Positions 1 through 64,000 of a stretch of DNA of 64,000 bases are shown here, one piece after another. A program made the position numbers and the translations under genes. Source of the DNA: Candidatus Angelobacter sp. (lineage in GTDB: Bacteria > Chloroflexota > Dormibacteria > Aeolococcales > Aeolococcaceae); assembly GCA_035569495.1 (NCBI GenBank), contig DATMMX010000047.1, positions 75,937 through 139,936 on the forward strand. The letters run 5' to 3'. The first letter of the stretch is position 1. Each line of letters begins with the position of its first letter. Under the pieces are notes generated by a model. The model was not told where the DNA came from and did no database searches. It was given only the letters and a program-made list of their open reading frames with translations.

Positions 1-2
1 TC

Positions 3-974
3 GTCGCCGCCGGCCTCTCGGCTGCCCAGGCCGCGGTCACCAAGGAGCAGACGGCGATCAACACCGCCGACGCTCAGCGCTCCCAGGCGACCGGCATTCA
101 GGCGCAGATCGCCGCGCTGCAGCGAGCCATCGCCGGCGACCAGGCCAACATCGCCGCCGCCCTGGCGTCGCCACCGACGCCGCTGCCCAGCGGTGGCGCC
201 ACCCCGCCGAACACCCTGCTGCTGCAGGCGCAGCGCCAGCTCAACTCCGACGAGGCGGCGCTCGGCTCGGCGCAGGGCCAGCTCAGCTCGCTGCTCGCCC
301 AGTCCTCCGCGGTGGTCGCGGGCGGCGCCCAGACGGTGGCCAACCTGCAGGGCCAGGTGAGCATCGACCAGCAGCTGCTGAGCATCGCCCAGGGCGGCAG
401 CTCGTCGATCGGCGCCCCCATCGAGGGCGACGTCGTCGCGGTCAACGTACTGCCCGGCCAGGCGGCCACCCCGGGCGTGCCGCTGGTGGAGATCGTCGAC
501 CCCTCGAAGCTGCGCGCCACCGCCAAGTTCCCCATCAGCGAGCAGTCGCTGGTGGTCCCCGGCGCCAAGGCGGCGCTGACCTTCAGCGCCCTGCCCGGCG
601 CGCAGCTCCAGGGCAGTGTGGTCAGCGTCATCCCGGTCACCAGCGACGGGCTCACCTTCCAGGCAGTGGTCGAGGCCGGCAACCCCGACCACAAGGTGCT
701 GCCGGGCCTGACCGCGGCGGTCAGCGTCGCCGCCAGCGTACAGGCGGCGGTCGCCGTGCCCCGGCTCTGCGTGCTCGACATCGACCAGAACCCCTACGCC
801 TACGTCGTCGACGCGGGCAACGTAGCCCACCGCCGCACCGTGCAGGTGGGCGCCGTCGACGCCGACAACGTTCAGGTCACATCCGGCCTCAACGCGGGCG
901 ACCGGTGCGTGGTCAACGGCGCCCAGCTCCTCGAAGACGGCAGCAAGGTCACCGTCACCGCCACGAGGGCGTAA
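3..974 (+). CDS. HlyD-family membrane-fusion / periplasmic adaptor protein (5'-partial, continues upstream of window)
   Basis: The reading frame is open from base 3. The N-terminal part is a Q/A-rich coiled coil (…AQIAALQRAIAGDQANIAAAL…). The C-terminus has beta-barrel/lipoyl-like motifs typical of HlyD/RND adaptor proteins (VSIDQQLLSIAQGG…GDVVAVNVLPGQAATPGVPLVEIVDPSKLRATAKFPISEQ). Stop codon TAA at 972-974. Confidence 0.6.
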   Translation, partial: VAAGLSAAQAAVTKEQTAINTADAQRSQATGIQAQIAALQRAIAGDQANIAAALASPPTPLPSGGATPPNTLLLQAQRQLNSDEAALGSAQGQLSSLLAQSSAVVAGGAQTVANLQGQVSIDQQLLSIAQGGSSSIGAPIEGDVVAVNVLPGQAATPGVPLVEIVDPSKLRATAKFPISEQSLVVPGAKAALTFSALPGAQLQGSVVSVIPVTSDGLTFQAVVEAGNPDHKVLPGLTAAVSVAASVQAAVAVPRLCVLDIDQNPYAYVVDAGNVAHRRTVQVGAVDADNVQVTSGLNAGDRCVVNGAQLLEDGSKVTVTATRA

Positions 975-976
975 AG

Positions 977-2266
977 GTGGTGCGGCACCTCCGGGCGCTG
1001 CGACCTCTGCGCACGCTGCGGACGCTGCGGGTGACCTTCGGCGTCCTCGGCGCGGCGGCGGTGGCGGCCGCCCTGGCGCGGCCGTGGCTGGAGGTGCCGT
1101 TGCAGCCACGTCTGTCCGCAACCTCGATCCGCATCGTGGTGGGGGGACTGCCGACCAGCAGATGGGCGACCTACGGCGCCGCGCTGGCGGTGCTCGCCGC
1201 GGTGGCCCTGGCGGCGACGGTGTGGCGGCGCGGCCGTCCCTCGGCGCTGCTCGGCGCGGCGGGGCTGGCGGTGCTGCTGGTCTGCGCCCTGATGCTCGCC
1301 CAGGTGGTGCTCTGGGACGCGGGACTGCGCCACACCCTGGTCGCCCAGAACCTGCAGAAGTCCGTTGCAGTGCAGCAGTTCGGCTACAGCGTGCGGGCCA
1401 CGCAGCCGTCGGCGATCTTCCTCGCCCCGCTGTCGGGCGCCGGCAAGGTGGTGGCCGGCTCGCTCGACCACGGCTTCTACCTGGCCGTCGTCGGTGGCGC
1501 GCTGATGGCGGTGGCGGGGGCTCCGCCGCTGCTGCTCGCCGGCCGCCGCCGCCCGCGCCTGCTCGGCGCCACGGCGGCCGCGTCGATGCTGCTGCTCACC
1601 GGCGCCGCTGCGCCCGGAGTTGTGGCCTGGTATGTCGAGAACTCGGCGGCCGCGGCGGCGCAGCGCGGTGACACCGCGGCGGCGATGAGCGGCCTCGACC
1701 TCGCCGCCCGCCTCGTCCCCGCCTACCGCCAGGACCCCGACGACGAGCTGGCCCGCGGCGTCGCCCTGCTCCAGGCGGGCGACCGCAACAGCTCGCCCGC
1801 GCTCTTCGTGCTCTCGCGCAACGCCGCCTCCGCGGGTGATCGGCCCACCGAGCTGAGCCTGCTCGCCGAGGCCGTGCGCCGCTCGCCGCAGGACACCGTG
1901 GTGCTGGAGGAGTGGCGGGCCCGCTCCGTCGAGCAGGCGCTGCGCATCCACGACCCCTCGCCGGTGCTCGACCTGCCCGCGGCGGTCGCCGACACGGCGC
2001 TGGTGCAGTACGTCAGCGGCCGCCTGCTCTACGACGCGGGCAGCTACGACCTCTCGCTGCCCTACTTCCGGCGCACCCTGCAGCTCACCGGCGACCCCGA
2101 CCTGGGCTCCTCGGCACACACCTACATCGCCCTGGCCGACCTCGCCCTGGGCCGCCCCGACGAGGCCAAGCGCCACCTGGTCCTGGCCATCGCCCTCGAC
2201 GGCACCAGCAGCAACGGCCTGGCCCGGAGCACCGCCACCGGCCTCTACCGCGGCGTGCTGCCGTGA
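977..2266 (+). CDS. Membrane protein with N-terminal TM helices and C-terminal TPR-like repeats (hypothetical)
   Basis: GTG at 977 lies 3 nt after the upstream stop and has a GAGGG RBS. Several hydrophobic segments are present (AALAVLAAVALAATVW, AGLAVLLVCALMLAQVVLW, FYLAVVGGALMAVAG). The C-terminus has helical repeat character (…YIALADLALGRPDEAKRHLVLAIALD). Its stop overlaps the next start (GTGA at 2263-2266). Confidence 0.45.
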   Translation: MVRHLRALRPLRTLRTLRVTFGVLGAAAVAAALARPWLEVPLQPRLSATSIRIVVGGLPTSRWATYGAALAVLAAVALAATVWRRGRPSALLGAAGLAVLLVCALMLAQVVLWDAGLRHTLVAQNLQKSVAVQQFGYSVRATQPSAIFLAPLSGAGKVVAGSLDHGFYLAVVGGALMAVAGAPPLLLAGRRRPRLLGATAAASMLLLTGAAAPGVVAWYVENSAAAAAQRGDTAAAMSGLDLAARLVPAYRQDPDDELARGVALLQAGDRNSSPALFVLSRNAASAGDRPTELSLLAEAVRRSPQDTVVLEEWRARSVEQALRIHDPSPVLDLPAAVADTALVQYVSGRLLYDAGSYDLSLPYFRRTLQLTGDPDLGSSAHTYIALADLALGRPDEAKRHLVLAIALDGTSSNGLARSTATGLYRGVLP

Positions 2267-5200
2267 GCCGCCTGCGCCTGCTGGTCGCCTGCACCCTGGT
2301 CGCCCTGGGCACGGCTGCGGTCGCCGACGTCGCCGTGGCCGCCTTCTCGCGCGTCGACCGGGTGAGCTACACGCCGGCGTTCCACGGCGCCGCCTGGGTG
2401 TCGTCGCCACAGGCGGCGCCGCGCGCCTGGTTCCGGCTGCCGCTGGCGCTCGACCGCCGGCCCGACGCGGTCAGCATCCAGCTCGACGCGGACCAGACCT
2501 GGACGCTCTACGCCAACGGCGTGGCCCTTGGCGACGACAAGGCCGACCTGGCCGCGGGGTTCGCCGCGGTGCACACCATGGACCTGACCGCGCTCATGGT
2601 CGGCGGCGACAACGTCATCGGGGTCACCGTGGTCAACGACAACCGCGGCGCCGCCGCGCTGCGCGCCGAGGTCACGGTGGTGCAGGGGGGCAGACGCACC
2701 GAGCTGCTCACCGGCACCGCCCACTGGCGGGCCACCGCCGACGTGGCCGCGGTGGAGACGCCCGGGCTGGGGCCGGCCGCGATGACCTGGCCGGGCAACC
2801 CAGGCACCGGCGGGGTGCGCCTCGCCCCGGGCCAGACCATCGTCCCCGGCGCCGCCGGGCAGCTCGGCGTGGGCGCCGCACACAAGCCGTCGTCGAGCCT
2901 GCTCACCCCCGGGCAGGCGGCGCCCGCGGCGGCGGCGCAGCAGCCGTTGAGCTCGGCGCTGCAGGGGGCGCTGGGCAGCCTCGGCGGCAACGGCACCACC
3001 GTGGCGGGCGTGGCGGGGGCGAGCGGCGTGCCCCAGGCCGCCGGGCAGGCCGCGCCGGCGGCGTCGGCGACGCCCGCCCCGCGCGGATCGACGCGCGCCT
3101 CGCAGGCGCAGACGGTCACGCCCAAGCTGCTCGCCCAGGTCGACGCCGCCAACTTCTCCATCCCCGGCTTCGCCGATCCGTCGTGGGCGGCGGCGCCGGC
3201 GGTGCAGCCGCCGCGGGGTGACGTCAGCGCGGCCGTCCCCGCGTGGGTCACCGAGCAGCCGCTGGGCGCCCAGGTGGTGACGGCGCCCGGCGCGCCCACG
3301 CTGCTGACGGTGATGGCCACGGTGACCGTCCGCGACGGCGCCTCCGACGGCTGGCTGCGCGTCGGCGCTGCGGGTACCGCATCTCTCTACATCGATGGGC
3401 AGCTGGTCATCCCCCAGGTGGGCGCGACGGTGCCCTCCCCGGACGCCTTCGGCGGTTCCGGCACCAGCGGCGCCGACCCCTGGCGGCAGTCGTCGCCGCC
3501 GCTCAACGTGCCCCGGCAGAGCACCGGGCTGCGCGCCGCGGTGCCCTTCGTCAGCGCGTACCACCTCGGCCCGCTGCTGCACCAGGGAAGCAACCTGCTC
3601 GCCCTGGTGGTCACCTCGGGCGCCGCGCCCAGCGCCTACATGGACGGGCGGTTCACCACCGGCGGGGGGGAGGTGGCCATCGGCAGCGGCGCGGTATGGA
3701 CCGCCCGGTCCACACCGGGTTCGCTCACCGAGGCGGCGGCGACGCCCGCGCAGCCGCTGGGCACGGTGAATGCGGCGTGGCGCAACCGTCCCCCCGTGGT
3801 GCCCATCGACTCGGCGATGCTCAACCGTCCTGACAGCCTGCTCTGGGGACCGCGGCTGCTCGCCGTGGCCCTGATCCCCGGGGCCTGGGTGCTGATCGCC
3901 GCCGTGGCACGGCTGCGCGGGCGGCTGCGGCTCGGCACCCTGCTCGGCGTGGGCGCGATGGGCATGGCGCCCGCGCTGGTGGCCACCGAGATCGTCGGTG
4001 AGCTGGCCCGGCTGCCCAGCTTCCGGCCGCCGGGGGTGCTGGTGCCGCCCACCGCGCTGGCGCTGCTCGGCGCCTCGGTCGGCGGTGACCTGCTCGCCAC
4101 CGTGCTGGCGCTGCGCTCGGCCGGCCTCGGCCGGTTGGGGCGGCGGCTGCTGGCGCTGCGGCGGCGTCCCGCGGCCCTGGTGGTCCGGCTGCGGCGGCGC
4201 GCGGCGGGTGCGGCGGGGGCGTTCGGGACCGTCGTGGCGCATGCCCCTGTCCCCGCACCCGCCGGAGCACCCGCGGGGTGGGCGGTGGCGCGCCGCGCGG
4301 TGGCGCTTGGCGGTGGCGGCCGGGGCTGGAACCTGTCGGCCGCCTCCGGCGCCGTGGCGGGACGGCTGCCGGGGCTGCGTCCCCTGCCCGCGCTGTCGCT
4401 GCGCTCTCTGCTCGCCCGGCTCGGCGGCGGCGCGCTGTGGCTGGCTCATCGCTGGAGCGCCTGCGCGGTGGCGGCGGTGGCCGGCGGCATGGGGCTGCTC
4501 AACGCCTACCGGCTCGACTACCAGCCGTTCTGGCAGGACGAGTTGTTCAGCCTGGCCGGCGCGCGCGGCATCCGCGCCCACGGGCTGCCCATCTGGCCGT
4601 CCGGCTTCCAGTACTGGAAGGGCGAGATCTACAGCGTCACCATCGCCGTGGTGGGGCGCATCTTCGGCGACACGCCGACGGCGCTGCGCATGGTGTCGGT
4701 GGTGCTCTTCGCGGCCACCATCGCGGTCTTCGGGCTGATGCTGGTGCCCGAGGTGATCGGGCGGGGCCGCCGCTGGCTGCAGGTCGGCCTGACGGTTCTC
4801 TTCGCCACCGCGCCGGCGCAGATGACCTGGGCCCGCGAGGCGCGCATGTATCAGCTCGCCGACTTCTTCATGGTGCTGTTCCTCGCCCTCTTCCTGCGCG
4901 CCCTGCGCCGGCCGACGACGCGCAACATCTGCTTTGCCACGCTGGCACTTCTGGGCATGTACCTGTCCCACGAGGAGACCTTCATCGCCCTGCCCGCGGT
5001 GGCCGTGGTCGGCGTGCTCGCGCTGCGTTCGCAGCTCTGGCGCAACCGGCGCTGGATCGTCTTCGGCGGGGCGGCGTTCGCCGTCATCGGCGCGCAGGCG
5101 CTGCTCGCCTTCAAGGTGCAGCCGCAGTGGTTCGGCGCCGACCACAGCAACCGTCCCTACGTCGGCTTCGACACCACCGATGCCTGGTACTACTTCAGCA

Positions 5201-5997
5201 CGGTGTTCTTCAAGGGCGGCGGCGGGCTGGCGCTGGTGACAACGCTGGCGACATTGGGCAGCGTGGTCGGGCTGGTGCGGCGCAACCTGGTGCGCAATTA
5301 CCTGAGCGGCTTTCTCTGGCTGGAGATGCTGATGCTCAGCGTCGTCTTCGCGCCGCGGATCACGCGCTACACGTTCATCGTGCTGCCGCCGCTGTTCCTG
5401 CTCGCCGCCTTCGGCGCGCAGGACCTGCTCGACGGCGCGCGCCGCCTGCTCACGCCGCGTGGTGCACCGCCGCGACTCGCGCGCGCCATGCAGGGCATGG
5501 CCACCGCGGGCCTGGCCACGGTGGTGATGTGGCTGGGCGTGTCACAGCCGGTGTCGGTGCAGGCGTACGGACTGGCCGTCGCCGATGCGACCAGCTCGCC
5601 GGCGCAGATGCAGTACGTCGACTACCAGTACGTCACCGACTACATGAAGCGGAACTGGCGGCCCGGCGACATGTGGGTGGCCGCGGCGCCGCCCAACATC
5701 GCCGCGGAATACCTCGGCCGCCCGCCCGACCGCATCATCCAGACCCACTCCAACGACCGCTTCTTCTACATGTTCGAGAAGAACGGGCAGGCGGTGGACA
5801 CCCAGTATGGCGTGCCCGTGGTGCTCGCCCCGTCCGACCTGCAGCGGCTGCTGGAGGGGCACCACCGCGTCTGGCTGGTCACCGACGACACCCGCTACCT
5901 TGCCGGGTTGCCGCCTGGGTTCATCGGCGTGATCAACCAGCACTTCGCCAAGGTGGCGGAGGGGGCCAGCTCGGCCGTCTACCTGGGCTATGGATGA
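2263..5997 (+). CDS. Large multi-domain membrane protein: two N-terminal beta-sandwich (galactose-binding-like) domains fused to a C-terminal GT-C glycosyltransferase (PMT/ArnT, GT39/GT83-like)
   Basis: GTG 2263 overlaps the upstream stop. The N-terminus has a signal/TM segment (LLVACTLVALGTAAVA). Two repeats of a jelly-roll signature occur (TWTLYANGVALG … ASLYIDGQLV). The C-terminal ~600 aa is polytopic and carries the PMT/ArnT-type first-loop motif (…YRLDYQPFWQDELFSLAG…) followed by many TM helices and a soluble C-terminal domain. It is a single uninterrupted frame in the ORF track (1912..5997). Confidence 0.55.
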   Translation: MSRLRLLVACTLVALGTAAVADVAVAAFSRVDRVSYTPAFHGAAWVSSPQAAPRAWFRLPLALDRRPDAVSIQLDADQTWTLYANGVALGDDKADLAAGFAAVHTMDLTALMVGGDNVIGVTVVNDNRGAAALRAEVTVVQGGRRTELLTGTAHWRATADVAAVETPGLGPAAMTWPGNPGTGGVRLAPGQTIVPGAAGQLGVGAAHKPSSSLLTPGQAAPAAAAQQPLSSALQGALGSLGGNGTTVAGVAGASGVPQAAGQAAPAASATPAPRGSTRASQAQTVTPKLLAQVDAANFSIPGFADPSWAAAPAVQPPRGDVSAAVPAWVTEQPLGAQVVTAPGAPTLLTVMATVTVRDGASDGWLRVGAAGTASLYIDGQLVIPQVGATVPSPDAFGGSGTSGADPWRQSSPPLNVPRQSTGLRAAVPFVSAYHLGPLLHQGSNLLALVVTSGAAPSAYMDGRFTTGGGEVAIGSGAVWTARSTPGSLTEAAATPAQPLGTVNAAWRNRPPVVPIDSAMLNRPDSLLWGPRLLAVALIPGAWVLIAAVARLRGRLRLGTLLGVGAMGMAPALVATEIVGELARLPSFRPPGVLVPPTALALLGASVGGDLLATVLALRSAGLGRLGRRLLALRRRPAALVVRLRRRAAGAAGAFGTVVAHAPVPAPAGAPAGWAVARRAVALGGGGRGWNLSAASGAVAGRLPGLRPLPALSLRSLLARLGGGALWLAHRWSACAVAAVAGGMGLLNAYRLDYQPFWQDELFSLAGARGIRAHGLPIWPSGFQYWKGEIYSVTIAVVGRIFGDTPTALRMVSVVLFAATIAVFGLMLVPEVIGRGRRWLQVGLTVLFATAPAQMTWAREARMYQLADFFMVLFLALFLRALRRPTTRNICFATLALLGMYLSHEETFIALPAVAVVGVLALRSQLWRNRRWIVFGGAAFAVIGAQALLAFKVQPQWFGADHSNRPYVGFDTTDAWYYFSTVFFKGGGGLALVTTLATLGSVVGLVRRNLVRNYLSGFLWLEMLMLSVVFAPRITRYTFIVLPPLFLLAAFGAQDLLDGARRLLTPRGAPPRLARAMQGMATAGLATVVMWLGVSQPVSVQAYGLAVADATSSPAQMQYVDYQYVTDYMKRNWRPGDMWVAAAPPNIAAEYLGRPPDRIIQTHSNDRFFYMFEKNGQAVDTQYGVPVVLAPSDLQRLLEGHHRVWLVTDDTRYLAGLPPGFIGVINQHFAKVAEGASSAVYLGYG

Positions 5998-7439
5998 GGC
6001 GGATGCGGCTCGCGCTCGTGGCCGTTGTGGCGCTGTGCGTGAGCGGCTGCTCGTCGGGGCGGGCCACGGGGGCGACGCCGAGCCCGCTGGCACCGCTGTC
6101 CAGCGTTGCGGGCCCCTCGGTTGTGGCGGGCGGGGACGCTCCGAGTGTCACGCCGGGCGCGCCCGACACGGGCACCGGTGCGCCGGCGTCCGCGGCGCTG
6201 CAGGTGGAGCAGGACGTTCTCGCCAACATTGGCCAGAACGGGTGGGACAGCGCGGCCGGCCTCAACGGGGGGCTCGGGCAGCTCTGGATCAACTGGCGCA
6301 CCGGATCCACACCGCTGAGCACCAACTGGAACAACGTGCCCGCCGCGGAGTGCACGGTCGGCGGCGGCGGCACCCCGCAGTGCACCAGCTCGCCGCCGCG
6401 CACCGACCGGCTCACCGACCTGCGCTACCTGCACGCCCTGGCCCTGTACCGCAACCAGCATCCCGGCGACACCCGCTTCGACGCGCAGTTCAGCCGGTGG
6501 GCGGGGATCGTCAAGTCACTGTGGGGGCGCCCCCGCGACGAGCGGGGCTGGACGTACGAGGTGCTGGTCGACATCACCCGGCTCACCGGCGACGGCTTCT
6601 ACGCGGCCGCGGCGGCGCAGCAGGCGCACTACTACAGCGCCACCGTCTTCCACGCCTCGTGCGGCTGCCTGTACTTCACCGACACGGCGCACCCGCGCGG
6701 CTTCTACCGGCCGGTGGACACCGTCGAGGAGGCCGCCGCCCTCGCCGAGGAGGGCGCGCGCACCGGCAACCAGACGTACATCGCGCAGGCGCGCACCGCA
6801 TTGCAATTCCTCCTCGCCCACGGCTACCTGCGCGCCTGGCACGCCTTTCCCTACGCCTGGGACCAGGTGCTCAATGCCGACGGGTCGGTCAACAGCAGCC
6901 CGGTCTTCGCCGCGGGGCTGCCCAACGCCGGGCAGGAGGTGCGGGTGATCTGGCTGGCCCAGGAGGCGCAGACCCTGCTCCACGCCACCCGCGCCACCGG
7001 CGACACCCGCTACAGCACCCTGGCCACCGAGCTGCTCGACGCCATCACCCCGGCGCAGAACACGCTGGGCCTGTGGGACAGCGCGCACGGCGGCTACTGC
7101 GAGAAGGCCACCTTCTCTGGCAGCGGATTGGCCCAGCCGGGCTCGCCGTCTGTGGGTTGCTCGAAGAAGGAGGCGGGGCGGCAGCTCGTCGTGCTCGACG
7201 CGGTGCGAGTGGCGGCGACGGTTGGGCTGGGCAGCCGCTACGCGGACCTGCAGCAGCGCATGACCGCACTTGCGGTCGGTCCTGACTATTACTCGCACGG
7301 CGCCGGCTACGTGTACGAGGTGGCCCCGGACTACAGCCTCTTCCTCAACCACAGCGTGCCCGAGGACTGGGTCACCACCGAGGCGGACGGCATCGCCCTG
7401 GAGGCGCTCTTCGCGCTCAGCGACCCCTCGCCCTGGTAG
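5994..7439 (+). CDS. Lipoprotein with six-hairpin (alpha/alpha)6 glycosidase-like domain (hypothetical)
   Basis: ATG 5994 overlaps the upstream stop (ATGA). The lipoprotein signal is MRRMRLALVAVVALCVSGCSS (lipobox VSGC). The body contains W/Y-rich helical-hairpin motifs (AQFSRWAGIV…WTYEVLVD…YYSATVFHASCGCLYF…LQFLLAHGYLRAWHAFPYAWDQ) reminiscent of N-acylglucosamine-epimerase/GH76/GH88-type toroids. Confidence 0.5.
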   Translation: MRRMRLALVAVVALCVSGCSSGRATGATPSPLAPLSSVAGPSVVAGGDAPSVTPGAPDTGTGAPASAALQVEQDVLANIGQNGWDSAAGLNGGLGQLWINWRTGSTPLSTNWNNVPAAECTVGGGGTPQCTSSPPRTDRLTDLRYLHALALYRNQHPGDTRFDAQFSRWAGIVKSLWGRPRDERGWTYEVLVDITRLTGDGFYAAAAAQQAHYYSATVFHASCGCLYFTDTAHPRGFYRPVDTVEEAAALAEEGARTGNQTYIAQARTALQFLLAHGYLRAWHAFPYAWDQVLNADGSVNSSPVFAAGLPNAGQEVRVIWLAQEAQTLLHATRATGDTRYSTLATELLDAITPAQNTLGLWDSAHGGYCEKATFSGSGLAQPGSPSVGCSKKEAGRQLVVLDAVRVAATVGLGSRYADLQQRMTALAVGPDYYSHGAGYVYEVAPDYSLFLNHSVPEDWVTTEADGIALEALFALSDPSPW

Positions 7440-7463
7440 GGCCTCGGTCGGCTGCGCTTGTGG

Positions 7464-8696
7464 TCAGCTGACGACGCGGTACGAGGGGGTCGCGCGTCCC
7501 ATGGCGAGCTGCACCACGCCGAGCAGCGGCGCGTGCGGACCGAGGGCCGTGAGCTGCACGGGGACGGGTTCGACGGGCAGGGCGTGGCGGGCGACCGAGG
7601 CGCGCACCGCGTCGACATAGGCGCCGCTCATCATGGCCAGCGGGCCGCCGAGGACGATGGCGGTGGGGGAGAGGAGGTCGATGACGTAGGCGATGGCGCG
7701 GCCGAGGTGGTCGCCGGCCAGGCCGATCACCGCCAGGGCGTCGGGGTTCCCCGCGTCGGCGAGGCGAGCCACCACGTCGGCGGTGACCTGGCCGCGGTAG
7801 GCGGAGAGGGCAGCGCCGGCACCGCGCTCGATCGCCTCCTCGGCGAGGCGGGCGATGGCGGTGCTGCCGGCCATGGTCTCGACGCAGCCGCGGTTGCCGC
7901 AGCTGCAGCGGACGCCGTTGTCAATGGCGGGGGCGTGGCCGATCTCGCCGGCGAAGCCGCGGGCTCCGGTGAAGAGGGTGCGGTCGATGACGATGCCGGC
8001 GCCGATGCCGCTGCCCGCGTACACCCAGACCAGCGAGGCGTGGTCGGCGCCCGAGAGGCGGGCCTCGGCGATGGCGGCGGCGTGCGTGCTGTTGGCGACC
8101 ACGGCGGGAACGCGCAGTGCGGCCTCGATGCGCTGGCGCACCGGCGCGTCGCGCCAGCCGATGTTGGGGGCGACGATGCAGCGGCCGGTGTCGACGTCGA
8201 CCAGGCCCGGCACCGCGATGCCCGCGCCACGGAGCTGGTCGCGCTTGACGCCCGCGCTGGCGGTGGCCTCGCGCAACGCCTTCTGCGCGTCACGGACCGA
8301 CTGGTCCAGATCGCCGTGCACGGCCGGGGTGGTGCTGGTGGCGACCAGGTTGCCGAGGCCGTCGGCGATGGCGACGTGGGTGGTGTTGACGCCGAACTGG
8401 ATGCCAGCGAAGGCGACGGCGCGCTCGTTGTAGACGAGCAGCGACGGGGGCCGGCCGGTGCGGTGGGTGGCCACCTCGGTCCCCATCTCGCGCACCAGGC
8501 CGCCGCCGACCAGGTCCTCGATGATCGAGGAGACGGTCGGCTTGGAGAGGCCGGTCCGGCGCGACAGCTCCACTCGCGAGACCGGACGCCCCTCGCGCAG
8601 GATGTCGAGCACGATGGAGCGGTTGACCTCGCGCATGGTGTGGTGGGCCACCTTGGTGCCGGAGGCCCGCCGCACCAGCAGCTCGTCGGTGCTCAC
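7464..8696 (-). CDS. ROK-family transcriptional regulator (NagC/XylR-like, N-terminal HTH + sugar-kinase fold)
   Basis: GTG start. The N-terminus has a winged HTH (NRSIVLDILREGRPVSRVELSRRTGLSKPTVSSIIEDL). The ROK glycine-rich motif (GIGAGIVIDRTLFTGARGFAGEIGH) and the Zn-binding CxCGxxGCxE motif (VRCSCGNRGCVETMAG) are both present. Confidence 0.85.
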   Translation of the reverse strand: MSTDELLVRRASGTKVAHHTMREVNRSIVLDILREGRPVSRVELSRRTGLSKPTVSSIIEDLVGGGLVREMGTEVATHRTGRPPSLLVYNERAVAFAGIQFGVNTTHVAIADGLGNLVATSTTPAVHGDLDQSVRDAQKALREATASAGVKRDQLRGAGIAVPGLVDVDTGRCIVAPNIGWRDAPVRQRIEAALRVPAVVANSTHAAAIAEARLSGADHASLVWVYAGSGIGAGIVIDRTLFTGARGFAGEIGHAPAIDNGVRCSCGNRGCVETMAGSTAIARLAEEAIERGAGAALSAYRGQVTADVVARLADAGNPDALAVIGLAGDHLGRAIAYVIDLLSPTAIVLGGPLAMMSGAYVDAVRASVARHALPVEPVPVQLTALGPHAPLLGVVQLAMGRATPSYRVVS

Positions 8697-8734
8697 CGCC
8701 TGATCCTACCCCATCCCCCTCCGGGCGACCGCCG

Positions 8735-9550
8735 CTATGTTCGGGTTACTTCCGAACCAGCCAGGGCGGGCGCGGCGAGGTCGCCGTGGGCGCCGAGGTG
8801 GAAGCGCAGGTGGTCGGCGAGGCGGCCCCTCCAGTAGCCCCAGTCGTGGCCGCCGGGCCGTTCGACGTAGCCGTGGGCGACACCGAGGCGGTCGAGGTGG
8901 GCGTGGAAGCCGCGGCTGGCGTCGAGCAGCGGGTCCTCGGTGCCGCAGTCGAGGGCGAGGCGCAGCCCGGTGCGGCGTGCCGGGTCGCTGACCAGCGAGG
9001 TGATGTCGTGCGCCGCCATCAGCGCGTCGTCGTCGCCCCACATGCGCCGGCGCGCGTCGGGGACGTACTGGAACAGTCGCTGCGGGTCGAAGAAGCCGCT
9101 GGTCGCCGAGGCGCTGTCGAAGGTGCCGGGGTTGCGCAAGGCCAGCAGCAGGGCGCCGTAGCCGCCCATCGACAGCCCGGCGACGTGGCGGTCGGACGGG
9201 ACGGGCAGCTCGGCGTCGATCCAGGGCAGCAGCTCGCCCACCAGGTACGTCTCCGCGGCGGTGGTGCCGTCGACCCAGTCGCAGTAACCCGAGCCCAGCT
9301 CGGCGCCGGTGTCGCCCGCCATCACCAGGCAGAACGGCGGCAGCTCGCCCGCGGCGACCAGGCGTGCCGCGGTACGGTCGGCGGCACCCTTCTCCCACCA
9401 TACGAATCCACCGGCGTCGCGGACGCCGTGCAGCAGCACCACCACGGGCAGGTCGCGACCTGGGTGGCCGGGCGGCATCCACGTCCAGTGCTCCAGCCGG
9501 CGGCGGTTGGCCAGGCTGAAGATGGTGTGGCCGGCCAGGCCCTCAGCCAT
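8735..9550 (-). CDS. Esterase-family protein (putative esterase / esterase D-like alpha/beta hydrolase)
   Basis: The first ATG after the upstream garbage frame gives MAEGLAGHTIF…. The nucleophile-elbow motif is GLSMGGYGALLLALRNP. The signature …WGDDDALMAAHDITS… is typical of the PF00756 putative-esterase family. The ORF-track upstream extension (to 9925) is a low-complexity R/P-rich read-through. Confidence 0.7.
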   Translation of the reverse strand: MAEGLAGHTIFSLANRRRLEHWTWMPPGHPGRDLPVVVLLHGVRDAGGFVWWEKGAADRTAARLVAAGELPPFCLVMAGDTGAELGSGYCDWVDGTTAAETYLVGELLPWIDAELPVPSDRHVAGLSMGGYGALLLALRNPGTFDSASATSGFFDPQRLFQYVPDARRRMWGDDDALMAAHDITSLVSDPARRTGLRLALDCGTEDPLLDASRGFHAHLDRLGVAHGYVERPGGHDWGYWRGRLADHLRFHLGAHGDLAAPALAGSEVTRT

Positions 9551-10307
9551 CGGCCGCCGCCTCGAAGCGCGCCATGCGGGCGCGGATGTGGGCGAGGTCG
9601 GCGTCGTGCAGCGAGCGCACCACGGCCATGCCCAGCTGCAGGTGCGGCGGCGCGCAGAGCATCGTGGCGATGGTCTCGGCGACGTCCTCGGGCCGCAGGA
9701 AGCCGTCCAGCGCCTCGCGCGGCAGCGGAGTTGCGGACGCGGACGACCAGAACGCGGTGTCCACCCCGCCGGGGAAGACGCCGTGCACGCGCACGCCGCA
9801 GAGGCGCCCCTCTTCGGCGATGGCCTCGGTGAAGCCGCGCACCGCGAACTTGGTTGCGCAGTAGACGGATTCACCGGGCTCGCCGCGCAGCCCGGCGGTC
9901 GACACCACGTTGACGATCTGCCCACCGCCGCCCACCGCCATGGCGCAGAAGGCTTCGCGACAGAGCAGCACGACGGCGCGGACGTTGACGTGCCACATCA
10001 GGTCGAGGTCGGCGGTGCTGATGTGTTCCACCGGCGCATGCCGGGCCAGTCCCGCGTTGTTGACCAGCACGTCGAGACGGCCGTGCCGCGCCAGCACGGC
10101 GGCGAGCGCCGCGGTCACCGCGCCGTCGTCACCGACGTCGACCACTACGCCCTCACCCCAGGATGCGTCGCGCACCGACGCCGCGACGTCGAAGCCGACC
10201 ACCTCGGCACCGCGCCGGGCCAGCGCTCTCGCGGTGGCGGCGCCGATGCCCGCGGCGGCGCCGGTGACCACGGCGACCTGGCCACGAAGCGGAAGGGGCG
10301 TCTCCAT
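9543..10307 (-). CDS. SDR-family NAD(P)-dependent oxidoreductase
   Basis: The Rossmann motif is VAVVTGAAAGIGAATARALARRGAEV. NNAG is present (VLVNNAG). The catalytic triad is S…YxxxK (YCATKFAVRGF). The stop overlaps the esterase start by 8 nt. Confidence 0.85.
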   Translation of the reverse strand: METPLPLRGQVAVVTGAAAGIGAATARALARRGAEVVGFDVAASVRDASWGEGVVVDVGDDGAVTAALAAVLARHGRLDVLVNNAGLARHAPVEHISTADLDLMWHVNVRAVVLLCREAFCAMAVGGGGQIVNVVSTAGLRGEPGESVYCATKFAVRGFTEAIAEEGRLCGVRVHGVFPGGVDTAFWSSASATPLPREALDGFLRPEDVAETIATMLCAPPHLQLGMAVVRSLHDADLAHIRARMARFEAAADG

Positions 10308-10329
10308 TGTGCGAGCGGGGGTGCGCGGC

Positions 10330-11160
10330 CTAGCCGGCGCGGTGGTAGAGGAGCGGGTTGATCTCGCTCGCCGCGAGGTCGCCGGGGTGCAGGCCGGGCA
10401 GCCACCGCCCCAGGTCGGCGCGGCGCTCGTCGCTGTCGGCGGGGCCGACGCGCGTGCCGTCGGCGAAGTAGATCACCGTCATCACCTCGCGCATGGCGCC
10501 GGTCTGGTTGCCCGGGGCGCGGTGCACCATCCAGCCGTCGTGGAAGGTCGCGTCGCCGGAGCGGAGGGGGCCGACGGCGGCGATCGGCGCGCCGGTCTCG
10601 GCCAGCTTCTGGGTGAAGTGGGCGTCCGAGTCGTCGGAGATGCGGGTGCCGCGCATGTCGGCGTTGCGGTGCGAGCCGGTGGCGAACTCCATGCCCGCCT
10701 CGACGTCGACCAGCGGCATCCACATGGTGACCGTGTGGTCGGTGTCGAGCGGCCAGTAGTAGCGGTCCTGGTGCCACGGGGTGTGGCCGCCGCCGGGCTC
10801 CTTGAACAGCGCCTGGTCGTGGTAGAGGCGGACGCCGTCGACGCCCATCAGGTCGGCGGCCATCCTGGCGAAGCGGTGGGCGAGCACGAAGCGGGCCACC
10901 GCCGGGTCGCGCAGCCAGATGTTCCAGACCTGCAGGAAGGCCCTGCCGTAGGTGTCGCGCTCCTCCAGGGGGCGGTGCTCCTGGTTGAGGCGGCGCACGG
11001 CGGCGCCGATGTGTTCGCGGTACGCGCTCAGCTCGGACGGGGTGCAGACGCCGGGCACGACCAGGTGGCCGTCGCGGCGGAAGGCGGCCACCTGGGCGGC
11101 ATCCAGGTGATGCTCGCCGGTCAGCGCGGGCAGGGTGGTGGCGTCGAGGGTGCTGCTCAC
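10330..11160 (-). CDS. Phytanoyl-CoA dioxygenase (PhyH) family Fe(II)/2-oxoglutarate oxygenase, paralog 1
   Basis: The HxD facial-triad context is HTPWHQDRYYWPLD, with a distal His (FHDGWMVHRAPGN). The start was chosen at in-frame GTG 11158-11160 (VSSTLD…) preceded by GGAAGGA. The ORF-track N-terminal extension (MGRYSKEYLLFLEG) uses AT-rich codons (tat, agt, tta, ttt) atypical for this genome, so I treat it as non-coding. Confidence 0.7.
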   Translation of the reverse strand: MSSTLDATTLPALTGEHHLDAAQVAAFRRDGHLVVPGVCTPSELSAYREHIGAAVRRLNQEHRPLEERDTYGRAFLQVWNIWLRDPAVARFVLAHRFARMAADLMGVDGVRLYHDQALFKEPGGGHTPWHQDRYYWPLDTDHTVTMWMPLVDVEAGMEFATGSHRNADMRGTRISDDSDAHFTQKLAETGAPIAAVGPLRSGDATFHDGWMVHRAPGNQTGAMREVMTVIYFADGTRVGPADSDERRADLGRWLPGLHPGDLAASEINPLLYHRAG

Positions 11161-11203
11161 TGGTCCTTCCAGAAAAAGTAAGTACTCCTTACTATATCTG
11201 CCC
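11161..11203. promoter_or_regulatory. 43-bp AT-rich divergent control region with perfect inverted repeat AGTAAG-N5-CTTACT
   Basis: The sequence is tggtccttccagaaaaAGTAAGtactcCTTACTatatctgccc. AGTAAG (11177-11182) and CTTACT (11188-11193) are perfect reverse complements. The repeat is embedded in the only AT-rich stretch between the divergently transcribed PhyH1 operon and GH31 gene. Candidate -10 elements are on both strands (TATATC on the plus strand 6 nt before ATG 11204; TATAGT on the minus strand). Confidence 0.5.
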
Positions 11204-14176
11204 ATGAGCTTTCCCGCAACCTGGCAACCTCCCTCCGGCAGCGCACCGCCCGGCGGCGGCGGCGCCCGCGGCGCGGTGCGCGTCACCGAGCTGTCCCCGA
11301 CCTGCCTGCGCGTCGAGCTGACCCCGGCCGGCAACGCGTTCACGGAGGCGGCGACGCTGATGGTCCCGGTGCGGCTGCAGGGACGGCCACTGGAGGCTGG
11401 CGAGGAGGGCGCGGCGCGCCGTGTGTGGCGCTCGTCCTCGGGCGAGGTGGAGGTGGCGGTCGAGATCGGCGGGGCGCGTCCGCCCGGCCCCGGCGACGTC
11501 GAGGTGCGCTGGCGGCACGGTGGCGAGGCCGGCAGCTTCCGCGCCGACGACTCCGACCCCACCAACTTCCGTGGCACGGTCCGCTCCCTCGACGTGGTCG
11601 GCGGCCACAACCTGCCGGCGCTGCCGCCGTCGCTGCTCTCCCGGCGCGGCGCGGTGGTCATCGAGGACCGCAGCGCGCTGCTCGACCCCGGCGACGGCTT
11701 CCCCCGCCCGCGCCCGGTCGAGAACGGCGTCCACGACCTCTACGTCTTCGCCTACGGCCGCGACCACCGCACCGCCCTGCGCGACTGGATCGCCCTGACC
11801 GGTCGTCCCGCGCTGATCCCCCGCTACTGCTTCGGCCTCTGGTGGTCGCGCTATCACCCGCACACGCAGAGCGAATTCCTGGCCATCGTCGACCGCTTCG
11901 CCGCCGAGGGCATGCCCCTCGACGTGCTGGTGGTGGACGTCGACTGGCACCTGCACGGCTGGGAGGGCTACGACTTCGACCCGCGCTGCTTCCCCGACCC
12001 ACCGGCGTTCTTCGCGGCGCTGCGCGAACGGGGCGTCCACACCACCTTCAACGTGCACCCGCGCGGCGCCATCCAGCCGGAGGACAGCCACTACGCCGAG
12101 TGCGTGCAGCGCCTTCCCCCGGGCCGCGTCGAGCCGGGCGCGGGCGTGGGGCTCGACCTGGCCCGCGCCGCGGAGGCGCAGATCGGTGCGGACATGCGCC
12201 GCCCGCTGGAGGACATGGGCGTCGCCTTCTGGTGGACCGACGGCAACCACGCGCACCTCGCCGGCCTCGACCCGCAGATGGCCACCAACCACGCCTTCCA
12301 CGTCGCCGCCGCGCAGCGCCGGGACCGCCGCCCCGTGGTGTTCTCGCGCTACGGCGGCCACGGGTCGCAGCGCCACGGCATCGGCTTCAGCGCCGACACC
12401 CAGAGCCACTGGGAAGTTCTGGCCTACCTTGTCGATTTCACGGCGACCGCCGCCGACGAGGCGTTCGGCACGTGGTCGCACGACGTGGGCGGCTTCTTCG
12501 GGCGGCGGCTCGACGGCGAGCTGCTGCGGCGCTGGATGCAGGCGGCTCTGCTCTGGCCGGTGCTGCGTCTCCACTCCGACACCTTCGGCGAGCGCCTTCC
12601 CTGGGAGTACGACGGCGACGTGCTGGAGGCGGCGCGCACGGTGGCGACGCTGCGCCGGCGGCTGGTGCCGGCGCTGTACAGCCTGGCCCACGAGCTGCAC
12701 CGCACCGGGATGGCGCCGTACCGGCCGATGCACCTCGCCTTCCCCGACTGGGACGGCGCCGCGGAGGTGCGCGGGCAGGCGATGCTCGGCGACGCGCTGC
12801 TGACCGCACCGGTGGTCGAGCCGGCCCGCGAGCCCGGCGGCGTCTCGGTGCGCCGGGTGGTGCTGCCGCCCGGGGAGTGGCACGAGCTCGACGCGTCGCT
12901 GCACGGCGGGCGGCGGCTGCGCGGACCGGCTGTGCTCGACCTCCGCGTCGGGCCGCAGGAGATGCCGCTCTACGGGCGCGCCGGGGGCATCGTGGTGGAG
13001 CAGGACGCGGCGCGGCGCGGGGTCGACGGGCCGCCCGATCCGCTGATGGTCACCGTGTTCCACGGCGCCGACGGGAGCTTCGTGCACTACGACGACGACG
13101 GGATCACCCGGGCGCACGAGCAGGGCGCGGTGGCACTGACGCCGATCGTCTACGACAACGCGGGCGCCACGGTGCGGCTGGGGCCGGTCGAGGGCGACCG
13201 GTCGATGCTGCCCGAGGTGCGGCGCGTGGTGGTGCGGCTGGTCGGCGTCGACGGCGCACCAGGGGGACCGCCCGGCGGTCGCGAAGTTTCTGCCAGTTTC
13301 AACTGGAACCTGGCCGGCGGCTCGATCTCGATCGGCTTCCACGTCGCCGGCGTCGATCCGGCGCGTGAGGCCCAGCTCGACATGGCGGCGCGCATCCGCG
13401 ACGCGGTGCGGGCCGCGGAGGAGCAGGGGGCGGTGATCCAGGCCCGGCTCGACGGTGCGACCACCCCCGCCGGCGCGGCCGAGCGCATCCACGGTGCCCC
13501 CGTCACCGAGCCCGCGCGCAGCGAGGCCCTCATGGCGCTCACACGCGCCGCCGTCCACGTCCTGGTCGAGCACCGCGACGGGCGGCTCACACCGGTGGTC
13601 ACCGTGGCCCAGCCGGACATTCCCGGATACATCGCGGTCGCCGGCCGGCCCGATGCCGTCGACCTCGCACCTGGGCGCAACCACGACCTGCGCCATCACT
13701 CCTGGCCAGTGTCGCTGCGCCTGCTGCACGACGGCAAAACCGTCGCCGAGGTGGGGCGCACCTTGACCCAGGACCTCACCTACCTGCGTCTGCTCAGCGT
13801 CCGCAACGCCGGCGGCGAGTGGCAGCACCTCGGTGCGACGCTTGCACCGCATCCCCTCGACGAGCCGCAGGCGCGGATCGACCTCGAGCCGTTCGCCGGC
13901 GCGCCCATCGAGGTCGCGGCCGCGCTGCGCAGCGAAAGAGATCAGGAGGTGGTGCTGCGCTGCACCGAGAAGCTGGGCCTGCAGCTGCAGGTCAACGGAG
14001 AGGAGGTGGCGCTGCACGCGGAGCAGCACCGCAATCATCGCGACCGCCGCGCGGCCACGGTGCACCTGCGCGCCGGCGACAACACGATCCTGCTGCGCTG
14101 CGACGCGCCGGCGTACGACCACTTCATGGCCGTCCAGGTGAGCGCGCCCCACGGCGTGGAGGTGGTGCGCCCCTAA
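11204..14176 (+). CDS. Glycoside hydrolase family 31 protein (alpha-glucosidase/alpha-xylosidase superfamily), 990 aa
   Basis: The N-terminal beta-sandwich is followed by a (beta/alpha)8 core with GH31-like blocks (GRPALIPRYCFGLWWSRY…, MPLDVLVVDVDWHLHGWEGYDFDP, GVAFWWTDGN). C-terminal beta-domains follow. No signal peptide. Possibly a leaderless mRNA (no SD before ATG). Confidence 0.7.
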   Translation: MSFPATWQPPSGSAPPGGGGARGAVRVTELSPTCLRVELTPAGNAFTEAATLMVPVRLQGRPLEAGEEGAARRVWRSSSGEVEVAVEIGGARPPGPGDVEVRWRHGGEAGSFRADDSDPTNFRGTVRSLDVVGGHNLPALPPSLLSRRGAVVIEDRSALLDPGDGFPRPRPVENGVHDLYVFAYGRDHRTALRDWIALTGRPALIPRYCFGLWWSRYHPHTQSEFLAIVDRFAAEGMPLDVLVVDVDWHLHGWEGYDFDPRCFPDPPAFFAALRERGVHTTFNVHPRGAIQPEDSHYAECVQRLPPGRVEPGAGVGLDLARAAEAQIGADMRRPLEDMGVAFWWTDGNHAHLAGLDPQMATNHAFHVAAAQRRDRRPVVFSRYGGHGSQRHGIGFSADTQSHWEVLAYLVDFTATAADEAFGTWSHDVGGFFGRRLDGELLRRWMQAALLWPVLRLHSDTFGERLPWEYDGDVLEAARTVATLRRRLVPALYSLAHELHRTGMAPYRPMHLAFPDWDGAAEVRGQAMLGDALLTAPVVEPAREPGGVSVRRVVLPPGEWHELDASLHGGRRLRGPAVLDLRVGPQEMPLYGRAGGIVVEQDAARRGVDGPPDPLMVTVFHGADGSFVHYDDDGITRAHEQGAVALTPIVYDNAGATVRLGPVEGDRSMLPEVRRVVVRLVGVDGAPGGPPGGREVSASFNWNLAGGSISIGFHVAGVDPAREAQLDMAARIRDAVRAAEEQGAVIQARLDGATTPAGAAERIHGAPVTEPARSEALMALTRAAVHVLVEHRDGRLTPVVTVAQPDIPGYIAVAGRPDAVDLAPGRNHDLRHHSWPVSLRLLHDGKTVAEVGRTLTQDLTYLRLLSVRNAGGEWQHLGATLAPHPLDEPQARIDLEPFAGAPIEVAAALRSERDQEVVLRCTEKLGLQLQVNGEEVALHAEQHRNHRDRRAATVHLRAGDNTILLRCDAPAYDHFMAVQVSAPHGVEVVRP

Positions 14177-15885
14177 GCGCCCGGCCGCACCGTCACCACG
14201 ACGAGCGACGGGGTCGCCGGCCCGGTGCACAGCGTCTGCCGCGCGGCGCGCAGGTCCTCGCGCCGGTCCGTCCCCGGAGTCGCGCCGGTGCCCGCGTTGA
14301 CGTCGTAGCGCGGGAACGACGAGCTGCACACGTCGACGCGCAGGCGGTGTCCCGCCTCGACGCGGTAGGCGATGTTCCAGCAGTGCACAGGGAATCGCTC
14401 CACCGCGCCCCGGCGCAGCCGCGGCGTGCCCGGTCCGAAGCGGTGGCGTCCGCGCACGTACCCGTCGGTGATGTTGACCGCGCGTCCCGCCGCGTCGACG
14501 TCGAGCAGGCGGACGCAGACGTCGGTGTCGGCGGCGTCGGTGGCCAGCCAGATCGTCGCCACCACCGGTCCGGCCAGCTCCAGCGGCTCCCCCAGCGGAG
14601 GACCGGTGAACGAGCAGACGTCGGGCCGCGCGCCACCGCTGATGCCGTCCTGGTCCATCGGCCCGGCGGGCAGTCCCAGCGCCGGGCCACCGCGCGTTGG
14701 CACGGGATCCGAAGGGTCGTGCACCCACCACACCGCGCCGTCGTCATCGGGCCCGGCCACACCCAGCGACCCCGAGGACCGATCCGGCCCCGCCTGCAAA
14801 TACAGTGGCAGGGAGCGCACGCCCGGAGGCGGCCACGACGCCGCCTCGTCCCAGCGGTCCGCGCCGACGACGTAGTACGTCACCGGCGCCAGGTCGCGGG
14901 CGATGCCGCCGTCGCCGGCCAGCCACGACTGCGTCCACTCCACCAGCAGCGCGTCGTCGTACCTGCCGGCGTTGGGCGCGAGCGCGGTCAGCCCCGCGGG
15001 CGCCGGCGCGTGGCTGGTCGGCGCCATCACCAGCCGGTGCTGGGCGCCACCCGCCGCACCGCCCCGCTGCAACGCCGCGAACATGCTCACCTGGTCCTGC
15101 GCCCACAGGTCGTACCAGCCGCCGACGATCAGCACCGGCACGTCGAACGCGTCCTGCGCCGGCGGCCCCGGATCGCTCAGCCAGGTGTGGGTGAATGGCG
15201 CGGTGAAGAGTTCCTGCCAGGCGCGGCCAAAAAGCGGCGCCGCGGCGTACTCGGCGCGGTCGATCAGCGGCAGCCGTGACAGCGCGTGGTGCGCGCGCGC
15301 CGCCGCCACGTCGAGGCAGGGCAACCCGTCCGCCCCCACGCGCACCACCTGTTCGAACTCCAGCGCCAGCGCGTACAGCGCGCCGCGCGCGGCGTCGTGG
15401 GTGTCCGGCGCCTCCGCCGCCTGCCGCGGCATCCAGTGCGCCGCCAGGGACAGGCAGAGCGCGCCACCCTCGTGCATGGTCAGCGGCCGCCACCAGGCCG
15501 GGCACCGCGCAGGCGCGATGGCGCGCAGCCCCGCGGGCCGCGACCGCGCCGCGCGAAGCTGGGTCATCCCGGCGTAGGAGATGCCGTGCATGCCCACCGT
15601 CCCGTCGCACCACGGCTGCGCCGCCGCCCAGGCCACCGCCGCCGCGCCGTCGGCGCCGTCGCTCAACCCGAAGTCGAACACGCCGGATGACCCGCCCCGC
15701 CCGCGCACGTCCTGGGTCACCACCGCGACGGTGGCCGGGTTGCGGCCAAGGTTGACGTCAACCATCTCGAAGTCGACGCCGTAGGGGGTGCGGAACAGCG
15801 ACGCCGGCCACGGTCCCGCGCCGGACGGCGGCAGCCGCACCACCGTGTTCAGCCCGTCCACCCGCGCCCCGGCAGCGAGGCTCAC
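14173..15885 (-). CDS. CocE/NonD-family (S15, X-Pro dipeptidyl-peptidase-like) alpha/beta hydrolase
   Basis: Start taken at GTG whose GTGA overlaps the stop of the upstream lipoprotein gene. The N-terminal region is typical of the family (…VRLPPSGAGPWPASLFRTPYG…). The nucleophile region is AQPWCDGTVGMHGISYAGMTQ (GxSYxG). A C-terminal beta-sandwich domain is present. The first ~145 aa of the ORF-track frame (R/G-rich) are rejected. Confidence 0.7.
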   Translation of the reverse strand: MSLAAGARVDGLNTVVRLPPSGAGPWPASLFRTPYGVDFEMVDVNLGRNPATVAVVTQDVRGRGGSSGVFDFGLSDGADGAAAVAWAAAQPWCDGTVGMHGISYAGMTQLRAARSRPAGLRAIAPARCPAWWRPLTMHEGGALCLSLAAHWMPRQAAEAPDTHDAARGALYALALEFEQVVRVGADGLPCLDVAAARAHHALSRLPLIDRAEYAAAPLFGRAWQELFTAPFTHTWLSDPGPPAQDAFDVPVLIVGGWYDLWAQDQVSMFAALQRGGAAGGAQHRLVMAPTSHAPAPAGLTALAPNAGRYDDALLVEWTQSWLAGDGGIARDLAPVTYYVVGADRWDEAASWPPPGVRSLPLYLQAGPDRSSGSLGVAGPDDDGAVWWVHDPSDPVPTRGGPALGLPAGPMDQDGISGGARPDVCSFTGPPLGEPLELAGPVVATIWLATDAADTDVCVRLLDVDAAGRAVNITDGYVRGRHRFGPGTPRLRRGAVERFPVHCWNIAYRVEAGHRLRVDVCSSSFPRYDVNAGTGATPGTDRREDLRAARQTLCTGPATPSLVVVTVRPGA

Positions 15886-16328
15886 GTGCACCCCGCGGTG
15901 GAGCAGGTGCGCAGCAGGTCGAGCGTGACATGGCCGTCGCCCCCGCACCAGTCCGGCGCGGATGGGCCCGGCGATACGCAGGGGATCGCCGTCGGGGTCG
16001 GACCGCCGGGCGCCTTCCAGATGTCGCAGTGCAGCGAGCGTCCCGCCTCGGCGGCGACGCATTGCCAGTCGGTGTACGACCTGCCCCCGTCGCTGCTGAT
16101 GACGAACTCGCCGGTGCTGGTCGGGTCGGGGAGCCGGGTGTCGCGCCCGTCCACCTGGACGGCGCCGGTGTTGACCGAGAGCGTCACCGGGGTGCCGCTG
16201 GGCAGCGTCCCCGAGTACGTCCCCGCCGCCAGCGAGGCCGCACCGGCCTGGGTGGAGCCGCACGCGCCGAGCGCGCCGCAGCAGGCGAGCACCGCCAGCG
16301 CCGCCGCCACGCCGCGCACGCGCCACAT
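15882..16328 (-). CDS. Small Cys-rich lipoprotein (hypothetical, 148 aa)
   Basis: The signal/lipobox is MWRVRGVAAALAVLACCGALGACGS. The mature part has 8 Cys (…WQCVAAEAGRSLHCDIW…CVSPGPSAPDWCGG…LRTCSTAGCT). The ATG shares one base with the upstream stop (TGATG), and the stop overlaps the downstream GTG start (GTGA). The ORF-track upstream extension is wrong-frame garbage. Confidence 0.55.
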   Translation of the reverse strand: MWRVRGVAAALAVLACCGALGACGSTQAGAASLAAGTYSGTLPSGTPVTLSVNTGAVQVDGRDTRLPDPTSTGEFVISSDGGRSYTDWQCVAAEAGRSLHCDIWKAPGGPTPTAIPCVSPGPSAPDWCGGDGHVTLDLLRTCSTAGCT

Positions 16329-17440
16329 CACGGCAGCGGCGCCGGAGTGACTGAGGACAGCGTCGCCGACCCGTCGAGCGCGAAGGGGGCGCCGGCGAGG
16401 GTGCTCTGGGGCTGCGCCGCCGCCGTCCACTGCACGATCAGCCCGCCCAGCCCGGTGGCCACGGCATAGGTGACCTTTTCGGTGAGGTTGGTGGTCGCCG
16501 GCGCCGTGCCCGACGCGGTGCTCACCTGGGTGGCCACCAGGGTGATGGTGGCCTGCACCTGCCAGGCGTCCACCGGGGTGCCGCAGGCGTTGACCCGGAT
16601 GCGGCCGAGGTCGGTGGCGTCGATGGTCATGGCGGTGCCGGTCACCGGATCGGTCTGCGAGTCCTTCCAGGTGCCGGTGGTGCCGGGCGTCCCCGGGTTG
16701 TTGGGGTCGGGCTGGTACTGCGACGCCTGCGCCGCGGGAGTGCTGAGCAGGGTCAGCGCCGCCGCCGGCTTGAAGACGACCGCCCCACCCGGCACCGGGA
16801 TCGACAGCCCCGCCAGCGCGAAGCGCGAGGTTGGCGAGACCAGCGGGGTGCTCGGCTGCGCGCTGGAGTTGGTGGCGGCGTACTCGCCGGCGGAGTCCGG
16901 GAAACCGAGCACGGCGCCGGCCTCGGTGAAGCCGAAGCTGCCCTGGGCGGGCTGGGTGACGGCGCTCACCGTGCCGGTCGTCGCGGCGGCGAGGGGTGCG
17001 GCGGGGGCGCCACCGCGCGTCACGTTGCCCGTCTGCAGGAACGCCCAGCGGCCGGCGGTGGCGGCGTCGCTCACCTCGGTGGTGGCCGCGGCGGCCGAGG
17101 GCTTGAGCGGATCGAGCGGCGGGCACGCCAGGTCGTCGGGCGGGGGCGGCGGCAGCACGAACCCGGTCCCGTGCGGAATGGGCAATGCTGCCGGCACCGC
17201 GAGCTGAGGCACGCTGTACACGGGCAGCGCCTCGGCCAGTGGGGCGGGTGCGGGCGCTCCGGGGCGGGGCGCCTCCGGCAGCGGCCGGGTGCCCACGGTG
17301 ATGCTGAGCGGCACGTTCTTCATGCCGAGCTGCACCTGCACGGAGGGGCCGCAGCCGGTGGCCAGCAGAGGGAGCGCGGCGGCCAGGGGCAGCGCCAGGG
17401 CGCGGCCGTCGGCGCGAAAGGCGGCGGCGAGGCGGATCAT
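16328..17440 (-). CDS. Lipoprotein, Pro/Ala/Thr-rich (hypothetical, ~370 aa)
   Basis: Internal ATG (MIRLAAAFRADGRALALPLAAALPLLATGCGPS; lipobox LATGC) overlaps the stop of the upstream gene (ATGA). It has a proline-rich linker (PLPEAPRPGAPAPAPL…PPPPPDD) and then a T/A/G-rich beta-rich region. No recognisable catalytic motif. Confidence 0.5.
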   Translation of the reverse strand: MIRLAAAFRADGRALALPLAAALPLLATGCGPSVQVQLGMKNVPLSITVGTRPLPEAPRPGAPAPAPLAEALPVYSVPQLAVPAALPIPHGTGFVLPPPPPDDLACPPLDPLKPSAAAATTEVSDAATAGRWAFLQTGNVTRGGAPAAPLAAATTGTVSAVTQPAQGSFGFTEAGAVLGFPDSAGEYAATNSSAQPSTPLVSPTSRFALAGLSIPVPGGAVVFKPAAALTLLSTPAAQASQYQPDPNNPGTPGTTGTWKDSQTDPVTGTAMTIDATDLGRIRVNACGTPVDAWQVQATITLVATQVSTASGTAPATTNLTEKVTYAVATGLGGLIVQWTAAAQPQSTLAGAPFALDGSATLSSVTPAPLP

Positions 17441-17946
17441 CGTCCCTCCTGGAATCGGACCAGTGCGCCCAGGAAGGCCTGGGGGTCCTTGAGCTGGTTG
17501 CTGACGGTGAGCACCTCGAAGACGCCCGGATTGCGGTCGGGGAACCAGACGAAGAGGTGCACGTCGGGCCGGACCTGGTCGGCGACCCACTGGCCGGCCA
17601 CCCGGTAGTAGCGGTAGGAGCCGCTGCCGAGCTGCTTGCGGATGTCGTGCTGGACGTCGACGTCGGTGGTGTCCAGGTCGGCGCGCAGCGTGGCCACCTG
17701 GAGCGCGGCGTAGACGGCGCCCTGGGCGCGCAGGGTGTACAGCCGTCCCTGGTCGACCTGGGTGCGGGGCACGTCGAAGCCGGAGCGGGCGTCGGTCTCC
17801 TCGTGCACCGTGTAGCCGTCGACCGCCGCCGGGAGGATGCGCGAGGGGAGCTGCGGCGTGGTGGCGGCCACCGCGCTGCCGCAGGCGGCCAGCGCGGCGC
17901 CGGCGAGCAGGGCGAGCGGGGCGAACAGCAGGCGCGGCGCCCTCAC
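17437..17946 (-). CDS. Lipoprotein (hypothetical, ~169 aa)
   Basis: GTG start (VRAPRLLFAPLALLAGAALAACGS; lipobox LAAC) overlaps the TGA of the transglutaminase gene (GTGA). The mature part is …YTVHEETDARSGFDVPRTQVDQGRLYTLRAQGAVYAALQVATLRADLDTTDVDVQHDIRKQLGSGSYRYYRVAGQWVADQVRPDVHLFVWFPDRNPGVFEVLTVSNQLKDPQAFLGALVRFQEGR, with normal composition and no known domain. Confidence 0.5.
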   Translation of the reverse strand: MRAPRLLFAPLALLAGAALAACGSAVAATTPQLPSRILPAAVDGYTVHEETDARSGFDVPRTQVDQGRLYTLRAQGAVYAALQVATLRADLDTTDVDVQHDIRKQLGSGSYRYYRVAGQWVADQVRPDVHLFVWFPDRNPGVFEVLTVSNQLKDPQAFLGALVRFQEGR

Positions 17947-20213
17947 GCGAAGCGCCTCCGCAGCACCCGCGCCCGCCGTCGCGAGCGAGCCGCGCCCGCC
18001 ACCGGAGCGGGCCACGGGTTGGGCAGGCTGCGATCGTACGGCTCGCGCAGCGACGCCCGCGACGACAGGGCGAGCACCCGGGTCAGCCAGGGCTGCCCCC
18101 TGGAGAGCCGTCGCCGCAGCGAGGCACCCATCTCCCGCGCCGCCGCCACGTCCTCGGCCTGCAGGTCACGGGCCAGGTCGCCCCAGAGCGCGCGGGTGAC
18201 CAGCCAGGCGTACTCCTCGTGCTCCTCGTCGGGGCTGAGCCGGTCGAGGAACTCGAGGGGGGTGGACCAGGGGTCGCCGGCGCGCAGGTCGCCGGCCAGG
18301 TCGCGGAACTCCGCGTACTCGACGGCGATCTCGGCTGCGGCCCCGAACGCCCGGGCGTGGCGGCGCCGCCTGCGCCCGCGCCAGAGCTTGAGCGGCCAGG
18401 GGAAGAACATCACCAGCACGGCGGCGGCGACGCCGATGGGGGCGAGCACGGCCAGCCACCAGCGCACCACCTGGTAGAGCAGCAGCGCCGAGCTGGCGTC
18501 GGTGGGCACGTAGAGCTGCAGCGACACCTCCTCGGCGGGGTGGATCAGCGGGCTGTGGTTGGCCGGGTTGGCGTCGAGCGGGGAGACGGCGTGGGCCGGG
18601 ACGCCGATCACCGGCACCCAGCCGTAGCCCTCGAAGTACACCTCGGCCCAGTTGGCGCCGTGCCGCGGACGCAGCTCGACGCCGCCGCCCGGGACGGGGT
18701 CGCCACCGTAGAAGCCGTAGCCGAGCCGGGCGGGCAGCCCCGCCCAGCGGGCCAGCAGCACCTGGGCCGCGGCGATCTCGTAGGGCGACGCCCTGCCGCC
18801 GGCGAGCATGGCCACCACCCGCGACGGCGGGGTCGGCCCGGGCACGCCGGGACCGGCGGCGACGACGTGGTCGTAGAGCGCCTGGCGCAACGCCTGGAGA
18901 CGGTCCCACGGGTTGCGCGGCGCGTTGTCGAGGAGGTGGCGCACCTCGTCCGGGGCGGCGGGGATCCAGGTGTCGTCAGGGTTGACGCCGCGCGGGCTGC
19001 CTGCGGCCGACAGGTCCTGCGCGCTGGGCGGCTTCTCGCCGCTGACCGTGTAGGTGAAGGCGCCGGTCGGCGCGGCGGGCAGCATCAGCGCGCCGCTGCG
19101 CGGGTCGTACTGGGCGCGGCCGCCCTGCAGGTTGACGTGGGTCGCGCCCGCCGGGGCGGGCAGCACGCGCTGTTCGGGGTCGACCACCGTGACGGTGTAG
19201 TCCTGGGTCGCGCCCTTCAGGGTGGTCAGCGGCTGGTCACCGGCGACGTTGACCAGCCGGGAGGGGTCGTAGGGCGGCAGCAGGAAGTCGCTGCCGTCGT
19301 AGCTGTCCAGCTCGCCGAGGCGCCAGGGGCCGGAGAGGTCGCCGGGACCCCGGACCCTGGCGATGGCCCGGTCCTTGACCTGGTCGGGCGGGACCACCTG
19401 GGGCTTCTGCGGGGGGAGGGCGCGGGTGGCCACCGCGGCGGGGAAGAGGAAGCTCGAATGGTTGAGCACGACCAGGGCGACCAGGGCGAGGGCGAGGGCG
19501 CCGGCCCCGCGCAGGGAGCGGCGCAGCTCGAAGCCGCGACTGCCGCCGCTGCCGCCCAGCTCGGCGGCGTAGAGCACCATCAGTCCGGCGACCACCAGCA
19601 CCAGCGAGACGCCGGCGCCGAGCACGCCGCCGTCCGGGGGCTGGAGCAGGGCGCCGGCGAGCACCACGGGGAGGGGCAGGGCGAGGGCAAGCCGGGGCCG
19701 GGACGTGTTGAGCACCAGCGTCGCGGTGGCGGCGGCGAGCAGGATGCAGAGAGCGACCAGCACGAACCGCCAGCCGGCATCGAAGGGCACGGGGGGCTGG
19801 AGCAGGCCGCCGCCGCTGACCGCGGACTGCACCGCTTCGAGGGGGGAGACGCGGCTGTCGGTGGCGACGCTGACCAGGGAGGCGGCGACGAAGGCGGCCG
19901 GAAGCAGGGCGAGGCCGGCGACGCCGGGGCGGCGGGAGCGGGCGACGGCGGCGGCCGCGGCGACGCCGAGGGCGGCGCAGGCCAGGGCCAGGGGGCGGGC
20001 CTGCGGCGAGTCGAAGACGCCGCCGAGCATCCAGGCGGCGGCGGCGCTGCTGAGCAGGGCGGCCAGGCAGGCGCGGCGCACGGAGAGTGTGGGCTCTGCG
20101 TCGTCGCCGGGCGTGGCCACCGGGACCGGAAAAGCGGCGGGCACCCCCGCAGCGGCTTGGTGGTCGGGCCCGGCAACGGGAACGGAGGTTTTCGCGGGCG
20201 GCTCGACGATCAT
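17943..20213 (-). CDS. Transglutaminase-like (TgpA-type) membrane protein with C-terminal DUF4129-like region
   Basis: ATG (MIVEPP…) overlaps the DUF58 stop (ATGA). Six N-terminal TM helices are followed by the transglutaminase core (…ASPYEIAAAQVLLARWAGLPARLGYGFYGGD…HGANWAEVYFEGYGWVPV; the ASPYE Cys-position is degenerate here). A further TM helix and an acidic/Arg-rich tail follow. Confidence 0.65.
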   Translation of the reverse strand: MIVEPPAKTSVPVAGPDHQAAAGVPAAFPVPVATPGDDAEPTLSVRRACLAALLSSAAAAWMLGGVFDSPQARPLALACAALGVAAAAAVARSRRPGVAGLALLPAAFVAASLVSVATDSRVSPLEAVQSAVSGGGLLQPPVPFDAGWRFVLVALCILLAAATATLVLNTSRPRLALALPLPVVLAGALLQPPDGGVLGAGVSLVLVVAGLMVLYAAELGGSGGSRGFELRRSLRGAGALALALVALVVLNHSSFLFPAAVATRALPPQKPQVVPPDQVKDRAIARVRGPGDLSGPWRLGELDSYDGSDFLLPPYDPSRLVNVAGDQPLTTLKGATQDYTVTVVDPEQRVLPAPAGATHVNLQGGRAQYDPRSGALMLPAAPTGAFTYTVSGEKPPSAQDLSAAGSPRGVNPDDTWIPAAPDEVRHLLDNAPRNPWDRLQALRQALYDHVVAAGPGVPGPTPPSRVVAMLAGGRASPYEIAAAQVLLARWAGLPARLGYGFYGGDPVPGGGVELRPRHGANWAEVYFEGYGWVPVIGVPAHAVSPLDANPANHSPLIHPAEEVSLQLYVPTDASSALLLYQVVRWWLAVLAPIGVAAAVLVMFFPWPLKLWRGRRRRRHARAFGAAAEIAVEYAEFRDLAGDLRAGDPWSTPLEFLDRLSPDEEHEEYAWLVTRALWGDLARDLQAEDVAAAREMGASLRRRLSRGQPWLTRVLALSSRASLREPYDRSLPNPWPAPVAGAARSRRRARVLRRRFA

Positions 20214-21481
20214 CGGCGGATGCCCGCGCCGCCGCCGAACACCGCCGCCAGCGGCGTGCGCGGCCGCAGCTGCACCACCTGGCACCCCAGCGCCGCCGCA
20301 TGGGCCAGCGCGGTCGGATCGCTCTCCTCCCACACCAGCACCACCAGCACCACGTAGGCGCCCTGGTCGACGAGCAGCTTCAGCCGGGTCGCGGCGCGGT
20401 CGTCCACGTGCGGGGTCACCACCACGTGGTGCACGTCGCGGCGCACATTGCGCACCACCCGCTCGACCACGGTCTGCAGCGGCTCGGCCTCGCGCTGCAC
20501 CCGGGCCATGGCATCGAGCAGGTTGGTCTGGTCGCGCACCCCGCGGAGCGAGGGCGCCAGCGTCGCGCCGTTGGTCTCGACACTGACCGCGAAGCCGTCC
20601 CTGAGGTACCGCAGGCCCAGCGACGCCGCCGTCCGCACCGCCGCCTCGAAGGTGTCGCTGGGGTCGCCCGGGCTGTGGTGGCGGGAATCGGTGTCGAGGA
20701 CGATGGCGACGCGGTCGGTGATGCCCTGCTCGAACTCGCGGACCATCATCCGGCCGGTGCGGGCCACGGCGCGCCAGACCACGCGGCGCAGGTCGTCACC
20801 GGGCGTGTAGCGGCGCATGCCGTAGAACTCGAAGCCGCTCGGCCATGGCTTGGAGACCGGTGGCCGCACCGGCGGGTCCTCCCACTGGCGGGTGAGCGGC
20901 GTGTCCTGCACGCCCTCGGTCTGCGGGTGGACGAGGATCTCGCCGGCCTCGGCGACCACCACCTCGCGCCGGGTGAAGCCGAACGGGTCGCTCCAGATCG
21001 CGGTCAGCGGGCCCACCTCGTAGACGCCGCGGAGCTGCGGGGTCATCGCGTAGCGGTAGGTGGCGTCGCGTCCGGGGGCGACGGACTCGAGCTGGATGCG
21101 GCGGCTGCGGCCGAGGTGGGGATGCAGCTTCTCCTCCAGCACCAGCCCGGTGACCCGGCGGCGCGAGCTGAAGGTCAGCTCGACGTCGACGAGCTGGCCC
21201 TGGCGGACGCGCGTGGGCAGCTCGCTGCGCACGGCGTCGAGCGCCTGGCGCTGCCGGCCCAGCCACCAGGCCAGGGCGAGCACCACCAGTCCGCCGTAGA
21301 CCAGCAGGTAGAGGGTGCGGCTGCCCAGCAGCCGGGCGAGCAGCCAGCCGGCCACGGCGCCGCCGACGAGCATGGCGCCGCCCGCGGTCAGGCCGGTGCG
21401 CGCCAGCACGCGGGCGAGCGTGGGCACCTCGAAGCGCCAGGAGGGGCGCCACGGCGGGCGGCGGCTGCGGATGGCCTGCAT
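20210..21481 (-). CDS. DUF58-domain protein (VWA-like, MoxR partner)
   Basis: Two N-terminal TM helices are present. The core …GFEFYGMRRYTPGDDLRRVVWRAVARTGRMMVREFEQGITDRVAIVLDTDS… is characteristic of DUF58 proteins encoded next to MoxR ATPases. There are 7 nt between the MoxR stop and this ATG. Confidence 0.75.
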   Translation of the reverse strand: MQAIRSRRPPWRPSWRFEVPTLARVLARTGLTAGGAMLVGGAVAGWLLARLLGSRTLYLLVYGGLVVLALAWWLGRQRQALDAVRSELPTRVRQGQLVDVELTFSSRRRVTGLVLEEKLHPHLGRSRRIQLESVAPGRDATYRYAMTPQLRGVYEVGPLTAIWSDPFGFTRREVVVAEAGEILVHPQTEGVQDTPLTRQWEDPPVRPPVSKPWPSGFEFYGMRRYTPGDDLRRVVWRAVARTGRMMVREFEQGITDRVAIVLDTDSRHHSPGDPSDTFEAAVRTAASLGLRYLRDGFAVSVETNGATLAPSLRGVRDQTNLLDAMARVQREAEPLQTVVERVVRNVRRDVHHVVVTPHVDDRAATRLKLLVDQGAYVVLVVLVWEESDPTALAHAAALGCQVVQLRPRTPLAAVFGGGAGIRR

Positions 21482-21487
21482 GGGTGC

Positions 21488-22516
21488 CTAGCCGAGCGCC
21501 GCGAGGGCCTCGGTGCCGCGGACCAGCCGCTGGGGGGGCGCCGAGCTGCTGACCAGCGGCGGCTTGACCCGGCCGACCACGCGCTCCAGCACCTTGTCGA
21601 CACTCTCGCCGCGGAGCTGCGCCTCGGGGCTGAGGATGAGGCGGTGGCTCATCACCGGGTGGAGCAGCGCTTTGACGTCGTCCGGATACACGTCCTCCCG
21701 CCCCTGGCTGGCGGCGAGGACGCGCGCCGCCCAGAGCAGCGACAGCGAGGCGCGCGGGCTGGCCCCGAGGGTGAGCGCGGCGTCGTGGCGGGTGGCCTGG
21801 ACGATGTCGATGGCGTAGCGCAGCACCGGCTGGGCGACGGTCACCCCGCTGGCCCACTCGATCATCGCCACCACCTCGGGCAGGTCGACCATCGGCTGCA
21901 GCCGGTCGATGGCGGGCTGGCGGCCGTTGGCCATCAGCACCTCCTCCTCCGCCTCCGCCGACGGGTAGCCGATCGAGAGCTTGAAGAGGAAGCGGTCGAG
22001 CTGCGCCTCGGGGAGCGGGAAGGTCCCGGCCAGCTCGATGGGGTTCTGCGTGGCCAGCACCAGGAACGGCCGCGGCAGCGCGTGGGTGGTGCCCTCGACG
22101 GTGACGGTGCGCTCGGCCATGGCTTCGAGCAGCGCACTCTGCGTCTTCGGCGTCGCGCGGTTGACCTCGTCGGCGAGCAGGATGTTGGCGAACACCGGGC
22201 CGGGGCGGAAGGTGAAGGTCATCCGCGCCTGGTCGAGGATGCTGCTGCCGGTGATGTCGCCGGGCAGCATGTCGGGGGTGCACTGGATGCGGCCCACGTC
22301 GGCGTTGACGGTGCGCGCGATCGAGCGGGCGAGCATCGACTTGCCGACGCCGGGCGCGTCCTCGAGGAGCAGGTGTCCCTCGGCGAACATCGCCACCAGG
22401 GCCATGTGGACGACGTCGCCCTTGCCCTTGATCACCCGTTCGACGTTGGCCTGGATCTCCTCGAAGCGCCGGGTGAAGCGCTGCGCATCCATGGGCGGCA
22501 GGGCGGGAAGTGGCAT
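21488..22516 (-). CDS. MoxR-family AAA+ ATPase
   Basis: ATG with GGAGGAG upstream. Walker A is LLEDAPGVGKSMLARSIA and Walker B is FANILLADEVNRATPKTQSALLEAMAE (sensor/arginine finger context). The conserved MoxR C-terminal helical domain is present. The ORF-track extension to 24940 is read-through in another frame of the upstream gene. Confidence 0.9.
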   Translation of the reverse strand: MPLPALPPMDAQRFTRRFEEIQANVERVIKGKGDVVHMALVAMFAEGHLLLEDAPGVGKSMLARSIARTVNADVGRIQCTPDMLPGDITGSSILDQARMTFTFRPGPVFANILLADEVNRATPKTQSALLEAMAERTVTVEGTTHALPRPFLVLATQNPIELAGTFPLPEAQLDRFLFKLSIGYPSAEAEEEVLMANGRQPAIDRLQPMVDLPEVVAMIEWASGVTVAQPVLRYAIDIVQATRHDAALTLGASPRASLSLLWAARVLAASQGREDVYPDDVKALLHPVMSHRLILSPEAQLRGESVDKVLERVVGRVKPPLVSSSAPPQRLVRGTEALAALG

Positions 22517-22542
22517 GGGGATCTCTTTCTCCTCCAACGGAA

Positions 22543-25592
<3,050 letters not shown>

Positions 25593-25596
<4 letters not shown>

Positions 25597-27842
25597 CGCC
25601 GCACCCCCACCGGCGCCGGCGGCCGCCGGTCGAGGCGGTAGCGCCGGGGCACGAACGCGGTTGCCCCACCGGCGAGGCGCTTGGGCGCGAGCTGCGCACG
25701 CCCGTCGCCGGACACACCGCCGCGCGAGTAGGCGGCCACCTCGACGTGGTACCGGTCGGCGACGCGCCGCAGGAACGCGTCGCGGATCGCCGCCACCACC
25801 TGGGCGACGCCGCCCGGCCGCGACAGCAGCAGCACGATCACCGCGGCCGCCAGCACCGCCGAGCTGCCCGCCCCGGCGTCGACCAGGTTGGTCGCCAGGG
25901 CCAGGAAGAGCACGCCGAGGAAGGGACCGGCCACCGCGCCGAGCCCGCCGACCACGGTCATGAGGAACAGCTTCTCGCTGAGCTCGGGGGTGAACCCGCC
26001 GCTGCCCGCCCCGCCGATCTGGTACGCGAACACGCCGCCGGCCAGCGCGGCGAGGAAGCCGCTGATCACGAACGCCTGCAGCCGGGCGCGGGTGAGGTTG
26101 ACGCCGAAGGCCTGGGTCGCCTGCTCGTTCTCCCGGCTGGCGATCAGCGCGCGGCCGGTGCGGCTGCGGCGCATCCCGGTCACCGCCACGGCGCAGGCGG
26201 CGGCGATGGCGAGGACCAGGTAGTAGAGGACGCGCTCGTCGCTGCCCTGCAGGCCGAGCACGCTGGGGCGGTCGAGGCTGCTCGGGATCAGCGTCGCGCC
26301 GAGCTTCTGGCCGAAGAGCAGCGACTGGGCCAGCTCGGCGAAGGCCAGGGTGGTGATGGCCAGGTAGAGGCCGCGGATGCGCAGCGCGGGCAGCCCGACG
26401 ATCAGCGCGGTGACCGCTCCCGCCGCCGCGCCGGGGGGGACGGTGAGCCAGAACGGGAGATGTGCGCTGCCCGCCAGCGCCGAGGCCACCCAGGCGCCCA
26501 CCGCGGCGAGGCCGAACTGGCCGAGGCTGATCTGGCCGGCCCAGCCGGAGAGCACCAGCAGGCTGAGGCCGACGATGCCGTAGGTGATCAGCTGCCCCGC
26601 CTCGCCGGTGCCGCCCGGGGAGAGCACCCAGGGCAGGGCGAGCACGGCGACGGCGACGCCGCCGACGGTGAGGCGGCGCATGCGGCGCACGGGGGGCAGG
26701 TCGCGGAGCGCGGGCGGGATGGGGCGGGTCTCCCTGCTGGTCGCCCAGGCGCCCGCCGCGGCGGCGAGGCGGCCGGTGAGCTCCCTGGGCCGGAGCAGCA
26801 GGACGCCGACGATCACCCCGAAGAGCACCAGGTCGCGCACGCCCTGGTCGACGTTGCCCGCGATCACCGCCTGCTGGAGCACCCCGAGCACCACGGCGGC
26901 GAGCGCGGCGAGGGGCAGGCTGTCGAGGCTGGCCACCACGGCGGCGGCGAGGATGGTCACCAGCACCGGCACCGGCACGCCACCGGCGCCGCCGACGCCG
27001 GTGCTCATGCTGTCGAGCACCGCGGCGAGGCCGCTGAGCAGACCGGCGACCGTCCACACCAGCGCCTGCACCCCGACGGGGCCGATGCCCAGGCTGCGGG
27101 CGCGGTCCTCGTTGTCGGCGGCGGCGCGGATGGCCCGGCCCAGGCGGGCGCGGCGCAGGAAGACCACGATCAGGCCGAGGGCGAGCAGGGTGACGCCGAC
27201 GGTGAGCAGCGAGCCGAAGTTGAGCACCACCGCGCTGCCCAGGTGGAGGCTCGCCTGCACCGGCGGGCGGGTGTCGGGCGGGGCGGCGCCGAGGCCGGGG
27301 GTGTCGCCGTCGAACTGCTTGGCGACGAGCTCGGCGGCGTAGGTCAGCACGGTGGCGGCGGCGAGGGTGGCGACGGTGCCGACCAGGCGGCTGGCCCTGG
27401 CCAGCGGCCGCATCAGCCCGAAGTAGAGGACGAGGGCGAGCAGCGGCGCGAGCAGGATCGTGCCCACCGCGGCCAGCCCGTACTCGGTGGCCGCGGCGCC
27501 GCTCGACGCCGGGCAGCCGTCGCAGCCGAGGCCCAGGCCGCGGAGAATGGCGTGGTGCCGGACGATCTCGCCGAAGAGCACGGCGGTGATCGCGCCGACC
27601 TGCACCTGGGCGAGGTTGACCACCCGGCTGCTGCGGTAGACGAGCACCACGCCCATCGCCTGCAGGGCCAGGCTGCAGCCGGCGACCACGCCGAAGCCGA
27701 GCACGGCCGTCCGCTGCGTGGCGGTGGCCATGACCATGATGAACAGCACGGCGAGCACAGCCGTCGACACCACGGTGGTGCGCTGCAGCAGAGCCCCGGC
27801 CTGACGGCGCCGCGACGTCCACACGGCGGTCACGCGAGCCAC
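25593..27842 (-). CDS. Fused LivH/LivM-type branched-chain-amino-acid (HAAT family) ABC transporter permease (749 aa)
   Basis: GTG start. The N-terminal half is LivH-like and the C-terminal half LivM-like, both polytopic with the conserved permease loop (…RENEQATQAFGVNLTRARLQAFVISGFLAALAGG…). Confidence 0.8.
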
Positions 27843-27998
27843 TTCCCTGGCACGTGCGCTGGTCCTCCATCCGCCGCGCTTCTCTTCCCCGGCCCGCCTT
27901 CGGCCACGCTCGGCCGCGCCCCAACCACGCTATTCTCCGCGCCCGTATATGATTTCGTCAATATTACTGCCTAATTGTGCGGCGACAAGGAGACGGAC
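27843..27998. promoter_or_regulatory. Divergent intergenic control region containing conserved motif ATTGACGAAAT (minus-strand orientation) and GGAG RBS of the GH31-GH13 gene
   Basis: An AT-rich island ccgtatatGATTTCGTCAATattactgcctaattg lies in otherwise GC-rich DNA. The reverse complement ATTGACGAAATCATATAC contains a -35-like TTGACG for the minus-strand Liv/MoxR operon. The same 11-mer recurs at ~51662-51672. Confidence 0.45.
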
Positions 27999-30900
27999 GT
28001 GTCGATCCCCGGTGCACTGGCTGACGGCTCGCTGGTCACCGTCCCGCCCACCTGGCGACCCGCGCAGCCGCTGAGCCTGCCGTCCCCCCTCGACGGCGCG
28101 ACCCTCAGCACGGGCACGGGTGACGCCGTCCCGCTCGACATCCGTGCCGTGGGGGAGGGTGTGCACGCCATCGAGGGAACGTCCGCCGGCGCGCAATCCC
28201 TGCGCCTGGATCTTCCCTGCGGAGCTCTGGACGCGTTCGCGGGTGGCGGCGCCCAATTCGTGTCCATGAATCTGCGCGGGCGGGTGCTCGACGGCTGGCT
28301 CACCGACGCGGCCAGCGGGCAGACCTACTTCCACGCGCCGGTGCTGTACTCGTCGGCGGGGTGGGCGCTGGTGGTCGACACCGTGCTGCGCTATTCGATC
28401 GACTGCGCCGCGGCGTCCGCATCGGTCGTGTCGGTGACCGTTCCGGCGCCGTCCCTGCGGGCGTTCCTGATTGTCGGGACGCCGCGTCACTGCCTGTCGG
28501 TGGTGACCGAGATGACCGGGCGGGCGCCACTGCCGCCGCCGTGGGCGTTCGGGGTGTGGCACAACGTGCGCTCGGGCCCTGCGGCGGTGATGGAACAGGC
28601 GTCGCGGTTGCGCGCCGAGCGAATCCCGGCGAGCGCGCTGTGGATCGACGACCACTACTGCGCGGAGCACAACGACGGCGACGGGTTTCCAGGCAACTAC
28701 CGGCTGGCGCGGTACGGCTCGGTGCCGGAGATGCGCGCCCTGGTGGATTCCGTGCACGGGATGGGTTTCAAGGCGCTGTCGTACCTGAACTGCATGGTGT
28801 ACCGGGATACGCCGTGGTTCGCGGATGCGGTCCGGCGGGGGCTGGTGGTGCGCGACGCATCGGGGGCGCCGCTGCTGATCCCGTTCTTCAACCCGCTGCA
28901 CGCGCGCTCGGGGATCGTGGACTTCGAGGAGGACGCGGCGGCGATCCTCGACTTCAGCAATCCGCTGACGGTGGCGGCGTGGCAGGACAACGTGCGCGCG
29001 CTGCTCACCGGGGTGGGCTGGGATGGGTGGATGGAGGACTTCGGCGAGCAGCTGCCCGCATCAGCGGTCCTGCATGACGGCAGTTCCGGCGCGGATGCGC
29101 ACAACCGCTATGCGCTGCTGTACCACGGCGCGACGGCGTCGGTGCGCGCCGCTGCGAAGCCCGATGCGGTGGTGTTCGCCCGCTCGGGGTATCTCGGCTC
29201 GCAGGCGCTGCTGCCCGCCTACTGGGGCGGTGACCAGCTCTGCGAGTGGAGCGGCGAGTTCGGCATCGGCAGCGTCCTGCCTGCAGGGTTGTCCGCGGGC
29301 CTGATCGGTGTGAGCACGTGGGGGTGCGACATCTCGGGGCTGTTCGCCATGCCCGAGAAGCCGCTGTCGACGGGCGCGGGCGATCGGGAGCTGTGGATGC
29401 GCTGGGTCCAGCTCGGCGCGCTGACGCCGGTGATGCGCACCCACCTCGGCTTCAAGCCGTCGCCCACGCCGCCGCTCGACCTCTGGCACGACGAGGAGAT
29501 GACGGCGCACTTCCGCAGGTTCGCGGAGTTCCACGTGCGGCTGTTCCCGTACCTCGACACGTGCGCGCGAGAGAACGTGGCGACGGGCGTGCCGATCATG
29601 CGCGCCATGCTGCTGCAGTTCCCCGACGACCCGGTGTGCTGGACGCTGGGCGACCAGTACATGCTGGGGCCGTCGCTGCTGGTGGCGCCCGTGCTCTCGC
29701 GTGGTGCGCGCACTCGGCGCGTGTACGTGCCGGCGGGGGAGTGGCTGGAGCTGGGCACGGCTGTCGTGCACGCCGGGCCCGGGTGGGTCACCGTGGACGC
29801 GCCGCTCGACCGTGTCCCCATCCTGCAGCGGGCCGGCACGATGGTGCCGATGCTGGCAGAAACTCCGGAGACCCTGGCCGAGCCGCGCTTTGCATCGGGC
29901 GGGTACGACGTTGAGCTGCTGGTGGCGCCGGTTCCCGGCGCGGGGTCGGAGGCCGTGCTGGGCGACGGGACGCGGCTCTCGCTGGCGGGCGCGTCGCTGA
30001 CCGTGGACGGTCCCGAGCGCACCTACGTGGTGAAGGCGAACGGGGCCTTCATGGGCCTGGCACGCGGGACGGCGCTGGACTTCGAGCTGTCGCCGGCGGT
30101 GCGGCTCGCCTCGGCGGGAGTGCTCGACCCCGCTGAGCGGTCGGCGGCGTTGCAGAGTGCCCGTGCCGATGAGTCGGCGCAGGGAGTGCACCACGACGAG
30201 GCCATCTCTCCGGAGCCGCCGCGACCGGGAGTTGCAACCGTGGTGCGGGCGCGCGCCGCCGCTGGGCTCGGTGTTGCTGCCGGGTTCGTCCATTACACGA
30301 CGGACGGGTCCTCGCCGGAAGAGGCCTCGGAGACGCGCGCGACGGTCCGCATGCAGCCCGTCGCCGGTGGTTCGTGGGAGGCGTCGATCCCGCCGCAGCC
30401 CGAGGACGCCGTGCTGCGCTACGCCATCGAGATGCGTGACGCGCAGGGCGCGCCGCTATGGGCCGAGGACGCCGGCCCCGGCCTGGAACACCCCGATCCC
30501 GACGTGCCCTTCGTCCGTCCCGCCGCGCGCGTCTTCCGCCACGTCGTGCAGCGGCCGCGGGTGCCGTCGTGGATCGGCGAGGCGACCGTGTACCACCTGC
30601 TGGTCGACCGCTTCGCCCGCGACGACGGCTCCGCGGTCGCGCCCCCCGACGGCGTGCGCTTCCTGCAATTCGCCGGTGGCACGCTGCGCGGCATCACCTC
30701 GCGCCTCGACCGACTCGCCGCCCTCGGCGTCGACTGCCTGCTGCTGTCGCCGATCACGCCGGGCGAGATGCACGTCACCTACGACGTCAAGGACCTGGTC
30801 GCCGTCGACCCGCGCTTCGGCACCCTCGACGACGTGCGCACGCTGCTCGGCGAGGCGCACGCGCGTGGCATCCGCGTGCTGCTCGACACCGAGACCTCGT

Positions 30901-31949
30901 ACCTCGGCGTGCGCCATCCCGCCGCGGTGTCGGCGCGCACCGACCCGTCCAGTCCCCATCGCTCCTGGTTCCACTGGCACCACTGGCCGGACCGCTGGTA
31001 CAGCTGGTTCAGCGGTCGCATCTTCATGGGCGTCGACCACACCAACCCCGACGCGCGCCGCGCCCTGCTCGACGCCGCCCGCTTCTGGATCGACCTCGGC
31101 TTCGACGGCTACCGTCTCGACTCCGCCGCGGCCACACCGTTCGAGTTCTGGTCGGAGTTCGGCGAGGTGGTGCGCCGGGCCAACCCCGACGCCGTCACCC
31201 TCGCCGAGGCCTTCGGCGACGCGAGCTTCGTCCGCCACTACCGCGGCCGCCTCTCCGGCGTCCTCGACTTCCACGTCTCTCACCTGCTCCGCCAGTGCTT
31301 CGCCACGTGCGACGAGCCGCTCGCCGCTCTCGACGCCGTGATGCGCACCCGCGCCACCGAGACGGCCGAGGAGGACGGCGAGCTGGTTCGAGCCATCTTC
31401 GTCGAGAACCACGACATGCCCCGCTTCTCCCGCCTCGCCGGCGAGGACGACCGGCGCCTGCTGTTGGCGCTGACCGCCCTGCTGACACTGGGGCCGCCGC
31501 CGATCCTCTACTACGGCAGCGAGGTCGGCCTGCGGCAGGGCGCGCGTCTCGGCATCGACCCTGATGCGCGGCTGCCCATGCTATGGGACTCGTCGCAGGA
31601 CGCTGCGCTGCTCGACCGCGTGCGCGCCCTGGTGCACCTCCGTCGCGACCTGCCCGCACTGCGGCGGGGTGTCTGGCGCTCGCTGCTAGCGTCCGACCAT
31701 GCGATGGCCTACCTGCGCGACGCGGGCGGTCTGGATCGCGCGGTCGTGGTGCTGCGGCGAGACGGCACGGCGGCGGGCATCGACGTTCCGCTCGGCGACG
31801 TGTGGGCTGACGGCACCCGCGTGCGCGACGTGTTGGGCGTTGCCGCGGACACCGTCGTGCGCGGGAGCACCACGCGCATCACGCTCCCGCCGTGGAGCGC
31901 CGCGGTGCTCGTCAGGTCCGATCAGGGAGCCGCGAACGCCGGCCGGTAG
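27999..31949 (+). CDS. Bifunctional-architecture glycosidase: N-terminal GH31 domain fused to C-terminal GH13 (alpha-amylase family) domain (~1316 aa)
   Basis: GTG 27999 with GGAG 7 nt upstream (ORF track starts at TTG 27975). The GH31 blocks are LWIDDHY… and GVGWDGWMEDFGEQLP (acid/base region; compare YicI FKTDFGE). The C-terminal domain is GH13 (GVDCLLLSPIT, GIRVLLDTE, GFDGYRLDSAAA = region II with nucleophile Asp, LAEAFGD = region III, FVENHDMPRF = region IV). No signal peptide. Confidence 0.7.
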   Translation: MSIPGALADGSLVTVPPTWRPAQPLSLPSPLDGATLSTGTGDAVPLDIRAVGEGVHAIEGTSAGAQSLRLDLPCGALDAFAGGGAQFVSMNLRGRVLDGWLTDAASGQTYFHAPVLYSSAGWALVVDTVLRYSIDCAAASASVVSVTVPAPSLRAFLIVGTPRHCLSVVTEMTGRAPLPPPWAFGVWHNVRSGPAAVMEQASRLRAERIPASALWIDDHYCAEHNDGDGFPGNYRLARYGSVPEMRALVDSVHGMGFKALSYLNCMVYRDTPWFADAVRRGLVVRDASGAPLLIPFFNPLHARSGIVDFEEDAAAILDFSNPLTVAAWQDNVRALLTGVGWDGWMEDFGEQLPASAVLHDGSSGADAHNRYALLYHGATASVRAAAKPDAVVFARSGYLGSQALLPAYWGGDQLCEWSGEFGIGSVLPAGLSAGLIGVSTWGCDISGLFAMPEKPLSTGAGDRELWMRWVQLGALTPVMRTHLGFKPSPTPPLDLWHDEEMTAHFRRFAEFHVRLFPYLDTCARENVATGVPIMRAMLLQFPDDPVCWTLGDQYMLGPSLLVAPVLSRGARTRRVYVPAGEWLELGTAVVHAGPGWVTVDAPLDRVPILQRAGTMVPMLAETPETLAEPRFASGGYDVELLVAPVPGAGSEAVLGDGTRLSLAGASLTVDGPERTYVVKANGAFMGLARGTALDFELSPAVRLASAGVLDPAERSAALQSARADESAQGVHHDEAISPEPPRPGVATVVRARAAAGLGVAAGFVHYTTDGSSPEEASETRATVRMQPVAGGSWEASIPPQPEDAVLRYAIEMRDAQGAPLWAEDAGPGLEHPDPDVPFVRPAARVFRHVVQRPRVPSWIGEATVYHLLVDRFARDDGSAVAPPDGVRFLQFAGGTLRGITSRLDRLAALGVDCLLLSPITPGEMHVTYDVKDLVAVDPRFGTLDDVRTLLGEAHARGIRVLLDTETSYLGVRHPAAVSARTDPSSPHRSWFHWHHWPDRWYSWFSGRIFMGVDHTNPDARRALLDAARFWIDLGFDGYRLDSAAATPFEFWSEFGEVVRRANPDAVTLAEAFGDASFVRHYRGRLSGVLDFHVSHLLRQCFATCDEPLAALDAVMRTRATETAEEDGELVRAIFVENHDMPRFSRLAGEDDRRLLLALTALLTLGPPPILYYGSEVGLRQGARLGIDPDARLPMLWDSSQDAALLDRVRALVHLRRDLPALRRGVWRSLLASDHAMAYLRDAGGLDRAVVVLRRDGTAAGIDVPLGDVWADGTRVRDVLGVAADTVVRGSTTRITLPPWSAAVLVRSDQGAANAGR

Positions 31950-32764
31950 CCACTGCGCAGCATTGCCGCGTAGCGCGACTCATGAGCTTGGGCCGTCTCG
32001 CGAAGTTGGCGGTTGCGCCTGTCCGGCTCGGTGACGTGCCATGCCGGGTGGTAGCTGAAGATGAGCAGGCGGCGCGGCAGGGCGGTGCGGTTGTCGCGCG
32101 AGTCGTGGAGCAGGCCGGAGTGGAAGATCAGCGCTGAGCCGGCGGGCTGGGGGACGTCGTGCATGTCCGCGTCGGGGACGATGCCCTCGGGCAGCACCGG
32201 GTGGTGCGGCGCCTGGATCGGCCAGTCGCGCAGGTGCGAGCCGGGCAACACGCGCATGCAGCCGTTGTCCAGCGTGGTGTCGTCGACGGCGAGGGCGACC
32301 GAGAGCGACACGCGCGGGTAACCGTTGTGGTCGAAGTACGACCAGTCGCAGTGCAGGTCGAAGGAGTCGCCCTCGCGGGCGGCGGCGATGGGCAGGTTGC
32401 CGGGAAGGAGCTGCTTGTAGTTGAGCTTCTCCTCCATGGGCACCGGCTCGCTGTCGAGAATCGAGCGCAGCGGGGCGAGCAGGCGCTCGTCGGTGAGCAC
32501 CCGCGCGATCAGCGCCGACACGTCACTGAGTGGCTGCACCTTGCGCAGGCTGATCGCCTCGCCGCGACGGCAGACGTCGAGGCGCGGGCTGTTCTCGCCG
32601 AGTGCGATGGAGGCGTTGACGGTGAGCTCCATCAGGTGGTCGGCCTCGTCGCGCAGCGCGGCCAGCTCCGCCGCGGTGAGCAGGTCGTGCACCAGCACGA
32701 AGCCGTCGCGGCGGTAGTCGTCGAGCTGTTGCGCGCGGAGCGCGGTCGACGACGGCGCGATCAC
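31922..32764 (-). CDS. Phytanoyl-CoA dioxygenase (PhyH) family oxygenase, paralog 2
   Basis: GTG start (VIAPSSTALRAQQLDDYRRDGFVLVHDLL…) overlaps the upstream stop (GTGA). The HxD context is HCDWSYFDHNG and the distal His is LIFHSGLLHDS. The ORF-track N-terminal 116 aa (R-rich) are rejected. The 3' end overlaps the convergent GH31-GH13 gene by ~28 nt. Confidence 0.7.
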   Translation of the reverse strand: MIAPSSTALRAQQLDDYRRDGFVLVHDLLTAAELAALRDEADHLMELTVNASIALGENSPRLDVCRRGEAISLRKVQPLSDVSALIARVLTDERLLAPLRSILDSEPVPMEEKLNYKQLLPGNLPIAAAREGDSFDLHCDWSYFDHNGYPRVSLSVALAVDDTTLDNGCMRVLPGSHLRDWPIQAPHHPVLPEGIVPDADMHDVPQPAGSALIFHSGLLHDSRDNRTALPRRLLIFSYHPAWHVTEPDRRNRQLRETAQAHESRYAAMLRSGYRPAFAAP

Positions 32765-33507
32765 CCGGCGTCCTCCGCGAATCCCACGGACCAGATGGCG
32801 CCGTCGCGCGCCAGGTGCGACACAGCTGCGGGAACGTCGTCCTCCAGCAATGCGGCGGACAGTCGGTCGACGTCGCAGATGAGGCCGAGGCGCACCGGGC
32901 CGAGACCAGCCTCGACCTGGCCGACCAGCGCGGCGGCGTCGCGTCGCGGCGGCCGCGTGGCGCCGTCGAGGTGGTCGAGCGAGGTGAGCAAGACGATGCG
33001 CCCGGCATCGATGCGGGCCAGCAGCGTCGCGGCGCAGTTGTCGCCGTCGTAGAGGGCGAGCAGGGCCCACGCGCCATCGGCGCGGCGCAGGATCTCGGGC
33101 AGGGCACGCCACGGATTCGCGGGCGGCGCGGGCGCGGTGGCGATGGCGGGCGACGACCAGAAGCGATCGGCGTTGTCCCAGAAGACCTCGAGCTGGGTGC
33201 GTTCGGCGAAGCGAATGCGCGCCAGCTCACCGGCCAGCTCGTCGCTGCGGGTGCGGTCGTAGAGCACCACCCGGTCGGCGCCCGTGGCGGCGAGCAATTC
33301 CGCGGCGCGCTCCCGGGCATCCTCGAACGGCTCGCGGTGCGTGGCGAGCGCCCCATCGCGCGAGCTCACCACATGGACCACGCGTCCGGCGTCGTGCAAC
33401 ACCGAGACGACCTGCGCACCGCGCCGCTGCCGCGTCTCGGCCAGCGCGCAGATCACCCCGAAGCCCACCGGCTCCAGGTCGCAGATGACGACGTCGGTGG
33501 CGATCAC
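32761..33507 (-). CDS. Hypothetical protein (248 aa), no recognised domain
   Basis: GTG start (VIATDVVICDLEPVGFGVICALAETRQ…) overlaps the TGA of the GH35 gene (GTGA). Normal amino-acid composition; only the C-terminal third of ORF 32761..34770 is believable. Confidence 0.45.
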   Translation of the reverse strand: MIATDVVICDLEPVGFGVICALAETRQRRGAQVVSVLHDAGRVVHVVSSRDGALATHREPFEDARERAAELLAATGADRVVLYDRTRSDELAGELARIRFAERTQLEVFWDNADRFWSSPAIATAPAPPANPWRALPEILRRADGAWALLALYDGDNCAATLLARIDAGRIVLLTSLDHLDGATRPPRRDAAALVGQVEAGLGPVRLGLICDVDRLSAALLEDDVPAAVSHLARDGAIWSVGFAEDAG

Positions 33508-35447
33508 CGCGACACCGTCCAGACCTGCGCACCCCAGGCGGGCATGGTCACGGTCAGCGCCGGATGCGCAACCCCGCCTCCCACGGCGTCGTTCCAGCGC
33601 GAGGCCAGCTCCGCGGGTGCGGCGGCCGTGATGGTCGCCACGCACGGCTCGCCCGAGTGGTTGAACGCCGCCAGCACCTCGCCTCGCGGACCGCTCCAGT
33701 GCCGCAGCCGCACCGGCCCCTCGCTCACGGTGAAAGGTGGGCGCGGCAGCAACGGCTGCAACGCATCGGGGTCCTCCAGCACAGTGATGCCCTCGGCATC
33801 GAAGCCGTGCGGTCGCAGCGCGCCGTCGAGCACGGGCAGTTGCGGCCCGACGAACACCGACGCGCCCTTGCTCGCCGCCTCCCGGAGTCGCTCCCACGCC
33901 GCCGCGTCGGCGACCTCCGCGGCCGGCATCACGATGCACGCGTACCTGGACAGGTCCGGCAGCGCCGACGACGAGGCGTGATCGTGGTCGACGCTGTTGC
34001 GGTCGAGAACGGCACGAACCGCCGCGTCGAAGCTGCGCACGGCGGCGTCGTCGGCGTGGGGGAGACGGGTGAGCTGGAAATCGAACGGCATCTGCGCCGA
34101 GAACGCCGGTACCAGGCCGCCGAGAGTGGCCCGGGCCTCGCGCCGCAGCGTCTGCTCGCGGTTCTCCACCAGCAGCACGGGCGCGGTGCGCTCCATGGCA
34201 TCCAGCCCAACTTCCTCGCGCAGCCCCATCACCCGCCTGAGCAGCCCACCGAACTCGGCGCGGACGTTGCCGTGGCGGTCGACAGGACTGCCGTACCAGC
34301 GATCCCGCTCGACGGTCATGAAGAAGTTGCAGGCGCGTGCACCGGTGAGCAGCGCCACCAGCCAGACCAGCTCGGCGTCGGCGGGCCCGACCCGCATCGG
34401 CAGCAGCCAGGGCATGGCCAGCCAGCCCGCGCCCATCTCGGCCATCCACGGCAGCCGCGATCCCGCGGCGATGTGGCGCGCGATGTCGGCGACGAATCCC
34501 GCGCCGGGCCGCGCTGCGTATACGTCGATGGCGGCGACGTCGACGGCGTCGCTCCGCTCCAGCGCAACCGAGTCGAGCGGCGTGTCCAGGCGGGGGAAGT
34601 CGTTGTGAAAGGTGGGAACGCGGTCGAGTCCGCGATCGCACAGCCCGTCGCGCAGGCGCCGCAGCGTGATGCGCAGCGCCTCCTCGCGCCAGCGCAGCCA
34701 GTCGAGGCGGCGCACCTCGGGCTCGTCGCCGGCGTCGCGTGGGGGATCGACGTCCTCCAGCCCGTCCCACGCGGTGCCGTACAGCGCGTTGACGGCGTCG
34801 AGCGCGCCGTGGCGCCGCACCAGCCAGTCGCGGTAGGCGTCGAGCGTCTGCGGGTGATAGTCGAGCGCGTACGGGTGGGACTGGAAGAAGTAGCCGTGCT
34901 CGTTGTCCACCTGCACGGCGACGATGGGGCCGTCAGGATGCTGCAGCGGGGCGAGCTGCGCGACCACGCTGTCGTACCAGCGGTCCACGGCGGCGAGGAA
35001 GTGGTCGGAGAAGTAGGACGGCACGCGGATGTGATGCGTCGCGGTCGGCAGCGTGTAGGGGACGCCGTTGCAGCGCAGGGCCTGAAGCCGGGCGTCGCTG
35101 ACGACGCGCATCGGCAGGCCGCTGTCGAGCAGCTCGGCACCCTGGTGCGGACCGGGGCGCACCACCGCATATAGACCGCGCTCCTGGACCATGCGCAGGA
35201 AGCGCGCCACGTCGAGGTTGCCGGTGAAGTCGGGCGGGTCGTCGCCGCGGTCGTGCACCGACCAGGGGACGTAGGTGTCGACGCTGGTCAGGCCCAACGA
35301 GGCGACGGCGTCGAGGATGCGCGGCCAGTCGGCGGGGTCGTGGCGCCAGTGGTGGACGGCGCCGCTGAACATCGGCAGGATGCGGCCGTCGCTGAGGCGC
35401 AGTCCGCGGTCGGTGACCGTGACGGTGCGCACGGCGGTGTCGATCAT
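33504..35447 (-). CDS. Glycoside hydrolase family 35 beta-galactosidase-like protein
   Basis: ATG (MIDTAVRTVTVTDRGLRLSDGRILPMFSGAVHHWRHDPADWPRILDAVASLGLTSVDTYVPWSVHDRGDDPPDFTGNLDVARFLRMVQERGLYAVVRPGPH…) overlaps the SBP stop (ATGA). The conserved GH35 acid/base block is VQVDNEHGYF (compare IQVENEYG). Confidence 0.7.
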   Translation of the reverse strand: MIDTAVRTVTVTDRGLRLSDGRILPMFSGAVHHWRHDPADWPRILDAVASLGLTSVDTYVPWSVHDRGDDPPDFTGNLDVARFLRMVQERGLYAVVRPGPHQGAELLDSGLPMRVVSDARLQALRCNGVPYTLPTATHHIRVPSYFSDHFLAAVDRWYDSVVAQLAPLQHPDGPIVAVQVDNEHGYFFQSHPYALDYHPQTLDAYRDWLVRRHGALDAVNALYGTAWDGLEDVDPPRDAGDEPEVRRLDWLRWREEALRITLRRLRDGLCDRGLDRVPTFHNDFPRLDTPLDSVALERSDAVDVAAIDVYAARPGAGFVADIARHIAAGSRLPWMAEMGAGWLAMPWLLPMRVGPADAELVWLVALLTGARACNFFMTVERDRWYGSPVDRHGNVRAEFGGLLRRVMGLREEVGLDAMERTAPVLLVENREQTLRREARATLGGLVPAFSAQMPFDFQLTRLPHADDAAVRSFDAAVRAVLDRNSVDHDHASSSALPDLSRYACIVMPAAEVADAAAWERLREAASKGASVFVGPQLPVLDGALRPHGFDAEGITVLEDPDALQPLLPRPPFTVSEGPVRLRHWSGPRGEVLAAFNHSGEPCVATITAAAPAELASRWNDAVGGGVAHPALTVTMPAWGAQVWTVSR

Positions 35448-37165
35448 GCTTCGCAGGAGCCGCTGAAGTAGGGGTAGCCGGCGGGCACGGTGGCGTCGGT
35501 GACTCGGCGGCCGTGGTTCACATAGCACCACACTCCCTGCTGTCCCCACGGCCCAGTCGTGGTCGCCGAATACCACACCATGGCGCGGTCTTTCATGAAG
35601 GTGTAGTCGGTGTCGAAGCCGACGGTGCCTTCGAAGTAGGCACTCGGCGGGTTGGGGAAGTGCGTCTTCCACAGCCCGGCCTGGAAGGTCTGCGGTGTGA
35701 GGTGCGGTCCGGCCATCTGCAGCCCGGAGACCAGCATCAGCTCCATCTCGTAGCCGAACCAGCCGTTGTAGCTGGCGGGCGCGTATGGCCACGGGTAGCT
35801 GGGATCCTCCTGCATCACGGCCCAGTACCACGGGTTGTTGGGCGCGGCCACCAGCTTGTTCTCGTAGTCGAAGCCGAAGGCGTGATTCCACTGGTCGGAC
35901 GGCTGCAGGCCCGAGCCCCACCCGGTGTTGTACGAGAAGTAGCCCATCATCCACTCGGGGTGGTAGCCGGCGGTGTCCGCCTGCTGCAGCACCTGCAAGG
36001 TGCTGGCGGCGTGGCTGATGAAGAGCACGGTGGTGATGCCGTCGGTGTCGAGCTGGGCGACGGCCTGCTGCGCCTGCTGCGTGGACGTGCTGCTGCGGTT
36101 CTGGTAACCGACGCCCGACGATGCCGGGACGTAGTCCACCCCCAGGGTGTCCTTGGGCGCAATCGTGATGCCGCAGGCGGTGAGGTCATCGAGCAGATAG
36201 TGGAGGTCGATGGAGGCCGAGTCCGGGTAGCTGGTGTAGACGATCCCGAATTTCCGCTTCCCTTGCAGCACGGTGGGGGCGGCGTACGCCGGAGGCGGCT
36301 GGTCGCGCAGCCTGCACGCCTGGGCGGCCATGTTGTGCTCGTCCACGTCGTACGGTGGGTAGTAGTTCCACTCGTACGGCGCGGCGCGCTGGTAGTCGGC
36401 CGAGCTGCGCAGGTCGGGGCGGGCGGTCACCGAGACGATCCGATTGCGCGCCAGCTCGTCGAAGAAGTACTTCTCGCGTCCGCCGGCGTCCGGGCAGCCG
36501 AGCACCGCGAACACGTTCGCCTCGGCGGCGACGGTGTCGGCCCTCTGCACCATGGTGGCCTGCGGGCTGTCGCTGTCGCCCCCGCACTTGACTGGGACCA
36601 GCTCGATCTGCCGCCCGTAGAGCTGGAAGCGGTCGTTGAAGAACTTGTTCCACAGGTCGGTTGCGTTCTGCCCCTCGCCGAGACCGATGCGAATCGTGTT
36701 GGCGTCGACGCCCTTCCAGGTGCTGCCGCCGTTGTCGCCCTTCCAGTACGGCACGCACGGTGGCGACTGCGTGTCCTCGATCTGCCGCGGTCCGCCCGGG
36801 CCGTCCACGCAGTCGAGCGTGCGCGGCACCGAGGTGCCGCCCTGGTTGCTGGCGGCGCCGAGACCATTGGAGTTCGCGAGCGGCGTCGGCGTCGGCGCCG
36901 GGGTCGGCGTGGCGCTGCCCCCGCCTGCCTCGCCGTTGCCGTTCTGGTTGGCGCCCTTCCCGGCGGTGCTCGCCTGGTCGGGCGGCGGCTTGGTGATGTT
37001 CTGCTGGGCGACGGGCGCGAAGGCGGCGACCGGGGGCAGCGGGGGACGCGGCGGGTGCAGTGCGGGCAGCAGGGCGAGCACGAGCAGCGCGCTCAGCCCC
37101 GCGTAGGTCAGCCCGAGGCGCCGCCCACCACGGCGGGAGCGGCTTGCGCCGGCGACGGTGGCCAC
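35444..37165 (-). CDS. Secreted periplasmic-binding-protein type I (Leu/Ile/Val-binding-like) substrate-binding protein, 573 aa
   Basis: GTG start with GGAGG RBS. The signal/TM is LGLTYAGLSALLVLALLPAL. A long P/T/G-rich linker precedes a type-I PBP-like core (…RIGLGEGQNATDLWNKFFNDRFQLYGRQIELVPVKCGGDSDSPQATMVQRADTVAAEANVFAVLGCPD…). No cognate ABC permease/ATPase in this operon. Confidence 0.5.
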   Translation of the reverse strand: MATVAGASRSRRGGRRLGLTYAGLSALLVLALLPALHPPRPPLPPVAAFAPVAQQNITKPPPDQASTAGKGANQNGNGEAGGGSATPTPAPTPTPLANSNGLGAASNQGGTSVPRTLDCVDGPGGPRQIEDTQSPPCVPYWKGDNGGSTWKGVDANTIRIGLGEGQNATDLWNKFFNDRFQLYGRQIELVPVKCGGDSDSPQATMVQRADTVAAEANVFAVLGCPDAGGREKYFFDELARNRIVSVTARPDLRSSADYQRAAPYEWNYYPPYDVDEHNMAAQACRLRDQPPPAYAAPTVLQGKRKFGIVYTSYPDSASIDLHYLLDDLTACGITIAPKDTLGVDYVPASSGVGYQNRSSTSTQQAQQAVAQLDTDGITTVLFISHAASTLQVLQQADTAGYHPEWMMGYFSYNTGWGSGLQPSDQWNHAFGFDYENKLVAAPNNPWYWAVMQEDPSYPWPYAPASYNGWFGYEMELMLVSGLQMAGPHLTPQTFQAGLWKTHFPNPPSAYFEGTVGFDTDYTFMKDRAMVWYSATTTGPWGQQGVWCYVNHGRRVTDATVPAGYPYFSGSCEA

Positions 37166-37259
37166 GCTCTTTCGGCCTCCAACCAGGATGTGCTACGAAT
37201 TAGGAAGAGATATTACCAAATTGCCTCGGCGGAGGCCCGCCGTGTCCAGGGAGGCCACC
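37166..37259. promoter_or_regulatory. Divergent intergenic region (SBP/GH35 operon versus GH31 gene) with AT-rich core
   Basis: gatgtgctacgaattaggaagagatattaccaaattgcc is the only AT-rich segment for kilobases. RBSs are on both flanks (GGAGG for the minus gene, GGGAGG for plus ATG 37260). Confidence 0.4.
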
Positions 37260-39482
37260 ATGGCAGACGACCCAGCCCTCGGCACCCTTGCGCCGGCCGC
37301 CGAGTTCAGCTGCGAGACGCCCCGGCCCGCCAAGGCGCCCCTCTCCGCGCTGGACGAGCCCGTGCCCCTCTTCGCCCAGCCCGAGCGCAGCTTCGCCACG
37401 GCGGCTCGCATCGCGGGGATCGAGCCCGCGCCCGGCGGAGCGCGTGTGGCCGTGTACACCGATGGCGGGCAGGCCGCCGAGCTCCTGGTGCAGCGCACGG
37501 TCTCCGGTGCGCTGCGGCTGCGATGGTCGTTTCCGCCGGGTGCGGCAGGAACCGTCCGCGACGGCGACGGCATGCTCGCCGGCGGCGCCGAGCCCGATCC
37601 CTCCGCGGCCGCCGAACGAGATGCCTGCGGCGGCCTCACCCTCAGCGCACCCGCGTGGCGCTTCGTGCTCGACGCCGGCATGTCGTGGCGGCTGGAGCGT
37701 CCCGATGGCTCGCTGCTCACCCGCCAGCGCCGCGACGACCGCGCCTTCCCGCACTGGATGAGCCGCCCGCTCGGCACCTCCGGCGGCCCGGCGCTGCGCA
37801 CCTGGTCGCACGAATCTCTGCTCCTGGACCCCGACGAGCGCTTCTACGGCCTCGGCCAGCAGTACGGCGGCCTCGACAAGCGCGGCACTCGCCTGGTGCA
37901 GCACAACCGCGACGCTCTCGGCTCCAACGGCACCCTGCTCACGTACCACAACACGCCGTTCTGCTGGAGCAGCGCGGGTTACGGCGTGGTGGTGCACGCC
38001 GCCGGTCGCGTGATGTGGGAGATCGGCAGCCCGTCGTTCGAAACGCTCACCGTCGCCGCGGCGGGCGACGTGCTGGACGTCTTCCTGCTCGCCGCCGACA
38101 CACCGCAGACGCTGCTCGACTCCTTCTACGCGCTGGCCGGTCCGCCCGGCACCGTGCCCGACTGGGCGCTGGGCATCTGGATGTCGCGCTGCCAGTACCG
38201 CAGCCGCGACGAGGTCACCGACGTGGCGCGGCGGCTCGACGCCATGCGGTTCCCCTACGACGTGCTCCACCTCGACCCGCGCTGGATGCGCCCGCGACGC
38301 GCGGCCGACAACGACCACGGCGCTGACTTCACCTGGGACGACGAGCAGTTCGGCGACCCGCGCGCCTTCTTCGCCTGGGCGCGCGACGAGGCGCGAGTTC
38401 GTGTCAGTCTGTGGGAAAACCCGTACGCCCTGGCCGGTTCGTGGACGCACGCCGAGCTGGCCGGCATCGACGGCCTCGCCCTGCTCCCCGACGGCACGCC
38501 CGCAGCGCCGTTCGAATCGCCCAGCGGCCAGTCGTTCGTCGTCGACCTCACCGACGACGGTGTCCGCCGCTGGTGGACGGCGCAGCACCACCGCCTCCTC
38601 GACCTCGGCGCCGCCGCCTTCAAGACCGACTTCGCCGAGGGCGTCCCCGACGGCGCGCTCTTCGCCGACGGACGCAGCGGCGCCGACATCCACAACCTCT
38701 ACGCGCTGCTCTTCAACCGCCTGGTCTGCGACGCCGTCGCCGGCAGGGGAGAGGCGCCCTTCGTCTACGGCCGCTCAGGCTGGCTGGGCTCGCACCGCCA
38801 CCCGCTGCAGTGGTCCGGCGACGCGCAGTGCACCTGGAGCGACATGCGCGGCGCGCTGCGCGCCGGTCTCAGCGCGGCGCTCTCCGGCACCGCGTACTGG
38901 GCATCCGACATCGGCGGCTTCTACACCCTCGACGAGCCGCTGCCCGACGGCGAGCTGTACGCGCGCTGGACCTGGCTCGGCTGCCTGTCGCCGATCGCCC
39001 GCTTCCACGGCACCAGCCCCCGCGAGCCGTACGTGTACGCACCCGAGGTCGGCGACGCGGCGCTCACCGCGGCGCGGCTGCGCTACGCACTGATGCCGTA
39101 TCTCGCTGCGCAGTCGCGACGCGCCGCAACCGGACTGCCGCTGATGCGCCCGCTGCTGCTCGCATTTCCCGACGACCCGCTGTGCTGGCGCGACGCGTCG
39201 TCGTTCCTGCTCGGCGACGACCTGCTGGTGGCCCCCGTCCTCCATGCCGGCGGCGCCAGGCGTGTGCACCTGCCTCGCGGTCGCTGGGGCGACTGGTGGA
39301 CCGGCGAGGTGGTCGAGGGTCCGATCGACGTCGACGTGGCGGTGCCGCTCGACCGCGTTCCGCTCTACCAGCGCGAGGGCACCACGGTGCCGCTCGGCCG
39401 CGGTCTCCGCGTCGAGGAGGTGCTCGCCGGGCCGGTGCGCCACAAGCCGTGGGACAGCCCGTACCTGGACGAGTCCGCCTAG
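37260..39482 (+). CDS. Glycoside hydrolase family 31 protein (YicI/alpha-xylosidase-like), 740 aa
   Basis: ATG with GGGAGG RBS. The acid/base block is AAFKTDFAEGVP (YicI-type FKTDFGE). The nucleophile-region is VLHLDPRWM. C-terminal beta-sandwich domains are present. No signal peptide. Confidence 0.75.
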   Translation: MADDPALGTLAPAAEFSCETPRPAKAPLSALDEPVPLFAQPERSFATAARIAGIEPAPGGARVAVYTDGGQAAELLVQRTVSGALRLRWSFPPGAAGTVRDGDGMLAGGAEPDPSAAAERDACGGLTLSAPAWRFVLDAGMSWRLERPDGSLLTRQRRDDRAFPHWMSRPLGTSGGPALRTWSHESLLLDPDERFYGLGQQYGGLDKRGTRLVQHNRDALGSNGTLLTYHNTPFCWSSAGYGVVVHAAGRVMWEIGSPSFETLTVAAAGDVLDVFLLAADTPQTLLDSFYALAGPPGTVPDWALGIWMSRCQYRSRDEVTDVARRLDAMRFPYDVLHLDPRWMRPRRAADNDHGADFTWDDEQFGDPRAFFAWARDEARVRVSLWENPYALAGSWTHAELAGIDGLALLPDGTPAAPFESPSGQSFVVDLTDDGVRRWWTAQHHRLLDLGAAAFKTDFAEGVPDGALFADGRSGADIHNLYALLFNRLVCDAVAGRGEAPFVYGRSGWLGSHRHPLQWSGDAQCTWSDMRGALRAGLSAALSGTAYWASDIGGFYTLDEPLPDGELYARWTWLGCLSPIARFHGTSPREPYVYAPEVGDAALTAARLRYALMPYLAAQSRRAATGLPLMRPLLLAFPDDPLCWRDASSFLLGDDLLVAPVLHAGGARRVHLPRGRWGDWWTGEVVEGPIDVDVAVPLDRVPLYQREGTTVPLGRGLRVEEVLAGPVRHKPWDSPYLDESA

Positions 39483-40066
39483 CCTGCCCTGGCCTGTTGC
39501 TGGGCGACGTCGACGGCGAGCCGGCTGTCCTCCGGCGTCGCCGAGCAGGTGGTCACCGCGTACACCCTGGCACCCTTGGCGAACGCGACGCCGTCGCAGA
39601 ACACCTGCCGGTCGCCCCGCTGTGTCGGTCCGGTCAGCGTGAACCCGACGGAGTCCGCAACGCCCGTCGCACTGAACAGCACCACCGTGCCCGTGCTCTG
39701 CAGCGCACCGCGTTCCGACGCCAGGAAGCGTGTTGATGACTCCGCGCTCGCCATCGCGTACACGGACACCAGGACGTAGTCACCCGCCGCGGCCCCGCCG
39801 CGCAGGAAGATGCGCGAGTACCCACCGCGAAACCCTGCCGCATCCAGCGCGCTCGCCGTCTGCGCGGCCTGCGTCGGCAGCGACTGCGACGCCGTCCCGC
39901 GGTCCAGCGGGCCGCTGTCGGCCGCCGACATCGTGTACCCGGCGATGGTGGCGATCACCTGGTTGCCCAGGTCGCTGACGCTGTCGTCGCACGCCGCCAG
40001 CGGCACGCTCACCGCAACCGCGAGCAGTGCCGGTAGCCAACGGCGGGCGGGGATCGCCCGGCGCAT
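39479..40066 (-). CDS. Lipoprotein (hypothetical, ~195 aa)
   Basis: The signal/lipobox is MRRAIPARRWLPALLAVAVSVPLAACDDS. The mature region is Ala/Ser/Thr-rich with no known motif. Convergent 4-nt overlap with the GH31 stop. Confidence 0.45.
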   Translation of the reverse strand: MRRAIPARRWLPALLAVAVSVPLAACDDSVSDLGNQVIATIAGYTMSAADSGPLDRGTASQSLPTQAAQTASALDAAGFRGGYSRIFLRGGAAAGDYVLVSVYAMASAESSTRFLASERGALQSTGTVVLFSATGVADSVGFTLTGPTQRGDRQVFCDGVAFAKGARVYAVTTCSATPEDSRLAVDVAQQQARAG

Positions 40067-40155
40067 TCCATGCGTCGTCACGGCGGACGACGGTACCGCA
40101 TTGTGTCGAGGACGACCAGGGCGGCAACGTGCTGCTCATGGTCCAGAGCGCCTAG

Positions 40156-40542
40156 CTACACACGAGGCTCGAGGCCCGGTGCGCCGGTGACGGTGCGCCA
40201 GGCCTCGAAGCCGGCGAGAAACGCGACGATGCCGGCCACCGGAAGGGCGATCTCGATGGCTTCGAGCACCTCCTGCGCGGTGAGCCCAAGGTCGAGGGCC
40301 CGCTGGATGTGGCTGGTCAGGAACTCGGGCGGCGCCCGGTGCACGGTCAGCCCCATGATGATGAGGAGCTGCTTGGTCCGCATGTCGAGGGACCGCTCCG
40401 CCTCGTAGCTCTCGTGGGCCAGCGCGTTCATCGCCTGCAGCACGCCGAAGTCGTGGCGCGCCATCACCTTGTGGTACGTGGGCACGTAGCCGCGTCCGGC
40501 CGCCATGCGGTCGATGTAGGCCTGGGCCTCGCCGTCGCTCAC
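40156..40542 (-). CDS. Carboxymuconolactone decarboxylase (CMD/AhpD-like) family protein, paralog 1
   Basis: MSDGEAQAYIDRMAAGRGYVPTYHKVMARHDFGVLQAMNALAHESYEAER… is typical CMD. The ATG overlaps the PhyH3 stop (ATGA). The C-terminal 30 aa are near-identical to paralog 2 (LPVAGIVAFLAGFEAWRTVTGAPGLEP). Confidence 0.8.
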   Translation of the reverse strand: MSDGEAQAYIDRMAAGRGYVPTYHKVMARHDFGVLQAMNALAHESYEAERSLDMRTKQLLIIMGLTVHRAPPEFLTSHIQRALDLGLTAQEVLEAIEIALPVAGIVAFLAGFEAWRTVTGAPGLEPRV

Positions 40543-41372
40543 CGGGTCACCAGGCGGAACGCCGGGTGGTCGAAGGGCTCGCCGACGACCAGGCCGTAGC
40601 GGTCCGCGTCGTGGATGTGCTCGTCGCCCTGCACCAGCGCGCCGGTGAAGCGCGTGTCGGCGGGGAAGTAGTTGATGACGAACGCCCAGCGCGGCCGGCC
40701 GGTGGTGTTGGCGGGCGCGCCGTGCACCGTGCAGCCGTGGTGCACGGTGGCGTCACCGGGCCGGTAGTGGAGCTCGGCGGCCAGCGGGTACTGCTCGTTG
40801 AGACCGGGGTAGACGTCGAAGATGTCCTTGCCGTCGTCGAACCAGCGGCCCAGGTTGCCGAGCAGGTGGGAACGGCTGTGGAAGCGCAGCGCGCCCATGT
40901 CCGGCGTCACCTCGTCGAGGGCGATCCAGAAGCCGATGAAGCCGGTGCGATCCATGGCCAGGGTTGGGAAGTCCTGGTGGTAGTAGGTCTCCCCATACTC
41001 CACCGGCTCCTGCTTCTGCAGCTTGCCGAGCTTGACCGCCAGCATGTTGGCGTAGGAACGGATGCCGACCGAGCGCTCCATCAGGCGCTGCGCGTTGCGT
41101 CCGATCTGCTCGCCGTAGCCCACGGCCTCGAACAGGTCGTCCTCGTCGGCGATGTCGTGGTAGTCGTGCCAGGAGGGGTGGCCGATCAGGTCCTTGCCGG
41201 CGCGCAGCACGCTGGCGTCGCCGTCCGGGCCCATGCGCTGCTTGGCCCGCCCCAGCAGCTCCGCCGCCAGCGCCGGCGAGATGAGCTGGTCGAGCTTGGC
41301 CCAACCGTGCTCCCGGTAGTGGGCGACCTCCTGGTCGGTCACCTCGCGCATGTCAACGTGTGGCGTGTTCAT
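40539..41372 (-). CDS. Phytanoyl-CoA dioxygenase (PhyH) family oxygenase, paralog 3
   Basis: ATG (MNTPHVDMREVTDQEVAHYREHGWAKL…) with GGAGAG RBS. The HxD context is YYHQDFPTLAMDRTGF and the distal His is HHGCTVHGAP. Confidence 0.75.
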   Translation of the reverse strand: MNTPHVDMREVTDQEVAHYREHGWAKLDQLISPALAAELLGRAKQRMGPDGDASVLRAGKDLIGHPSWHDYHDIADEDDLFEAVGYGEQIGRNAQRLMERSVGIRSYANMLAVKLGKLQKQEPVEYGETYYHQDFPTLAMDRTGFIGFWIALDEVTPDMGALRFHSRSHLLGNLGRWFDDGKDIFDVYPGLNEQYPLAAELHYRPGDATVHHGCTVHGAPANTTGRPRWAFVINYFPADTRFTGALVQGDEHIHDADRYGLVVGEPFDHPAFRLVTR

Positions 41373-42243
41373 CGATGCTCTCCTGAACAACCGTTGCGGA
41401 TTCCTGGGTGGCTGCGAAGCGGTGCCGCATCTCGCCGACATGCTCGATGCGGCTGACCAGCTCGTCGCCCGCGGTGATGAACCGCTGCGGTGAACGGCGG
41501 TTGCCGACGCCCGCGGGCGTGCCCGTGAAGACCAGATCCCCTGCATACAGGGGGCAGACGGCGGAGATGTGGGCGATCAGCCGCGGCACCGAGAACACCA
41601 TCGAGGAAGTGCGGTCGTGCTGCACCTCCTCGCCGCTCAGCACGCAGCGCAGCTCCAGGTCGTCGCGATCGGGCAGCTCGTCGACGGTGACGATGGCCGG
41701 ACCGATCGGTCCGAACCCCGGGTACGACTTGCCCAGCGAGTATTGCGGTGCCGCCCCGTTGAGCTGCAGCCTGCGCTCCGAGATGTCCTGCCCGACGGTG
41801 ACGCCGGCGACCGCGTCCCACGCCGATTCCTCGGCAATGCGGTACGCATCGCGAGCGATCACCACCACCAGCTCCAGCTCCCAGTCGACGTTCCCTTGCG
41901 GGAGCGCGATGGTGCCGCCCGGACCCGCGATGCAGCCGGGAAACTTGGTGAAGATCAGCGGAACCTCGGGCACCGCGAGCTGCGCCTCGCCGGCATGTTG
42001 CGGGTAGTTGAGCGCGACGGCGAAGACCTGCCGCGGCCGCGGCACCGGCGGTCCGAGCTGCGCGGGATCGAACGGCGTGGACGGCTGCAGCGTGGTCGAT
42101 CGTGCCCACAGCACAAAGCGATCCCAGTCGCGCAGCAGTGCCCCGGGCGCCGCCGGCAGCAGGCCCGCGCTGGCCTCCGCCACGTCGAGGCACAGTGTGC
42201 CGGCGAGCAGGACCGCGCGTCCGCGCAGGTTGCCTAGCCGCAT
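41353..42243 (-). CDS. Fumarylacetoacetate hydrolase (FAH) family protein 1
   Basis: The FAH-fold C-terminal domain motifs are …NYPQHAGE…ELELVVVIARDAY…GFGPIGPAIVT…GDLVFTGTPAGVG…. Confidence 0.75.
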   Translation of the reverse strand: MRLGNLRGRAVLLAGTLCLDVAEASAGLLPAAPGALLRDWDRFVLWARSTTLQPSTPFDPAQLGPPVPRPRQVFAVALNYPQHAGEAQLAVPEVPLIFTKFPGCIAGPGGTIALPQGNVDWELELVVVIARDAYRIAEESAWDAVAGVTVGQDISERRLQLNGAAPQYSLGKSYPGFGPIGPAIVTVDELPDRDDLELRCVLSGEEVQHDRTSSMVFSVPRLIAHISAVCPLYAGDLVFTGTPAGVGNRRSPQRFITAGDELVSRIEHVGEMRHRFAATQESATVVQESIDEHATR

Positions 42244-42244
42244 C

Positions 42245-43120
42245 TCAGAGCTTCCATTGGTCCGGCGACGGTGGGGGAGTGCCGTGCCCCTCCAGCCAGG
42301 AGATGATCGGCGTGCGCAGGAGGCCGACCCTGCCGATCTCCGCCTCGACCACGTCGCCGGGCTTGAGGTAGTTGGCGAACGGGTCGTCCATGCTCGCCGC
42401 CACGCCGCCGATGGTGCCGGTGGTGAGGATGTCGCCCGCGCTGTAGCCCATCGGCGAGTGGTAGGCGACGAGCTGCGGGATGCTGACCTGCATGCGCGCG
42501 GTGTTCGACTTCTGCCGCACCGCGCCGTTGACGCGCAGCTCCATGTCGAGGTCGTGCGGATCGCCGATCTCGTCGGCGGTGACGATCCACGGACCGATGG
42601 GGCAGAAGGTGTCGATCGCCTTGCAGAAGGAGAAGACGCCCGACTCCATCTCGCGCCGCTGGATGTCGCGCGCGGTGACGTCGTTGAAGACGGTGTACCC
42701 GGCGATGTGCTCGACCGCCTGCTCGGCGGAGAAGAACTTGCCCGGCCTGCCGATGATGATGGCCAGCTCGATCTCGTAGTCGAGCTCGTTGGTCAGGTGT
42801 TCGGGGTAGATCACCGGCGCGTCGGGACCGACGATGGCGTCGACGTTCTGGAAGAACACGATGCCCTTGTTGACCGCGTGCGACCAGTTGATGCGCGCCA
42901 GGTCGTCCGCGTGCTCGCGGAAGTTGCCCGCGGTGTGGAAGAACTTCTTGGGGACGATCGGCGCGCGCAGGGCAACCTCGGCGAGGGCGAATGTCGTGCC
43001 CGTCTCGGCGACGTCACCGTCGCGCTCGAAGAACTGCCGCGTCGACGCGCAGTCCAGCTCCACGACGCGGTCCTCGACCACGCGTCCGACGCGTCCCTCG
43101 TTGAATGTCACCAGGCGCAT
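42245..43120 (-). CDS. Fumarylacetoacetate hydrolase (FAH) family protein 2
   Basis: MRLVTFNEGRVGRV…FHTAGNFREHA…YEIELAIIIGRPG…GPIGPWIVTADEI…GDILTTGTIGGV is the classic FAH-family (HpcE/ureidoglycolate-lyase-like) signature. Confidence 0.8.
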   Translation of the reverse strand: MRLVTFNEGRVGRVVEDRVVELDCASTRQFFERDGDVAETGTTFALAEVALRAPIVPKKFFHTAGNFREHADDLARINWSHAVNKGIVFFQNVDAIVGPDAPVIYPEHLTNELDYEIELAIIIGRPGKFFSAEQAVEHIAGYTVFNDVTARDIQRREMESGVFSFCKAIDTFCPIGPWIVTADEIGDPHDLDMELRVNGAVRQKSNTARMQVSIPQLVAYHSPMGYSAGDILTTGTIGGVAASMDDPFANYLKPGDVVEAEIGRVGLLRTPIISWLEGHGTPPPSPDQWKL

Positions 43121-43129
43121 GGCATCTCC

Positions 43130-45847
43130 CTAGCGTGGAACCGTGACGGCAGCGGCCTGGCTGCCCGTCTCGCTGACGTCGCCCAGGTACGCGGCGATCA
43201 CGCGCGGATCGTTGCGCACCTCGGCGGGGCGACCCTCCGCCAGCTTCTGGCCGAAGTCGAGGACGACGACGCGGTCGCAGCTGCGCATCACCAGGCTGAC
43301 GTCGTGCTCCACCAGCAGCACGCCGACGCCCCACTGGGTCGCGGCGTGGCGGATCGCGGCGACCAGCTCGTTTCGTTCGCTCCCTGACAGTCCGGCGCCG
43401 GGCTCGTCGAGCAGCAGCACCGACGCACCGGTGGCGATGGCGCGCGCCATGCCCACCAGCCGGCGCCGGCCGAAGGGCAGGTCGCGGGCGACGCGGTCGA
43501 GATCGGCGCCCAGCTCGAAGCGGTCGATCGCCGCCCACACCGCCGGCGCCAGCGTCTGGCGTCCGGGCCACAGCAGGTTGGAGAGGTACGCCGCGCGATC
43601 GCGCGAGTCCGCCGCGGCGAGCAGGTTCTCCCGCACCGTGAGGTCCTCGAACAGCTCCAGCGACTGGAAGCTGCGCGCGATGCCGCGGCGCGCCCGCCGC
43701 TCCGCCGGCCAGTGGTCGATCTGCGTGCCGTTGACCAGGACACGGCCGGAGCGCAGGGCGACGAAGCCGGTCACGGCGTCGATCAGGGTCGTCTTGCCCG
43801 CCCCGTTGGGCCCGATCAGGCCGACCACCTCGCCGGGCGCGACCTCGATGCTGACGCCGCTCAGCGCCACCACCCCGCCGAACTGAACGGTCGCATCCTG
43901 CACCTCGAGGCGCACGGGGTCGGCGGTGAAGCCCGTCGCCGCCGTCGCTGCTGACGTCTCAGCGGCGGGCGCCACGCGCGCGACGCGACCACGGCGCAGC
44001 CGCGCGATCAGGCGCTGCATCGACTTGGCGTTGCTCGACGCGATGCCGTCGGGGTCGCGCAGCAGCAGCACGATCAGGGTGACCCCACCGAACAGCGTCA
44101 GCCAGTTGCCGATGTTGGTGCCGAAGATGGCGTTGCCGATCAGGCTGCCGATCCCGCTCTGGCTCAGCGTCGCGCCGAACAGCGCGCCGGTAACGAAGCC
44201 GATGCCGCCGATGACCGCCAGCGCCGTCGCGTAGATGCTGCTGATCGGGTCGTAGTTGGAGAAGACGATGGTGTACGCGGACAGGCCGAGCAGGATGCCG
44301 CCGATCCCCGCCAGCGCGGCGGCGACGCCGAAGGCATAGAGCTTGGCGCCGACCACGCTGATGCCCAGCGACGCGGCCGCCCGCTCGTTGGAGCGCACCG
44401 CGATCATGCGCCGGCCGACGCGGCTGCGCCGGATGTTGCACACCGCCACCGAGCAGAGCAGCAGCACCAGGAACACGAACACCGTGTAGCGCTCGGGGTA
44501 TTTGATGGGGTCGAGGTCGATGCCGAAGAGGTGCAGCGGGCCGACCGTGGTGCCGGCGACGCCGCCGGTGTAGTCGGCGTTGCTGAACAGCAGGCTCTGC
44601 AGCGAGAGCCCGAGCCCGAGGGTGACCACCGCGAGGTGGACGCCGCGGGTTCGCAGCGCGGGCAGCGCGAAGAGCAGGCCGAACACCACCGAGGCGACCA
44701 CACCGAGGCAGATCGCCGCCCACATCGGCCATCCCGCGGCCACGATCATCCGCCCGGTGACGAACGCGCCCACGCCACCCAGCGCGTACTGGGCCAGTGA
44801 GACCTGGCCCGCGTAGCCGGTCAGCACCACCACCGAGAGCAGCATGATCGCCACCACCAGCGTGCTGCCCAGCGCCGTGTTCCACGTCACCGGGAACGCG
44901 AACAACACCAGCGCGACGAACAGCAACGAGAGCGGGACGAGCACACGCGGTTGCAGCACGCCGGAGCCCAGGGCGGGCAGCCGGTCCGCCGTCATGCCGC
45001 GCACCGGCAGGCGCTTGCCGCGCAGCACCAGGATGGCGACGATGACCACCAGCGGCAGCGCGTCGGAGACGCCCTGCTGGTTCCAGTACTGGCTCACCTC
45101 GCTCTGCGCGATGCCGATGGCCAGACCGCCCAGCAGGGTCAGGGGAAACGACGAGAAGCCGCCGATCAGCGCGGCCGCCAGTGCTGCGATGACGATGAGC
45201 GTCAGGTTGGTGGCCTGCAGGCCGGTGAGCGGTACCACCAGCACGCCGCTCGCCGCGGCCAGCATTCCGCCCAGCGCCCAGTTGGCCGTGGCCACGCGGT
45301 CCGGCGACCACGCCAGGCTGGCCGCCGCGCGCTGGTTCTCGGCGACCGCTCTCGACGCCAGGCCGAGCAACGTGAACCGCGAGATCGCCCACAGTGCAAC
45401 CGTCAGCACCACGGCGACGCCGAGCAGGATGAGCCGGTCCTGGCCGACGAAGATGCCGCCGATGCGGAACACCCCCTCGGGCAGCGCGGACGGCACCAGC
45501 ACCGTCGACGAACCGAAGCGCAGCAGGCCGACGGACTGCACGACGATGAGCACGCCCAGTGTGGCGATGAGACGCGAGATCGGCGAGGCGTTCTTGAGCG
45601 GGCGCATCACCAGCGGATAGGTGAGCGCGCCGATCAGCCCGGTGACGACCAGCGCCGCCGCGAAAGCGGGCAGGAATCCCCAGGCGTCGGAATGGCGCAG
45701 GTCGTAGTAGACGAACGCGCCCACCATCGCGTATGCGCCCTGAGCCAGGTTGATCACGCCGGAGCCGCGGTAGATCAGGACGATGCCCTGGCCGAGCAGC
45801 GTGTACACCGCCGCGATGCCCAGCCCGAGGATGGCAGCCTGCAGCAT
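43130..45847 (-). CDS. Triple fusion LivH-LivM-LivG: HAAT-family ABC transporter permease(s) + ATP-binding cassette (905 aa)
   Basis: The N-terminus is LivH-like (MLQAAILGLGIAAVYTLLGQGIVLIYRGSGVINLAQGAYAMVGAF). The middle is LivM-like. The C-terminus is LivG-like ATPase (GPNGAGKTTLIDAV; LPFGRRRLVGMARAIATGASVLLLDEPGAGL; LVEHDVSLV; …AAYLG). Confidence 0.8.
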   Translation of the reverse strand: MLQAAILGLGIAAVYTLLGQGIVLIYRGSGVINLAQGAYAMVGAFVYYDLRHSDAWGFLPAFAAALVVTGLIGALTYPLVMRPLKNASPISRLIATLGVLIVVQSVGLLRFGSSTVLVPSALPEGVFRIGGIFVGQDRLILLGVAVVLTVALWAISRFTLLGLASRAVAENQRAAASLAWSPDRVATANWALGGMLAAASGVLVVPLTGLQATNLTLIVIAALAAALIGGFSSFPLTLLGGLAIGIAQSEVSQYWNQQGVSDALPLVVIVAILVLRGKRLPVRGMTADRLPALGSGVLQPRVLVPLSLLFVALVLFAFPVTWNTALGSTLVVAIMLLSVVVLTGYAGQVSLAQYALGGVGAFVTGRMIVAAGWPMWAAICLGVVASVVFGLLFALPALRTRGVHLAVVTLGLGLSLQSLLFSNADYTGGVAGTTVGPLHLFGIDLDPIKYPERYTVFVFLVLLLCSVAVCNIRRSRVGRRMIAVRSNERAAASLGISVVGAKLYAFGVAAALAGIGGILLGLSAYTIVFSNYDPISSIYATALAVIGGIGFVTGALFGATLSQSGIGSLIGNAIFGTNIGNWLTLFGGVTLIVLLLRDPDGIASSNAKSMQRLIARLRRGRVARVAPAAETSAATAATGFTADPVRLEVQDATVQFGGVVALSGVSIEVAPGEVVGLIGPNGAGKTTLIDAVTGFVALRSGRVLVNGTQIDHWPAERRARRGIARSFQSLELFEDLTVRENLLAAADSRDRAAYLSNLLWPGRQTLAPAVWAAIDRFELGADLDRVARDLPFGRRRLVGMARAIATGASVLLLDEPGAGLSGSERNELVAAIRHAATQWGVGVLLVEHDVSLVMRSCDRVVVLDFGQKLAEGRPAEVRNDPRVIAAYLGDVSETGSQAAAVTVPR

Positions 45848-45848
45848 C

Positions 45849-46592
45849 TCAGTCGTGCGCCTCGACGCCGTGCGCGTCGCCGCCGGTGAGGTACGCGTCC
45901 TCGATGCCCGCGAAGGACGCGACCACCTCGGCGCTGGATCCCGACATCACGATCCGCCCGCGCTGCATCACGTAGATGCGGTCGGCGATGCGGGCGAGCT
46001 GCTGCACGTGCTGCTCGACCAGCAGCACGCCGACGCCACTGGTGTCCGCGGCCTTGCGCACCGCGTCGAGCAGCCTGCGCACCACCAGTGGTGCGAGGCC
46101 GTGCGACAGCTCATCACCGAGGAACACCCTGGGGCCGCGCCCCAAGGCGCGACCGAGTGTCAGCATCTGCTGCTCGCCACCGGAGAGCAGGCCGCCGAGA
46201 CGCCCCAGCAAAGGACGCAATTCGGGGAAGAGGTCGAGCGCCGCGGCCACGCCGGTGCGGCCGAGTCGCAGGTTCTCGTGCACGGTGAGCTGCATGAACA
46301 CCGACCGTTCCTCGGGGACGAAGGCGACCCCCGCGGCGGCGCGGGCGTACAGCGGCGCCCGCGTCGGTGACCCGTAGAGCCGCACCTCGCCGCCCATCGC
46401 GGGCAGCTCACCGGCCAGCGCGAGCAGGGTGGTCGTCTTGCCGGCACCGTTGGCGCCGAGCAGCCCGACGACCTCCCCCGGACGCACCTCGATCGCCAGG
46501 TCGCGAACGACCGCCTGATCGTGGTACCCGGCCGACAACCCCCGTGCTTCGAGCAGGGGGGTTGCCGGCATCGCTGCGCTGGCCGGTGTCAT
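45849..46592 (-). CDS. LivF-like HAAT-family ABC transporter ATP-binding protein
   Basis: GANGAGKTTTLLALAG; LSGGEQQMLTLGRAL; LLVEQHVQQ; …DAYLTG. Confidence 0.85.
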   Translation of the reverse strand: MTPASAAMPATPLLEARGLSAGYHDQAVVRDLAIEVRPGEVVGLLGANGAGKTTTLLALAGELPAMGGEVRLYGSPTRAPLYARAAAGVAFVPEERSVFMQLTVHENLRLGRTGVAAALDLFPELRPLLGRLGGLLSGGEQQMLTLGRALGRGPRVFLGDELSHGLAPLVVRRLLDAVRKAADTSGVGVLLVEQHVQQLARIADRIYVMQRGRIVMSGSSAEVVASFAGIEDAYLTGGDAHGVEAHD

Positions 46593-46598
46593 GTCAGC

Positions 46599-47828
46599 TC
46601 AGGAGGACACTTGGAAGTAGTTGACGGGTGCGTTGTTGACCAGCTGGAGCTGCCCCGACGACACCTTCTCCAGGTAGACGTTGCTGTTGGTGACGCGGGG
46701 GAAGTTGGTCGGTCCGGCGGCGTTGGGCGTCCAGTTGATCAGGCCCTCGACGTCGATGCTCTGCGCCGCCTTGAGCTCGGCGATCAGCCCGGCGCTGTCG
46801 AGCAGCCCGCTGGTGCTCTTGGCGGCGGTCGCCACCGCGTGCACGGCGAGCCAGCTGGTGACCGCCTGGGCGCTGCGGATGTCGGTGCTGGCGATGCCCG
46901 CCTTGCCGGCCGCGTCCATCTCCGCGTTGAAGTTCTTGATGCCCGGGAACTGGCCGCTCGCCGTCGCGGGCGGGAAGGAGCTGGTGATGTACATGCCGTC
47001 AGCGCTCGACCCGAAGGTGCTCAGGTTGCTCACGTCGATGTTCAGGGTCTGGTTGGCCCAGGTGGCGTTGAGGCCGATCTGCGCGCCCGCCTTCATGATC
47101 TGCGCCGAGCCGGTTGTGGACAGGATCTGCACGATCACGTCCGGGGTCAGGTCCTTCAGCGACTTGGCGTAGGGCTGGTAGTCGGTGGCGTTGAGGGGGA
47201 CGTTGACGGTTCCCGCGTAGGTCATCCCCGCCTTGGTGGTCTGCGCCTCGATCAGCTTGTCCAGCCCGGTGCCGGGGCTGGTGGCCACGGCCAGCCGCTT
47301 CAGTCCCTGGCGCGCGACCAGGTAGGGGATGGCGGGATAGGTGGTCACCGCGCCGCCCATCAGCGGCCACACGTCGGTGCTGCTCAGCTCCTGCGGCGTG
47401 TAGACGCCGAGGGGTCCGATCACCGGGATGCCGGCCTGCTGCAGCATGGGAATCGACTGCGCGCCGGTCTCGAAGAGCGAGCCGACCACGGCCACGACGT
47501 GATCCGACACCGCCTGCTGCGCGCAGGCCAGCTCCTGCGTCGGGCTGTCGTGGATGTCGCAGGTGACGATCTGCACCGGATGCGTGCCGATGCCGCCCGC
47601 GTCGCTGATCGCCTTGGCCGCCGCCTGCGCGCCGGCGCCGACCTCGGGGTGCTCGGCGATGGGATCACCGGTGAACTGGTACATCACCATCAGCTTGATG
47701 GGCGTGCCGGTGGCCGCCGCCGCGCCGCCGCCGCCGTTCCCCGTGGTGTTGTTGGAACTGCCACACGCCGCCAGCAGCAGGGTGCCCGCCAGTCCCACGG
47801 CGCTCGCCGCCGAGGCTCTCTTGATCAC
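46599..47828 (-). CDS. Liv-type (HAAT) ABC transporter substrate-binding lipoprotein
   Basis: The signal/lipobox is MIKRASAASAVGLAGTLLLAACGSS. The type-I PBP fold shows typical LivK-like segments (PIKLMVMYQFTGDPIAEHPEVGAGAQAAAKAISDAGGIG…VVAVVGS…). The ATG overlaps the CMD2 stop (ATGA). Confidence 0.8.
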   Translation of the reverse strand: MIKRASAASAVGLAGTLLLAACGSSNNTTGNGGGGAAAATGTPIKLMVMYQFTGDPIAEHPEVGAGAQAAAKAISDAGGIGTHPVQIVTCDIHDSPTQELACAQQAVSDHVVAVVGSLFETGAQSIPMLQQAGIPVIGPLGVYTPQELSSTDVWPLMGGAVTTYPAIPYLVARQGLKRLAVATSPGTGLDKLIEAQTTKAGMTYAGTVNVPLNATDYQPYAKSLKDLTPDVIVQILSTTGSAQIMKAGAQIGLNATWANQTLNIDVSNLSTFGSSADGMYITSSFPPATASGQFPGIKNFNAEMDAAGKAGIASTDIRSAQAVTSWLAVHAVATAAKSTSGLLDSAGLIAELKAAQSIDVEGLINWTPNAAGPTNFPRVTNSNVYLEKVSSGQLQLVNNAPVNYFQVSS

Positions 47829-48244
47829 GGATCTCTCCTTTCGGCCGAGGGCTCGAGGCCCGGGGCACCGGTGACTTCACGCCACGCTTCGAATCCCGCC
47901 AGGAAGGCGACGATGCCGGCCACCGGCAGCGCCATCTCCAGCGTCTCCAGGATCTGCTGGGAGCTGATCCCCAGGTCCAGCGCCATGCGCACGTGCGCGG
48001 TGAGCTGCTCGCGGTTGCTCCTCATCACGGTGAACATGGCCAGGAAGATCAGCTCCTTGGTCACCGGGTCGAGGGTTCGCTCGGCGGCGTAGGTCGCCTC
48101 GCCGAGCGCCTGCTGCGCCTTGAGCACGCGGATGTCGTGGTAGGCCATGATCTTGTGGTAGTCGGGGACGTTGCCGGGTTTCGGCCAGACCCCCGCATCG
48201 CGGGCGAACTGGTCGACGTACTCCTGGGCCTCGTTGTTGTCCAT
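47825..48244 (-). CDS. Carboxymuconolactone decarboxylase (CMD) family protein, paralog 2
   Basis: MDNNEAQEYVDQFARDAGVWPKPGNVPDYHKIMAYHDIRVLKAQQALGEATYAAERTLDPVTKELIFLAMF… is collinear with paralog 1. About 80% nucleotide identity over the 3' ~160 nt. The ORF-track N-terminal extension is garbage. Confidence 0.75.
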   Translation of the reverse strand: MDNNEAQEYVDQFARDAGVWPKPGNVPDYHKIMAYHDIRVLKAQQALGEATYAAERTLDPVTKELIFLAMFTVMRSNREQLTAHVRMALDLGISSQQILETLEMALPVAGIVAFLAGFEAWREVTGAPGLEPSAERRDP

Positions 48245-48306
48245 GTCGGCAATAACCTCGTGCTGTTCTCCAACCGGCCGCCAGCCTGGGTGTGCCCCTG
48301 GTGTGG

Positions 48307-49488
48307 TCATGCGAAGAGCTGGTCTGCGCCTCCGTGCTCGTCGAGAAGCGGCGCCGGTCCCGGCTCCGGCGGCGGTGTGCGCAGGAAGCTGATCGGCAGC
48401 CGCACGGTGCGCACCGTCCCCGCCGAGGGGTGCTGCGACTCGCGCACCAGGCCGGTGGCCAGGACGTGCGGGTCGGTGAGCAGCTCGGCCACGGTGTTGA
48501 CCCGGCTGGCGGGAATGCGCAGCGGGGGCAGCAGGCGCAGCCACTCGTCCGTCGAGCGGGTCATCAGCTCCTCTTCGAGGAACCGGTAGAGGGCGTCGAT
48601 GTTGGCGGTGCGGGCGCCGATGCTGGCGAAGCGCGGGTCGGCGACCATGTCGGGGCGCTGCACCAGCTCGAAGAACGACCGCCACTGCAGGTCCGTGTAG
48701 AGCATCACGCTGATCAGGCTGTCCGCGGTGCAGTAGGGGTGGCGATACGGCGAGTTGACGCGCGCGTAGCCCGTCGGACCCTGCGCCGGGTCGTAGACGG
48801 CGCCCCCCTGCTGTTCGAGGAACAGGAACGAGATCATCGACTCGAACATGGGCACCTCGACGGCCTGTCCCAGGCCCGAGCGCCCGCGCTCCACCAGCGC
48901 GGCGAGCACGGCGGCCAGGACGAACAGGCCGGTCGCCTTGTCGGTCATCACCGTGCGCACGTACTGCGGCGGACCGTCGTGGGTCTGCACCGCCGCGATG
49001 CCCGATGCCGCCTGGATGATGTCGTCGTAGGCGGGCAGGTCGCGGTACGGGCCGTCGCTGCCGTAGCCGGACGCGCCGCAGTGGATCATGCGCGGGTTGA
49101 GTGGCTGCAGCGACGCGTAGTCGATGCCCAGCCGCAGCGCCGCGGCGGGGGTGCGGTTGTGCACGAAGACGTCGGCCTGGCGGACCAGCTCCTCGAGGCG
49201 CCGGTGGTCGGTCTCGTCGCGAAGGTCGAGGACCACGCTCTTCTTGCCGCGGTTGGCGTTGAGGAACATCGGCCCGGCGCCGGTGCCGGTCACGTCGCCG
49301 ACCTGGCGGAGGATGTCGCCGCCCGGCTCCTCGACCTTGACCACCTCGGCGCCCATCTGGGCCATCAGCAACGTGGCGTACGGCACCATGAAGGTGTTGG
49401 AGACCTCGACGACGCGGATGCCGTGCAGCGGCGCTTGCGTCGCATTGGCGGCCTCGGCGCTCGCGCCCGTTGCGGCGGCGGCGTTCAC
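48307..49488 (-). CDS. Family III CoA-transferase (CaiB/BaiF-like)
   Basis: GTG start overlapping the ACAD stop (GTGA). …LHGIRVVEVSNTFMVPYATLLMAQMGAEVVKVEEPGGD…NRGKKSVVLDLR…VFVHNRTPAA…LNPRMIHCGASGYG… is the canonical CaiB/BaiF N-terminus. Confidence 0.8.
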   Translation of the reverse strand: MNAAAATGASAEAANATQAPLHGIRVVEVSNTFMVPYATLLMAQMGAEVVKVEEPGGDILRQVGDVTGTGAGPMFLNANRGKKSVVLDLRDETDHRRLEELVRQADVFVHNRTPAAALRLGIDYASLQPLNPRMIHCGASGYGSDGPYRDLPAYDDIIQAASGIAAVQTHDGPPQYVRTVMTDKATGLFVLAAVLAALVERGRSGLGQAVEVPMFESMISFLFLEQQGGAVYDPAQGPTGYARVNSPYRHPYCTADSLISVMLYTDLQWRSFFELVQRPDMVADPRFASIGARTANIDALYRFLEEELMTRSTDEWLRLLPPLRIPASRVNTVAELLTDPHVLATGLVRESQHPSAGTVRTVRLPISFLRTPPPEPGPAPLLDEHGGADQLFA

Positions 49489-50714
49489 GGCCGCATCCCG
49501 AACGAGCGGCCGAGCAGCTCGGAGACGATGCGGACGCGCTGGATGTTGGGCGTGCCACCGGCGATCGCCCAGCCGTGCGCGTCGCGGTGCAGCCGCGCCA
49601 TGCCGTATTCCTCGGTGTAGCCGTTGCCGCCGTGGAGCTGCATGGCGAGGTCGGAGACGCGCTTGCCCATCTCGTTGGCCACGCACTTGGCGATGGACAC
49701 CTGCAGTGCGTCGGGAATCCCCGTGCCCGCCTGGCGGGCGGCCGCGTCGATGAGCTGCCGCGCCGCCTCCACGCCCATCACCATGTCGGCGAGCTGGAGC
49801 TGCACCGCCTGGAACTCGACGATGTCGCGACCGAACTGGCGCCGCTCCTGGACGTAGCGCACCGTCTGGTCGAGCGCGGCCTGGCCGATGGCCAGGCTCA
49901 TGGTCGCGTTGCCCAGGCGCTCGATGCAGAAGGCGCCGAAGAGCTGCTTGAAGCCGCCGGGACCGACGACCAGGTTGGCGGCGGGAACGCGCGCGTTGTC
50001 GAAGTTGAGGTCGCACGACGGGATGCCGCGAAAGCCCATCAGCCGTTCCGGAGCACCGTAGGTGAGACCCAGGGTGTCGCCGTCGACGACGAGCGCGCCG
50101 ATGCCCCGTGCGCCGGGCGCGTCGCTCATGCGCGCGTAGAGCAGGTAGTGATCCGCCTCGCCGCCGTTGGAGATCCAGCGCTTGCCGCCGTTGACCACGA
50201 AGTCGTCGCCGTCGCGGCGTGCCGACGTCTTCATGTCGGTCGCGGCGGAACCGGCGTCCGGTTCGGAGATGGCGATGGCGATGGTGGCCGCGCCGCTCAC
50301 CACCGCGGGCAGCAGGCGCTGCTTGAGCTCGTCGCTGCCGAAGAGCTCGATGGCGCGCGCGGGTCCGGTGTTGGCCTCGAAGACCTGGAAGGCGGCGGGA
50401 CGGCACACCTTGGCCAGCTCCTCGATGACCACCAGCGCGTCGAGCAGCGGCGCACCCGCGCCCCCGTACTGCTCGGGCAGGGCGATGCCGAGGAATCCCA
50501 GGTCCCCGAGGCGGCGCCGCTCGCTTGCGGGGAAGGCCGCGCCGCTGCTCTCCAGCTCGGCGGCGAGCGGCGCGTAGACGTCCGCGGCGACCTGGCGCGC
50601 CAGGTTACGGATCTCGTCGCGGTGCTCGGAGGACCAGGCCTGATCGGGTGCGGACGTTGTCGAGGACACGGGAAGCCCTACGCCGACGCCGCTTCGAGCG
50701 GCTGGTCGAACCAT
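49485..50714 (-). CDS. Acyl-CoA dehydrogenase family protein
   Basis: …LGFLGIALPEQYGGAGA…AIAISEPDAGSA…WISNGG…CIERLGNA…HGGNGYTEEYGMARLHRDA…. The start is uncertain: ATG 50714 overlaps the upstream gene by 37 nt; the alternative GTG near 50669 (VSSTTSAPDQ…) lies after the upstream stop. Confidence 0.8.
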   Translation of the reverse strand: MVRPAARSGVGVGLPVSSTTSAPDQAWSSEHRDEIRNLARQVAADVYAPLAAELESSGAAFPASERRRLGDLGFLGIALPEQYGGAGAPLLDALVVIEELAKVCRPAAFQVFEANTGPARAIELFGSDELKQRLLPAVVSGAATIAIAISEPDAGSAATDMKTSARRDGDDFVVNGGKRWISNGGEADHYLLYARMSDAPGARGIGALVVDGDTLGLTYGAPERLMGFRGIPSCDLNFDNARVPAANLVVGPGGFKQLFGAFCIERLGNATMSLAIGQAALDQTVRYVQERRQFGRDIVEFQAVQLQLADMVMGVEAARQLIDAAARQAGTGIPDALQVSIAKCVANEMGKRVSDLAMQLHGGNGYTEEYGMARLHRDAHGWAIAGGTPNIQRVRIVSELLGRSFGMRP

Positions 50715-51631
50715 TGCTCGGCGCCCGCGGTCTGCATGCGCTGCCAGGCGGCGGCGATGGTGCGCAGCCGCGCCACCGCGTCGTGCAGGCCGGCGAGCAC
50801 GCCGGCGTCCTGCGCGGTGAGGTCGGCGAAGAGGTCATCGACGTCGGGAAGGCCCTTGATCGAGTCGATGACGCCGCCGAGCTGTCTGGCGGCGGTGCGC
50901 GACCGGTTGCTCGACTCGCCGCGCGCTGTGCCCGTGCGCGCGCGCGTTTCCGCAATGACCTCGCGCACCACGGCGCGGATGCTCGCGCCGTCCATGTCCG
51001 CGCTGGTGCGGCGGCGAATCTCCGCGATGACCTCGTCCAGCCGCTGCTCGATCTGGCCCGCGGTGTAGGGATGGATGTCGCGCACGCCCGCGCTGATGCC
51101 CGCGGCGAGCAGGGTGCGGATCACCCGCCCGTGCTGGAGCAGCTCGTAGCTGCGGCTGCGGCTGAGGCCGAACTCGGCGCGCACGTAGGCGGACCAGCTG
51201 CGGTGGCCGAGGGCGTGCCAGGCGCGGCGCTGGTGCGCCTCGAGCAGCAGCATCGAGGTGTCGCCGAGCGCGGTCTTGATGCGGTGGGTGAGCAGTCGCG
51301 CCTCGATCCGGTCCAGCGGCGCGGCCGGTGCGGGCTGATCGCCGTCGCCGGTCGTGCGGGGCACGACGCTGATCGGGCGCGGCGCCGCTGGACGGAGGCG
51401 CGCGGCCTGTTCTCTGAAGACAAGGCCGATGGCGTCGCGGATGGGCATGCCCGGGGCGAGCCCGGTGACGAGGCTCTGGGTCCGTGCGGCGAGCGCCTTC
51501 GAGACGGTCGCCGCCCCGCTCTCGGAGGCGGATTCGAGCTCGTTGAGGACGCGGTCGAGCACCCGTCTGCGCAGGCGCGGATCGGCGGCCGGCGCGGCGC
51601 AGGTGGATATCTCGATGGCTCCAACACCCAT
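50678..51631 (-). CDS. Hypothetical protein with putative HTH / ParB-KorB-like DNA-binding segment
   Basis: Reasonable composition. The segment …RRAWHALGHRSWSAYVRAEFGLSRSRSYELLQHGRVIRTLL… resembles GxSRSxVxxLLRL-type HTH. It is the first gene downstream of the TTGACG-N17-TAGCTT promoter. Function unknown. Confidence 0.4.
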   Translation of the reverse strand: MGVGAIEISTCAAPAADPRLRRRVLDRVLNELESASESGAATVSKALAARTQSLVTGLAPGMPIRDAIGLVFREQAARLRPAAPRPISVVPRTTGDGDQPAPAAPLDRIEARLLTHRIKTALGDTSMLLLEAHQRRAWHALGHRSWSAYVRAEFGLSRSRSYELLQHGRVIRTLLAAGISAGVRDIHPYTAGQIEQRLDEVIAEIRRRTSADMDGASIRAVVREVIAETRARTGTARGESSNRSRTAARQLGGVIDSIKGLPDVDDLFADLTAQDAGVLAGLHDAVARLRTIAAAWQRMQTAGAEQWFDQPLEAASA

Positions 51632-51736
51632 GACGGGTGAGAAAGCTAAATCAGTTAGATAATTTCGTCAATGGGGTGCGCGGGCGGTCCGTCCGGAATT
51701 GCGGACGCCCGCTGCCGGGGGCGGCTGAGGCCGCCT
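51632..51736 (-). promoter_or_regulatory. Predicted sigma-70-type promoter TTGACG-N17-TAGCTT on the minus strand with short (~4-11 nt) leader, sharing the motif ATTGACGAAAT with region 27952-27962
   Basis: The minus-strand reading is caccccATTGACGAAATtatctaactgattTAGCTTtctcacccgtcATG. It is AT-rich in a GC-rich genome and lies between the GntR gene stop and the HTH gene start. Confidence 0.5.
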
Positions 51737-52474
51737 TCAGAAGTACTCGCGAGGCGAGGCGGCCATGCGCATGAGCAGGCGGATCTTGGCGTCGAGGTGG
51801 CGCCGCCACAGCTTCTCGGCCTCGACGGCGTCGCGGCTGCGGATCAGCTCGACGATCTCCTCGTGCACACGGTGGAAGCGATGCGCCTCCTCGACGAACT
51901 GGCCCTGCATGGTGCTGGCGATGGCCCGGCCGGCGGTGATGATCACCTCCTCCATCATGCCGTGCATGATCGCCAGGGTCCGGTTGCCGGACAGGTCGAC
52001 GATGGTGCGGTGGAAGGCGTTGCCGGCGAGCACCGCCTCGCTGCCGTCGTTGCCGTACTGGCGCCGCTCCTCGTCGAGCAGGGTGGCCAGCGTCTCCAGG
52101 TCGGCGGCGCTGCGGTTGCGGGCCAGCCTGGCCAGTGCGGGCAGCTCGATCGCCATGGTCGCCTCGTGGACGTCGACCATGGGCACCCCCGCGTACTGCA
52201 GGTAGCGGCCGAAGTACCGCGCCGCCGCGCCCTCGGTGGGGGCGACGATCCGCGCCCCACCGCGCACGCCGCGAAGGATCTCGACCAGCGACTCCGACTC
52301 GAGGATGCGGATGGCCTCGCGCAGTGTCGGCCGGGAGACCCCGAAGGTCTCGCACAGCTCCGCCTCGTTGGGCAGCATCTCGCCGGCCTTGAGCTCACCG
52401 CGAAGCACCTGGGCTCGCAGCTTCTCCACGATCAGCTCCGCGGTCTTGGGGACGCGCAAGGGGACGTCGTTCAT
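51737..52474 (-). CDS. GntR-family transcriptional regulator (FadR/FCD subfamily)
   Basis: The N-terminal wHTH is …GELKAGEMLPNEAELCETFGVSRPTLREAIRILESESLVEI…. The C-terminal FCD helical domain has a His-rich ligand site (…AFHRTIVDLSGN…HRFHRVHEEIVELI…). Confidence 0.85.
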   Translation of the reverse strand: MNDVPLRVPKTAELIVEKLRAQVLRGELKAGEMLPNEAELCETFGVSRPTLREAIRILESESLVEILRGVRGGARIVAPTEGAAARYFGRYLQYAGVPMVDVHEATMAIELPALARLARNRSAADLETLATLLDEERRQYGNDGSEAVLAGNAFHRTIVDLSGNRTLAIMHGMMEEVIITAGRAIASTMQGQFVEEAHRFHRVHEEIVELIRSRDAVEAEKLWRRHLDAKIRLLMRMAASPREYF

Positions 52475-52675
52475 CTCACCTTTCGGACAACGCGGGCATC
52501 ATCGATAACGGTGGCCACGTTCGATCCCGCAGTCTACCCCGCGGCGATGCAGCCGCCATACGTCCCCAATGCTGTTCCCGACGCTTTGGATGCTGGGGGC
52601 CCGGGATGCTGACCGGTCCGTCACGGTCCGGATGACGTACGCTCGGCGTCTGGCCGGGCCACGCAACGCACCCCC

Positions 52676-53314
52676 ATGAGTGAGCAGTACCAACCGCACC
52701 CCGTCCGCGGCCGGCTCAACGCGGCCTGCTTCGCCGCCTTCGACGGCGTCATCAACCGTGCCATGCGCCGTCCCAAGGAGCAGGCCTTCGCCGACCTACC
52801 TGACGAGGTGGTCGAGATCGGCCCTGGCGTCGGCGCCAACTTCCGGTTCCTGCGCCCTGGCACGCGGCTGATCGCCATCGAGCCCAACCCGCACATGCAT
52901 GCTCGCCTGATCGCGCGCGCCGCGGTGCACAGGATTCACATCGAGCTGCGCAGCGTCAAAGGCGAGCGTGTGGATCTTCCCGACGCATCGGCGGTGGCCG
53001 TGATCTCCAGCCTCGTCCTCTGCACCGTGGAGCGACCGGCCGCCGTTGTGGCCGAAGTGCGCCGCATCCTCGAGCCCGGCGGCCGCTACTCGTTCGTCGA
53101 GCACGTCGCGGCGCCCGAGGGCACGGCGCTGCGACGCATCCAGCACGGCATCCGCCGCCCCTGGGCCTGGGCGTTCGAAGGCTGCTCCTGCGAGCGCGAC
53201 ACGGCGGGCACCATCCGCGCCGCGGGTTTCCGTGCCGTGGACGTCACCGACTACTGCCTGCGCTCGGTGATCGTCCCGGTCAACACGCAGATCGCCGGCA
53301 CCGCCATCGCGTGA
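52676..53314 (+). CDS. Class I SAM-dependent methyltransferase (Methyltransf_11-like)
   Basis: Motif I is VVEIGPGVGANFRF. Post-I acidic is LIAIEPNP. Motif II/III is …VISSLVLCTV…ILEPGGRYSFVEH. Confidence 0.7.
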   Translation: MSEQYQPHPVRGRLNAACFAAFDGVINRAMRRPKEQAFADLPDEVVEIGPGVGANFRFLRPGTRLIAIEPNPHMHARLIARAAVHRIHIELRSVKGERVDLPDASAVAVISSLVLCTVERPAAVVAEVRRILEPGGRYSFVEHVAAPEGTALRRIQHGIRRPWAWAFEGCSCERDTAGTIRAAGFRAVDVTDYCLRSVIVPVNTQIAGTAIA

Positions 53315-53326
53315 GGCAAGCGCGAT

Positions 53327-54232
53327 TTGTCGCATGATGCGCCGATGACCAACACCGTGCAGATCGGCATCGTCTACCCGCAGACCGAGCTTCCCACCGA
53401 CGCCGGGACGGTGCGGGCCTTCGTCCGCCAGGCCGAGGCGCTCGGCTACCGGCACGTCGAAATCTATGACCACGTTCTCGGCGCCGACCCGGCGGTGCAC
53501 ACCGGCTGGAAGAGGCCGTACGACGTCGACACCACGTTCCACGAGCCGCTGGTCTTCTACGGCTTCGTCGCCGCGCTCACCACGCTGGAGCTGGTGACCG
53601 GCATCGTCATCGCCCCGCAGCGCCCGACGGCGTTGCTCGCCAAGCAGGCCGCCGAGGTCGACATCCTCAGCGGCGGCCGCTTCCGCCTCGGCATCGGCGT
53701 CGGCTGGAACGAGGTCGAATACCAGGCGCTGGGACAGGACTTCACCACGCGCGGGCAGCGCCAGGAGGAGCAGATCGCCCTGCTCCGTCGCTTGTGGACC
53801 GAACGGTCGGTCACGCACGAGGGGCGCTTCGACACCATCATCGGGGCCGGCCTGGCCCCGCTCCCGGTGCAGCGGCCCATCCCGATCTGGATGGGTGGCT
53901 ACTCCCCCGTGGCCTACCGGCGAATCGGTCGCATGGCCGACGGCTGGTTCCCCCGGCCGGAGCCGGGCCCGGTCCTCGACGAGGCCCTCGCCATGATCGC
54001 CGAGGCCGCCACCGGCGCCGGTCGCGACCCGGCCACGATCGGCATGTCCGGTCGCCTCAACTGGGGCGCCGGCGCCGGCGACGCCATCGCTCACGACGCC
54101 GAGCGATGGCGTGGCGCGGGAGCCACCCACGTGTCGGTCAACACCATGGGCGCGGGGTTGTCCGGGCTCGATGGGCATCTCGATGCACTGGGCAAGGCCG
54201 CCGCGGCGCTGCAGCTCGCACCGTCGTCGTAG
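53327..54232 (+). CDS. Luciferase-like monooxygenase (LLM) class, probable F420-dependent oxidoreductase
   Basis: …IGIVYPQTELPTDAGTVRAFVRQAEALGYRHVEIYDHVLGA…GGRFRLGIGVGWNEVEYQALG…RFDTIIGAGLAPLPVQRPIPIWMGGYSPVAYRRIGRMADGWFP… matches the TIGR03619-type LLM family. TTG 53327 or ATG 53345 as start. Confidence 0.7.
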   Translation: MSHDAPMTNTVQIGIVYPQTELPTDAGTVRAFVRQAEALGYRHVEIYDHVLGADPAVHTGWKRPYDVDTTFHEPLVFYGFVAALTTLELVTGIVIAPQRPTALLAKQAAEVDILSGGRFRLGIGVGWNEVEYQALGQDFTTRGQRQEEQIALLRRLWTERSVTHEGRFDTIIGAGLAPLPVQRPIPIWMGGYSPVAYRRIGRMADGWFPRPEPGPVLDEALAMIAEAATGAGRDPATIGMSGRLNWGAGAGDAIAHDAERWRGAGATHVSVNTMGAGLSGLDGHLDALGKAAAALQLAPSS

Positions 54233-54291
54233 AGGCCGACGCAGTCGCGGGCAACCCGCACGGCGTGCGTCACGGCTATCGTGAGTCGTTG

Positions 54292-55245
54292 ATGGCAGAC
54301 GGCGAGGACCTCCCGTCCTTCACCAACCTCGACGAGCCGCTCTTCGAGGGCGCAGGAGCGACCAAGCGCGACCTGGTCGCGTACCTCGACGCCGTCTCCC
54401 CGCGCATCCTCGCCGAGCTGCACGACCGCCCGCTGTCCGTGATTCGCATGCTGCGCGGGCAGAAGGCCTTCATGCAGAAGAACGTGCCCAGCTACACCCC
54501 GCCGTGGGTGCAGACGGTGCGGCTCTGGGCCGAGACCTCCAAGCGCGACGTGTCCTACGCGCTGTGCAACGACCGCCGCACCCTGCTGTGGTTCGCCAAC
54601 CAGCGCGCCGTCGAGTACCACCCCGCGCTGGTGCGCGCCGGCCGTCTCGGCGAGCCGATGTACCTGGTCCTCGACCTCGACCCGCCGTCGGTCGAGGCGT
54701 TCTCCGCCGCCGTGCAGGCAGCGCTGATGGTGCGCACCGCGCTCGCCGATGTGGGACTCACCGGTGCGGTGAAGACAAGCGGCGCCAAGGGTGTGCACGT
54801 GTTCGTACCCGTTGCAGAGGCGCGCTTCGAGGACGTCGCGGCCGCCGCCCGGGCCATCGCGATGCGTGCCGAACGCATCGACACGAGCATCGCAACCACC
54901 GCGTTCATGAAGCATGCGCGTGAGGGAAAGGTGTTCATCGATTCCACCCGCGTGGGCGGCGCAACGGTTGTCGCCGCATACAGCCCGCGCATCCGGCCCG
55001 GCGTGCCCGTGTCATTCCCGGTGTCATGGGACGAGCTCGACCGGCTCGCACCATCGGACTTCACCATCCACAACGCCGCCGCGCTGGTCGCCGGCCGCGA
55101 TCCGTGGCTCGACCAGATGCCACAACCGCAGGTCCTGCCCGAGGACCTCGTCGACGAGGGCCATGCCATCCCGGTGGCGCGGGTGCAGGCCATGCACGAA
55201 GGCAAGCGGCGCGCGCGCAGCCGTCGCACGGACGGCGGCGGCTGA
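54292..55245 (+). CDS. Stand-alone NHEJ polymerase/primase domain protein (LigD PolDom-like)
   Basis: …LDEPLFEGAGATKRDLVAYLDAVSPRILAELHDRPLSVIRMLRG…LVLDLDPP…AVKTSGAKGVHVFVPV…KVFIDSTRVGGATVVAAYSPRIRPGVPVSFPVSWDEL… are the hallmark motifs of the LigD polymerase domain. There is no ligase or nuclease domain in frame and no Ku nearby. Confidence 0.75.
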   Translation: MADGEDLPSFTNLDEPLFEGAGATKRDLVAYLDAVSPRILAELHDRPLSVIRMLRGQKAFMQKNVPSYTPPWVQTVRLWAETSKRDVSYALCNDRRTLLWFANQRAVEYHPALVRAGRLGEPMYLVLDLDPPSVEAFSAAVQAALMVRTALADVGLTGAVKTSGAKGVHVFVPVAEARFEDVAAAARAIAMRAERIDTSIATTAFMKHAREGKVFIDSTRVGGATVVAAYSPRIRPGVPVSFPVSWDELDRLAPSDFTIHNAAALVAGRDPWLDQMPQPQVLPEDLVDEGHAIPVARVQAMHEGKRRARSRRTDGGG

Positions 55246-55251
55246 CGGGAT

Positions 55252-55860
55252 TCAGGCCCGAGCGATGGGGAACGCCGTGCCGACGCTGGTGGTGCTGAGC
55301 AGCGCGCGGATCGCGGCGGTGACCCGTCCGGCGACCACCGACGGAGTCGAGGCATCGAGCTTGCCATCCAGGTGCAGGAATGCCAGCCCGTGGACCAGCG
55401 CCCAGATCGCGGTGGCGAGCGCCTCGGCGTCGGCCTGAGGAAAGGTGCGCTCGACGATCGCGCGCACGTAGTGGGAGACGGCCGCCGTCGCGGCACGGCG
55501 CTCCTCGTCGTCCGCATCGCACGGCTCGCCGAACATGATGCGGAACAGGGCGGGTCGCTCCAGCGCGAACTGCACGTACGCGACTGCCACGCGCGCGAGC
55601 TCCTCGGGAGTCGAGGGCGCCGGGTGCGCGGCCGCCAGCCGCTCCGCGAGCTCGCGGTAGCCGACCGCCGCGACGGCTGAGACCAGCGCTTCGCGGTCGG
55701 CGTAGTGGCGGTAGGGGGCCGCCGGGGACACCCCCGCGCAGCGGGCGACCGCTCGCAGCGACAGGGCGCTCGCGCCGCTCTCTTCGAGCAGCTCCATGGC
55801 GGCGCGCAGCAGTGCCGCGCGCAGGTCGCCGTGGTGGTAGGTCGCCTTGGGTGTGGACAT
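55252..55860 (-). CDS. TetR/AcrR-family transcriptional regulator
   Basis: The N-terminal HTH is …LRAALLRAAMELLEESGASALSLRAVARCAGVSPAAPYRHYADREAL…. Divergent to the OYE/QOR genes with a palindromic operator between. Confidence 0.85.
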   Translation of the reverse strand: MSTPKATYHHGDLRAALLRAAMELLEESGASALSLRAVARCAGVSPAAPYRHYADREALVSAVAAVGYRELAERLAAAHPAPSTPEELARVAVAYVQFALERPALFRIMFGEPCDADDEERRAATAAVSHYVRAIVERTFPQADAEALATAIWALVHGLAFLHLDGKLDASTPSVVAGRVTAAIRALLSTTSVGTAFPIARA

Positions 55861-55944
55861 CGCTCAGCAGAGATGTTGACAGCGCTCACGCCGGTGCGCT
55901 CTAATGTGAGCACCGTCAACATTCTAGCCGGAATCGAGGGTTTT
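55861..55944. promoter_or_regulatory. TetR operator candidate: 17-bp inverted repeat ATGTTGACAGCGCTCAC / GTGAGCACCGTCAACAT (15/17) overlapping a near-consensus promoter TTGACA-N18-TCTAAT
   Basis: Arms are at ~55873-55889 and ~55906-55922, separated by 16 bp. TTGACA at 55876-55881 and TCTAAT at 55900-55905 face the OYE gene (GTG 55945, RBS GAGGG). Confidence 0.6.
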
Positions 55945-57231
<1,287 letters not shown>

Positions 57232-57236
57232 TGCAC

Positions 57237-58205
57237 ATGAAAGCTGCGGTGATCTACGAGAACGGCGACCCCGGTGTGCATCGCTACGAAGACGTGCCCG
57301 ACCCGGAATGCCTGCCCGGATGCGTGGTGGTCGACGCCGAGGCGATCAGCATCGAGGGCGGAGATCTGCTTGCGCGCGCGGTCGTGCCGCCGCCCGCGGT
57401 GCCGCACATCGTCGGCTATCTCAGCGCCGGGACGGTGAGCGAAGTCGGCCCCGGCGTCGAGGGGCGCGCGGTTGGTGACCGGGTGGTCACCCTCAACGCC
57501 GCCGGGTCGCATGCCGCGCGGCGAGCCGTCCTCGCGGCCATGACCTGGCCGATTCCCGCCGGGCTGGATGCGGCGCGCGCAGCGTGTGTGCCGGTCGCGT
57601 TCGGCACCGCGTACGAGTGCCTGTTCACCGCGGGAAACCTCACCGCGGGCCAGACCGTGCTGATCCATGCGGGCGCGGGCGGCGTCGGCATGGCGGCGAT
57701 CCAGCTCGCCAAGCGCGCCGGCGCGACGGTGATCGCGACCGCCTCCAGTGACGAGAAGCTGGAACGGCTGAGCGCGTTCGGTCTGGACCACGGCGTCAAC
57801 TACGCGACCACCGGCTTCGTCGACCGGGTCAACGAGCTGACCGACTCGCGCGGCGTCGACGTCGTCGTCGACTCCATCGGCGGCCAGAACCTCGTCGACA
57901 GCGTCGGCGTGCTCGCCTACCGCGGGACGCTGGTCAGCGTCGGAGTCGCCGCCCGCGCCGGATCGGCGATCGAGGCGCGCTCACTCTGGGCGCGCAACAA
58001 CACGTTGCGCGGCGTCTTCCTCGGCGGCGCGATCCTGCCCGAGTACGCCCGCATCCATCCCATGATCGCCTCCATGCTGGAGCGCGTCGCCAGTGGTGAG
58101 CTCCACGTCGAGATCGACCGCTCGTACCCGCTGTCGGATGCGGCCGCGGCGCACGCATATGTCGAGAGCCGCAAGGCGTTCGGCCGGGTGATCCTCACGC
58201 CCTGA
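57237..58205 (+). CDS. MDR-superfamily zinc-binding alcohol dehydrogenase / quinone oxidoreductase
   Basis: The N-terminus is MKAAVIYENGDPGVHRYEDVPDP. The Rossmann motif is LIHAGAGGVGMAAIQLAKRAGATVIATASS. GGGAGA RBS lies 7 nt upstream; 5 nt after the OYE stop. Confidence 0.85.
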   Translation: MKAAVIYENGDPGVHRYEDVPDPECLPGCVVVDAEAISIEGGDLLARAVVPPPAVPHIVGYLSAGTVSEVGPGVEGRAVGDRVVTLNAAGSHAARRAVLAAMTWPIPAGLDAARAACVPVAFGTAYECLFTAGNLTAGQTVLIHAGAGGVGMAAIQLAKRAGATVIATASSDEKLERLSAFGLDHGVNYATTGFVDRVNELTDSRGVDVVVDSIGGQNLVDSVGVLAYRGTLVSVGVAARAGSAIEARSLWARNNTLRGVFLGGAILPEYARIHPMIASMLERVASGELHVEIDRSYPLSDAAAAHAYVESRKAFGRVILTP

Positions 58206-58309
58206 CAGGTGGTGGCTGCGCCTTGGCGCGCGGGTGCGCGGCAACGTCTGCGCCCGCGGACCTGTCCGATCATGTAGCGGGCCGGTGCGGGGATGGAGGA
58301 AGGACGTCC

Positions 58310-60712
58310 GTGGCATATCAGAGACGGCTTGCGCCTGCCCTGGCGGCGGCGCTGGCGGCGAGCTTCGCCGGCCTGCTGGCGCCAACCCACTCCGTCTCCG
58401 CGGCCGCGGTCGCGGGTCCGCTCTCGGTGTCCGGCAGCCAGGTGGTCGACGCATCCGGGGCGCCGGTTCGCCTGCAGGGCATCACCCGTTCGGGCTACGA
58501 CACCGGCGACTGGCCGCCGCTGGTCAGCCAGAGCGAGGTGCAGCAGATGGCGTCGTGGAACGCCAACGTGGTGCGCATCCCCCTGGCCATGGACTTCTGG
58601 AACGCCGACTGCCCGACGCGGAGCTACAACGGCGCCTATCGCGGCGACGTCGACTCGGCGGTGCAGCTGGTGACGGGGCAGGGCATGCTGGCGGTGCTCG
58701 ACCTCAAGGCGAGCACACGCTTCCAGTGCGACACGCAGGGCGCGTATGCACTGCCCGGCGCCACCGAGGCAAAGACCTTCTGGACCTCGGTCGCCGCGCG
58801 CTACGCCGGCAACCCGCTGGTGGGGTTCGAGCTCTTCGACAGCCCGGACGTCTGCGCCACGGCGACGCCGTCGGTGGGAGTCAACCAGTCATCCGGGCTG
58901 TGCGCGAGCCCGCGCAACGTGCCCGCCGACGAGACCCTGTGGCGCGACGGCGGCAGCGTCCTCGACGGCTTCCCCAACGCCACCGCGCTCGCCGCGGCCG
59001 GCATGGCGACCATGTACGCCGATGTCACCGCCGCACTGCCCGCCGGCGCGCCGTCGCACCTGGTCCTCGTCGACGGCAACGGGTTGGGCACCGACCCGCA
59101 CTCCTTCGACACCGCCGGCGGCGGCTATTCGATGTTCCACGGCGGCAACCTGGTCTACGGCCAGCACGTGATGCCCTGCACCGCGATCTGGACCGAGTGT
59201 CCCACCCACGACTCCTACTACTCCTGCGCCACCGTCGCCGCCGAGCTGGACGGCTTCCAGACCGCTGACGTCCGGGTGCACCCCTCGCTCGTCGACGAGT
59301 TCGGCTGGCCGGATCGGAGCTGGGGAGCGCTCGACCAGCACGTCGTCGACCACCTCCACGACAGCAGCGCATTGAGTTTCGGCCGCGGCTTCATCGCCTA
59401 CGCTTGGGACGGCCTGAGCCTGAGCCCGTTCGACATCCAGCTCTCCGGCACCGCGGGTTCCGGCGATGCCACCCCTTCCGGCCTGCCGGTGAAGAACGCC
59501 ATGTCGGGCGTCTACGGCAACACCTGTCCGGGCCCGGCGCCGGCCTACCCGCAGGCGCTGGTCGGTCCCTTCACCGTGTCGGGCAACCAGATCCTCGACG
59601 GCAACAAGCAGGCCGTGGTCCTCAAGGGCGTCAACTGGGAGGGGATGGAGAACAGCAACTACCGGAGCGCGCCGCCCGAGGAGTCCGCCGTCGACCACCT
59701 CGCCCAGTGGAAGGGCAACTTCCTGCGTCTGGAGCTCAGCGACGACGCGTGGAACCAGGACTGCCCGGCGCAGACCTACGATCCCAACTACCGCCCGCTG
59801 GTGGACCGGGTGGTCAATTGGGCGGCGGCGCGCGGCATGCTCGTGCTCCTCGACCTGCACGTCGGCGCCCGCGTGCAGTGCGACATGTCGATCGGCCCCG
59901 CCGCGCTGCCCGGCGCCGCCGAGGCGCAGTCGTTCTGGGCGTCGGTGGCCGCACGCTACGCCGCCAACCCGCTGGTCGCCTACGAGCTCTACAACGAGCC
60001 GCACGTCTGCGCCTCCTCCGCGGATGCCTCGGTGGGCATCAACGAGTTCATCCGCGACACCGGCAATCGCGGCAGCGTCGCCTGCAAGACGGCCACGCCC
60101 TCCGCCGCCGACGAGATGCTGTGGGAGAACGGCGGCACCGTCGAGGACGGTCTCGCCTACCCGGCGGCGGGCATGGCGCAGCTCTACCGGACGATCATGG
60201 CCAGCATCCCGGCGGGCTCACCGCCCCACCTGGTTTTTGTCGATTCCAACAATTACTCCAGCGAGAACCAGTCCTTCGCGCCCACGCTGGGGAGCTACTC
60301 GATGTTCAGCGGCGGCAACCTGGTCTACGTCGAGCACGTCTACACCTGCTCGGGCACTCCGCCGGACAGCGCCTGCACGTCGCTGCCCGGCAACTCGGCG
60401 TGCAGCACGGTGGCCGCCGACATCGACGGCTACAACGCGGCGACCTGGATGGGACAGCACCCGGTCGTCGCCGACGAGTTCGGCTGGCCAGACTCCACCG
60501 AGGGCACGTACAACCAGAACGTTGTCAGCCATCTTGCGGCCAGGGGGATGGGATTCGCCGTGTACTCCTGGGCGGGCAACGCCTGGCAGGGGCAGGAAGG
60601 CGGCAGCGGGTTTCTGGCCATCGCCGACAACATTCCCGGCAGCAACGACGCGACCGTGTCCGGCCGGCCTGTGAAGGACGCCATGTCCGGCGTCTACCCG
60701 GTCAGTTGCTGA
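58310..60712 (+). CDS. Secreted tandem glycoside hydrolase family 5 protein (two ~390-aa GH5 repeats)
   Basis: GTG with GGAGGAAGGA RBS. The signal is VAYQRRLAPALAAALAASFAGLLAPTHSVSAAAVAG. Repeat 1 is SGSQVVDASGAPVRLQGITRSGYD…NPLVGFELFDSPD…LVDEFGWPD. Repeat 2 is SGNQILDGNKQAVVLKGVNWEGME…NPLVAYELYNEPH…VADEFGWPD. Both keep the nucleophile (DEFGW). Only repeat 2 keeps the NEP acid/base. Confidence 0.7.
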   Translation: MAYQRRLAPALAAALAASFAGLLAPTHSVSAAAVAGPLSVSGSQVVDASGAPVRLQGITRSGYDTGDWPPLVSQSEVQQMASWNANVVRIPLAMDFWNADCPTRSYNGAYRGDVDSAVQLVTGQGMLAVLDLKASTRFQCDTQGAYALPGATEAKTFWTSVAARYAGNPLVGFELFDSPDVCATATPSVGVNQSSGLCASPRNVPADETLWRDGGSVLDGFPNATALAAAGMATMYADVTAALPAGAPSHLVLVDGNGLGTDPHSFDTAGGGYSMFHGGNLVYGQHVMPCTAIWTECPTHDSYYSCATVAAELDGFQTADVRVHPSLVDEFGWPDRSWGALDQHVVDHLHDSSALSFGRGFIAYAWDGLSLSPFDIQLSGTAGSGDATPSGLPVKNAMSGVYGNTCPGPAPAYPQALVGPFTVSGNQILDGNKQAVVLKGVNWEGMENSNYRSAPPEESAVDHLAQWKGNFLRLELSDDAWNQDCPAQTYDPNYRPLVDRVVNWAAARGMLVLLDLHVGARVQCDMSIGPAALPGAAEAQSFWASVAARYAANPLVAYELYNEPHVCASSADASVGINEFIRDTGNRGSVACKTATPSAADEMLWENGGTVEDGLAYPAAGMAQLYRTIMASIPAGSPPHLVFVDSNNYSSENQSFAPTLGSYSMFSGGNLVYVEHVYTCSGTPPDSACTSLPGNSACSTVAADIDGYNAATWMGQHPVVADEFGWPDSTEGTYNQNVVSHLAARGMGFAVYSWAGNAWQGQEGGSGFLAIADNIPGSNDATVSGRPVKDAMSGVYPVSC

Positions 60713-60742
60713 GGGTTGCCGCGTCGGGTCGGCGCGGGTTCG

Positions 60743-63427
60743 TCAGCCGGTGTAGAGCTCGGCGGAGCTCAGGTTCACCTCGAAGCCGTTGAGCCCTTGG
60801 GGAAGCGCCTGCTCGCCGCCCGCGATCAGGACGCTTCCGCTCGACAGTGTTGTCGCCGTCGCGTACGCGCGCGGAGTGGCCAGGGAGCCCGTCGCCGTCC
60901 ATGCGTTGGTCGCCGGGTCGTAGAGGTAGGCGTCGGCATGCGCGGTGTCGGTGCTGTCCATGCCGCCGGCGATCAGCACGCTGCCGTTCGGCAGCAGCGC
61001 CGCTGCGTGGTCGACGCGGCCTCCGCCGGGGATCGACCCCGCTGAGGTGAAGCGGCCCGTCGACGGGTCGAAGAGCTCGGCGGTGGCGGTGTCGGTGGCG
61101 TCGGGTGCCGAGAAGAGGCCGGACAGCCCGGTCGCGGCGCCGCCGGCGAGCAGGACGCGTCCGCCGGTGAGGGTTGTCGCCGTCTCGTACGCGCGCGCCG
61201 TCTGCATCGCACCGGGGAGCGTGGACCAAGTGCCCGTCGCCACGTGGTAGACGACCGCCGAGGCCACCGCGGGACCCCACGCCGTGGTGAAGCCGCCGGC
61301 GACGAGGACGTCGCCACCGGGCAGAACCGCCGCCGCCGCACCACCGCGTGCCTGCGGCATCGCGGCCGCCTGCGTCCAGGTGCCGCTGGCCGCGTGGTAG
61401 ATCTCGGCGTCCGCAGTGAGCGCGGCGGTGCCGGAGGTGAAGCCGCCGGCGACGAGCACGTCGCCGTTGGGCAGTGGCTCGGCGACGGCGCCGGAGTGGG
61501 CGACGTTCATCCACGGCGCGGACTTCCAGGCGCCGGTGCTCGGGTCGAACACCTCCACGATCGAGACGGCGCCGCTCGACATCTCGCCCCCGGCGACGAG
61601 CACGTCGCCGTTCGGCAGTCGCGTCGCGGTGTGGTTGTCACGCGGCGCGCCCATGAAACCGGCCTCACTCCACGTGCCCGACGCCGGGTCGTAGATGCGG
61701 GCCCACCCCTCGTACCCGGTGAAATAGCCACCCGCGACCAGAACCCTGCCATCGGACAGGAGCGTCGCCGTCGACTGGCGCAGCGGCGTGCCCAGGGTGC
61801 CCGTCGGCGTGAAGCTGCCGGCAGCCGTGCGCGTGCAGCTGCCGATGGGGCAGTACGAACCGGCCATCGGTGGCGGCGGCTGGTCGGCGGCCGGTCCGCT
61901 GCCGGCGTCGACGAACACCTCGTAGGCGTCGCCGTCGCCGACCCCGACGTCCTGCGCGGTGCCGCCGAGGGTGATCGTGGCCACGCCGGCGTTCACGGTC
62001 GCGGTGCCGGACGCCACCGTGGTGAAGCCGGTCGCCTGCGCCTGGAGGTCGTTGGGGCTGTTGGTGGTGTTGTTGTTGTTGGGCCACGGACCGGTGGTGT
62101 CCACGATGGTTCCGGGCGGCTCGGGGGCGGGGGCGGCGAGCCGCTTCACCGTGTAGCTGACCGACTGGGCGGTCCACGGCACGGTGACCCCGAGGCTCAC
62201 CTGCTCCGCCGGCGCGGGGCCTGACGGGCACACGCCGGACCATGTGGGATCCCAGCACCGGTACTGGTGCCGGCCGGCCAGAACACGAATCTCCTTGTTC
62301 GACGAGTCCAGCGTCGCGAAGGCGGACAGGTTGTCCGGGTCGGCGGAGCTGGTCGCCACACGCTGCCCCATCATCTCGGCGTACGCCTGGTACACCCACC
62401 ACGCGGCACGCGGCGTGGTGCCGTCCGGCGTAAGCAGGCCGTCGAGGTTGCCCACCTGGCAGTTGCCACCGTCCGGGTTGGCGGCGCTGACCTCGTCGGC
62501 CTCGAAGAAGCAGCTGTGCACGCCCTGCACGCCCGCGTTGTCGAGCGCCCCGATCAACCCGGCCACCCAGCCGGGGACGGACTCCTGCAGCGTCAGGTAC
62601 TCGTTCGCCTGCAGTTGCACACCGTTCATCGCGGGGTCGTCCTGGGCGATCTGCTGGCGCAGCCACTGGGCCTGCTTGGCGGCGTCGTCGGGGTGCCCCC
62701 AGGCGGGCGTTCCCGCCGTCGTGCCGCAGCCGCCCGGGTCGCACGGACCGAGGTCGTGCCAGCTGATCGCGTCCCAACGCAGGTTGTTCTGCGCGGAGAA
62801 GGTGAGGAACGACTGGAACGCCGACTCGTTGGCGCTGCTGTAGAACGGGTCGAAGCTGCCGCCTGAGGGCGCCACCACCTTGGCGGTGGGGTCGACCGAC
62901 TTGATGTCGTTGTAGGCGTGCTGGAAGAGCACGAGCCACTCCTCGGCGGTCGAGCCCCCGCTCGCGCCCACGGTGGGCTCGTTCCACACGTCCCACCAGT
63001 CCACCGGGGATTCCGCCCGGTGCCGGGCGACGTCCCACTTGACGAAGTCGTCGAACTTGGGCAGGTCACTGAACGGAGACGCGTTGCCGGCCATCTGGTT
63101 CCAGTCGTCGGAAAGCACCCAGGTCATCCGCGCACCGTGCTCGCGGGCCGACGCGTCGTCGCCGGCGAGCACGCCGTTGCCGAAGGACGTCCGCCAGAAC
63201 TGCGGCCGCAGCGCCTGGGTGCGGCTCGGGTCGCGCGCGTCGCCGTGCAGGAAGCCGGTCGATGCCCAGTCGACGGGGCCGAGGACGGTGGTGGCGTCCA
63301 CGGAGAGCAGCGGGGCGGCCTGCGCCTGCACCGACCGCGTGGCACCGGTCACCGGCGCGGCAACCACCCCCAGGATTGCCGCGGCGGCGATGACGTGTCG
63401 CTTCGACCGCGAGGGGCGTCGATGCAT
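60743..63427 (-). CDS. Secreted clan GH-A glycoside hydrolase (GH39/GH30-like) fused to C-terminal 7-bladed Kelch-repeat beta-propeller
   Basis: ATG with GGAAGGGAGG RBS. The signal is MHRRPSRSKRHVIAAAAILGVVAAPVTGATRSVQAQA. The catalytic acid/base block is DWWDVWNEPT. The C-terminal ~380 aa contain 7 repeats of the LPNGDVLVAGG / LSDGRVLVAGG Kelch signature. Confidence 0.65.
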   Translation of the reverse strand: MHRRPSRSKRHVIAAAAILGVVAAPVTGATRSVQAQAAPLLSVDATTVLGPVDWASTGFLHGDARDPSRTQALRPQFWRTSFGNGVLAGDDASAREHGARMTWVLSDDWNQMAGNASPFSDLPKFDDFVKWDVARHRAESPVDWWDVWNEPTVGASGGSTAEEWLVLFQHAYNDIKSVDPTAKVVAPSGGSFDPFYSSANESAFQSFLTFSAQNNLRWDAISWHDLGPCDPGGCGTTAGTPAWGHPDDAAKQAQWLRQQIAQDDPAMNGVQLQANEYLTLQESVPGWVAGLIGALDNAGVQGVHSCFFEADEVSAANPDGGNCQVGNLDGLLTPDGTTPRAAWWVYQAYAEMMGQRVATSSADPDNLSAFATLDSSNKEIRVLAGRHQYRCWDPTWSGVCPSGPAPAEQVSLGVTVPWTAQSVSYTVKRLAAPAPEPPGTIVDTTGPWPNNNNTTNSPNDLQAQATGFTTVASGTATVNAGVATITLGGTAQDVGVGDGDAYEVFVDAGSGPAADQPPPPMAGSYCPIGSCTRTAAGSFTPTGTLGTPLRQSTATLLSDGRVLVAGGYFTGYEGWARIYDPASGTWSEAGFMGAPRDNHTATRLPNGDVLVAGGEMSSGAVSIVEVFDPSTGAWKSAPWMNVAHSGAVAEPLPNGDVLVAGGFTSGTAALTADAEIYHAASGTWTQAAAMPQARGGAAAAVLPGGDVLVAGGFTTAWGPAVASAVVYHVATGTWSTLPGAMQTARAYETATTLTGGRVLLAGGAATGLSGLFSAPDATDTATAELFDPSTGRFTSAGSIPGGGRVDHAAALLPNGSVLIAGGMDSTDTAHADAYLYDPATNAWTATGSLATPRAYATATTLSSGSVLIAGGEQALPQGLNGFEVNLSSAELYTG

Positions 63428-63448
63428 CGCAGGAGCCTCCCTTCCTCG

Positions 63449-63471
63449 ATCGCTCCAGGGCGTGGAGCGAT
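63449..63471. promoter_or_regulatory. Perfect 9-bp inverted repeat ATCGCTCCA-gggcg-TGGAGCGAT, 22-44 nt upstream of the GH-A/Kelch start codon
   Basis: Read directly from sequence. It lies between the RBS (63431-63440) and the upstream CDF gene stop. There is no U-tract on the minus-strand transcript, so an operator is more likely than a terminator. Confidence 0.45.
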
Positions 63472-63584
63472 GCCAACTCTACGGCTTCAAGCGCCCATGG
63501 CCAAGTCCAGCGGCGGCCGCACCCCGTCGGTCGACGCCCCGATCTCATTTGCATCAGGGTTGCGTCGAACGACCGGCATCCACA

Positions 63585-64000
63585 TCACCCGAGGCGCTCC
63601 ACCTGGAAGAAGTCGGGCGGCGCATGGTCGACCTGCAGAGTGGTGTGGGTGATGCCGAAGCGCTCGGCCAGCATGCGCTCCAGCTCCAAGCGGATGGCGT
63701 GACAGTCGTCCTTCGGATGCACCAGCACGTGCGCGGACAGCGCCGGGAATCCCGACGTCACCTCCCACACATGCAGGTCGTGGACGTTGACGACATGGGG
63801 GTGGCCGACCAGCGCGTTGCCGACCTCCTCCGGGTCGGTGCCCGCCGGGGAGGCTTCGAGCAGGACCCGTCCCGCCTTGGTGAGCAGTTGCGCGCCGGTG
63901 CGAAGCATCAGCCCGGCGACCAGCAGCGAGGCGATGGCGTCGGCCCGGGCGAACCCGGTGACGACGATGACGACTCCCGCGATCAGGGTTCCGGCAAAGG
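63585..64000 (-). CDS. Cation diffusion facilitator (CDF) family transporter (5'-partial; N-terminus beyond window end)
   Basis: The C-terminal cytoplasmic domain is …VGHPHVVNVHDLHVWEVTSGFPALSAHVLV…. The frame continues open to base 64000 with the TM-domain sequence (…AGTLIAGVVIVVTGFARADAIASLLVAGLML…). Confidence 0.7.
   Translation of the reverse strand, partial: FAGTLIAGVVIVVTGFARADAIASLLVAGLMLRTGAQLLTKAGRVLLEASPAGTDPEEVGNALVGHPHVVNVHDLHVWEVTSGFPALSAHVLVHPKDDCHAIRLELERMLAERFGITHTTLQVDHAPPDFFQVERLG

Follow-up and report, generated by a model that had tools for sequence, protein, structure and literature searches.

A recurrent AT-rich 11-mer as the probable −35 core of two independent promoters in a GC-rich bacterial contig

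When the same AT-rich word recurs upstream of two operons in GC-rich DNA, does it mark the binding site of a regulator common to both, or is it a part of two promoters that stand on their own? The question is raised by ATTGACGAAAT, an 11-mer that a preliminary description had placed upstream of two minus-strand operons of the window (the whole stretch of 64,000 nucleotides analysed here, from a GC-rich soil bacterium of an uncultured lineage).

The shared word and the extent of the similarity

The 11-mer, which reads ATTTCGTCAAT on the plus strand, is present in exactly two copies in the 64-kb window, and both are intergenic, lie on the minus strand and directly precede minus-strand operons.

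27952-27962, minus strand: first copy of ATTGACGAAAT (site 1), from reading of the sequence and pattern search
51662-51672, minus strand: second copy of ATTGACGAAAT (site 2), from reading of the sequence and pattern search

These positions bear out the earlier ones, and the AT-rich islands in which the copies were said to lie are equally real, with a G+C content of 41% at site 1 and 33% at site 2 as compared with 72.6% for the window (~72% in the preliminary description). The word is made up of the hexamer TTGACG with one base upstream and four downstream. A pattern search of the window at up to one mismatch finds no third copy (0.04 matches are expected from dinucleotide shuffles), and at up to two mismatches it finds four further matches, all of them within coding regions. 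In a motif-anchored, ungapped comparison of the two sites, the 11 identical positions are followed by 4 matches in the next 6 (15/17 overall), whereas the flanks of this 17-nt block match at 10/40 and 11/44 positions, which is background (∼25%). As flank identity is at background, the similarity amounts to a 17-nt block and not to a longer repeat; of the extended similarity proposed earlier, the 15/17 block stands, and the trailing ‘..TA.AC’ fits only after a shift of one base. A repeat or mobile element (REP, MITE or duplicated segment) was considered and rejected, as the similarity is limited to 17 nt and both loci are syntenic in relatives.

Chance recurrence had been judged unlikely, and this holds for one way of weighing the word. 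A shared 11-mer of any composition is expected among the 14 non-coding gaps of the window (P ∼0.8), whereas on weighting by composition ATTGACGAAAT is the most surprising word common to the intergenic regions (P ∼0.005–0.007, a value that holds in shuffles within 15–30-nt blocks, with the local AT islands preserved, and that applies to a finding picked out because of the coincidence itself). Among the 11-mers of the window with at most three G/C bases, it alone recurs; three other, AT-poor 11-mers recur within genes. The recurrence of ATTGACGAAAT is real and nominally unusual. That two AT-rich words match purely by chance, with no function at either site, is highly improbable: shared 11-mers are indeed expected among intergenic regions of such composition, and the three AT-poor words recur within genes by chance, but the composition-weighted P is ∼0.005 and each site is conserved against a diverged background, with a matching −10 hexamer at a fixed distance in the orthologs.

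The probable promoter between the LivHM and GH31-GH13 genes

The reading that we favour, at a probability of about 0.7, is that the 11-mer has at its core the −35 hexamer of two independent, conserved promoters of the sigma-70/sigma-A type. Both would be housekeeping promoters that fire leftwards on the minus strand. At each site, a −35 hexamer close to TTGACA is followed at 16–19 nt by a −10 hexamer with A2 and T6, the pair lies upstream of a gene and faces it, and the boxes and their spacing are conserved while the spacer drifts. The sites resemble the sigma-70/sigma-A promoters of E. coli and high-GC Gram-positives (TTGACA, 16–18 nt, TATAAT) in the 5/6 match of the −35, the spacers of 17 and 18 nt, the A2 and T6 of the −10 and the location in AT-rich islands of GC-rich DNA just upstream of operons; they are unlike them in their weak −10 matches (GAGAAT 4/6, TAGCTT 3/6), and the consensus of the host, which belongs to an uncultured lineage, may differ. 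From the sequences themselves, the way they lie with respect to genes and the degree to which orthologous loci keep them, all of which are observed directly, we infer that RNA polymerase starts at both sites, that a GntR-family protein binds a palindrome at site 2 (see below), and that the extra identity of the two sites is without a common function.

Gene calls were made from third-position G+C, with annotation by Pfam and NCBIfam. Site 1 lies in a gap of 156 bp between two divergent genes.

25593-27842, minus strand: fused LivH/LivM permease gene (LivHM), first in its operon (Pfam BPD_transp_2 twice)
27932-27937, minus strand: −10 hexamer GAGAAT, 18 nt after the −35, 4/6 versus TATAAT (consensus scan and orthologs)
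27956-27961, minus strand: −35 hexamer TTGACG of the LivHM/MoxR operon promoter, 5/6 versus TTGACA (consensus scan and orthologs)
27999-31949, plus strand: gene of a GH31+GH13 fusion glycosidase of 1316 aa, divergent from LivHM (Pfam, NCBIfam)
27948-27965, plus strand: TATGAT (27948-27953), TTCGTC and AATATT (27960-27965), with −10-like hexamers in the GH31 sense (conservation only)

The leftward operon runs from LivH/LivM through an MFS-ABC ATPase fusion (1017 aa), MoxR and DUF58 to a TgpA-like transglutaminase. Its first gene starts at GTG 27842 or GTG 27833, the latter being implied by the public gene call (746 aa), and the leader from the site-1 promoter to the LivHM start is ∼90 nt. The GH31-GH13 gene, which did not figure in the preliminary description, starts at GTG 27999 with a ribosome-binding site, AAGGAG, at 27987-27992; site 1 sits 37 nt upstream of it. 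Promoter 1 would thus comprise TTGACG, 18 nt and GAGAAT, would drive the LivHM-MFS/ABC-MoxR-DUF58-TgpA operon from a leader of this length, and would stand back to back with the start region of the divergent GH31-GH13 gene.

Two features of these gene sets may be recorded alongside. The 1017-aa protein (22543-25596, minus strand) carries an MFS_1 domain joined to two ABC ATPase domains (LivG/LivF-like), and the fusion is kept downstream of LivHM in three related loci (L130, L131 and L133; 1021–1027 aa); for a Liv-type operon that runs on into MoxR/DUF58/TgpA, such an architecture is unusual. To the other side lies a glycosidase-rich stretch, with the GH31+GH13 gene (27999-31949, plus strand), a second GH31 gene (37188-39482, plus strand) and a gene for a GH35/GH42-like enzyme (33504-35531, minus strand) interspersed with genes for PhyH dioxygenases and a 573-aa Liv-type binding protein.

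In a scan with the sigma-70 consensus, which was defined in E. coli and may not be that of the host, the site-1 pair scores 9/12, a score reached by none of the shuffles. The −10 at 27.9 kb had earlier been called less clear; in fact GAGAAT is readily identified 18 nt downstream, and both hexamers and their spacing are kept in all of the lineages aligned. The alignment covers seven lineages, from metagenomic loci, with LivHM identities of 100, 90, 77, 76, 71, 69 and 53%, and GH31-GH13 is divergent from LivHM in all seven, down to the 53% lineage. The stretches that stand out most clearly as invariant in all seven are TTGAC and A.AAT, with the −10 reading GAGAAT, GAGAAT, CAGAAT, CACAAT, GAGAAT, GAGAAT and CAGAAT ([G/C]A[G/C]AAT). 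The distance between the hexamers is exactly 18 nt in 7/7 lineages, 12 of the 18 spacer bases vary, and the intergenic DNA outside the promoter elements has diverged. As far as the alignment can tell, this pattern is the footprint expected of a promoter. LivHM homologs at 35–43% identity (L049-L057) have unrelated upstream regions, in which the motif is absent.

Conservation at site 1 extends beyond the −35. All six lineages with LivHM identities of 69% or more share TTGACGAAAT without change, as they do TTGACGAAATC, for which the 53% lineage reads TTGACTAACTG; GAAATC stays fixed in the six against a drifting remainder of the spacer, and position 1 of the 11-mer is variable (A, A, A, C, G, A, A). 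An extra constraint thus exists at site 1, and sigma region 4 should not need GAAATC. When the block is read towards GH31-GH13, TATGAT is kept in five of the seven lineages, and the hexamer that follows GTC is AATATT in four lineages and AAGAAT, AACATT and AATAAT in the others, that is AAnAnT in 7/7 with A2 and T6 fixed. On this conservation, TATGAT-TTCGTC-AATATT could provide putative −10 elements for GH31-GH13. A compact back-to-back promoter for that gene would explain why conservation reaches past the leftward −35, a bound factor being the alternative; as a rightward −35 is not recognisable for GH31-GH13 at site 1, such a promoter stays hypothetical. The arrangement is like that of compact divergent promoter regions in that one 18-nt block would hold both the leftward −35 and the rightward −10-like hexamers, and unlike them in that a −35 cannot be recognised for the rightward promoter, the use of which is deduced from the conservation of AAnAnT alone. 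An upstream open reading frame beginning at ATGATTTCGTCAATATT (M-I-S-S-I-), where one public gene call in L130 starts, was also considered and rejected, since CCG replaces ATG in L048/L006 and both the length and the frame with respect to GH31 differ among lineages.

The plus strand may be read in this way at both sites, with nATnAT-TTCGTCAAT as a −10 (TATGAT at site 1, GATAAT at site 2) and start region that would serve GH31-GH13 at site 1 and, at site 2, give a transcript antisense to the GntR gene. We consider this quite improbable as the explanation of the shared word. TATGAT, kept in five of the seven lineages, matches TATAAT at 5/6, as does GATAAT at site 2 (GATATT in the ortholog L002), and the GH31 gene needs a promoter somewhere within its 156-bp gap. 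However, neither site has a plus-strand −35 at 16–18 nt, L048/L006 has GCCGAT in place of TATGAT, nothing comparable is present in L003/L128, and the nearest 1 kb at site 2 holds no plus-strand gene, whereas on the minus strand each lineage has, at either site, the two hexamers properly spaced together with a gene.

The probable promoter of the acyl-CoA/Liv operon and its spacer palindrome

Site 2 lies in a gap of 105 bp between two minus-strand genes, one for a GntR/FCD regulator and the other for a 317-aa protein.

50678-51631, minus strand: gene of a 317-aa orphan protein, first of its operon, ATG at 51631
51643-51648, minus strand: −10 hexamer TAGCTT, 17 nt after the −35 and 11 nt before the ATG (read from the sequence)
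51644-51660, no strand assigned: imperfect palindrome ATCTAACTGATTTAGCT (TAACTGATTTA) in the spacer, overlapping the −10, 6/8 arm pairs matching
51666-51671, minus strand: −35 hexamer TTGACG of the 317-aa/acyl-CoA/Liv operon promoter, 5/6 versus TTGACA (orthologs)
51673-51735, minus strand: two hairpins between the GntR stop codon and the −35 (−35.3 kcal/mol, z = −2.4)
51737-52474, minus strand: gene of a GntR-family regulator with an FCD domain (FadR subfamily; Pfam GntR and FCD)

The 317-aa gene is followed by genes for an acyl-CoA dehydrogenase, a class III CoA-transferase, CMD, a LivJ-like binding protein and an ABC ATPase, and the operon continues with a LivHM-G fusion, two FAA hydrolases, PhyH and a second CMD. 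The 317-aa protein has no sequence match in Pfam, NCBIfam or PDB and belongs to a rare, uncharacterised family, with 20 homologs among 5.8 billion proteins, whose genes usually adjoin a GntR/FCD gene. The two operons had been called unrelated, but they are not entirely so: both contain Liv-type ABC transporter genes.

The layout given earlier for 51.6 kb, namely a −35 of TTGACG, a 17-bp spacer, TAGCTT and a very short leader (11 nt to the ATG), is confirmed. The consensus scan passes over site 2 because TAGCTT matches TATAAT at only 3/6 positions, with A2 and T6 present. The orthologous loci that were compared are L002 (73%), L003 and L128 (∼45%), L134 and L135, and in all five TTGAC[G/T/A] stands upstream of the 317-aa ortholog, with a −10-like hexamer 16–18 nt from the −35 (TAGCTT, TAAGCT, CAGCTT or TAGAAT). 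L002 reads ATTGACTAAAATATCTAACTGATTTAGCTTTCTCACCCG, in which the 11-mer has become ATTGACTAAAA (two substitutions versus the window), the following 27 nt are identical to the window and ATTGAC.AAA.TATCTAACTGATTTAGCTTTCTCACCCG is kept. L003 and L128 have TTGACG-TTAACTCAGTTAACTTCT-TAAGCT with an 18-nt spacer and the ATG 9–10 nt later, L134 has CCCATTGACA-17-CAGCTT, with TTGACA as its −35, and L135 has TTGACG-16-TAGAAT. The bases of the 11-mer beyond the hexamer are not kept at site 2, L003, L128 and L135 retaining TTGACG only, and the bases that correspond to GAAATC are TAAAAT in L002 and GTTAAC in L003 and L128.

The ATG follows the −10 by 9–11 nt in the window, L002, L003 and L128, so that the short leader is conserved, and site 2 has no Shine-Dalgarno sequence. 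In both respects the site resembles the leaderless or very short-leader mRNAs of Actinobacteria, Deinococcus and archaea, although its distance is a few nt longer than the usual 6–8 nt from the −10 to a +1 that is the A of the ATG; judged by this spacing, a leader of 2–5 nt is equally possible as a leaderless start. Promoter 2 would accordingly consist of TTGACG, 17 nt and TAGCTT and give an almost leaderless transcript of the 317-aa/acyl-CoA dehydrogenase/CoA-transferase/Liv operon, and the palindrome in its spacer would be the putative operator of the adjacent GntR/FCD repressor.

The GntR/FCD protein, of 245 aa, shows weak NanR/LldR/PdhR similarity, below curated cut-offs, and its gene neighbours the 317-aa gene in L001, L002, L003, L128 and L135. 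FadR-subfamily GntR proteins bind dyad-symmetric sites as dimers, the textbook arrangement of their operator being GT-Nx-AC. The spacer palindrome is 100% identical in L002, and a perfect 7-1-7 dyad, GTTAACT-C-AGTTAAC, occupies the equivalent place in L003 (3966-3980) and L128 (about 711-725). Its core, TAACTSAKTTA, is unique in the window, and site 1 has no counterpart of it. Symmetry, position and conservation make the palindrome a likely candidate for the operator of the adjacent regulator. As with the FadR-subfamily repressors PdhR, LldR and FadR, a GntR+FCD gene adjoins the operon and the palindrome lies between the −35 and −10 of that operon; the differences are that the palindrome is distinct from the 11-mer, that its core is TAAC-N3-GTTA as opposed to GT-Nx-AC, and that it is a predicted operator. 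The two hairpins that separate the GntR gene from promoter 2 have no U tract, and L002 conserves the arms at 51690-51707. Their probable role is that of a terminator of the GntR gene, of a type common in high-GC genomes, or of an insulator, which is consistent with separation from promoter 2.

The 11-mer itself had been suggested as a regulator site, for example for the GntR protein, that coordinates both operons. As the operator of the adjacent GntR/FCD regulator (51737-52474), through which this protein would control the catabolic and the distant Liv/MoxR operons, the 11-mer is extremely improbable. The regulator gene does lie upstream of site 2, across the 105-bp gap, and is a conserved neighbour of the 317-aa gene. 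The 11-mer has no dyad, though, which sets it apart from the sites of FadR-subfamily dimers and makes the palindrome the better operator candidate, only 5 nt away, fully identical in L002 and a perfect 7-1-7 in L003/L128; this palindrome does not recur at site 1 or elsewhere in the window. Nor is the 11-mer conserved with the regulator: the GntR gene is retained in L002, L003, L128 and L135, yet the word carries two changes in L002 and is reduced to TTGACG in L003, L128 and L135. The suggestion of a site that coordinates both operons thus finds no support, given the missing dyad, the lack of a third copy in the window and the related loci, the absence of the palindrome at site 1 and, at site 2, the lower conservation of the 11-mer than of the adjoining palindrome (two substitutions, then 27 identical nucleotides, in L002).

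Identity beyond the hexamer and further observations

One point against two independent promoters is that the identity beyond the hexamer (five adjacent bases and four of the next six) exceeds the prediction from composition, at P ∼0.005. With independent promoters, it would reflect local constraint at site 1, and an A/T-rich spacer start together with coincidence at site 2. The alternative is a shared trans-acting factor, other than the neighbouring GntR protein, that would recognise ∼13 nt (TTGACGAAATYAT) overlapping both −35 hexamers and co-regulate two Liv-containing operons, either as a repressor that occludes the −35 or as a class-II-type activator. Such a factor is unlikely, and we leave it a modest probability because the residual identity is statistically odd and subject to local constraint at site 1. 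Once composition is corrected for, the 15/17 identity stands out as unusual (P ∼0.005, for a finding selected for the coincidence), TTGACNAAANNAT occurs in the window at these two places only, GAAATC beside the −35 is invariant in six site-1 lineages with the rest of the spacer drifting, L002 still fits TTGAC-N-AAA-NN-AT, and Liv-type ABC transporter genes are present in both operons.

Against this, the motif lacks the symmetry of a dyad or direct repeat: the best dyad in the 11-mer has 3-bp arms (ATT-N5-AAT), an inverted-repeat search finds nothing at the motif, and neither this search nor inspection finds a second half-site near either copy. Apart from the orthologous sites, there are two copies only, the remainder of the 64-kb window and related loci of ∼100 kb being free of the word. 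The constraint is also unequal: the closest ortholog of site 2 differs at two positions, and the ∼45% site-2 and the 53% site-1 orthologs have lost the motif though both promoters persist; at site 1, the −10-like hexamers in the GH31 sense are another candidate cause of conservation. The motif of a regulon would be constrained at the same positions at every site, and here GAAATC is kept at site 1, where site 2 has TAAAAT or GTTAAC. No consensus among those of FNR (TTGAT-N4-ATCAA), CRP/GlxR, Zur/Fur-type 7-1-7, CodY, E. coli Lrp and LiuR-type regulators is known to fit both sites in sequence as well as spacing. In a full-text literature search, TTGACGAAAT and ATTTCGTCAA turned up in primers and unrelated sequences only, and an Rfam scan of the whole window gave no family at gathering score, and thus no known leader RNA or riboswitch.

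In its most specific form, the proposal would make TTGACGAAATYAT a composite −35/operator, bound by a factor that couples the Liv/MoxR operon, and perhaps GH31-GH13, to the acyl-CoA/Liv operon; this too is doubtful, and a variant of it would be a lineage-specific extension of −35 recognition by RNA polymerase. A survey of other TTGACN promoters in related loci yielded only about ten, too small a set for rules that hold across the lineage, and in these the sequences after the −35 vary. A shared factor, if there were one, would tie ABC transport of the amino-acid type to an unknown acyl-CoA pathway, a matter of local interest.

With two independent promoters as the preferred reading, the finding is an ordinary one. 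It suggests that housekeeping promoters of this lineage follow the classical TTGACN/−10 layout, with one transcript nearly leaderless. The practical value is small: for a lineage that is known through metagenomes alone, it consists in two footprinted promoters and a single candidate GntR operator; the layout can help the annotation of operons and start codons in such metagenome-assembled genomes, and it reveals no new regulatory principle.

Other candidate regulatory sites were encountered in the course of the analysis. At 55874-55920, between a TetR-family gene (55252-55860, minus strand) and the gene of an Old Yellow Enzyme-type oxidoreductase, lies a 16-nt inverted repeat, TGTTGACAGCGCTCAC / GTGAGCACCGTCAACA, with 14/16 complementary positions and a TTGAC in each arm; it is likely a TetR operator, here putative, that overlaps divergent −35 boxes. 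An AT-rich palindrome, AGTAAGTACTCCTTACT, at 11178-11195 in the gap of the divergent genes 10330-11205 (minus strand) and 11204-14176 (plus strand) is a possible operator. In the related locus L004 (8071-8123), downstream of the GH31-GH13 ortholog, facing TTGAC boxes surround the palindrome TGGACTAA-CC-TTAGTCCA, which looks like a further divergent promoter with an operator. Finally, the labels attached to this lineage conflict: an identical 317-aa protein is filed by NCBI under Candidatus Angelobacter (Acidobacteriota), and, among loci of species representatives, those nearest to the window carry the names Candidatus Dormiibacterota and uncultured Actinomycetes. The Acidobacteriota assignment seems doubtful for DNA of 72.6% G+C, and the lineage is probably Dormibacterota-like.

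Follow-up and report, generated by a model that had tools for sequence, protein, structure and literature searches.

A GH31-GH13 fusion glycosidase, predicted to be cytoplasmic, in a conserved transporter and enzyme gene cluster of uncultured soil bacteria

The fusion gene and its neighbourhood

The window analysed here is a 64,000-nt stretch of DNA from Candidatus Angelobacter sp.; the fusion gene and the features around it are collected in Table 1. The gene is enclosed in a + strand open reading frame (27975-31949). Its likely start codon is the GTG at 27999, and the GC fractions of the three codon positions (0.73/0.53/0.91) are coding-like over the entire frame. In a sequence and hydropathy scan of the protein's N-terminus, no signal peptide, membrane segment or RR motif was found: within the first 70 aa, 19-residue segments reached a hydropathy of at most 0.91, compared with 1.93 in the neighbouring binding protein. 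The N-termini of 11 orthologues were variable and non-hydrophobic. The fusion carries neither the Sec or Tat signal nor the membrane anchor of a secreted or surface glycosidase and is predicted to be cytoplasmic, in agreement with a preliminary description of this DNA, which had also noted the lack of a signal peptide. The motifs quoted in that description were all located (WIDDHY at residue 215, GWMEDFGE at 343, GYRLDSAAA at 1037, AEAFGD at 1069 and ENHDMPRF at 1136).

Table 1. Features of the fusion gene and its surroundings (positions in the window)
Feature	Position	Strand	Remarks
Transglutaminase/TgpA	17943-20213	-	conserved partner; transporter operon
DUF58	20210-21481	-	conserved partner; transporter operon
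MoxR AAA+	21488-22546	-	conserved partner; transporter operon
MFS domain fused to LivF- and LivG-type ATPases	22543..25596	-	1017 aa; conserved partner
LivH+LivM-type fused ABC permease	25593..27842	-	749 aa; conserved partner; divergent from fusion gene
Shared divergent control region	27843..27998	.	between fusion gene and Liv-type operon
Promoter-like TTGACG-18-GAGAAT	27961..27932	-	within control region
AT-rich block TATGATTTCGTCAATATTACTGCCTAA	27948-27974		within control region
AAGGAG ribosome-binding site	27987..27992	+	6 nt 5' of GTG 27999
Fusion glycosidase gene	27999..31949	+	1316 codons and stop; product identical to NCBI HXA29982.1
GH31 N-terminal beta-sandwich	28086..28526	+	residues ~30-176; shorter than YihQ's
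GH31 (beta/alpha)8 catalytic barrel	28527..29573	+	residues 177-525
Post-beta3 loop WIDDHY..NDGDGfPGNY	28641..28715	+	residues 215-239; clade-specific, acidic; low model confidence
D347 codon, GH31 nucleophile in GWMEDFGE	29037..29039	+	aligns to EcYihQ D405; invariant
D412 codon, GH31 acid/base in YWGGDQ	29232..29234	+	aligns to EcYihQ D472; invariant
GH31 proximal and distal C-terminal beta-sandwich domains	29574..30098	+	residues 526-700
Junction: helix and GVHHDEAISPEPPRPG segment	30099..30236	+	residues 701-746; matches extreme N-terminus of stand-alone GH13 relatives
Ig-like N-domain of GH13 unit	30237..30554	+	residues 747-852; shared with Amy703 and TVAII-type enzymes
GH13 A/B catalytic barrel	30555..31673	+	residues 853-1225
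GH13 region I variant LLDTETSY	30879..30902	+	canonical DxxxNH; TVAII DAVFNH
R1039-L-D1041, GH13 region II Arg and nucleophile Asp	31113..31121	+	align to TVAII R323/D325
E1070, GH13 acid/base	31206..31208	+	aligns to TVAII E354
H1138-D1139, GH13 region IV	31410..31415	+	align to TVAII H420/D421
GH13 C-terminal beta-sandwich (Neopullulanase-like_C)	31674..31946	+	
PhyH-family Fe(II)/2-oxoglutarate dioxygenase	31922..32764	-	conserved partner; convergent, 28-nt overlap with fusion 3' end
Protein of no assigned family	32761-33507	-	248 aa; frequent partner
GH35	33504-35531	-	frequent partner
Membrane-anchored solute-binding protein	35444..37165	-	573 aa; conserved partner; weak Peripla_BP_6 match
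Second GH31, YicI/5F7C-like	37188..39482	+	764 aa; frequent partner

The gene had been described as diverging from the Liv/MoxR operon across a common control region; the gene layout is as stated, and the intergenic block is conserved. The core of its AT-rich block, GTCAATAAT, is kept in four of five orthologous loci compared (not in L085), including two in which the fusion protein is just ~51-53% identical.

Gene content was read in six fusion loci (the window, L081, L082, L084, L085 and L086). The fusion always adjoins a Liv-type ABC importer with an MFS domain, MoxR/DUF58/transglutaminase genes, PhyH and a binding protein of 550-600 aa, and this arrangement holds even where fusion-protein identity falls to about 50%. 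No PDB relative of the 573-aa binding protein of the window was found. The 248-aa protein and GH35 occur in four of these loci, all but L084 and L085. The importer belongs to the HAAT (amino-acid/urea) type and is not a typical oligosaccharide CUT1, and no mal, glg or CUT1 genes were seen in any locus examined. Esterases and an SDR also belong to the cluster context, the SDR lying with a second PhyH in an extended island, and a ROK regulator is found in related loci. Loci of the stand-alone GH13 variant retain the same binding protein and transglutaminase/DUF58 genes; one of them, L087, also has MoxR and the MFS-ABC ATPase.

The GH31 half

A complete GH31 unit spans residues ~30-700. Pfam placed the GH31 barrel (PF01055) at residues 177-519 with E 1.5e-47, far beyond chance, and the GH31 C-domain (PF21365) at residues 530-615 (E 7e-25); the match to PF13802 was weak. 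The AlphaFold (AF2) model of this half (pLDDT 86; pTM 0.90-0.91 over the two half models) had as best PDB matches YicI, the cycloalternan-forming enzyme and sulfoquinovosidases (E about 1e-49 to 1e-52). The half thus presents the GH31 barrel with its N-terminal and two C-terminal beta-sandwiches and both catalytic Asp residues, D347 and D412, which were invariant across 11 fusions and 50 relatives. GWMEDFGE had been taken for the acid/base block; the alignment to EcYihQ corrects this assignment, since the motif holds the nucleophile D347 whereas the acid/base D412 sits in YWGGDQ.

The best PDB sequence matches were the sulfoquinovosidases EcYihQ (5AED), BmSQase (8R56), AtSQase (5OHS) and the Eubacterium rectale enzyme (6PNR), all of GH31 subfamily 13 (E about 1e-56 to 1e-54, 24-27% identity). 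They have in common with the GH31 half the domain order, the GWM[AE]DFGE nucleophile motif, the W[AG]GDQ acid/base motif and the MRTH His. Unlike them, the GH31 half is fused to GH13, its N-domain is ~70 residues shorter than that of YihQ, and it lacks the Q/E-RWY sulfonate-recognition motif (EcYihQ Q288, R301, W304 and Y508; PMC12780224), these residues aligning to D217, G229, G232 and L448. The place of the sulfonate-binding R301/W304 of YihQ is occupied by the post-beta3 loop. The beta3 motif is DDHY, compared with DCFW in the YicI-like P0104, and the signature of the sub-clade is NxGxGxPGxY. The fusion scored under the cut-offs of both the NCBIfam YihQ model (PRK10426; 313.7 bits, cut-off 553) and the YicI alpha-xylosidase model (PRK10658; 252.5 bits, cut-off 606). 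On these comparisons, the GH31 half is best placed nearest to the sulfoquinovosidases but outside every characterised group.

The GH13 half

The GH13 unit is also complete, with a linker helix, an Ig-like N-domain, an A/B barrel and a C-domain, and matched the Pfam families Alpha-amylase (PF00128; residues 868-1203, E 1.6e-44) and Neopullulanase-like_C (residues 1227-1303). The best PDB matches of its AlphaFold model (pLDDT 86-88, the range across the models of both halves) were TVAII, Amy703 and neopullulanase, with Foldseek E values of 1e-47 to 1e-48 for the TVAII-group and Amy703 structures and a TMq of 0.78 to 8JNX. The layout of N-domain, A/B barrel and C-domain is common to the neopullulanase/TVAII/cyclomaltodextrinase group, the alkaline amylase Amy703 (8JNX) and the GH13 half, which also has the catalytic Arg/Asp/Glu/His-Asp of the TVAII group. 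The preliminary description had recognised regions II, III and IV, and their catalytic residues indeed align to those of TVAII: R1039 and D1041 of region II, E1070 of region III and H1138-D1139 of region IV were invariant in 11 orthologues of 49-100% identity. Equivalents of TVAII F286, D465 and R469 are present, and catalytic and contact residues together were invariant or nearly so in these orthologues.

Region I, which had gone unmentioned, is atypical. The Asn-His of DxxxNH is canonical in most GH13 members, without being strictly universal, and the His normally touches O6 of the -1 glucose; the fusion has DTETSY. Without the O6-contacting His, ordinary alpha-glucosides could be poor substrates or be handled differently. 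All fusions and about 20 stand-alone relatives carry the variant LDxExS[YMF], the next clade having LDFVxNH.

Signatures of neopullulanases, cyclomaltodextrinases and maltogenic amylases (GH13_20-type) are MPKLN in region V and VANE in region II. The N-domain of this type is present in the GH13 half, but its region V is FMGVDH, with VDH in place of the MPKLN/MPQxN of the TVAII group (MPKLR in TVAII), and its region II is LDSAAAT, with RLDSAxxx in place of RLDVANE/RLDYAxGP (LDVANEV in TVAII). The cyclomaltodextrinase model gave 152.6 bits on the fusion, under its cut-off of 540, and no equivalog cut-off was reached. By its motifs, the GH13 half is a member of a small clade that has exchanged the region I NH for SY and lies outside the characterised groups.

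Fused and split forms

Orthologues were collected from NCBI, JGI, ENA and Logan assemblies as 11 full-length clusters of 49-100% identity. All have the same GH31-GH13 architecture, as does locus L094, and an assembly artefact is excluded by this shared architecture. The stand-alone GH13 relatives begin with the segment that forms the junction, so the two units are joined end to end. The fusion first proposed in the preliminary description is thus real, the Pfam domains and the orthologues agreeing, and joins in one polypeptide two different modules that are apparently both active: the alignments to EcYihQ and TVAII show catalytic residues kept in both halves, so neither is the CBM-like remnant that had been envisaged. 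The fusion is rare and is kept in uncultured soil bacteria within a fixed transporter/enzyme gene cluster.

The barrels are the best-kept parts of the protein, with a mean pairwise identity among orthologues of 68% for GH31 and 63% for GH13, compared with about 41% for the linker. Relative to the closest orthologue, dN/dS was 0.21 for GH31 and 0.24 for GH13; the two barrels are under similar purifying constraint.

A split pair was found on the metagenome contig Ga0326597_10001738 (L097), next to transglutaminase-like and ROK genes. Here the two modules are separate proteins in the reverse order, GH13 (2809-4782; 657 aa, 38% identity, same variant motifs as the fusion) preceding GH31 (4779-6926; 715 aa, 41% identity, same sub-clade) with a 4-nt overlap. 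This pair, translationally coupled as judged from the gene arrangement, gives real support to the idea that both modules would serve one substrate. The opposite order in the fused and split forms means that physical channelling between the sites is not implied.

Proposed function and alternatives

With moderate confidence, we favour a single cytoplasmic enzyme that would successively cut two alpha-glycosidic bonds in the same imported alpha-glycoside. The 573-aa binding protein would capture a small glycoside or oligosaccharide outside the cell, and the divergently transcribed Liv-type ABC system would import it. The two predicted retaining active sites, that of GH31 (D347/D412) and that of the neopullulanase-like GH13 (R1039, D1041, E1070 and H1138-D1139), would both be functional and cleave two different alpha-glycosidic bonds of this substrate, and the PhyH dioxygenase, the second GH31 and GH35 would process the remaining parts. 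Of the sequential processing suggested earlier, the one-substrate idea gains from the split pair, while the isomalto-, cycloalternan- and trehalose-type substrates named with it found no specific support. Three elements of this scheme are inferred: which bond is cut first, hydrolysis as opposed to transfer, and the alpha-gluco configuration of the sugar at subsite -1. The substrate is probably other than plain maltodextrin, because both pockets depart from characterised enzymes at the C6 position of the sugar.

Ordinary alpha-glucan housekeeping, essentially the view of the preliminary description, would have the GH13 half trim oligosaccharides of the maltodextrin, pullulan or cyclodextrin kind, which the GH31 half, as a general exo-alpha-glucosidase, would take down to glucose. 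It could explain why the GH13 half matches TVAII, neopullulanase, cyclomaltodextrinase and Amy703 best in structure and sequence and keeps the TVAII substrate-contact equivalents and a stacking Tyr (Y928), and the GH15-GH13 fusion P0205 of a related GH13 clade suggests starch-type chemistry in the wider group. We nevertheless consider it unlikely: the constant partners (HAAT-type importer, PhyH, esterases, SDR), the lack of mal, glg and CUT1 and the divergence of the modules argue against a routine alpha-glucan role, as do the NH to SY change in region I, regions II and V unlike those of the neighbouring canonical clade, and a GH31 half closer to sulfoquinovosidases than to alpha-1,4-glucosidases. 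Hydrolysis is itself an assumption, because GH31 and GH13 both include transglycosylases. The fusion might accordingly make a non-reducing or cyclic alpha-glucoside in the cell, or rearrange one, like the cycloalternan-forming GH31 or a TreS-like GH13; the GH31 structural matches include the cycloalternan-forming enzyme (5F7U, 5I0D) and the Agd31B transglucosylase, and the TreS N-terminal model hit the GH13 half with E 1e-37. Such a transglycosylase or isomerase is very unlikely, as the TreS score (130 bits) is far under the cut-off (678), no synthase partners are present, and the cluster looks catabolic, with its binding protein and importer, further exo-glycosidases and, in related loci, the ROK regulator. 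Least probable is a catalytically dead half serving only in binding or oligomerisation. The missing region I His and the shortened GH31 N-domain would suit it, but the nucleophile, acid/base and auxiliary Arg/His/Asp are invariant in both halves across the 11 orthologues and the split pair, the barrels are alike in conservation and dN/dS, and stand-alone members of both sub-clades occur as full enzymes.

The substrate might also be a C6-modified glucoside, e.g. a sulfoquinovosyl or 6-deoxy-glucosyl (quinovosyl) glycoside, the C6 surroundings having been remodelled in both pockets. The sugar set free would then be converted by PhyH and the SDR, in analogy to SqoD in the sulfo-SDO pathway. In that pathway, 6-oxo-glucose is reduced after the SqoD dioxygenase has acted. 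The top PDB sequence matches of the GH31 half are all sulfoquinovosidases, its clade-specific loop is located where YihQ binds sulfonate, and Tyr, Phe or Met stands in place of the O6-contacting His of GH13. PhyH is a constant neighbour of the fusion, the extended island adds the SDR and the second PhyH, and relatives adjoin genes for an isomerase, an FGGY kinase and an aldolase, as is usual for 6-deoxyhexose pathways. A precedent in favour comes from GH31 sulfoquinovosidases without the RWY motif, which are paired with an Fe/2-oxoglutarate sulfoquinovose dioxygenase (PMC12780224). We regard this proposal as distinctly improbable: Q/E-RWY is absent (R301, W304 and Y508 being G229, G232 and L448), the acidic GH31 loop would suit a sulfonate poorly, H188, N189 and H219, the cationic or polar candidates, are not kept in the split GH31 of L097, the PhyH family differs from TauD-type SqoD, and neither a sulfite exporter nor sulfoglycolysis genes were seen in the window.

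We tentatively raise a broader possibility, on which we would not insist. The fusion and its parent sub-clades (LDxExSY GH13, NxGxGxPGxY GH31) may define a new non-starch alpha-glycosidase specificity, for a C6-modified glucoside or one linked to an amino or organic acid, imported by the unusual HAAT-type ABC system with its MFS domain and genetically tied to MoxR/VWA-like DUF58/transglutaminase. If so, it would be part of a route, not described before, by which Dormibacterota-like soil bacteria scavenge glycosides.

In the literature that could be searched, no account of a GH31-GH13 fusion was found. Other natural two-module fusions are GlgX/4-alpha-glucanotransferase (NCBIfam NF011083), the tandem GH31-GH31 maltase-glucoamylase (9KZ6) and P0205. 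They resemble the present protein in having two complete glycosidase barrels for related bonds in one polypeptide; the GH31-GH13 fusion differs from them in its family pairing and in that both of its partners are divergent sub-clades.

A conserved fusion of GH31 and GH13 units

The fusion gene lies in an ORF (27975-31949, plus strand) whose codon-position GC is coding-like over the whole length, and its start is likely the GTG at 27999, six bases past AAGGAG (27987-27992). The predicted 1316-aa product is identical to NCBI HXA29982.1, named "TIM-barrel domain-containing protein". Pfam matched both GH31 and GH13 in this single ORF, which confirms the fusion proposed in the preliminary description, and every motif quoted there was found in the protein. 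That the protein lacks a signal peptide was also upheld: no hydrophobic N-terminal or internal segment was present in the fusion, and the neighbouring binding protein, which served as a positive control, showed a clear anchor. AlphaFold models, one per half, were confident (pLDDT 86 and 88, pTM 0.90 and 0.91). The structures nearest to the GH31 unit were YicI, the cycloalternan-forming enzyme, FjDex31A and sulfoquinovosidases, and the entire C-terminal unit matched TVAII (a neopullulanase-group GH13 enzyme), neopullulanase and the alkaline amylase Amy703 (8JNX). The helix and GVHHDEAISPEPPRPG-type segment of the junction are also the N-terminal start of stand-alone relatives of the GH13 unit, which indicates that the junction lies between the end of a GH31 gene and the very beginning of a GH13 gene.

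In the metagenomic locus L097 (contig Ga0326597_10001738), a GH13 protein of the same variant as the fusion half (657 aa, 38% identity, with LIDFEASYLG and RLDSAHGSS) and a GH31 protein of the same sub-clade as the other half (715 aa, 41% identity) are encoded by separate genes, which overlap by 4 nt and adjoin a ROK regulator and a transglutaminase-like gene. In this pair the GH13 gene comes before the GH31 gene; formation of the fusion thus needed a rearrangement. Judged from gene arrangement, the occurrence of fused and split forms is a classic sign that both halves belong to one pathway.

Of 5.8 billion clusters in the collection searched, only 11 held full-length fusions, with fragments in addition. 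Only two MAGs among 185,579 species genomes carried the fusion, one labelled uncultured Actinomycetes and the other Candidatus Dormiibacterota, and one further full-length copy was found in JGI metagenomes (L094). An assembly or frameshift artefact was ruled out by independent assemblies from four sources. A search of the published literature found no description of a GH31-GH13 fusion in one polypeptide, and nothing relevant was found in literature on 8JNX, on 8R56, or on two catalytic domains combining GH31 and GH13; the hyphenated term refers to gene sets of polysaccharide utilisation loci, not to fusions. In conclusion, the fusion is a real, rare and conserved joining of two known families, in which both modules are divergent.

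Candidatus Angelobacter, the label of the NCBI record, is a genus placed in Acidobacteriota. The closest orthologues (69-75% and 53% identity) carry a Dormibacterota label, as does the syntenic locus, and the GC content of the window, about 72%, would suit the GC range of Dormibacterota better. The Candidatus Angelobacter label may be wrong.

Domains of the fusion protein (residues) and features of the window (nucleotide positions)
Feature	Position	Strand	Remarks
GH31 N-domain (Pfam)			weak match
Complete GH31 unit	~30-700		short N beta-sandwich, barrel, two C-terminal beta-sandwiches
GH31 barrel (Pfam)	177-519		E 1.5e-47
GH31 C-domain (Pfam)	530-615
Junction	701-746		helix, then conserved GVHHDEAISPEPPRPG segment
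Ig-like N-domain	747-852
GH13 A/B barrel	853-1225
Alpha-amylase (Pfam)	868-1203		E 1.6e-44
GH13 C-domain	1226-1316
Neopullulanase-like_C (Pfam)	1227-1303
ROK regulator	7464-8696
Esterase	8735-9550
SDR	9543-10307
PhyH-family gene	10330-11661	-
Third GH31	11204-14176		990 aa, with DUF5110
S15/CocE-type hydrolase	14173-16326
MoxR AAA+/DUF58/transglutaminase (TgpA) trio	17943-22546	-	same operon as the ABC importer
MFS-ABC ATPase	22543-25596	-	1017 aa; N-terminal MFS, LivF-type and LivG-type ATPase domains
Fused LivH+LivM-type permease	25593-27842	-	749 aa; two separate genes in L085, the locus of relative P0010
AT-rich block	27948-27974		in the 156-bp intergenic region
PhyH-family gene	31922-32764	-	convergent, 28-nt overlap with fusion 3' end; distantly like ectoine hydroxylase only
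GH35	33504-35531	-	nearest solved structure Ignavibacterium beta-1,2-glucosyltransferase 7VKX (E 1e-27, N-terminal part only)
Binding protein	35444-37165	-	573 aa; N-terminal membrane anchor, long Pro/Thr/Gly-rich linker, weak Peripla_BP_6 match
Second Liv-type ABC set	40156-50714	-
PhyH-family gene	40539-41441	-
Permease-ATPase fusion, second set	43130-45847	-	905 aa
Binding protein, second set	46599-47828	-
GH5 protein	58310-60712	+	800 aa
Kelch/GH39-like protein	60743-63427	-	894 aa; weak GH39-like region, multiple Kelch repeats

Both modules keep their catalytic residues

Aligned with the sulfoquinovosidase EcYihQ, D347 of GWMEDFGE falls on the nucleophile D405, and D412 of YWGGDQ on the acid/base D472; GWMEDFGE, previously taken for the acid/base block, was therefore mislabelled. 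The GH13 catalytic set of TVAII (R323, D325, E354, H420 and D421) aligns to R1039, D1041, E1070, H1138 and D1139, and TVAII F286, D465 and R469 align to F1004, D1187 and R1191. All these positions were invariant or nearly so in 11 full-length orthologues (49-100% identity). The two barrels were the most conserved parts (mean pairwise identity of 68% for GH31 and 63% for GH13, with 33% and 26% invariant columns, respectively), and the linker and N-domain had about 41% mean pairwise identity. The dN/dS ratio relative to the closest orthologue was 0.21 for GH31 and 0.24 for GH13. Neither module looks like a remnant, and a dead or CBM-like module was rejected on residue conservation together with these ratios.

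The top model for the GH31 half was YihQ, with 314 bits, far under the cut-off of 553, and its best PDB sequence matches were all sulfoquinovosidases. The Q/E-RWY motif is the defining feature of these enzymes (PMC12780224). In the fusion the motif positions align instead to D217, G229, G232 and L448, and in spite of the PDB neighbours a sulfoquinovosidase identity was rejected, RWY being absent. H188, N189 and H219 were considered as a new anion site and dropped, as they are not kept in the split orthologue. After beta3 the GH31 half has the loop WIDDHY..NDGDGfPGNY. With the split orthologue as seed, a search recovered about 17 stand-alone proteins (P0317-P0333, 550-715 aa) that have N-x-G in common in this loop and mostly also G-x-Y, the fuller pattern N-x-G-x-G..G-x-Y being found in about ten; they also share GWM[EQ]D[FM]GE, W[GP]GDQ and mostly HLGF. 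By these sequence criteria, the GH31 half and the 17 or so proteins form a GH31 sub-clade that has no characterised member, and the names given to its members differ inconsistently between sources.

Compared with curated models, the GH13 half attained no equivalog cut-off. Its region I is LLDTETSY, in contrast with DAVFNH in TVAII. A region I of this type, VDH in region V and RLDSAxxx in region II mark a small clade, to which belong the fusions and, of 1.84 billion representatives, about 20 stand-alone clusters at 50% identity. The nearest clade outside it, found largely in Chloroflexota and Cyanobium assemblies, has the canonical LDFVxNH, MPQxN and RLDYAxGP. The variant keeps Y928, the stacking Tyr, as well as the residues that contact O2 and O3; the sole contact replaced is the usual O6-contacting His, which becomes Tyr, Phe or Met, the contact roles being presumed from those usual in GH13. 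It was observed that P0205, in the neighbouring clade with canonical motifs, is a 1188-aa GH15-GH13 fusion, so that fusion of this GH13 lineage with other alpha-glucoside hydrolases took place more than once.

Genomic neighbourhood and control region

We compared five orthologous loci, with fusion proteins at 51-83% identity to that of the window. In all five, the fusion gene is divergent (as had been described for the window's Liv/MoxR operon) from one operon encoding the LivH+LivM-type permease, the MFS-ABC ATPase, MoxR, DUF58 and transglutaminase, and is flanked by a PhyH-family (Fe(II)/2-oxoglutarate) dioxygenase gene and a binding protein gene (550-600 aa). The proposal of a shared control region is supported by the AT-rich block, which overlaps a minus-strand promoter-like element (TTGACG-18-GAGAAT) and has a core retained by four of the five aligned loci, the two most divergent of these four among them. 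A second GH31 gene, YicI/5F7C-like, is present in 4/5 loci, and GH35 with a 248-aa neighbour, for which no family was matched, in 3/5. The N-terminal part of GH35 is also near beta-galactosidases, its nearest solved relative not being a classic one, and its only NCBIfam match was a weak one to exo-beta-glucosaminidase.

The MFS-LivF-LivG triple fusion (roughly 1030 aa) is present in all fusion loci and also beside a stand-alone GH13 variant in L087, a relative's locus; in the window its gene overlaps that of MoxR by 4 nt (22543-22546). Linkage of the trio to the GH13 variant extends to distant relatives (MoxR, DUF58 and transglutaminase in L087, DUF58 and transglutaminase in L091, the transglutaminase-like gene in L097), which suggests a part for the trio in assembling or regulating the uptake system. 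No neighbour of the GH13 variant is more constant than the binding protein (573 aa in the window), for which no sequence relatives were found in the PDB. The stand-alone variant is accompanied by the binding protein, transglutaminase and DUF58 in both L087 and L091, and in L087 by MoxR and the MFS-ABC ATPase as well; the GH13 variant is therefore the constant partner of the transporter set.

The island extends upstream in the window (7464-16326), and the set of ROK, PhyH, SDR and esterase genes recurs in L084, the locus of relative P0009. The window holds three PhyH-family genes; the first and the third GH31 gene, as called, have about 450 nt in common, and one of these two starts is probably wrong. 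The contexts of acidobacterial GH31 relatives, and those of P0171 and P0185, gave hints of 6-deoxyhexose genes, with no consistent pattern.

Predicted role of the fusion

The data show the architecture of the fusion, the conservation of its catalytic residues and of its gene context, the equal constraint on its halves and the existence of a split relative. On this basis the fusion is probably an enzyme of the cytoplasm whose two active sites cleave two different alpha-glycosidic bonds in a single small imported glycoside. Both sites would act by hydrolysis, not transfer, in two ordered cleavage steps, on a substrate with a presumably gluco-configured sugar at subsite -1. A transglycosylase role and one dead module are less likely readings: the former is improbable, and the latter, in view of the constraint on both halves, is very improbable indeed.

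With ordinary maltodextrin as substrate, the fusion would be no more than a modest architectural curiosity. We regard turnover of plain maltodextrin or glycogen as unlikely, since mal and glg genes are not present, the importer belongs to the amino-acid/urea (HAAT) type, and residues are altered in both modules where C6 would sit. An attractive alternative is a C6-modified substrate, such as sulfoquinovose or quinovose, which might be suggested by the sulfoquinovosidase neighbours of the GH31 half and by the analogy of PhyH and SDR with the sulfo-SDO pathway; this is still more doubtful, given the absence of RWY, the acidic loop after beta3 and the lack of conservation of the candidate replacement residues in the split orthologue.

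GH31 and GH13 are among the best studied alpha-glycosidase families, and neither module falls in a characterised subgroup. The fusion, its split relative and the rigid neighbourhood provide unusually strong genomic evidence for one pathway, so that the two modules form a well-defined target in the search for a new substrate specificity. They also point to a role in carbohydrate uptake for an oddly fused Liv-type ABC system of a soil lineage that is uncultured and bears the label Dormibacterota in related assemblies, and the fusion offers a way into understanding this unusual transporter set.

Other transport and glycan-active genes in the window

The second Liv-type ABC set also includes two FAA-hydrolase genes, CMD-family proteins, a type III CoA-transferase and an acyl-CoA dehydrogenase. 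In this genome, Liv-type importers that carry fused components seem common. Outside the island, the adjacent GH5 and Kelch/GH39-like genes (58310-63427) are further glycan-active genes.

Follow-up and report, generated by a model that had tools for sequence, protein, structure and literature searches.

A putative GntR-controlled operon for catabolism of an imported organic acid in Candidatus Angelobacter sp.

The best explanation for a compact array of minus-strand genes in the window (the whole 64,000-nucleotide stretch analysed here, from Candidatus Angelobacter sp., an uncultured soil bacterium of high GC content) is that it forms a single operon under GntR control, through which an organic acid imported from outside the cell is catabolised, a reading that we put at roughly 70% from sequence analysis. 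The acid is most likely broken down via CoA esters, and the enzyme combination fits no described pathway, with parts drawn from well-known families. The earlier note proposed a co-transcribed unit of catabolic appearance, preceded by a GntR gene and a promoter-like site; this is supported, as is its view that the pathway cannot be named: no operon protein reaches any NCBIfam equivalog cut-off, which also counts against our explanation.

Architecture of the operon and its upstream region

Eleven ORFs are packed on the minus strand at 40156-51631 (Table 1). The twelve genes counted previously are reached only by including the GntR gene; the gene order and strand given at that time agree with the checked ORFs, and Pfam upholds every one of the enzyme and transporter family calls. 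The chemistry ascribed to each enzyme at that time is a generalisation from its family. The packing is as tight as had been described (9 of the 10 junctions overlap or have a gap of 9 nt or less), and a high GC3 of 0.86-0.95 supports all of the operon ORFs as coding. Downstream of CMD1 by 89 nt lies a small lipoprotein ORF, whose membership of the operon is uncertain; it has no family match and no homologue in related loci, and the interval between it and CMD1 contains no hairpin better than shuffled sequences.

Table 1. Features of the putative operon and its flanks, in the direction of transcription
Feature	Coordinates	Strand	Length	Family or sequence evidence	Junction with next operon gene
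GntR-family regulator with FCD effector domain	51737..52474	-	245 aa	PF00392 68 bits, PF07729 63.6 bits	
Two GC-rich hairpins	51678..51735	-		between gntR stop codon and -35 hexamer	
Promoter-like site	51643..51671	-		TTGACG-N17-TAGCTT; TTGACG 51671-51666, TAGCTT 51648-51643	
First gene (Hyp)	50678..51631	-	317 aa	all-helical; uncurated family	overlap 37 nt; alternative start gives 8-nt gap
Acyl-CoA dehydrogenase (ACAD)	49485..50714	-		three ACAD domains (Pfam); start may be GTG 50669	GTGA overlap
Family III CoA-transferase	48307..49488	-	393 aa	PF02515 351.7 bits, full length	62 nt; ATGA overlap only with upstream ATG
CMD2, carboxymuconolactone-decarboxylase family	47825..48244	-	139 aa	PF02627 47.5 bits; alternative start 48310	GTGA overlap
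Liv/HAAT-type lipoprotein substrate-binding protein (SBP)	46599..47828	-	409 aa	PF13458 (Peripla_BP_6) 133.6 bits	6 nt
LivF-type ABC ATPase	45849..46592	-	247 aa	PF00005 (ABC_tran) 75.3 bits	1 nt
LivH-LivM-LivG fusion (LivHMG)	43130..45847	-	905 aa	2 x BPD_transp_2 + ABC_tran + BCA_ABC_TP_C	9 nt
FAH2, fumarylacetoacetate-hydrolase family	42245..43120	-	291 aa	PF01557 219 bits	1 nt
FAH1, second FAH-family enzyme	41353..42243	-	296 aa	PF01557 206.8 bits	20-nt overlap
PhyH-family Fe(II)/2-oxoglutarate dioxygenase	40539..41372	-	277 aa	PF05721 62.6 bits	GTGA overlap
CMD1, CMD family	40156..40542	-	128 aa	PF02627 41.6 bits	
Small lipoprotein ORF	39479..40066	-	195 aa	signal peptide with lipobox	

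A GntR/FCD gene lies directly upstream, as had been claimed, and its orthologues (52-62% identity) adjoin related clusters in loci L137 and L144. The hairpins that follow it (predicted RNA folding energy -35.3 kcal/mol over 69 nt; z = -2.3 relative to shuffled sequences) contain an inverted repeat at 51690-51707 and may represent the gntR terminator or a palindromic operator (CGTCCGCAA/TTCCGGACG); the terminator scan does not call them because they have no T-tail. No GntR operator was identified, which weighs against our explanation.

The promoter-like site is present as first described; 11 nt separate its end from the first ATG, so that the mRNA would be nearly leaderless. TTGACR-N17-TANNNT has this single match in the 64-kb window, against 0.02 expected from shuffles, and the site lies in an AT-rich island (GC 37-45% against about 72% overall). 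It fails an E. coli-type scan because the -10 hexamer matches at only 3 of 6 positions; TTGAC-N17-(T/C)AnnnT sites also precede the related clusters in L004 and L001. The first gene behind it matches no family in Pfam, NCBIfam or PHROG, and its AF2 model (pLDDT 83) has no significant fold match, leaving its former 'HTH' label unconfirmed. A profile search recovered 4369 cluster representatives, none of ten sampled having a Pfam match, and homologues adjoin GntR/FCD genes in L137, L144 and L142.

A conserved core and the FAH tandem

Within the set of PhyH-related loci that 185,579 species genomes yielded, the cluster is rare: it was found in only one Acidimicrobiales MAG, with a further four metagenome contigs. 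A core made up of PhyH with CMD behind it, a Liv-type importer containing the LivHMG fusion, FAH2, a CoA-activating enzyme, one or more ACADs and GntR co-occurs in L001, L004, L137, L138/L139 and L140 with its gene order shuffled, which argues that the linkage is functional and not accidental. In the synteny check suggested in the earlier note, conservation extends to part of the set: PhyH, CMD, SBP, LivF, LivHMG, FAH2, the CoA-activating enzyme and GntR are conserved, but the window's own ACAD and FAH1 are not. Nothing orthologous to that ACAD is encoded in the related clusters (27% identity or less), which instead carry two-subunit PimC/D-like ACADs and enoyl-CoA hydratases; these PhyH clusters also lack FAH1. 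That both fall outside the core weighs against our explanation.

FAH1 and FAH2 are 30% identical to each other. FAH2 shares 75-82% identity with proteins from Amycolatopsis, Streptomyces and Lentzea, and in uncharacterised loci of Streptomyces avermitilis and Amycolatopsis mongoliensis an orthologue of FAH2 (78%) is directly followed by one of FAH1 (58%), in the same order as here. CMD-family and GntR/FCD genes are nearby in these loci, as in the window; they differ in carrying two SDRs and hydrolases, one of the alpha/beta type, and in lacking PhyH, a Liv transporter, a CoA-transferase and an ACAD, and their CMD protein has no detectable similarity to CMD1 or CMD2. This independent tandem is an argument for a mosaic operon, in which modules for different substrates (transporter/CoA-transferase/CMD2, PhyH-CMD1, and a FAH2-FAH1 block borrowed from another actinobacterial pathway) share a transcript with no single linear pathway. 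The absence of any close PhyH homologue from cultured genera, set beside the identity of FAH2 to Streptomyces/Amycolatopsis-type proteins, and the rearrangement of blocks between loci point the same way. Against it, FAH2 orthologues accompany the PhyH and transporter genes in 5 of 6 related loci (L001, L004, L138, L139 and L140), the sixth, L137, ending inside its LivF gene before the expected FAH2 position, and translational coupling in the window crosses the block borders. We consider such a mosaic unlikely.

The solved structures nearest to FAH2 are YisK (an oxaloacetate decarboxylase), OPET decarboxylase and diketo-deoxyrhamnonate hydrolase. The L139 orthologue is fused to an isopropylmalate/citramalate-synthase-like domain, which suggests that FAH2 would act on a free 2-oxo acid.

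Predicted transport, CoA-level and oxygenase functions

The SBP carries the lipobox LLAAC and scores 26.8 bits against the LivJ/K model, for which the cut-off is 477. The two permease domains and one ATPase of its importer are joined in a single protein, and fusions of 897-911 aa are also found in L001 and L138/L139; LivF orthologues are 64-75% identical in L001, L004, L137 and L138. The best solved relatives of the SBP, ranking ahead of Leu/Ile/Val-binding proteins, are 4evs, 4f06 and 4ey3, which we take to be aromatic-acid binders of R. palustris. The SBP might accordingly import an aromatic carboxylate, with CMD and FAH enzymes processing ring-fission products after the model of the beta-ketoadipate, homoprotocatechuate or gentisate routes, of which these are signature families; the CMD and FAH folds are indeed shared with PcaC and HpaG/HpcE. 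However, the PcaC model scores 24 bits against a cut-off of 156 and the HpaG C-terminal domain 127-139 against 276, the fumarylacetoacetase model is also far below its cut-off, and all of the partner enzymes are missing: neither the operon nor the 64-kb window encodes a ring-cleaving dioxygenase, cycloisomerase, enol-lactonase or family I CoA-transferase. What the related clusters have in addition are enzymes of beta-oxidation, not of ring cleavage. We rate an aromatic-acid lower pathway as unlikely, slightly less probable than a mosaic.

The CoA-transferase conserves the catalytic Asp motif of family III, its AYD lining up with GYD in formyl-CoA transferase and AYD in YfdE. Among NCBIfam models it comes closest to the succinate-glutarate, oxalate and formyl-CoA transferases, reaching none of their cut-offs. 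An ADP-forming CoA ligase replaces it in L001 and an AMP-forming ligase is additionally present in L004; such swapping suggests that its role would be activation of the acid.

The ACAD best matches generic short/medium-chain ACADs and a desulfinase model, all below cut-off. It has 'IAGGT' in place of 'IYEGT', which puts small residues at the Tyr-Glu positions of MCAD. The distance from Glu265 to Ile384, 119 residues, equals that from E286 to I405 in isovaleryl-CoA dehydrogenase (IVD), where the catalytic Glu on helix G likewise precedes I-x-x-G-T by 119 residues. The enzyme thus has the IVD-type arrangement of the catalytic base. Leucine/isovalerate catabolism differs from the present operon, which has no methylcrotonyl-CoA carboxylase, methylglutaconyl-CoA hydratase or HMG-CoA lyase. 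The Advenella 3-sulfinopropionate route also pairs a family III CoA-transferase (Act) with an ACAD-fold protein, the desulfinase Acd, which shares 'IAGGT' and the lack of a Glu at the MCAD position. The desulfinase model is the best NCBIfam match of our ACAD, yet at 330 against a cut-off of 600, and a desulfinase assignment was rejected since Gln and Arg84 of 5af7 are replaced in the ACAD by Glu and Phe, respectively.

In PhyH the residues His133, Asp135, His218 and Arg229 are invariant among 35 homologues. The nearest folds to its AF2 model (pLDDT 91) are SnoK, SnoN, MysH, GriE and proline hydroxylases, at 15-23% identity, with EctD also among the neighbours; their substrates are free small molecules or amino acids and not CoA esters, which counts against our explanation. 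With a transporter of the branched-chain amino-acid family, the GriE, proline hydroxylase and EctD neighbours might suggest that an imported amino acid is hydroxylated in its free form. The low LivJ/K score, the absence of an aminotransferase, deaminase or amino-acid dehydrogenase, and the CoA-activating enzymes and ACADs that join this PhyH clade in seven loci make such a route improbable. That SnoK, SnoN and MysH are biosynthetic enzymes could hint at a tailoring cassette for a secondary metabolite, which is very hard to credit given the importer with its lipoprotein SBP, the GntR/FCD regulator, the lack of core biosynthetic enzymes and the glycoside hydrolases encoded in the flanks.

A CMD gene follows PhyH in the window, L001, L004, L137 and L140, and here CMD1 is translationally coupled to PhyH through the GTGA overlap. 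The two CMD paralogues (58% identical), remarked on in the earlier note, are real and conserved: in the window, L004 and L137 alike, a CMD1-type gene comes after PhyH and a CMD2-type gene after the CoA-transferase. CMD2 has no Cys and was rejected as an AhpD-type protein.

A proposed route and its relation to known systems

Under the favoured explanation of a single acid-catabolic operon, families and synteny together suggest the following steps. The membrane-anchored SBP and the LivHMG-fusion/LivF importer would take up a carboxylate other than the standard Leu/Ile/Val ligands, and the CoA-transferase would convert it to a CoA thioester. The ACAD would desaturate an acyl-CoA, probably a beta-substituted one, PhyH would hydroxylate an intermediate, and the coupled CMD partner or partners would decarboxylate or isomerise the product. 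Finally, the FAH2/FAH1 pair may cleave or decarboxylate a free 2-oxo or 2,4-dioxo acid to yield central metabolites. The relative order of the ACAD, PhyH-CMD and FAH steps is not established, and the route has gaps, since the window encodes no enoyl-CoA hydratase, thiolase or dehydrogenase to finish a beta-oxidation turn or make the 2-oxo acid.

Peroxisomal alpha-oxidation in eukaryotes, in which phytanoyl-CoA 2-hydroxylase acts with a ThDP-dependent 2-hydroxyacyl-CoA lyase, likewise combines a PhyH-family dioxygenase with acyl-CoA-forming and -oxidising enzymes, and both PhyH and IVD-type ACADs are known for 3-methyl-branched acyl-CoAs. It differs in its lyase, which is absent from the operon and window; the more distant locus L002 alone has one. 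Identity of PhyH to the related human protein PHYHD1 is no more than about 15-17%, and the top 50 fold matches of the PhyH model do not include phytanoyl-CoA hydroxylase itself.

The pim cluster of Rhodopseudomonas palustris (pimFABCDE with adjacent Liv-type ABC transporters) serves beta-oxidation of dicarboxylic and fatty acids. It resembles the present operon in joining a Liv/HAAT-type importer to CoA activation and ACADs; to our knowledge it has no PhyH, CMD or FAH genes, and the window differs in that its one ACAD is of the IVD type and no hydratase, dehydrogenase or thiolase is encoded. In the related loci L001 and L137 the ACAD pairs score best against PimC/PimD, all far below the PimC/D cut-offs, and the similarity of the relatives' pairs to this pimeloyl-CoA dehydrogenase, which acts on dicarboxylyl-CoA, favours our explanation. 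Our best guess is that the operon would serve the catabolism of a branched or dicarboxylic aliphatic or alicyclic acid.

Organisation of the operon and its control region

The interval contains 11 open reading frames, not the twelve counted in the earlier note, all read from the minus strand (40156-51631) and with a GC3 of 0.86-0.95 in a window of ~72% GC. The family assignments of that note were all confirmed by Pfam, and the close packing it described was borne out: nine of the ten junctions are overlaps or gaps of 9 nt or less, with GTGA stop/start overlaps at three of them (ACAD/CoAT, CMD2/SBP and PhyH/CMD1). The sole loose junction, of 62 nt, separates CoAT from CMD2, and the related cluster L137 also has a gap there. 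On the 3' side of CMD1 the RNA folds no better than shuffled sequences and shows no terminator-like structure, and an E. coli-type promoter and intrinsic-terminator scan of 39000-53000 gave no matches. An ORF for a family-less lipoprotein, starting MRRAIPARRWLPALLAVAVSVPLAAC, follows CMD1 after 89 nt and may belong to the operon. This ORF overlaps the 3' end of a convergent GH31 gene by 4 nt and has no counterpart in the related loci.

Coordinates of the features discussed, in the window or, where a handle (L) is given, in loci recovered by homologue searches
Feature	Location	Strand	Assignment
Lipoprotein ORF	39479-40066	-	195 aa
CMD1	40156-40542	-	PF02627 (41.6 bits)
PhyH	40539-41372	-	PF05721 (62.6 bits)
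FAH1	41353-42243	-	Pfam
FAH2	42245-43120	-	Pfam
LivHMG	43130-45847	-	LivH-LivM-LivG fusion, 905 aa (Pfam)
LivF	45849-46592	-	Pfam
SBP	46599-47828	-	Peripla_BP_6 binding protein (Pfam)
CMD2	47825-48244	-	PF02627 (47.5 bits)
CoAT	48307-49488	-	family III CoA-transferase, PF02515 (351.7 bits)
ACAD	49485-50714	-	acyl-CoA dehydrogenase (Pfam)
Hyp (first ORF)	50678-51631	-	without a Pfam, NCBIfam or PHROG family
Promoter-like site	51671-51643		TTGACG-N17-TAGCTT
Two GC-rich hairpins	51678-51735		z = -2.3
gntR	51737-52474	-	GntR/FCD regulator, 105 nt upstream of operon
ORF	1840-5997	+	1385 codons
ORF	4089-7439	+	1116 codons
Esterase	8735-9997
SDR	9543-10472
PhyH-family gene	10330-11739	-
MoxR, DUF58, TgpA genes	17943-25513	-
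Second Liv system	22546-27929
PhyH-family gene	31922-33226	-
Palindromes	L001:3020-3070		TTGGA(N)TCCAA
LivHMG fusion	L001:7236-9971
LivHMG fusion	L138:12886-15579
HMGL-like gene and FAH2	L138:15604-17821		called separate, overlapping
HMGL-like/FAH2 fusion	L139:7271-9421
FAH-FAH tandem	L145:9001-10698		S. avermitilis; FAH2 78%, FAH1 58%
FAH-FAH tandem	L147:8423-10730		A. mongoliensis; FAH2 78%, FAH1 58%
Hyp homologue	L137:1028-2047		beside GntR/FCD gene
Hyp homologue	L142:9599-10525		beside GntR/FCD gene
Hyp homologue	L144:10001-10966		beside GntR/FCD gene

The promoter-like site proposed in the earlier note is present and lies inside an island of 37-45% GC; it is the single match to TTGACR-N17-TANNNT across 64 kb, against 0.02 expected by chance. 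It fits a -10 hexamer solely in the actinobacterial TANNNT form, and was missed by the E. coli-type scan because this hexamer matches at just three of six positions. Since just 11 nt separate the hexamer from the ATG of the first gene, with no Shine-Dalgarno sequence ahead of that ATG, the mRNA would be nearly leaderless. Comparable TTGAC-N17-(T/C)AnnnT sites are found ahead of the clusters at L004 and L001. The two hairpins, which follow the gntR stop codon and precede the -35 hexamer, may represent the end of the gntR transcript or an operator site. The gntR product comprises an N-terminal GntR winged helix and a C-terminal FCD domain (Pfam). A search of the window's promoter region for its operators gave only weak palindromes in the spacer and, 19 nt before the -35 hexamer, a 9-nt inverted repeat. 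At L001 clear palindromes, TTGGAATCCAA and ATTGGATCCAAT, lie within the promoter-like site and immediately 5' to it and are likely GntR operators; no equivalent was found in the window's promoter.

The "HTH" label earlier attached to the first gene is unproven, as its product has neither a family nor a significant structural match for its AF2 model, which is all-helical (pLDDT 83). A profile search recovered a family of 4369 cluster representatives (513 with E<=1e-30); none of 10 sampled members has a Pfam match, and the homologues checked by source name are all environmental "hypothetical" proteins. A gene of this family adjoins a GntR/FCD gene in four independent loci (the window, L137, L144 and L142), which suggests that the two may form a regulator-partner pair and makes a regulatory role for Hyp plausible.

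Related clusters and the conserved core

Homologues of PhyH are mostly metagenomic. A scan of one genome per species (185,579 species) yielded 53 PhyH-related loci, and a single one of them has the same gene set: L004, from an Acidimicrobiales MAG (PhyH 65% identical), with the order PhyH-CMD1-CoAT-CMD2-SBP-LivF-LivHMG-FAH2. Four further clusters were reached through the contigs of the closest proteins. L001 encodes GntR, an ADP-forming CoA ligase, SBP, LivF, LivHMG, PhyH, CMD, FAH2, two ACAD subunits and an enoyl-CoA hydratase; L137 encodes GntR, a Hyp homologue, a hydratase, PhyH, CMD1, two ACAD subunits, CoAT, CMD2 and SBP; L138/L139 carries several ACADs and hydratases, an SDR, CMD, PhyH, SBP, LivF, LivHMG and an isopropylmalate-synthase-like gene (fused to FAH2 in L139); and L140 contains FAH2, PhyH and CMD1. 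The best-matching orthologue of each core protein is 48-80% identical to that of the window. From these gene sets, a PhyH-CMD pair in that order, the importer, FAH2, a CoA-activating enzyme, one or more ACADs, and GntR make up the conserved core. The conservation of synteny that the earlier note had asked about thus holds in part: all or part of the core recurs in L004 and the four contig clusters, while the window's own ACAD and FAH1 lie outside it. An unlikely rival explanation is that the operon is a mosaic of modules.

PhyH homologues of 50% identity or less, in Spirochaetaceae and Actinomadura, lie in unrelated contexts and are uninformative about the window operon; by tblastn, the same holds for those genome-scan loci that come from Actinomadura, Spirillospora and Solirubrobacterales. 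To this L142 is in part an exception: its PhyH, 49% identical, is flanked by genes for a Hyp homologue, a GntR/FCD regulator, an ACAD and an AMP-binding ligase. When PhyH alone served as query, a metagenome scan gave no matches, and an alignment-based one gave 80 loci, none closer than 54% identity and none with the cluster.

In S. avermitilis and A. mongoliensis an FAH2 orthologue is directly followed by an FAH1 orthologue (58%). The tandem has as neighbours a distant CMD-family gene, two divergent SDR genes, an alpha/beta hydrolase and a GntR/FCD gene; it is widespread in cultured actinomycetes and apparently uncharacterised.

Transporter and enzymes

None of the proteins reaches any NCBIfam equivalog cut-off, in agreement with the earlier view that the pathway could not be named.

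Scores (bits) of the operon proteins against NCBIfam models
Model	Protein	Score	Cut-off
PcaC (TIGR02425)	CMD2 (CMD1 no match)	24.1	155.7
HpaG C-terminal domain (TIGR02303)	FAH proteins	127-139	276
TIGR02305	FAH proteins	81-88	229
Fumarylacetoacetase (TIGR01266)	FAH proteins	52	375
LRA6, L-2,4-diketo-3-deoxyrhamnonate hydrolase (NF053535; best model for both FAHs)	FAH proteins	166.8 and 158.3	500
LivJ/LivK (NF011933)	SBP	26.8	477
Best CoA-transferase model	CoAT	197.9	750
3-Sulfinopropionyl-CoA desulfinase (NF042439; best ACAD model)	ACAD	329.8	600
Isovaleryl-CoA dehydrogenase (NF008594; sole model of that name)	ACAD	35.6	545

The Liv/HAAT importer set is complete, with two BPD_transp_2 domains, LivG- and LivF-type ATPases and the Peripla_BP_6 SBP, a lipoprotein with a lipobox; the LivHMG fusion bears the LivG-specific BCA_ABC_TP_C tail. 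Fusions of ~900 aa with this triple architecture are kept across related clusters, and the second Liv system of the window has a LivH-LivM fusion with separate ATPases. Among solved structures the SBP is closer to 4evs, 4f06 and 4ey3, R. palustris aromatic-acid binders, than to LivJ and LivK. An aromatic lower pathway, an unlikely rival, would be in keeping with this ranking; neither the operon nor the remainder of the window encodes the partner enzymes of the beta-ketoadipate (pcaB/D/HG/IJ), homoprotocatechuate and gentisate routes. An amino-acid route, less likely still, would suit a Liv-type importer; the SBP scores far below the cut-off of the LivJ/LivK (Leu/Ile/Val) model, and those binders rank lower among its solved relatives.

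CoAT matches CoA_transf_3 over its full length (positions 1-365 of 366 in PF02515), and its catalytic Asp motif AYD aligns with GYD of formyl-CoA transferase and AYD of YfdE. All models of named specificity (succinate-glutarate, oxalate, formyl-CoA, mesaconate, carnitine) score below their cut-offs. A CoA ligase stands in for CoAT in L001 and accompanies it in L004, so its role would be activation of the acid. An alpha-methylacyl-CoA racemase is unlikely, given these ligases and best matches that are true transferases.

ACAD reads IAGGT where MCAD-type enzymes show IYEGT, and hence lacks the usual catalytic Glu. Because the desulfinase structure 5af7 has the same change and the desulfinase model is the best NCBIfam match, that identity was considered; it was rejected, as ACAD has Glu265 where 5af7 has Gln and Phe where 5af7 has Arg84. 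In human isovaleryl-CoA dehydrogenase (IVD) the corresponding residues are E286 and I405-G-A-G-T, with the small G406/A407 leaving room for a branched chain (PMC12369846). The spacing from Glu265 to Ile384 (I384-A-G-G-T) in the ACAD alignment, 119 residues, is identical to that from E286 to I405. ACAD thus has the IVD-type layout of a helix-G Glu ~120 residues before I-x-x-G-T with small residues replacing the MCAD Tyr-Glu, and the position of Glu265 argues that it is most likely a true dehydrogenase.

In PhyH the HxD...H iron triad (H133, D135, H218) and the 2-oxoglutarate-binding R229 are invariant. Its AF2 model (pLDDT 91.4) has TM-scores of 0.64-0.75 to solved PhyH-type Fe/2-oxoglutarate dioxygenases; the closest folds are SnoK, SnoN, MysH, GriE and proline hydroxylases, at only 15-23% identity. 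That the genes form a biosynthetic cassette, the last of the rivals, is very unlikely. By association PhyH may act on an acyl-CoA: its clade is accompanied by CoA-activating enzymes or ACADs in the window and six other loci (L001, L002, L004, L137, L138 and L142). In alpha-oxidation of the phytanoyl-CoA 2-hydroxylase type a lyase is encoded with the hydroxylase, whereas no ThDP-dependent 2-hydroxyacyl-CoA lyase (TPP_enzyme domain) was found in the operon or window; among the loci compared the domain occurs solely at L002. Two further PhyH-family genes lie elsewhere in the window, and only that at 10330-11739, which adjoins the SDR and esterase genes, gives a tblastn match to the operon PhyH (32% over the C-terminal half).

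The presence of two CMD paralogues, remarked on as unusual in the earlier note, is real. The proteins are 58% identical, and in three loci their placement is constant: a CMD1-type gene comes after PhyH, and a CMD2-type gene, whose product has a short WP(K/R)P insertion, after CoAT. Neither contains a cysteine, nor do eight of nine orthologues; lacking the required CxxC motif, they are not AhpD-type peroxidases. They share the CMD domain with PcaC of the beta-ketoadipate pathway, but not its score or its partner genes.

FAH2 shares 75-82% identity with its counterparts in cultured Amycolatopsis, Streptomyces and Lentzea. Neither FAH protein reaches the scores of HpaG/HpcE (homoprotocatechuate) or fumarylacetoacetase. 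Among solved structures FAH2 is closest to YisK, an oxaloacetate decarboxylase, to an OPET decarboxylase and to a diketo-acid hydrolase, and the orthologue in L139 is fused to an isopropylmalate/citramalate-synthase-like (HMGL-like) domain; together these suggest that FAH2 acts on a free 2-oxo or 2,4-dioxo acid. In the near-identical L138 the two are called as separate genes.

The rest of the window consists chiefly of glycoside hydrolases, the second Liv system and the two other PhyH genes. Two long ORFs have a GC3 of 0.90 (1840-5997) and 0.70 (4089-7439; 0.91 in the last 100 codons), and neither has a Pfam match at 1e-5. Genes for a MoxR-type AAA ATPase, a DUF58 protein and a TgpA/transglutaminase stand consecutively, the usual arrangement for these three. 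The 72% GC, lipobox SBPs, leaderless-type promoter and nearest homologues in Acidimicrobiales, Amycolatopsis and Streptomyces have an actinobacterial look. Hyp is 100% identical to a hypothetical protein from a MAG to which NCBI gives the label Candidatus Angelobacter sp.; the genus belongs to Acidobacteriota, and this label may be wrong.

Proposed route and its significance

We favour, with a probability of about 70%, one catabolic operon whose substrate is an organic acid, imported and then processed as its CoA ester. The sequence itself shows the anatomy; from the protein families and the synteny we infer the following roles, in an order that is a guess. A GntR/FCD repressor would control the (nearly) leaderless 11-gene transcript, and the lipoprotein SBP with the LivHMG/LivF importer would take up the acid, which would be activated by the CoA-transferase. 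The IVD-type ACAD would desaturate the acyl-CoA, probably a beta-substituted one; PhyH would hydroxylate an intermediate, one or both CMD partners would decarboxylate or isomerise the product, and FAH2 and FAH1 would cleave or decarboxylate the resulting oxo-acid. The proposed route is incomplete, as the window has no hydratase, thiolase or dehydrogenase to go with these enzymes. For the substrate class a branched or dicarboxylic acid is the best guess, made with low confidence. Still more doubtful is an undescribed route in which PhyH, the cysteine-free CMDs and the FAH pair bypass an acyl-CoA beta-branch or second carboxyl in an alpha-oxidation-like manner, a CMD decarboxylase and FAH C-C cleavage replacing the ThDP lyase, with expression governed by GntR/FCD and a partner protein of a family undescribed in the databases.

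The operon is real and rare, and matches no described pathway; literature searches for these enzyme combinations or for the FAH family yielded no account of such a cluster. It is composed wholly of familiar families, with no surprising mechanism in view, and is at present one of many orphan catabolic operons, with no bearing on a long-standing open question. If its substrate were identified, the operon would add to the catabolism of uncultured high-GC soil bacteria a pathway whose substrate may be a branched or dicarboxylic acid. First functions would also be gained for this PhyH clade, for the CMD clade without cysteine and for the FAH2-FAH1 tandem that is widespread in actinobacteria, and the uncurated Hyp family, which comprises at least 4,000 sequence clusters and accompanies GntR/FCD regulators, would have its first functional context.
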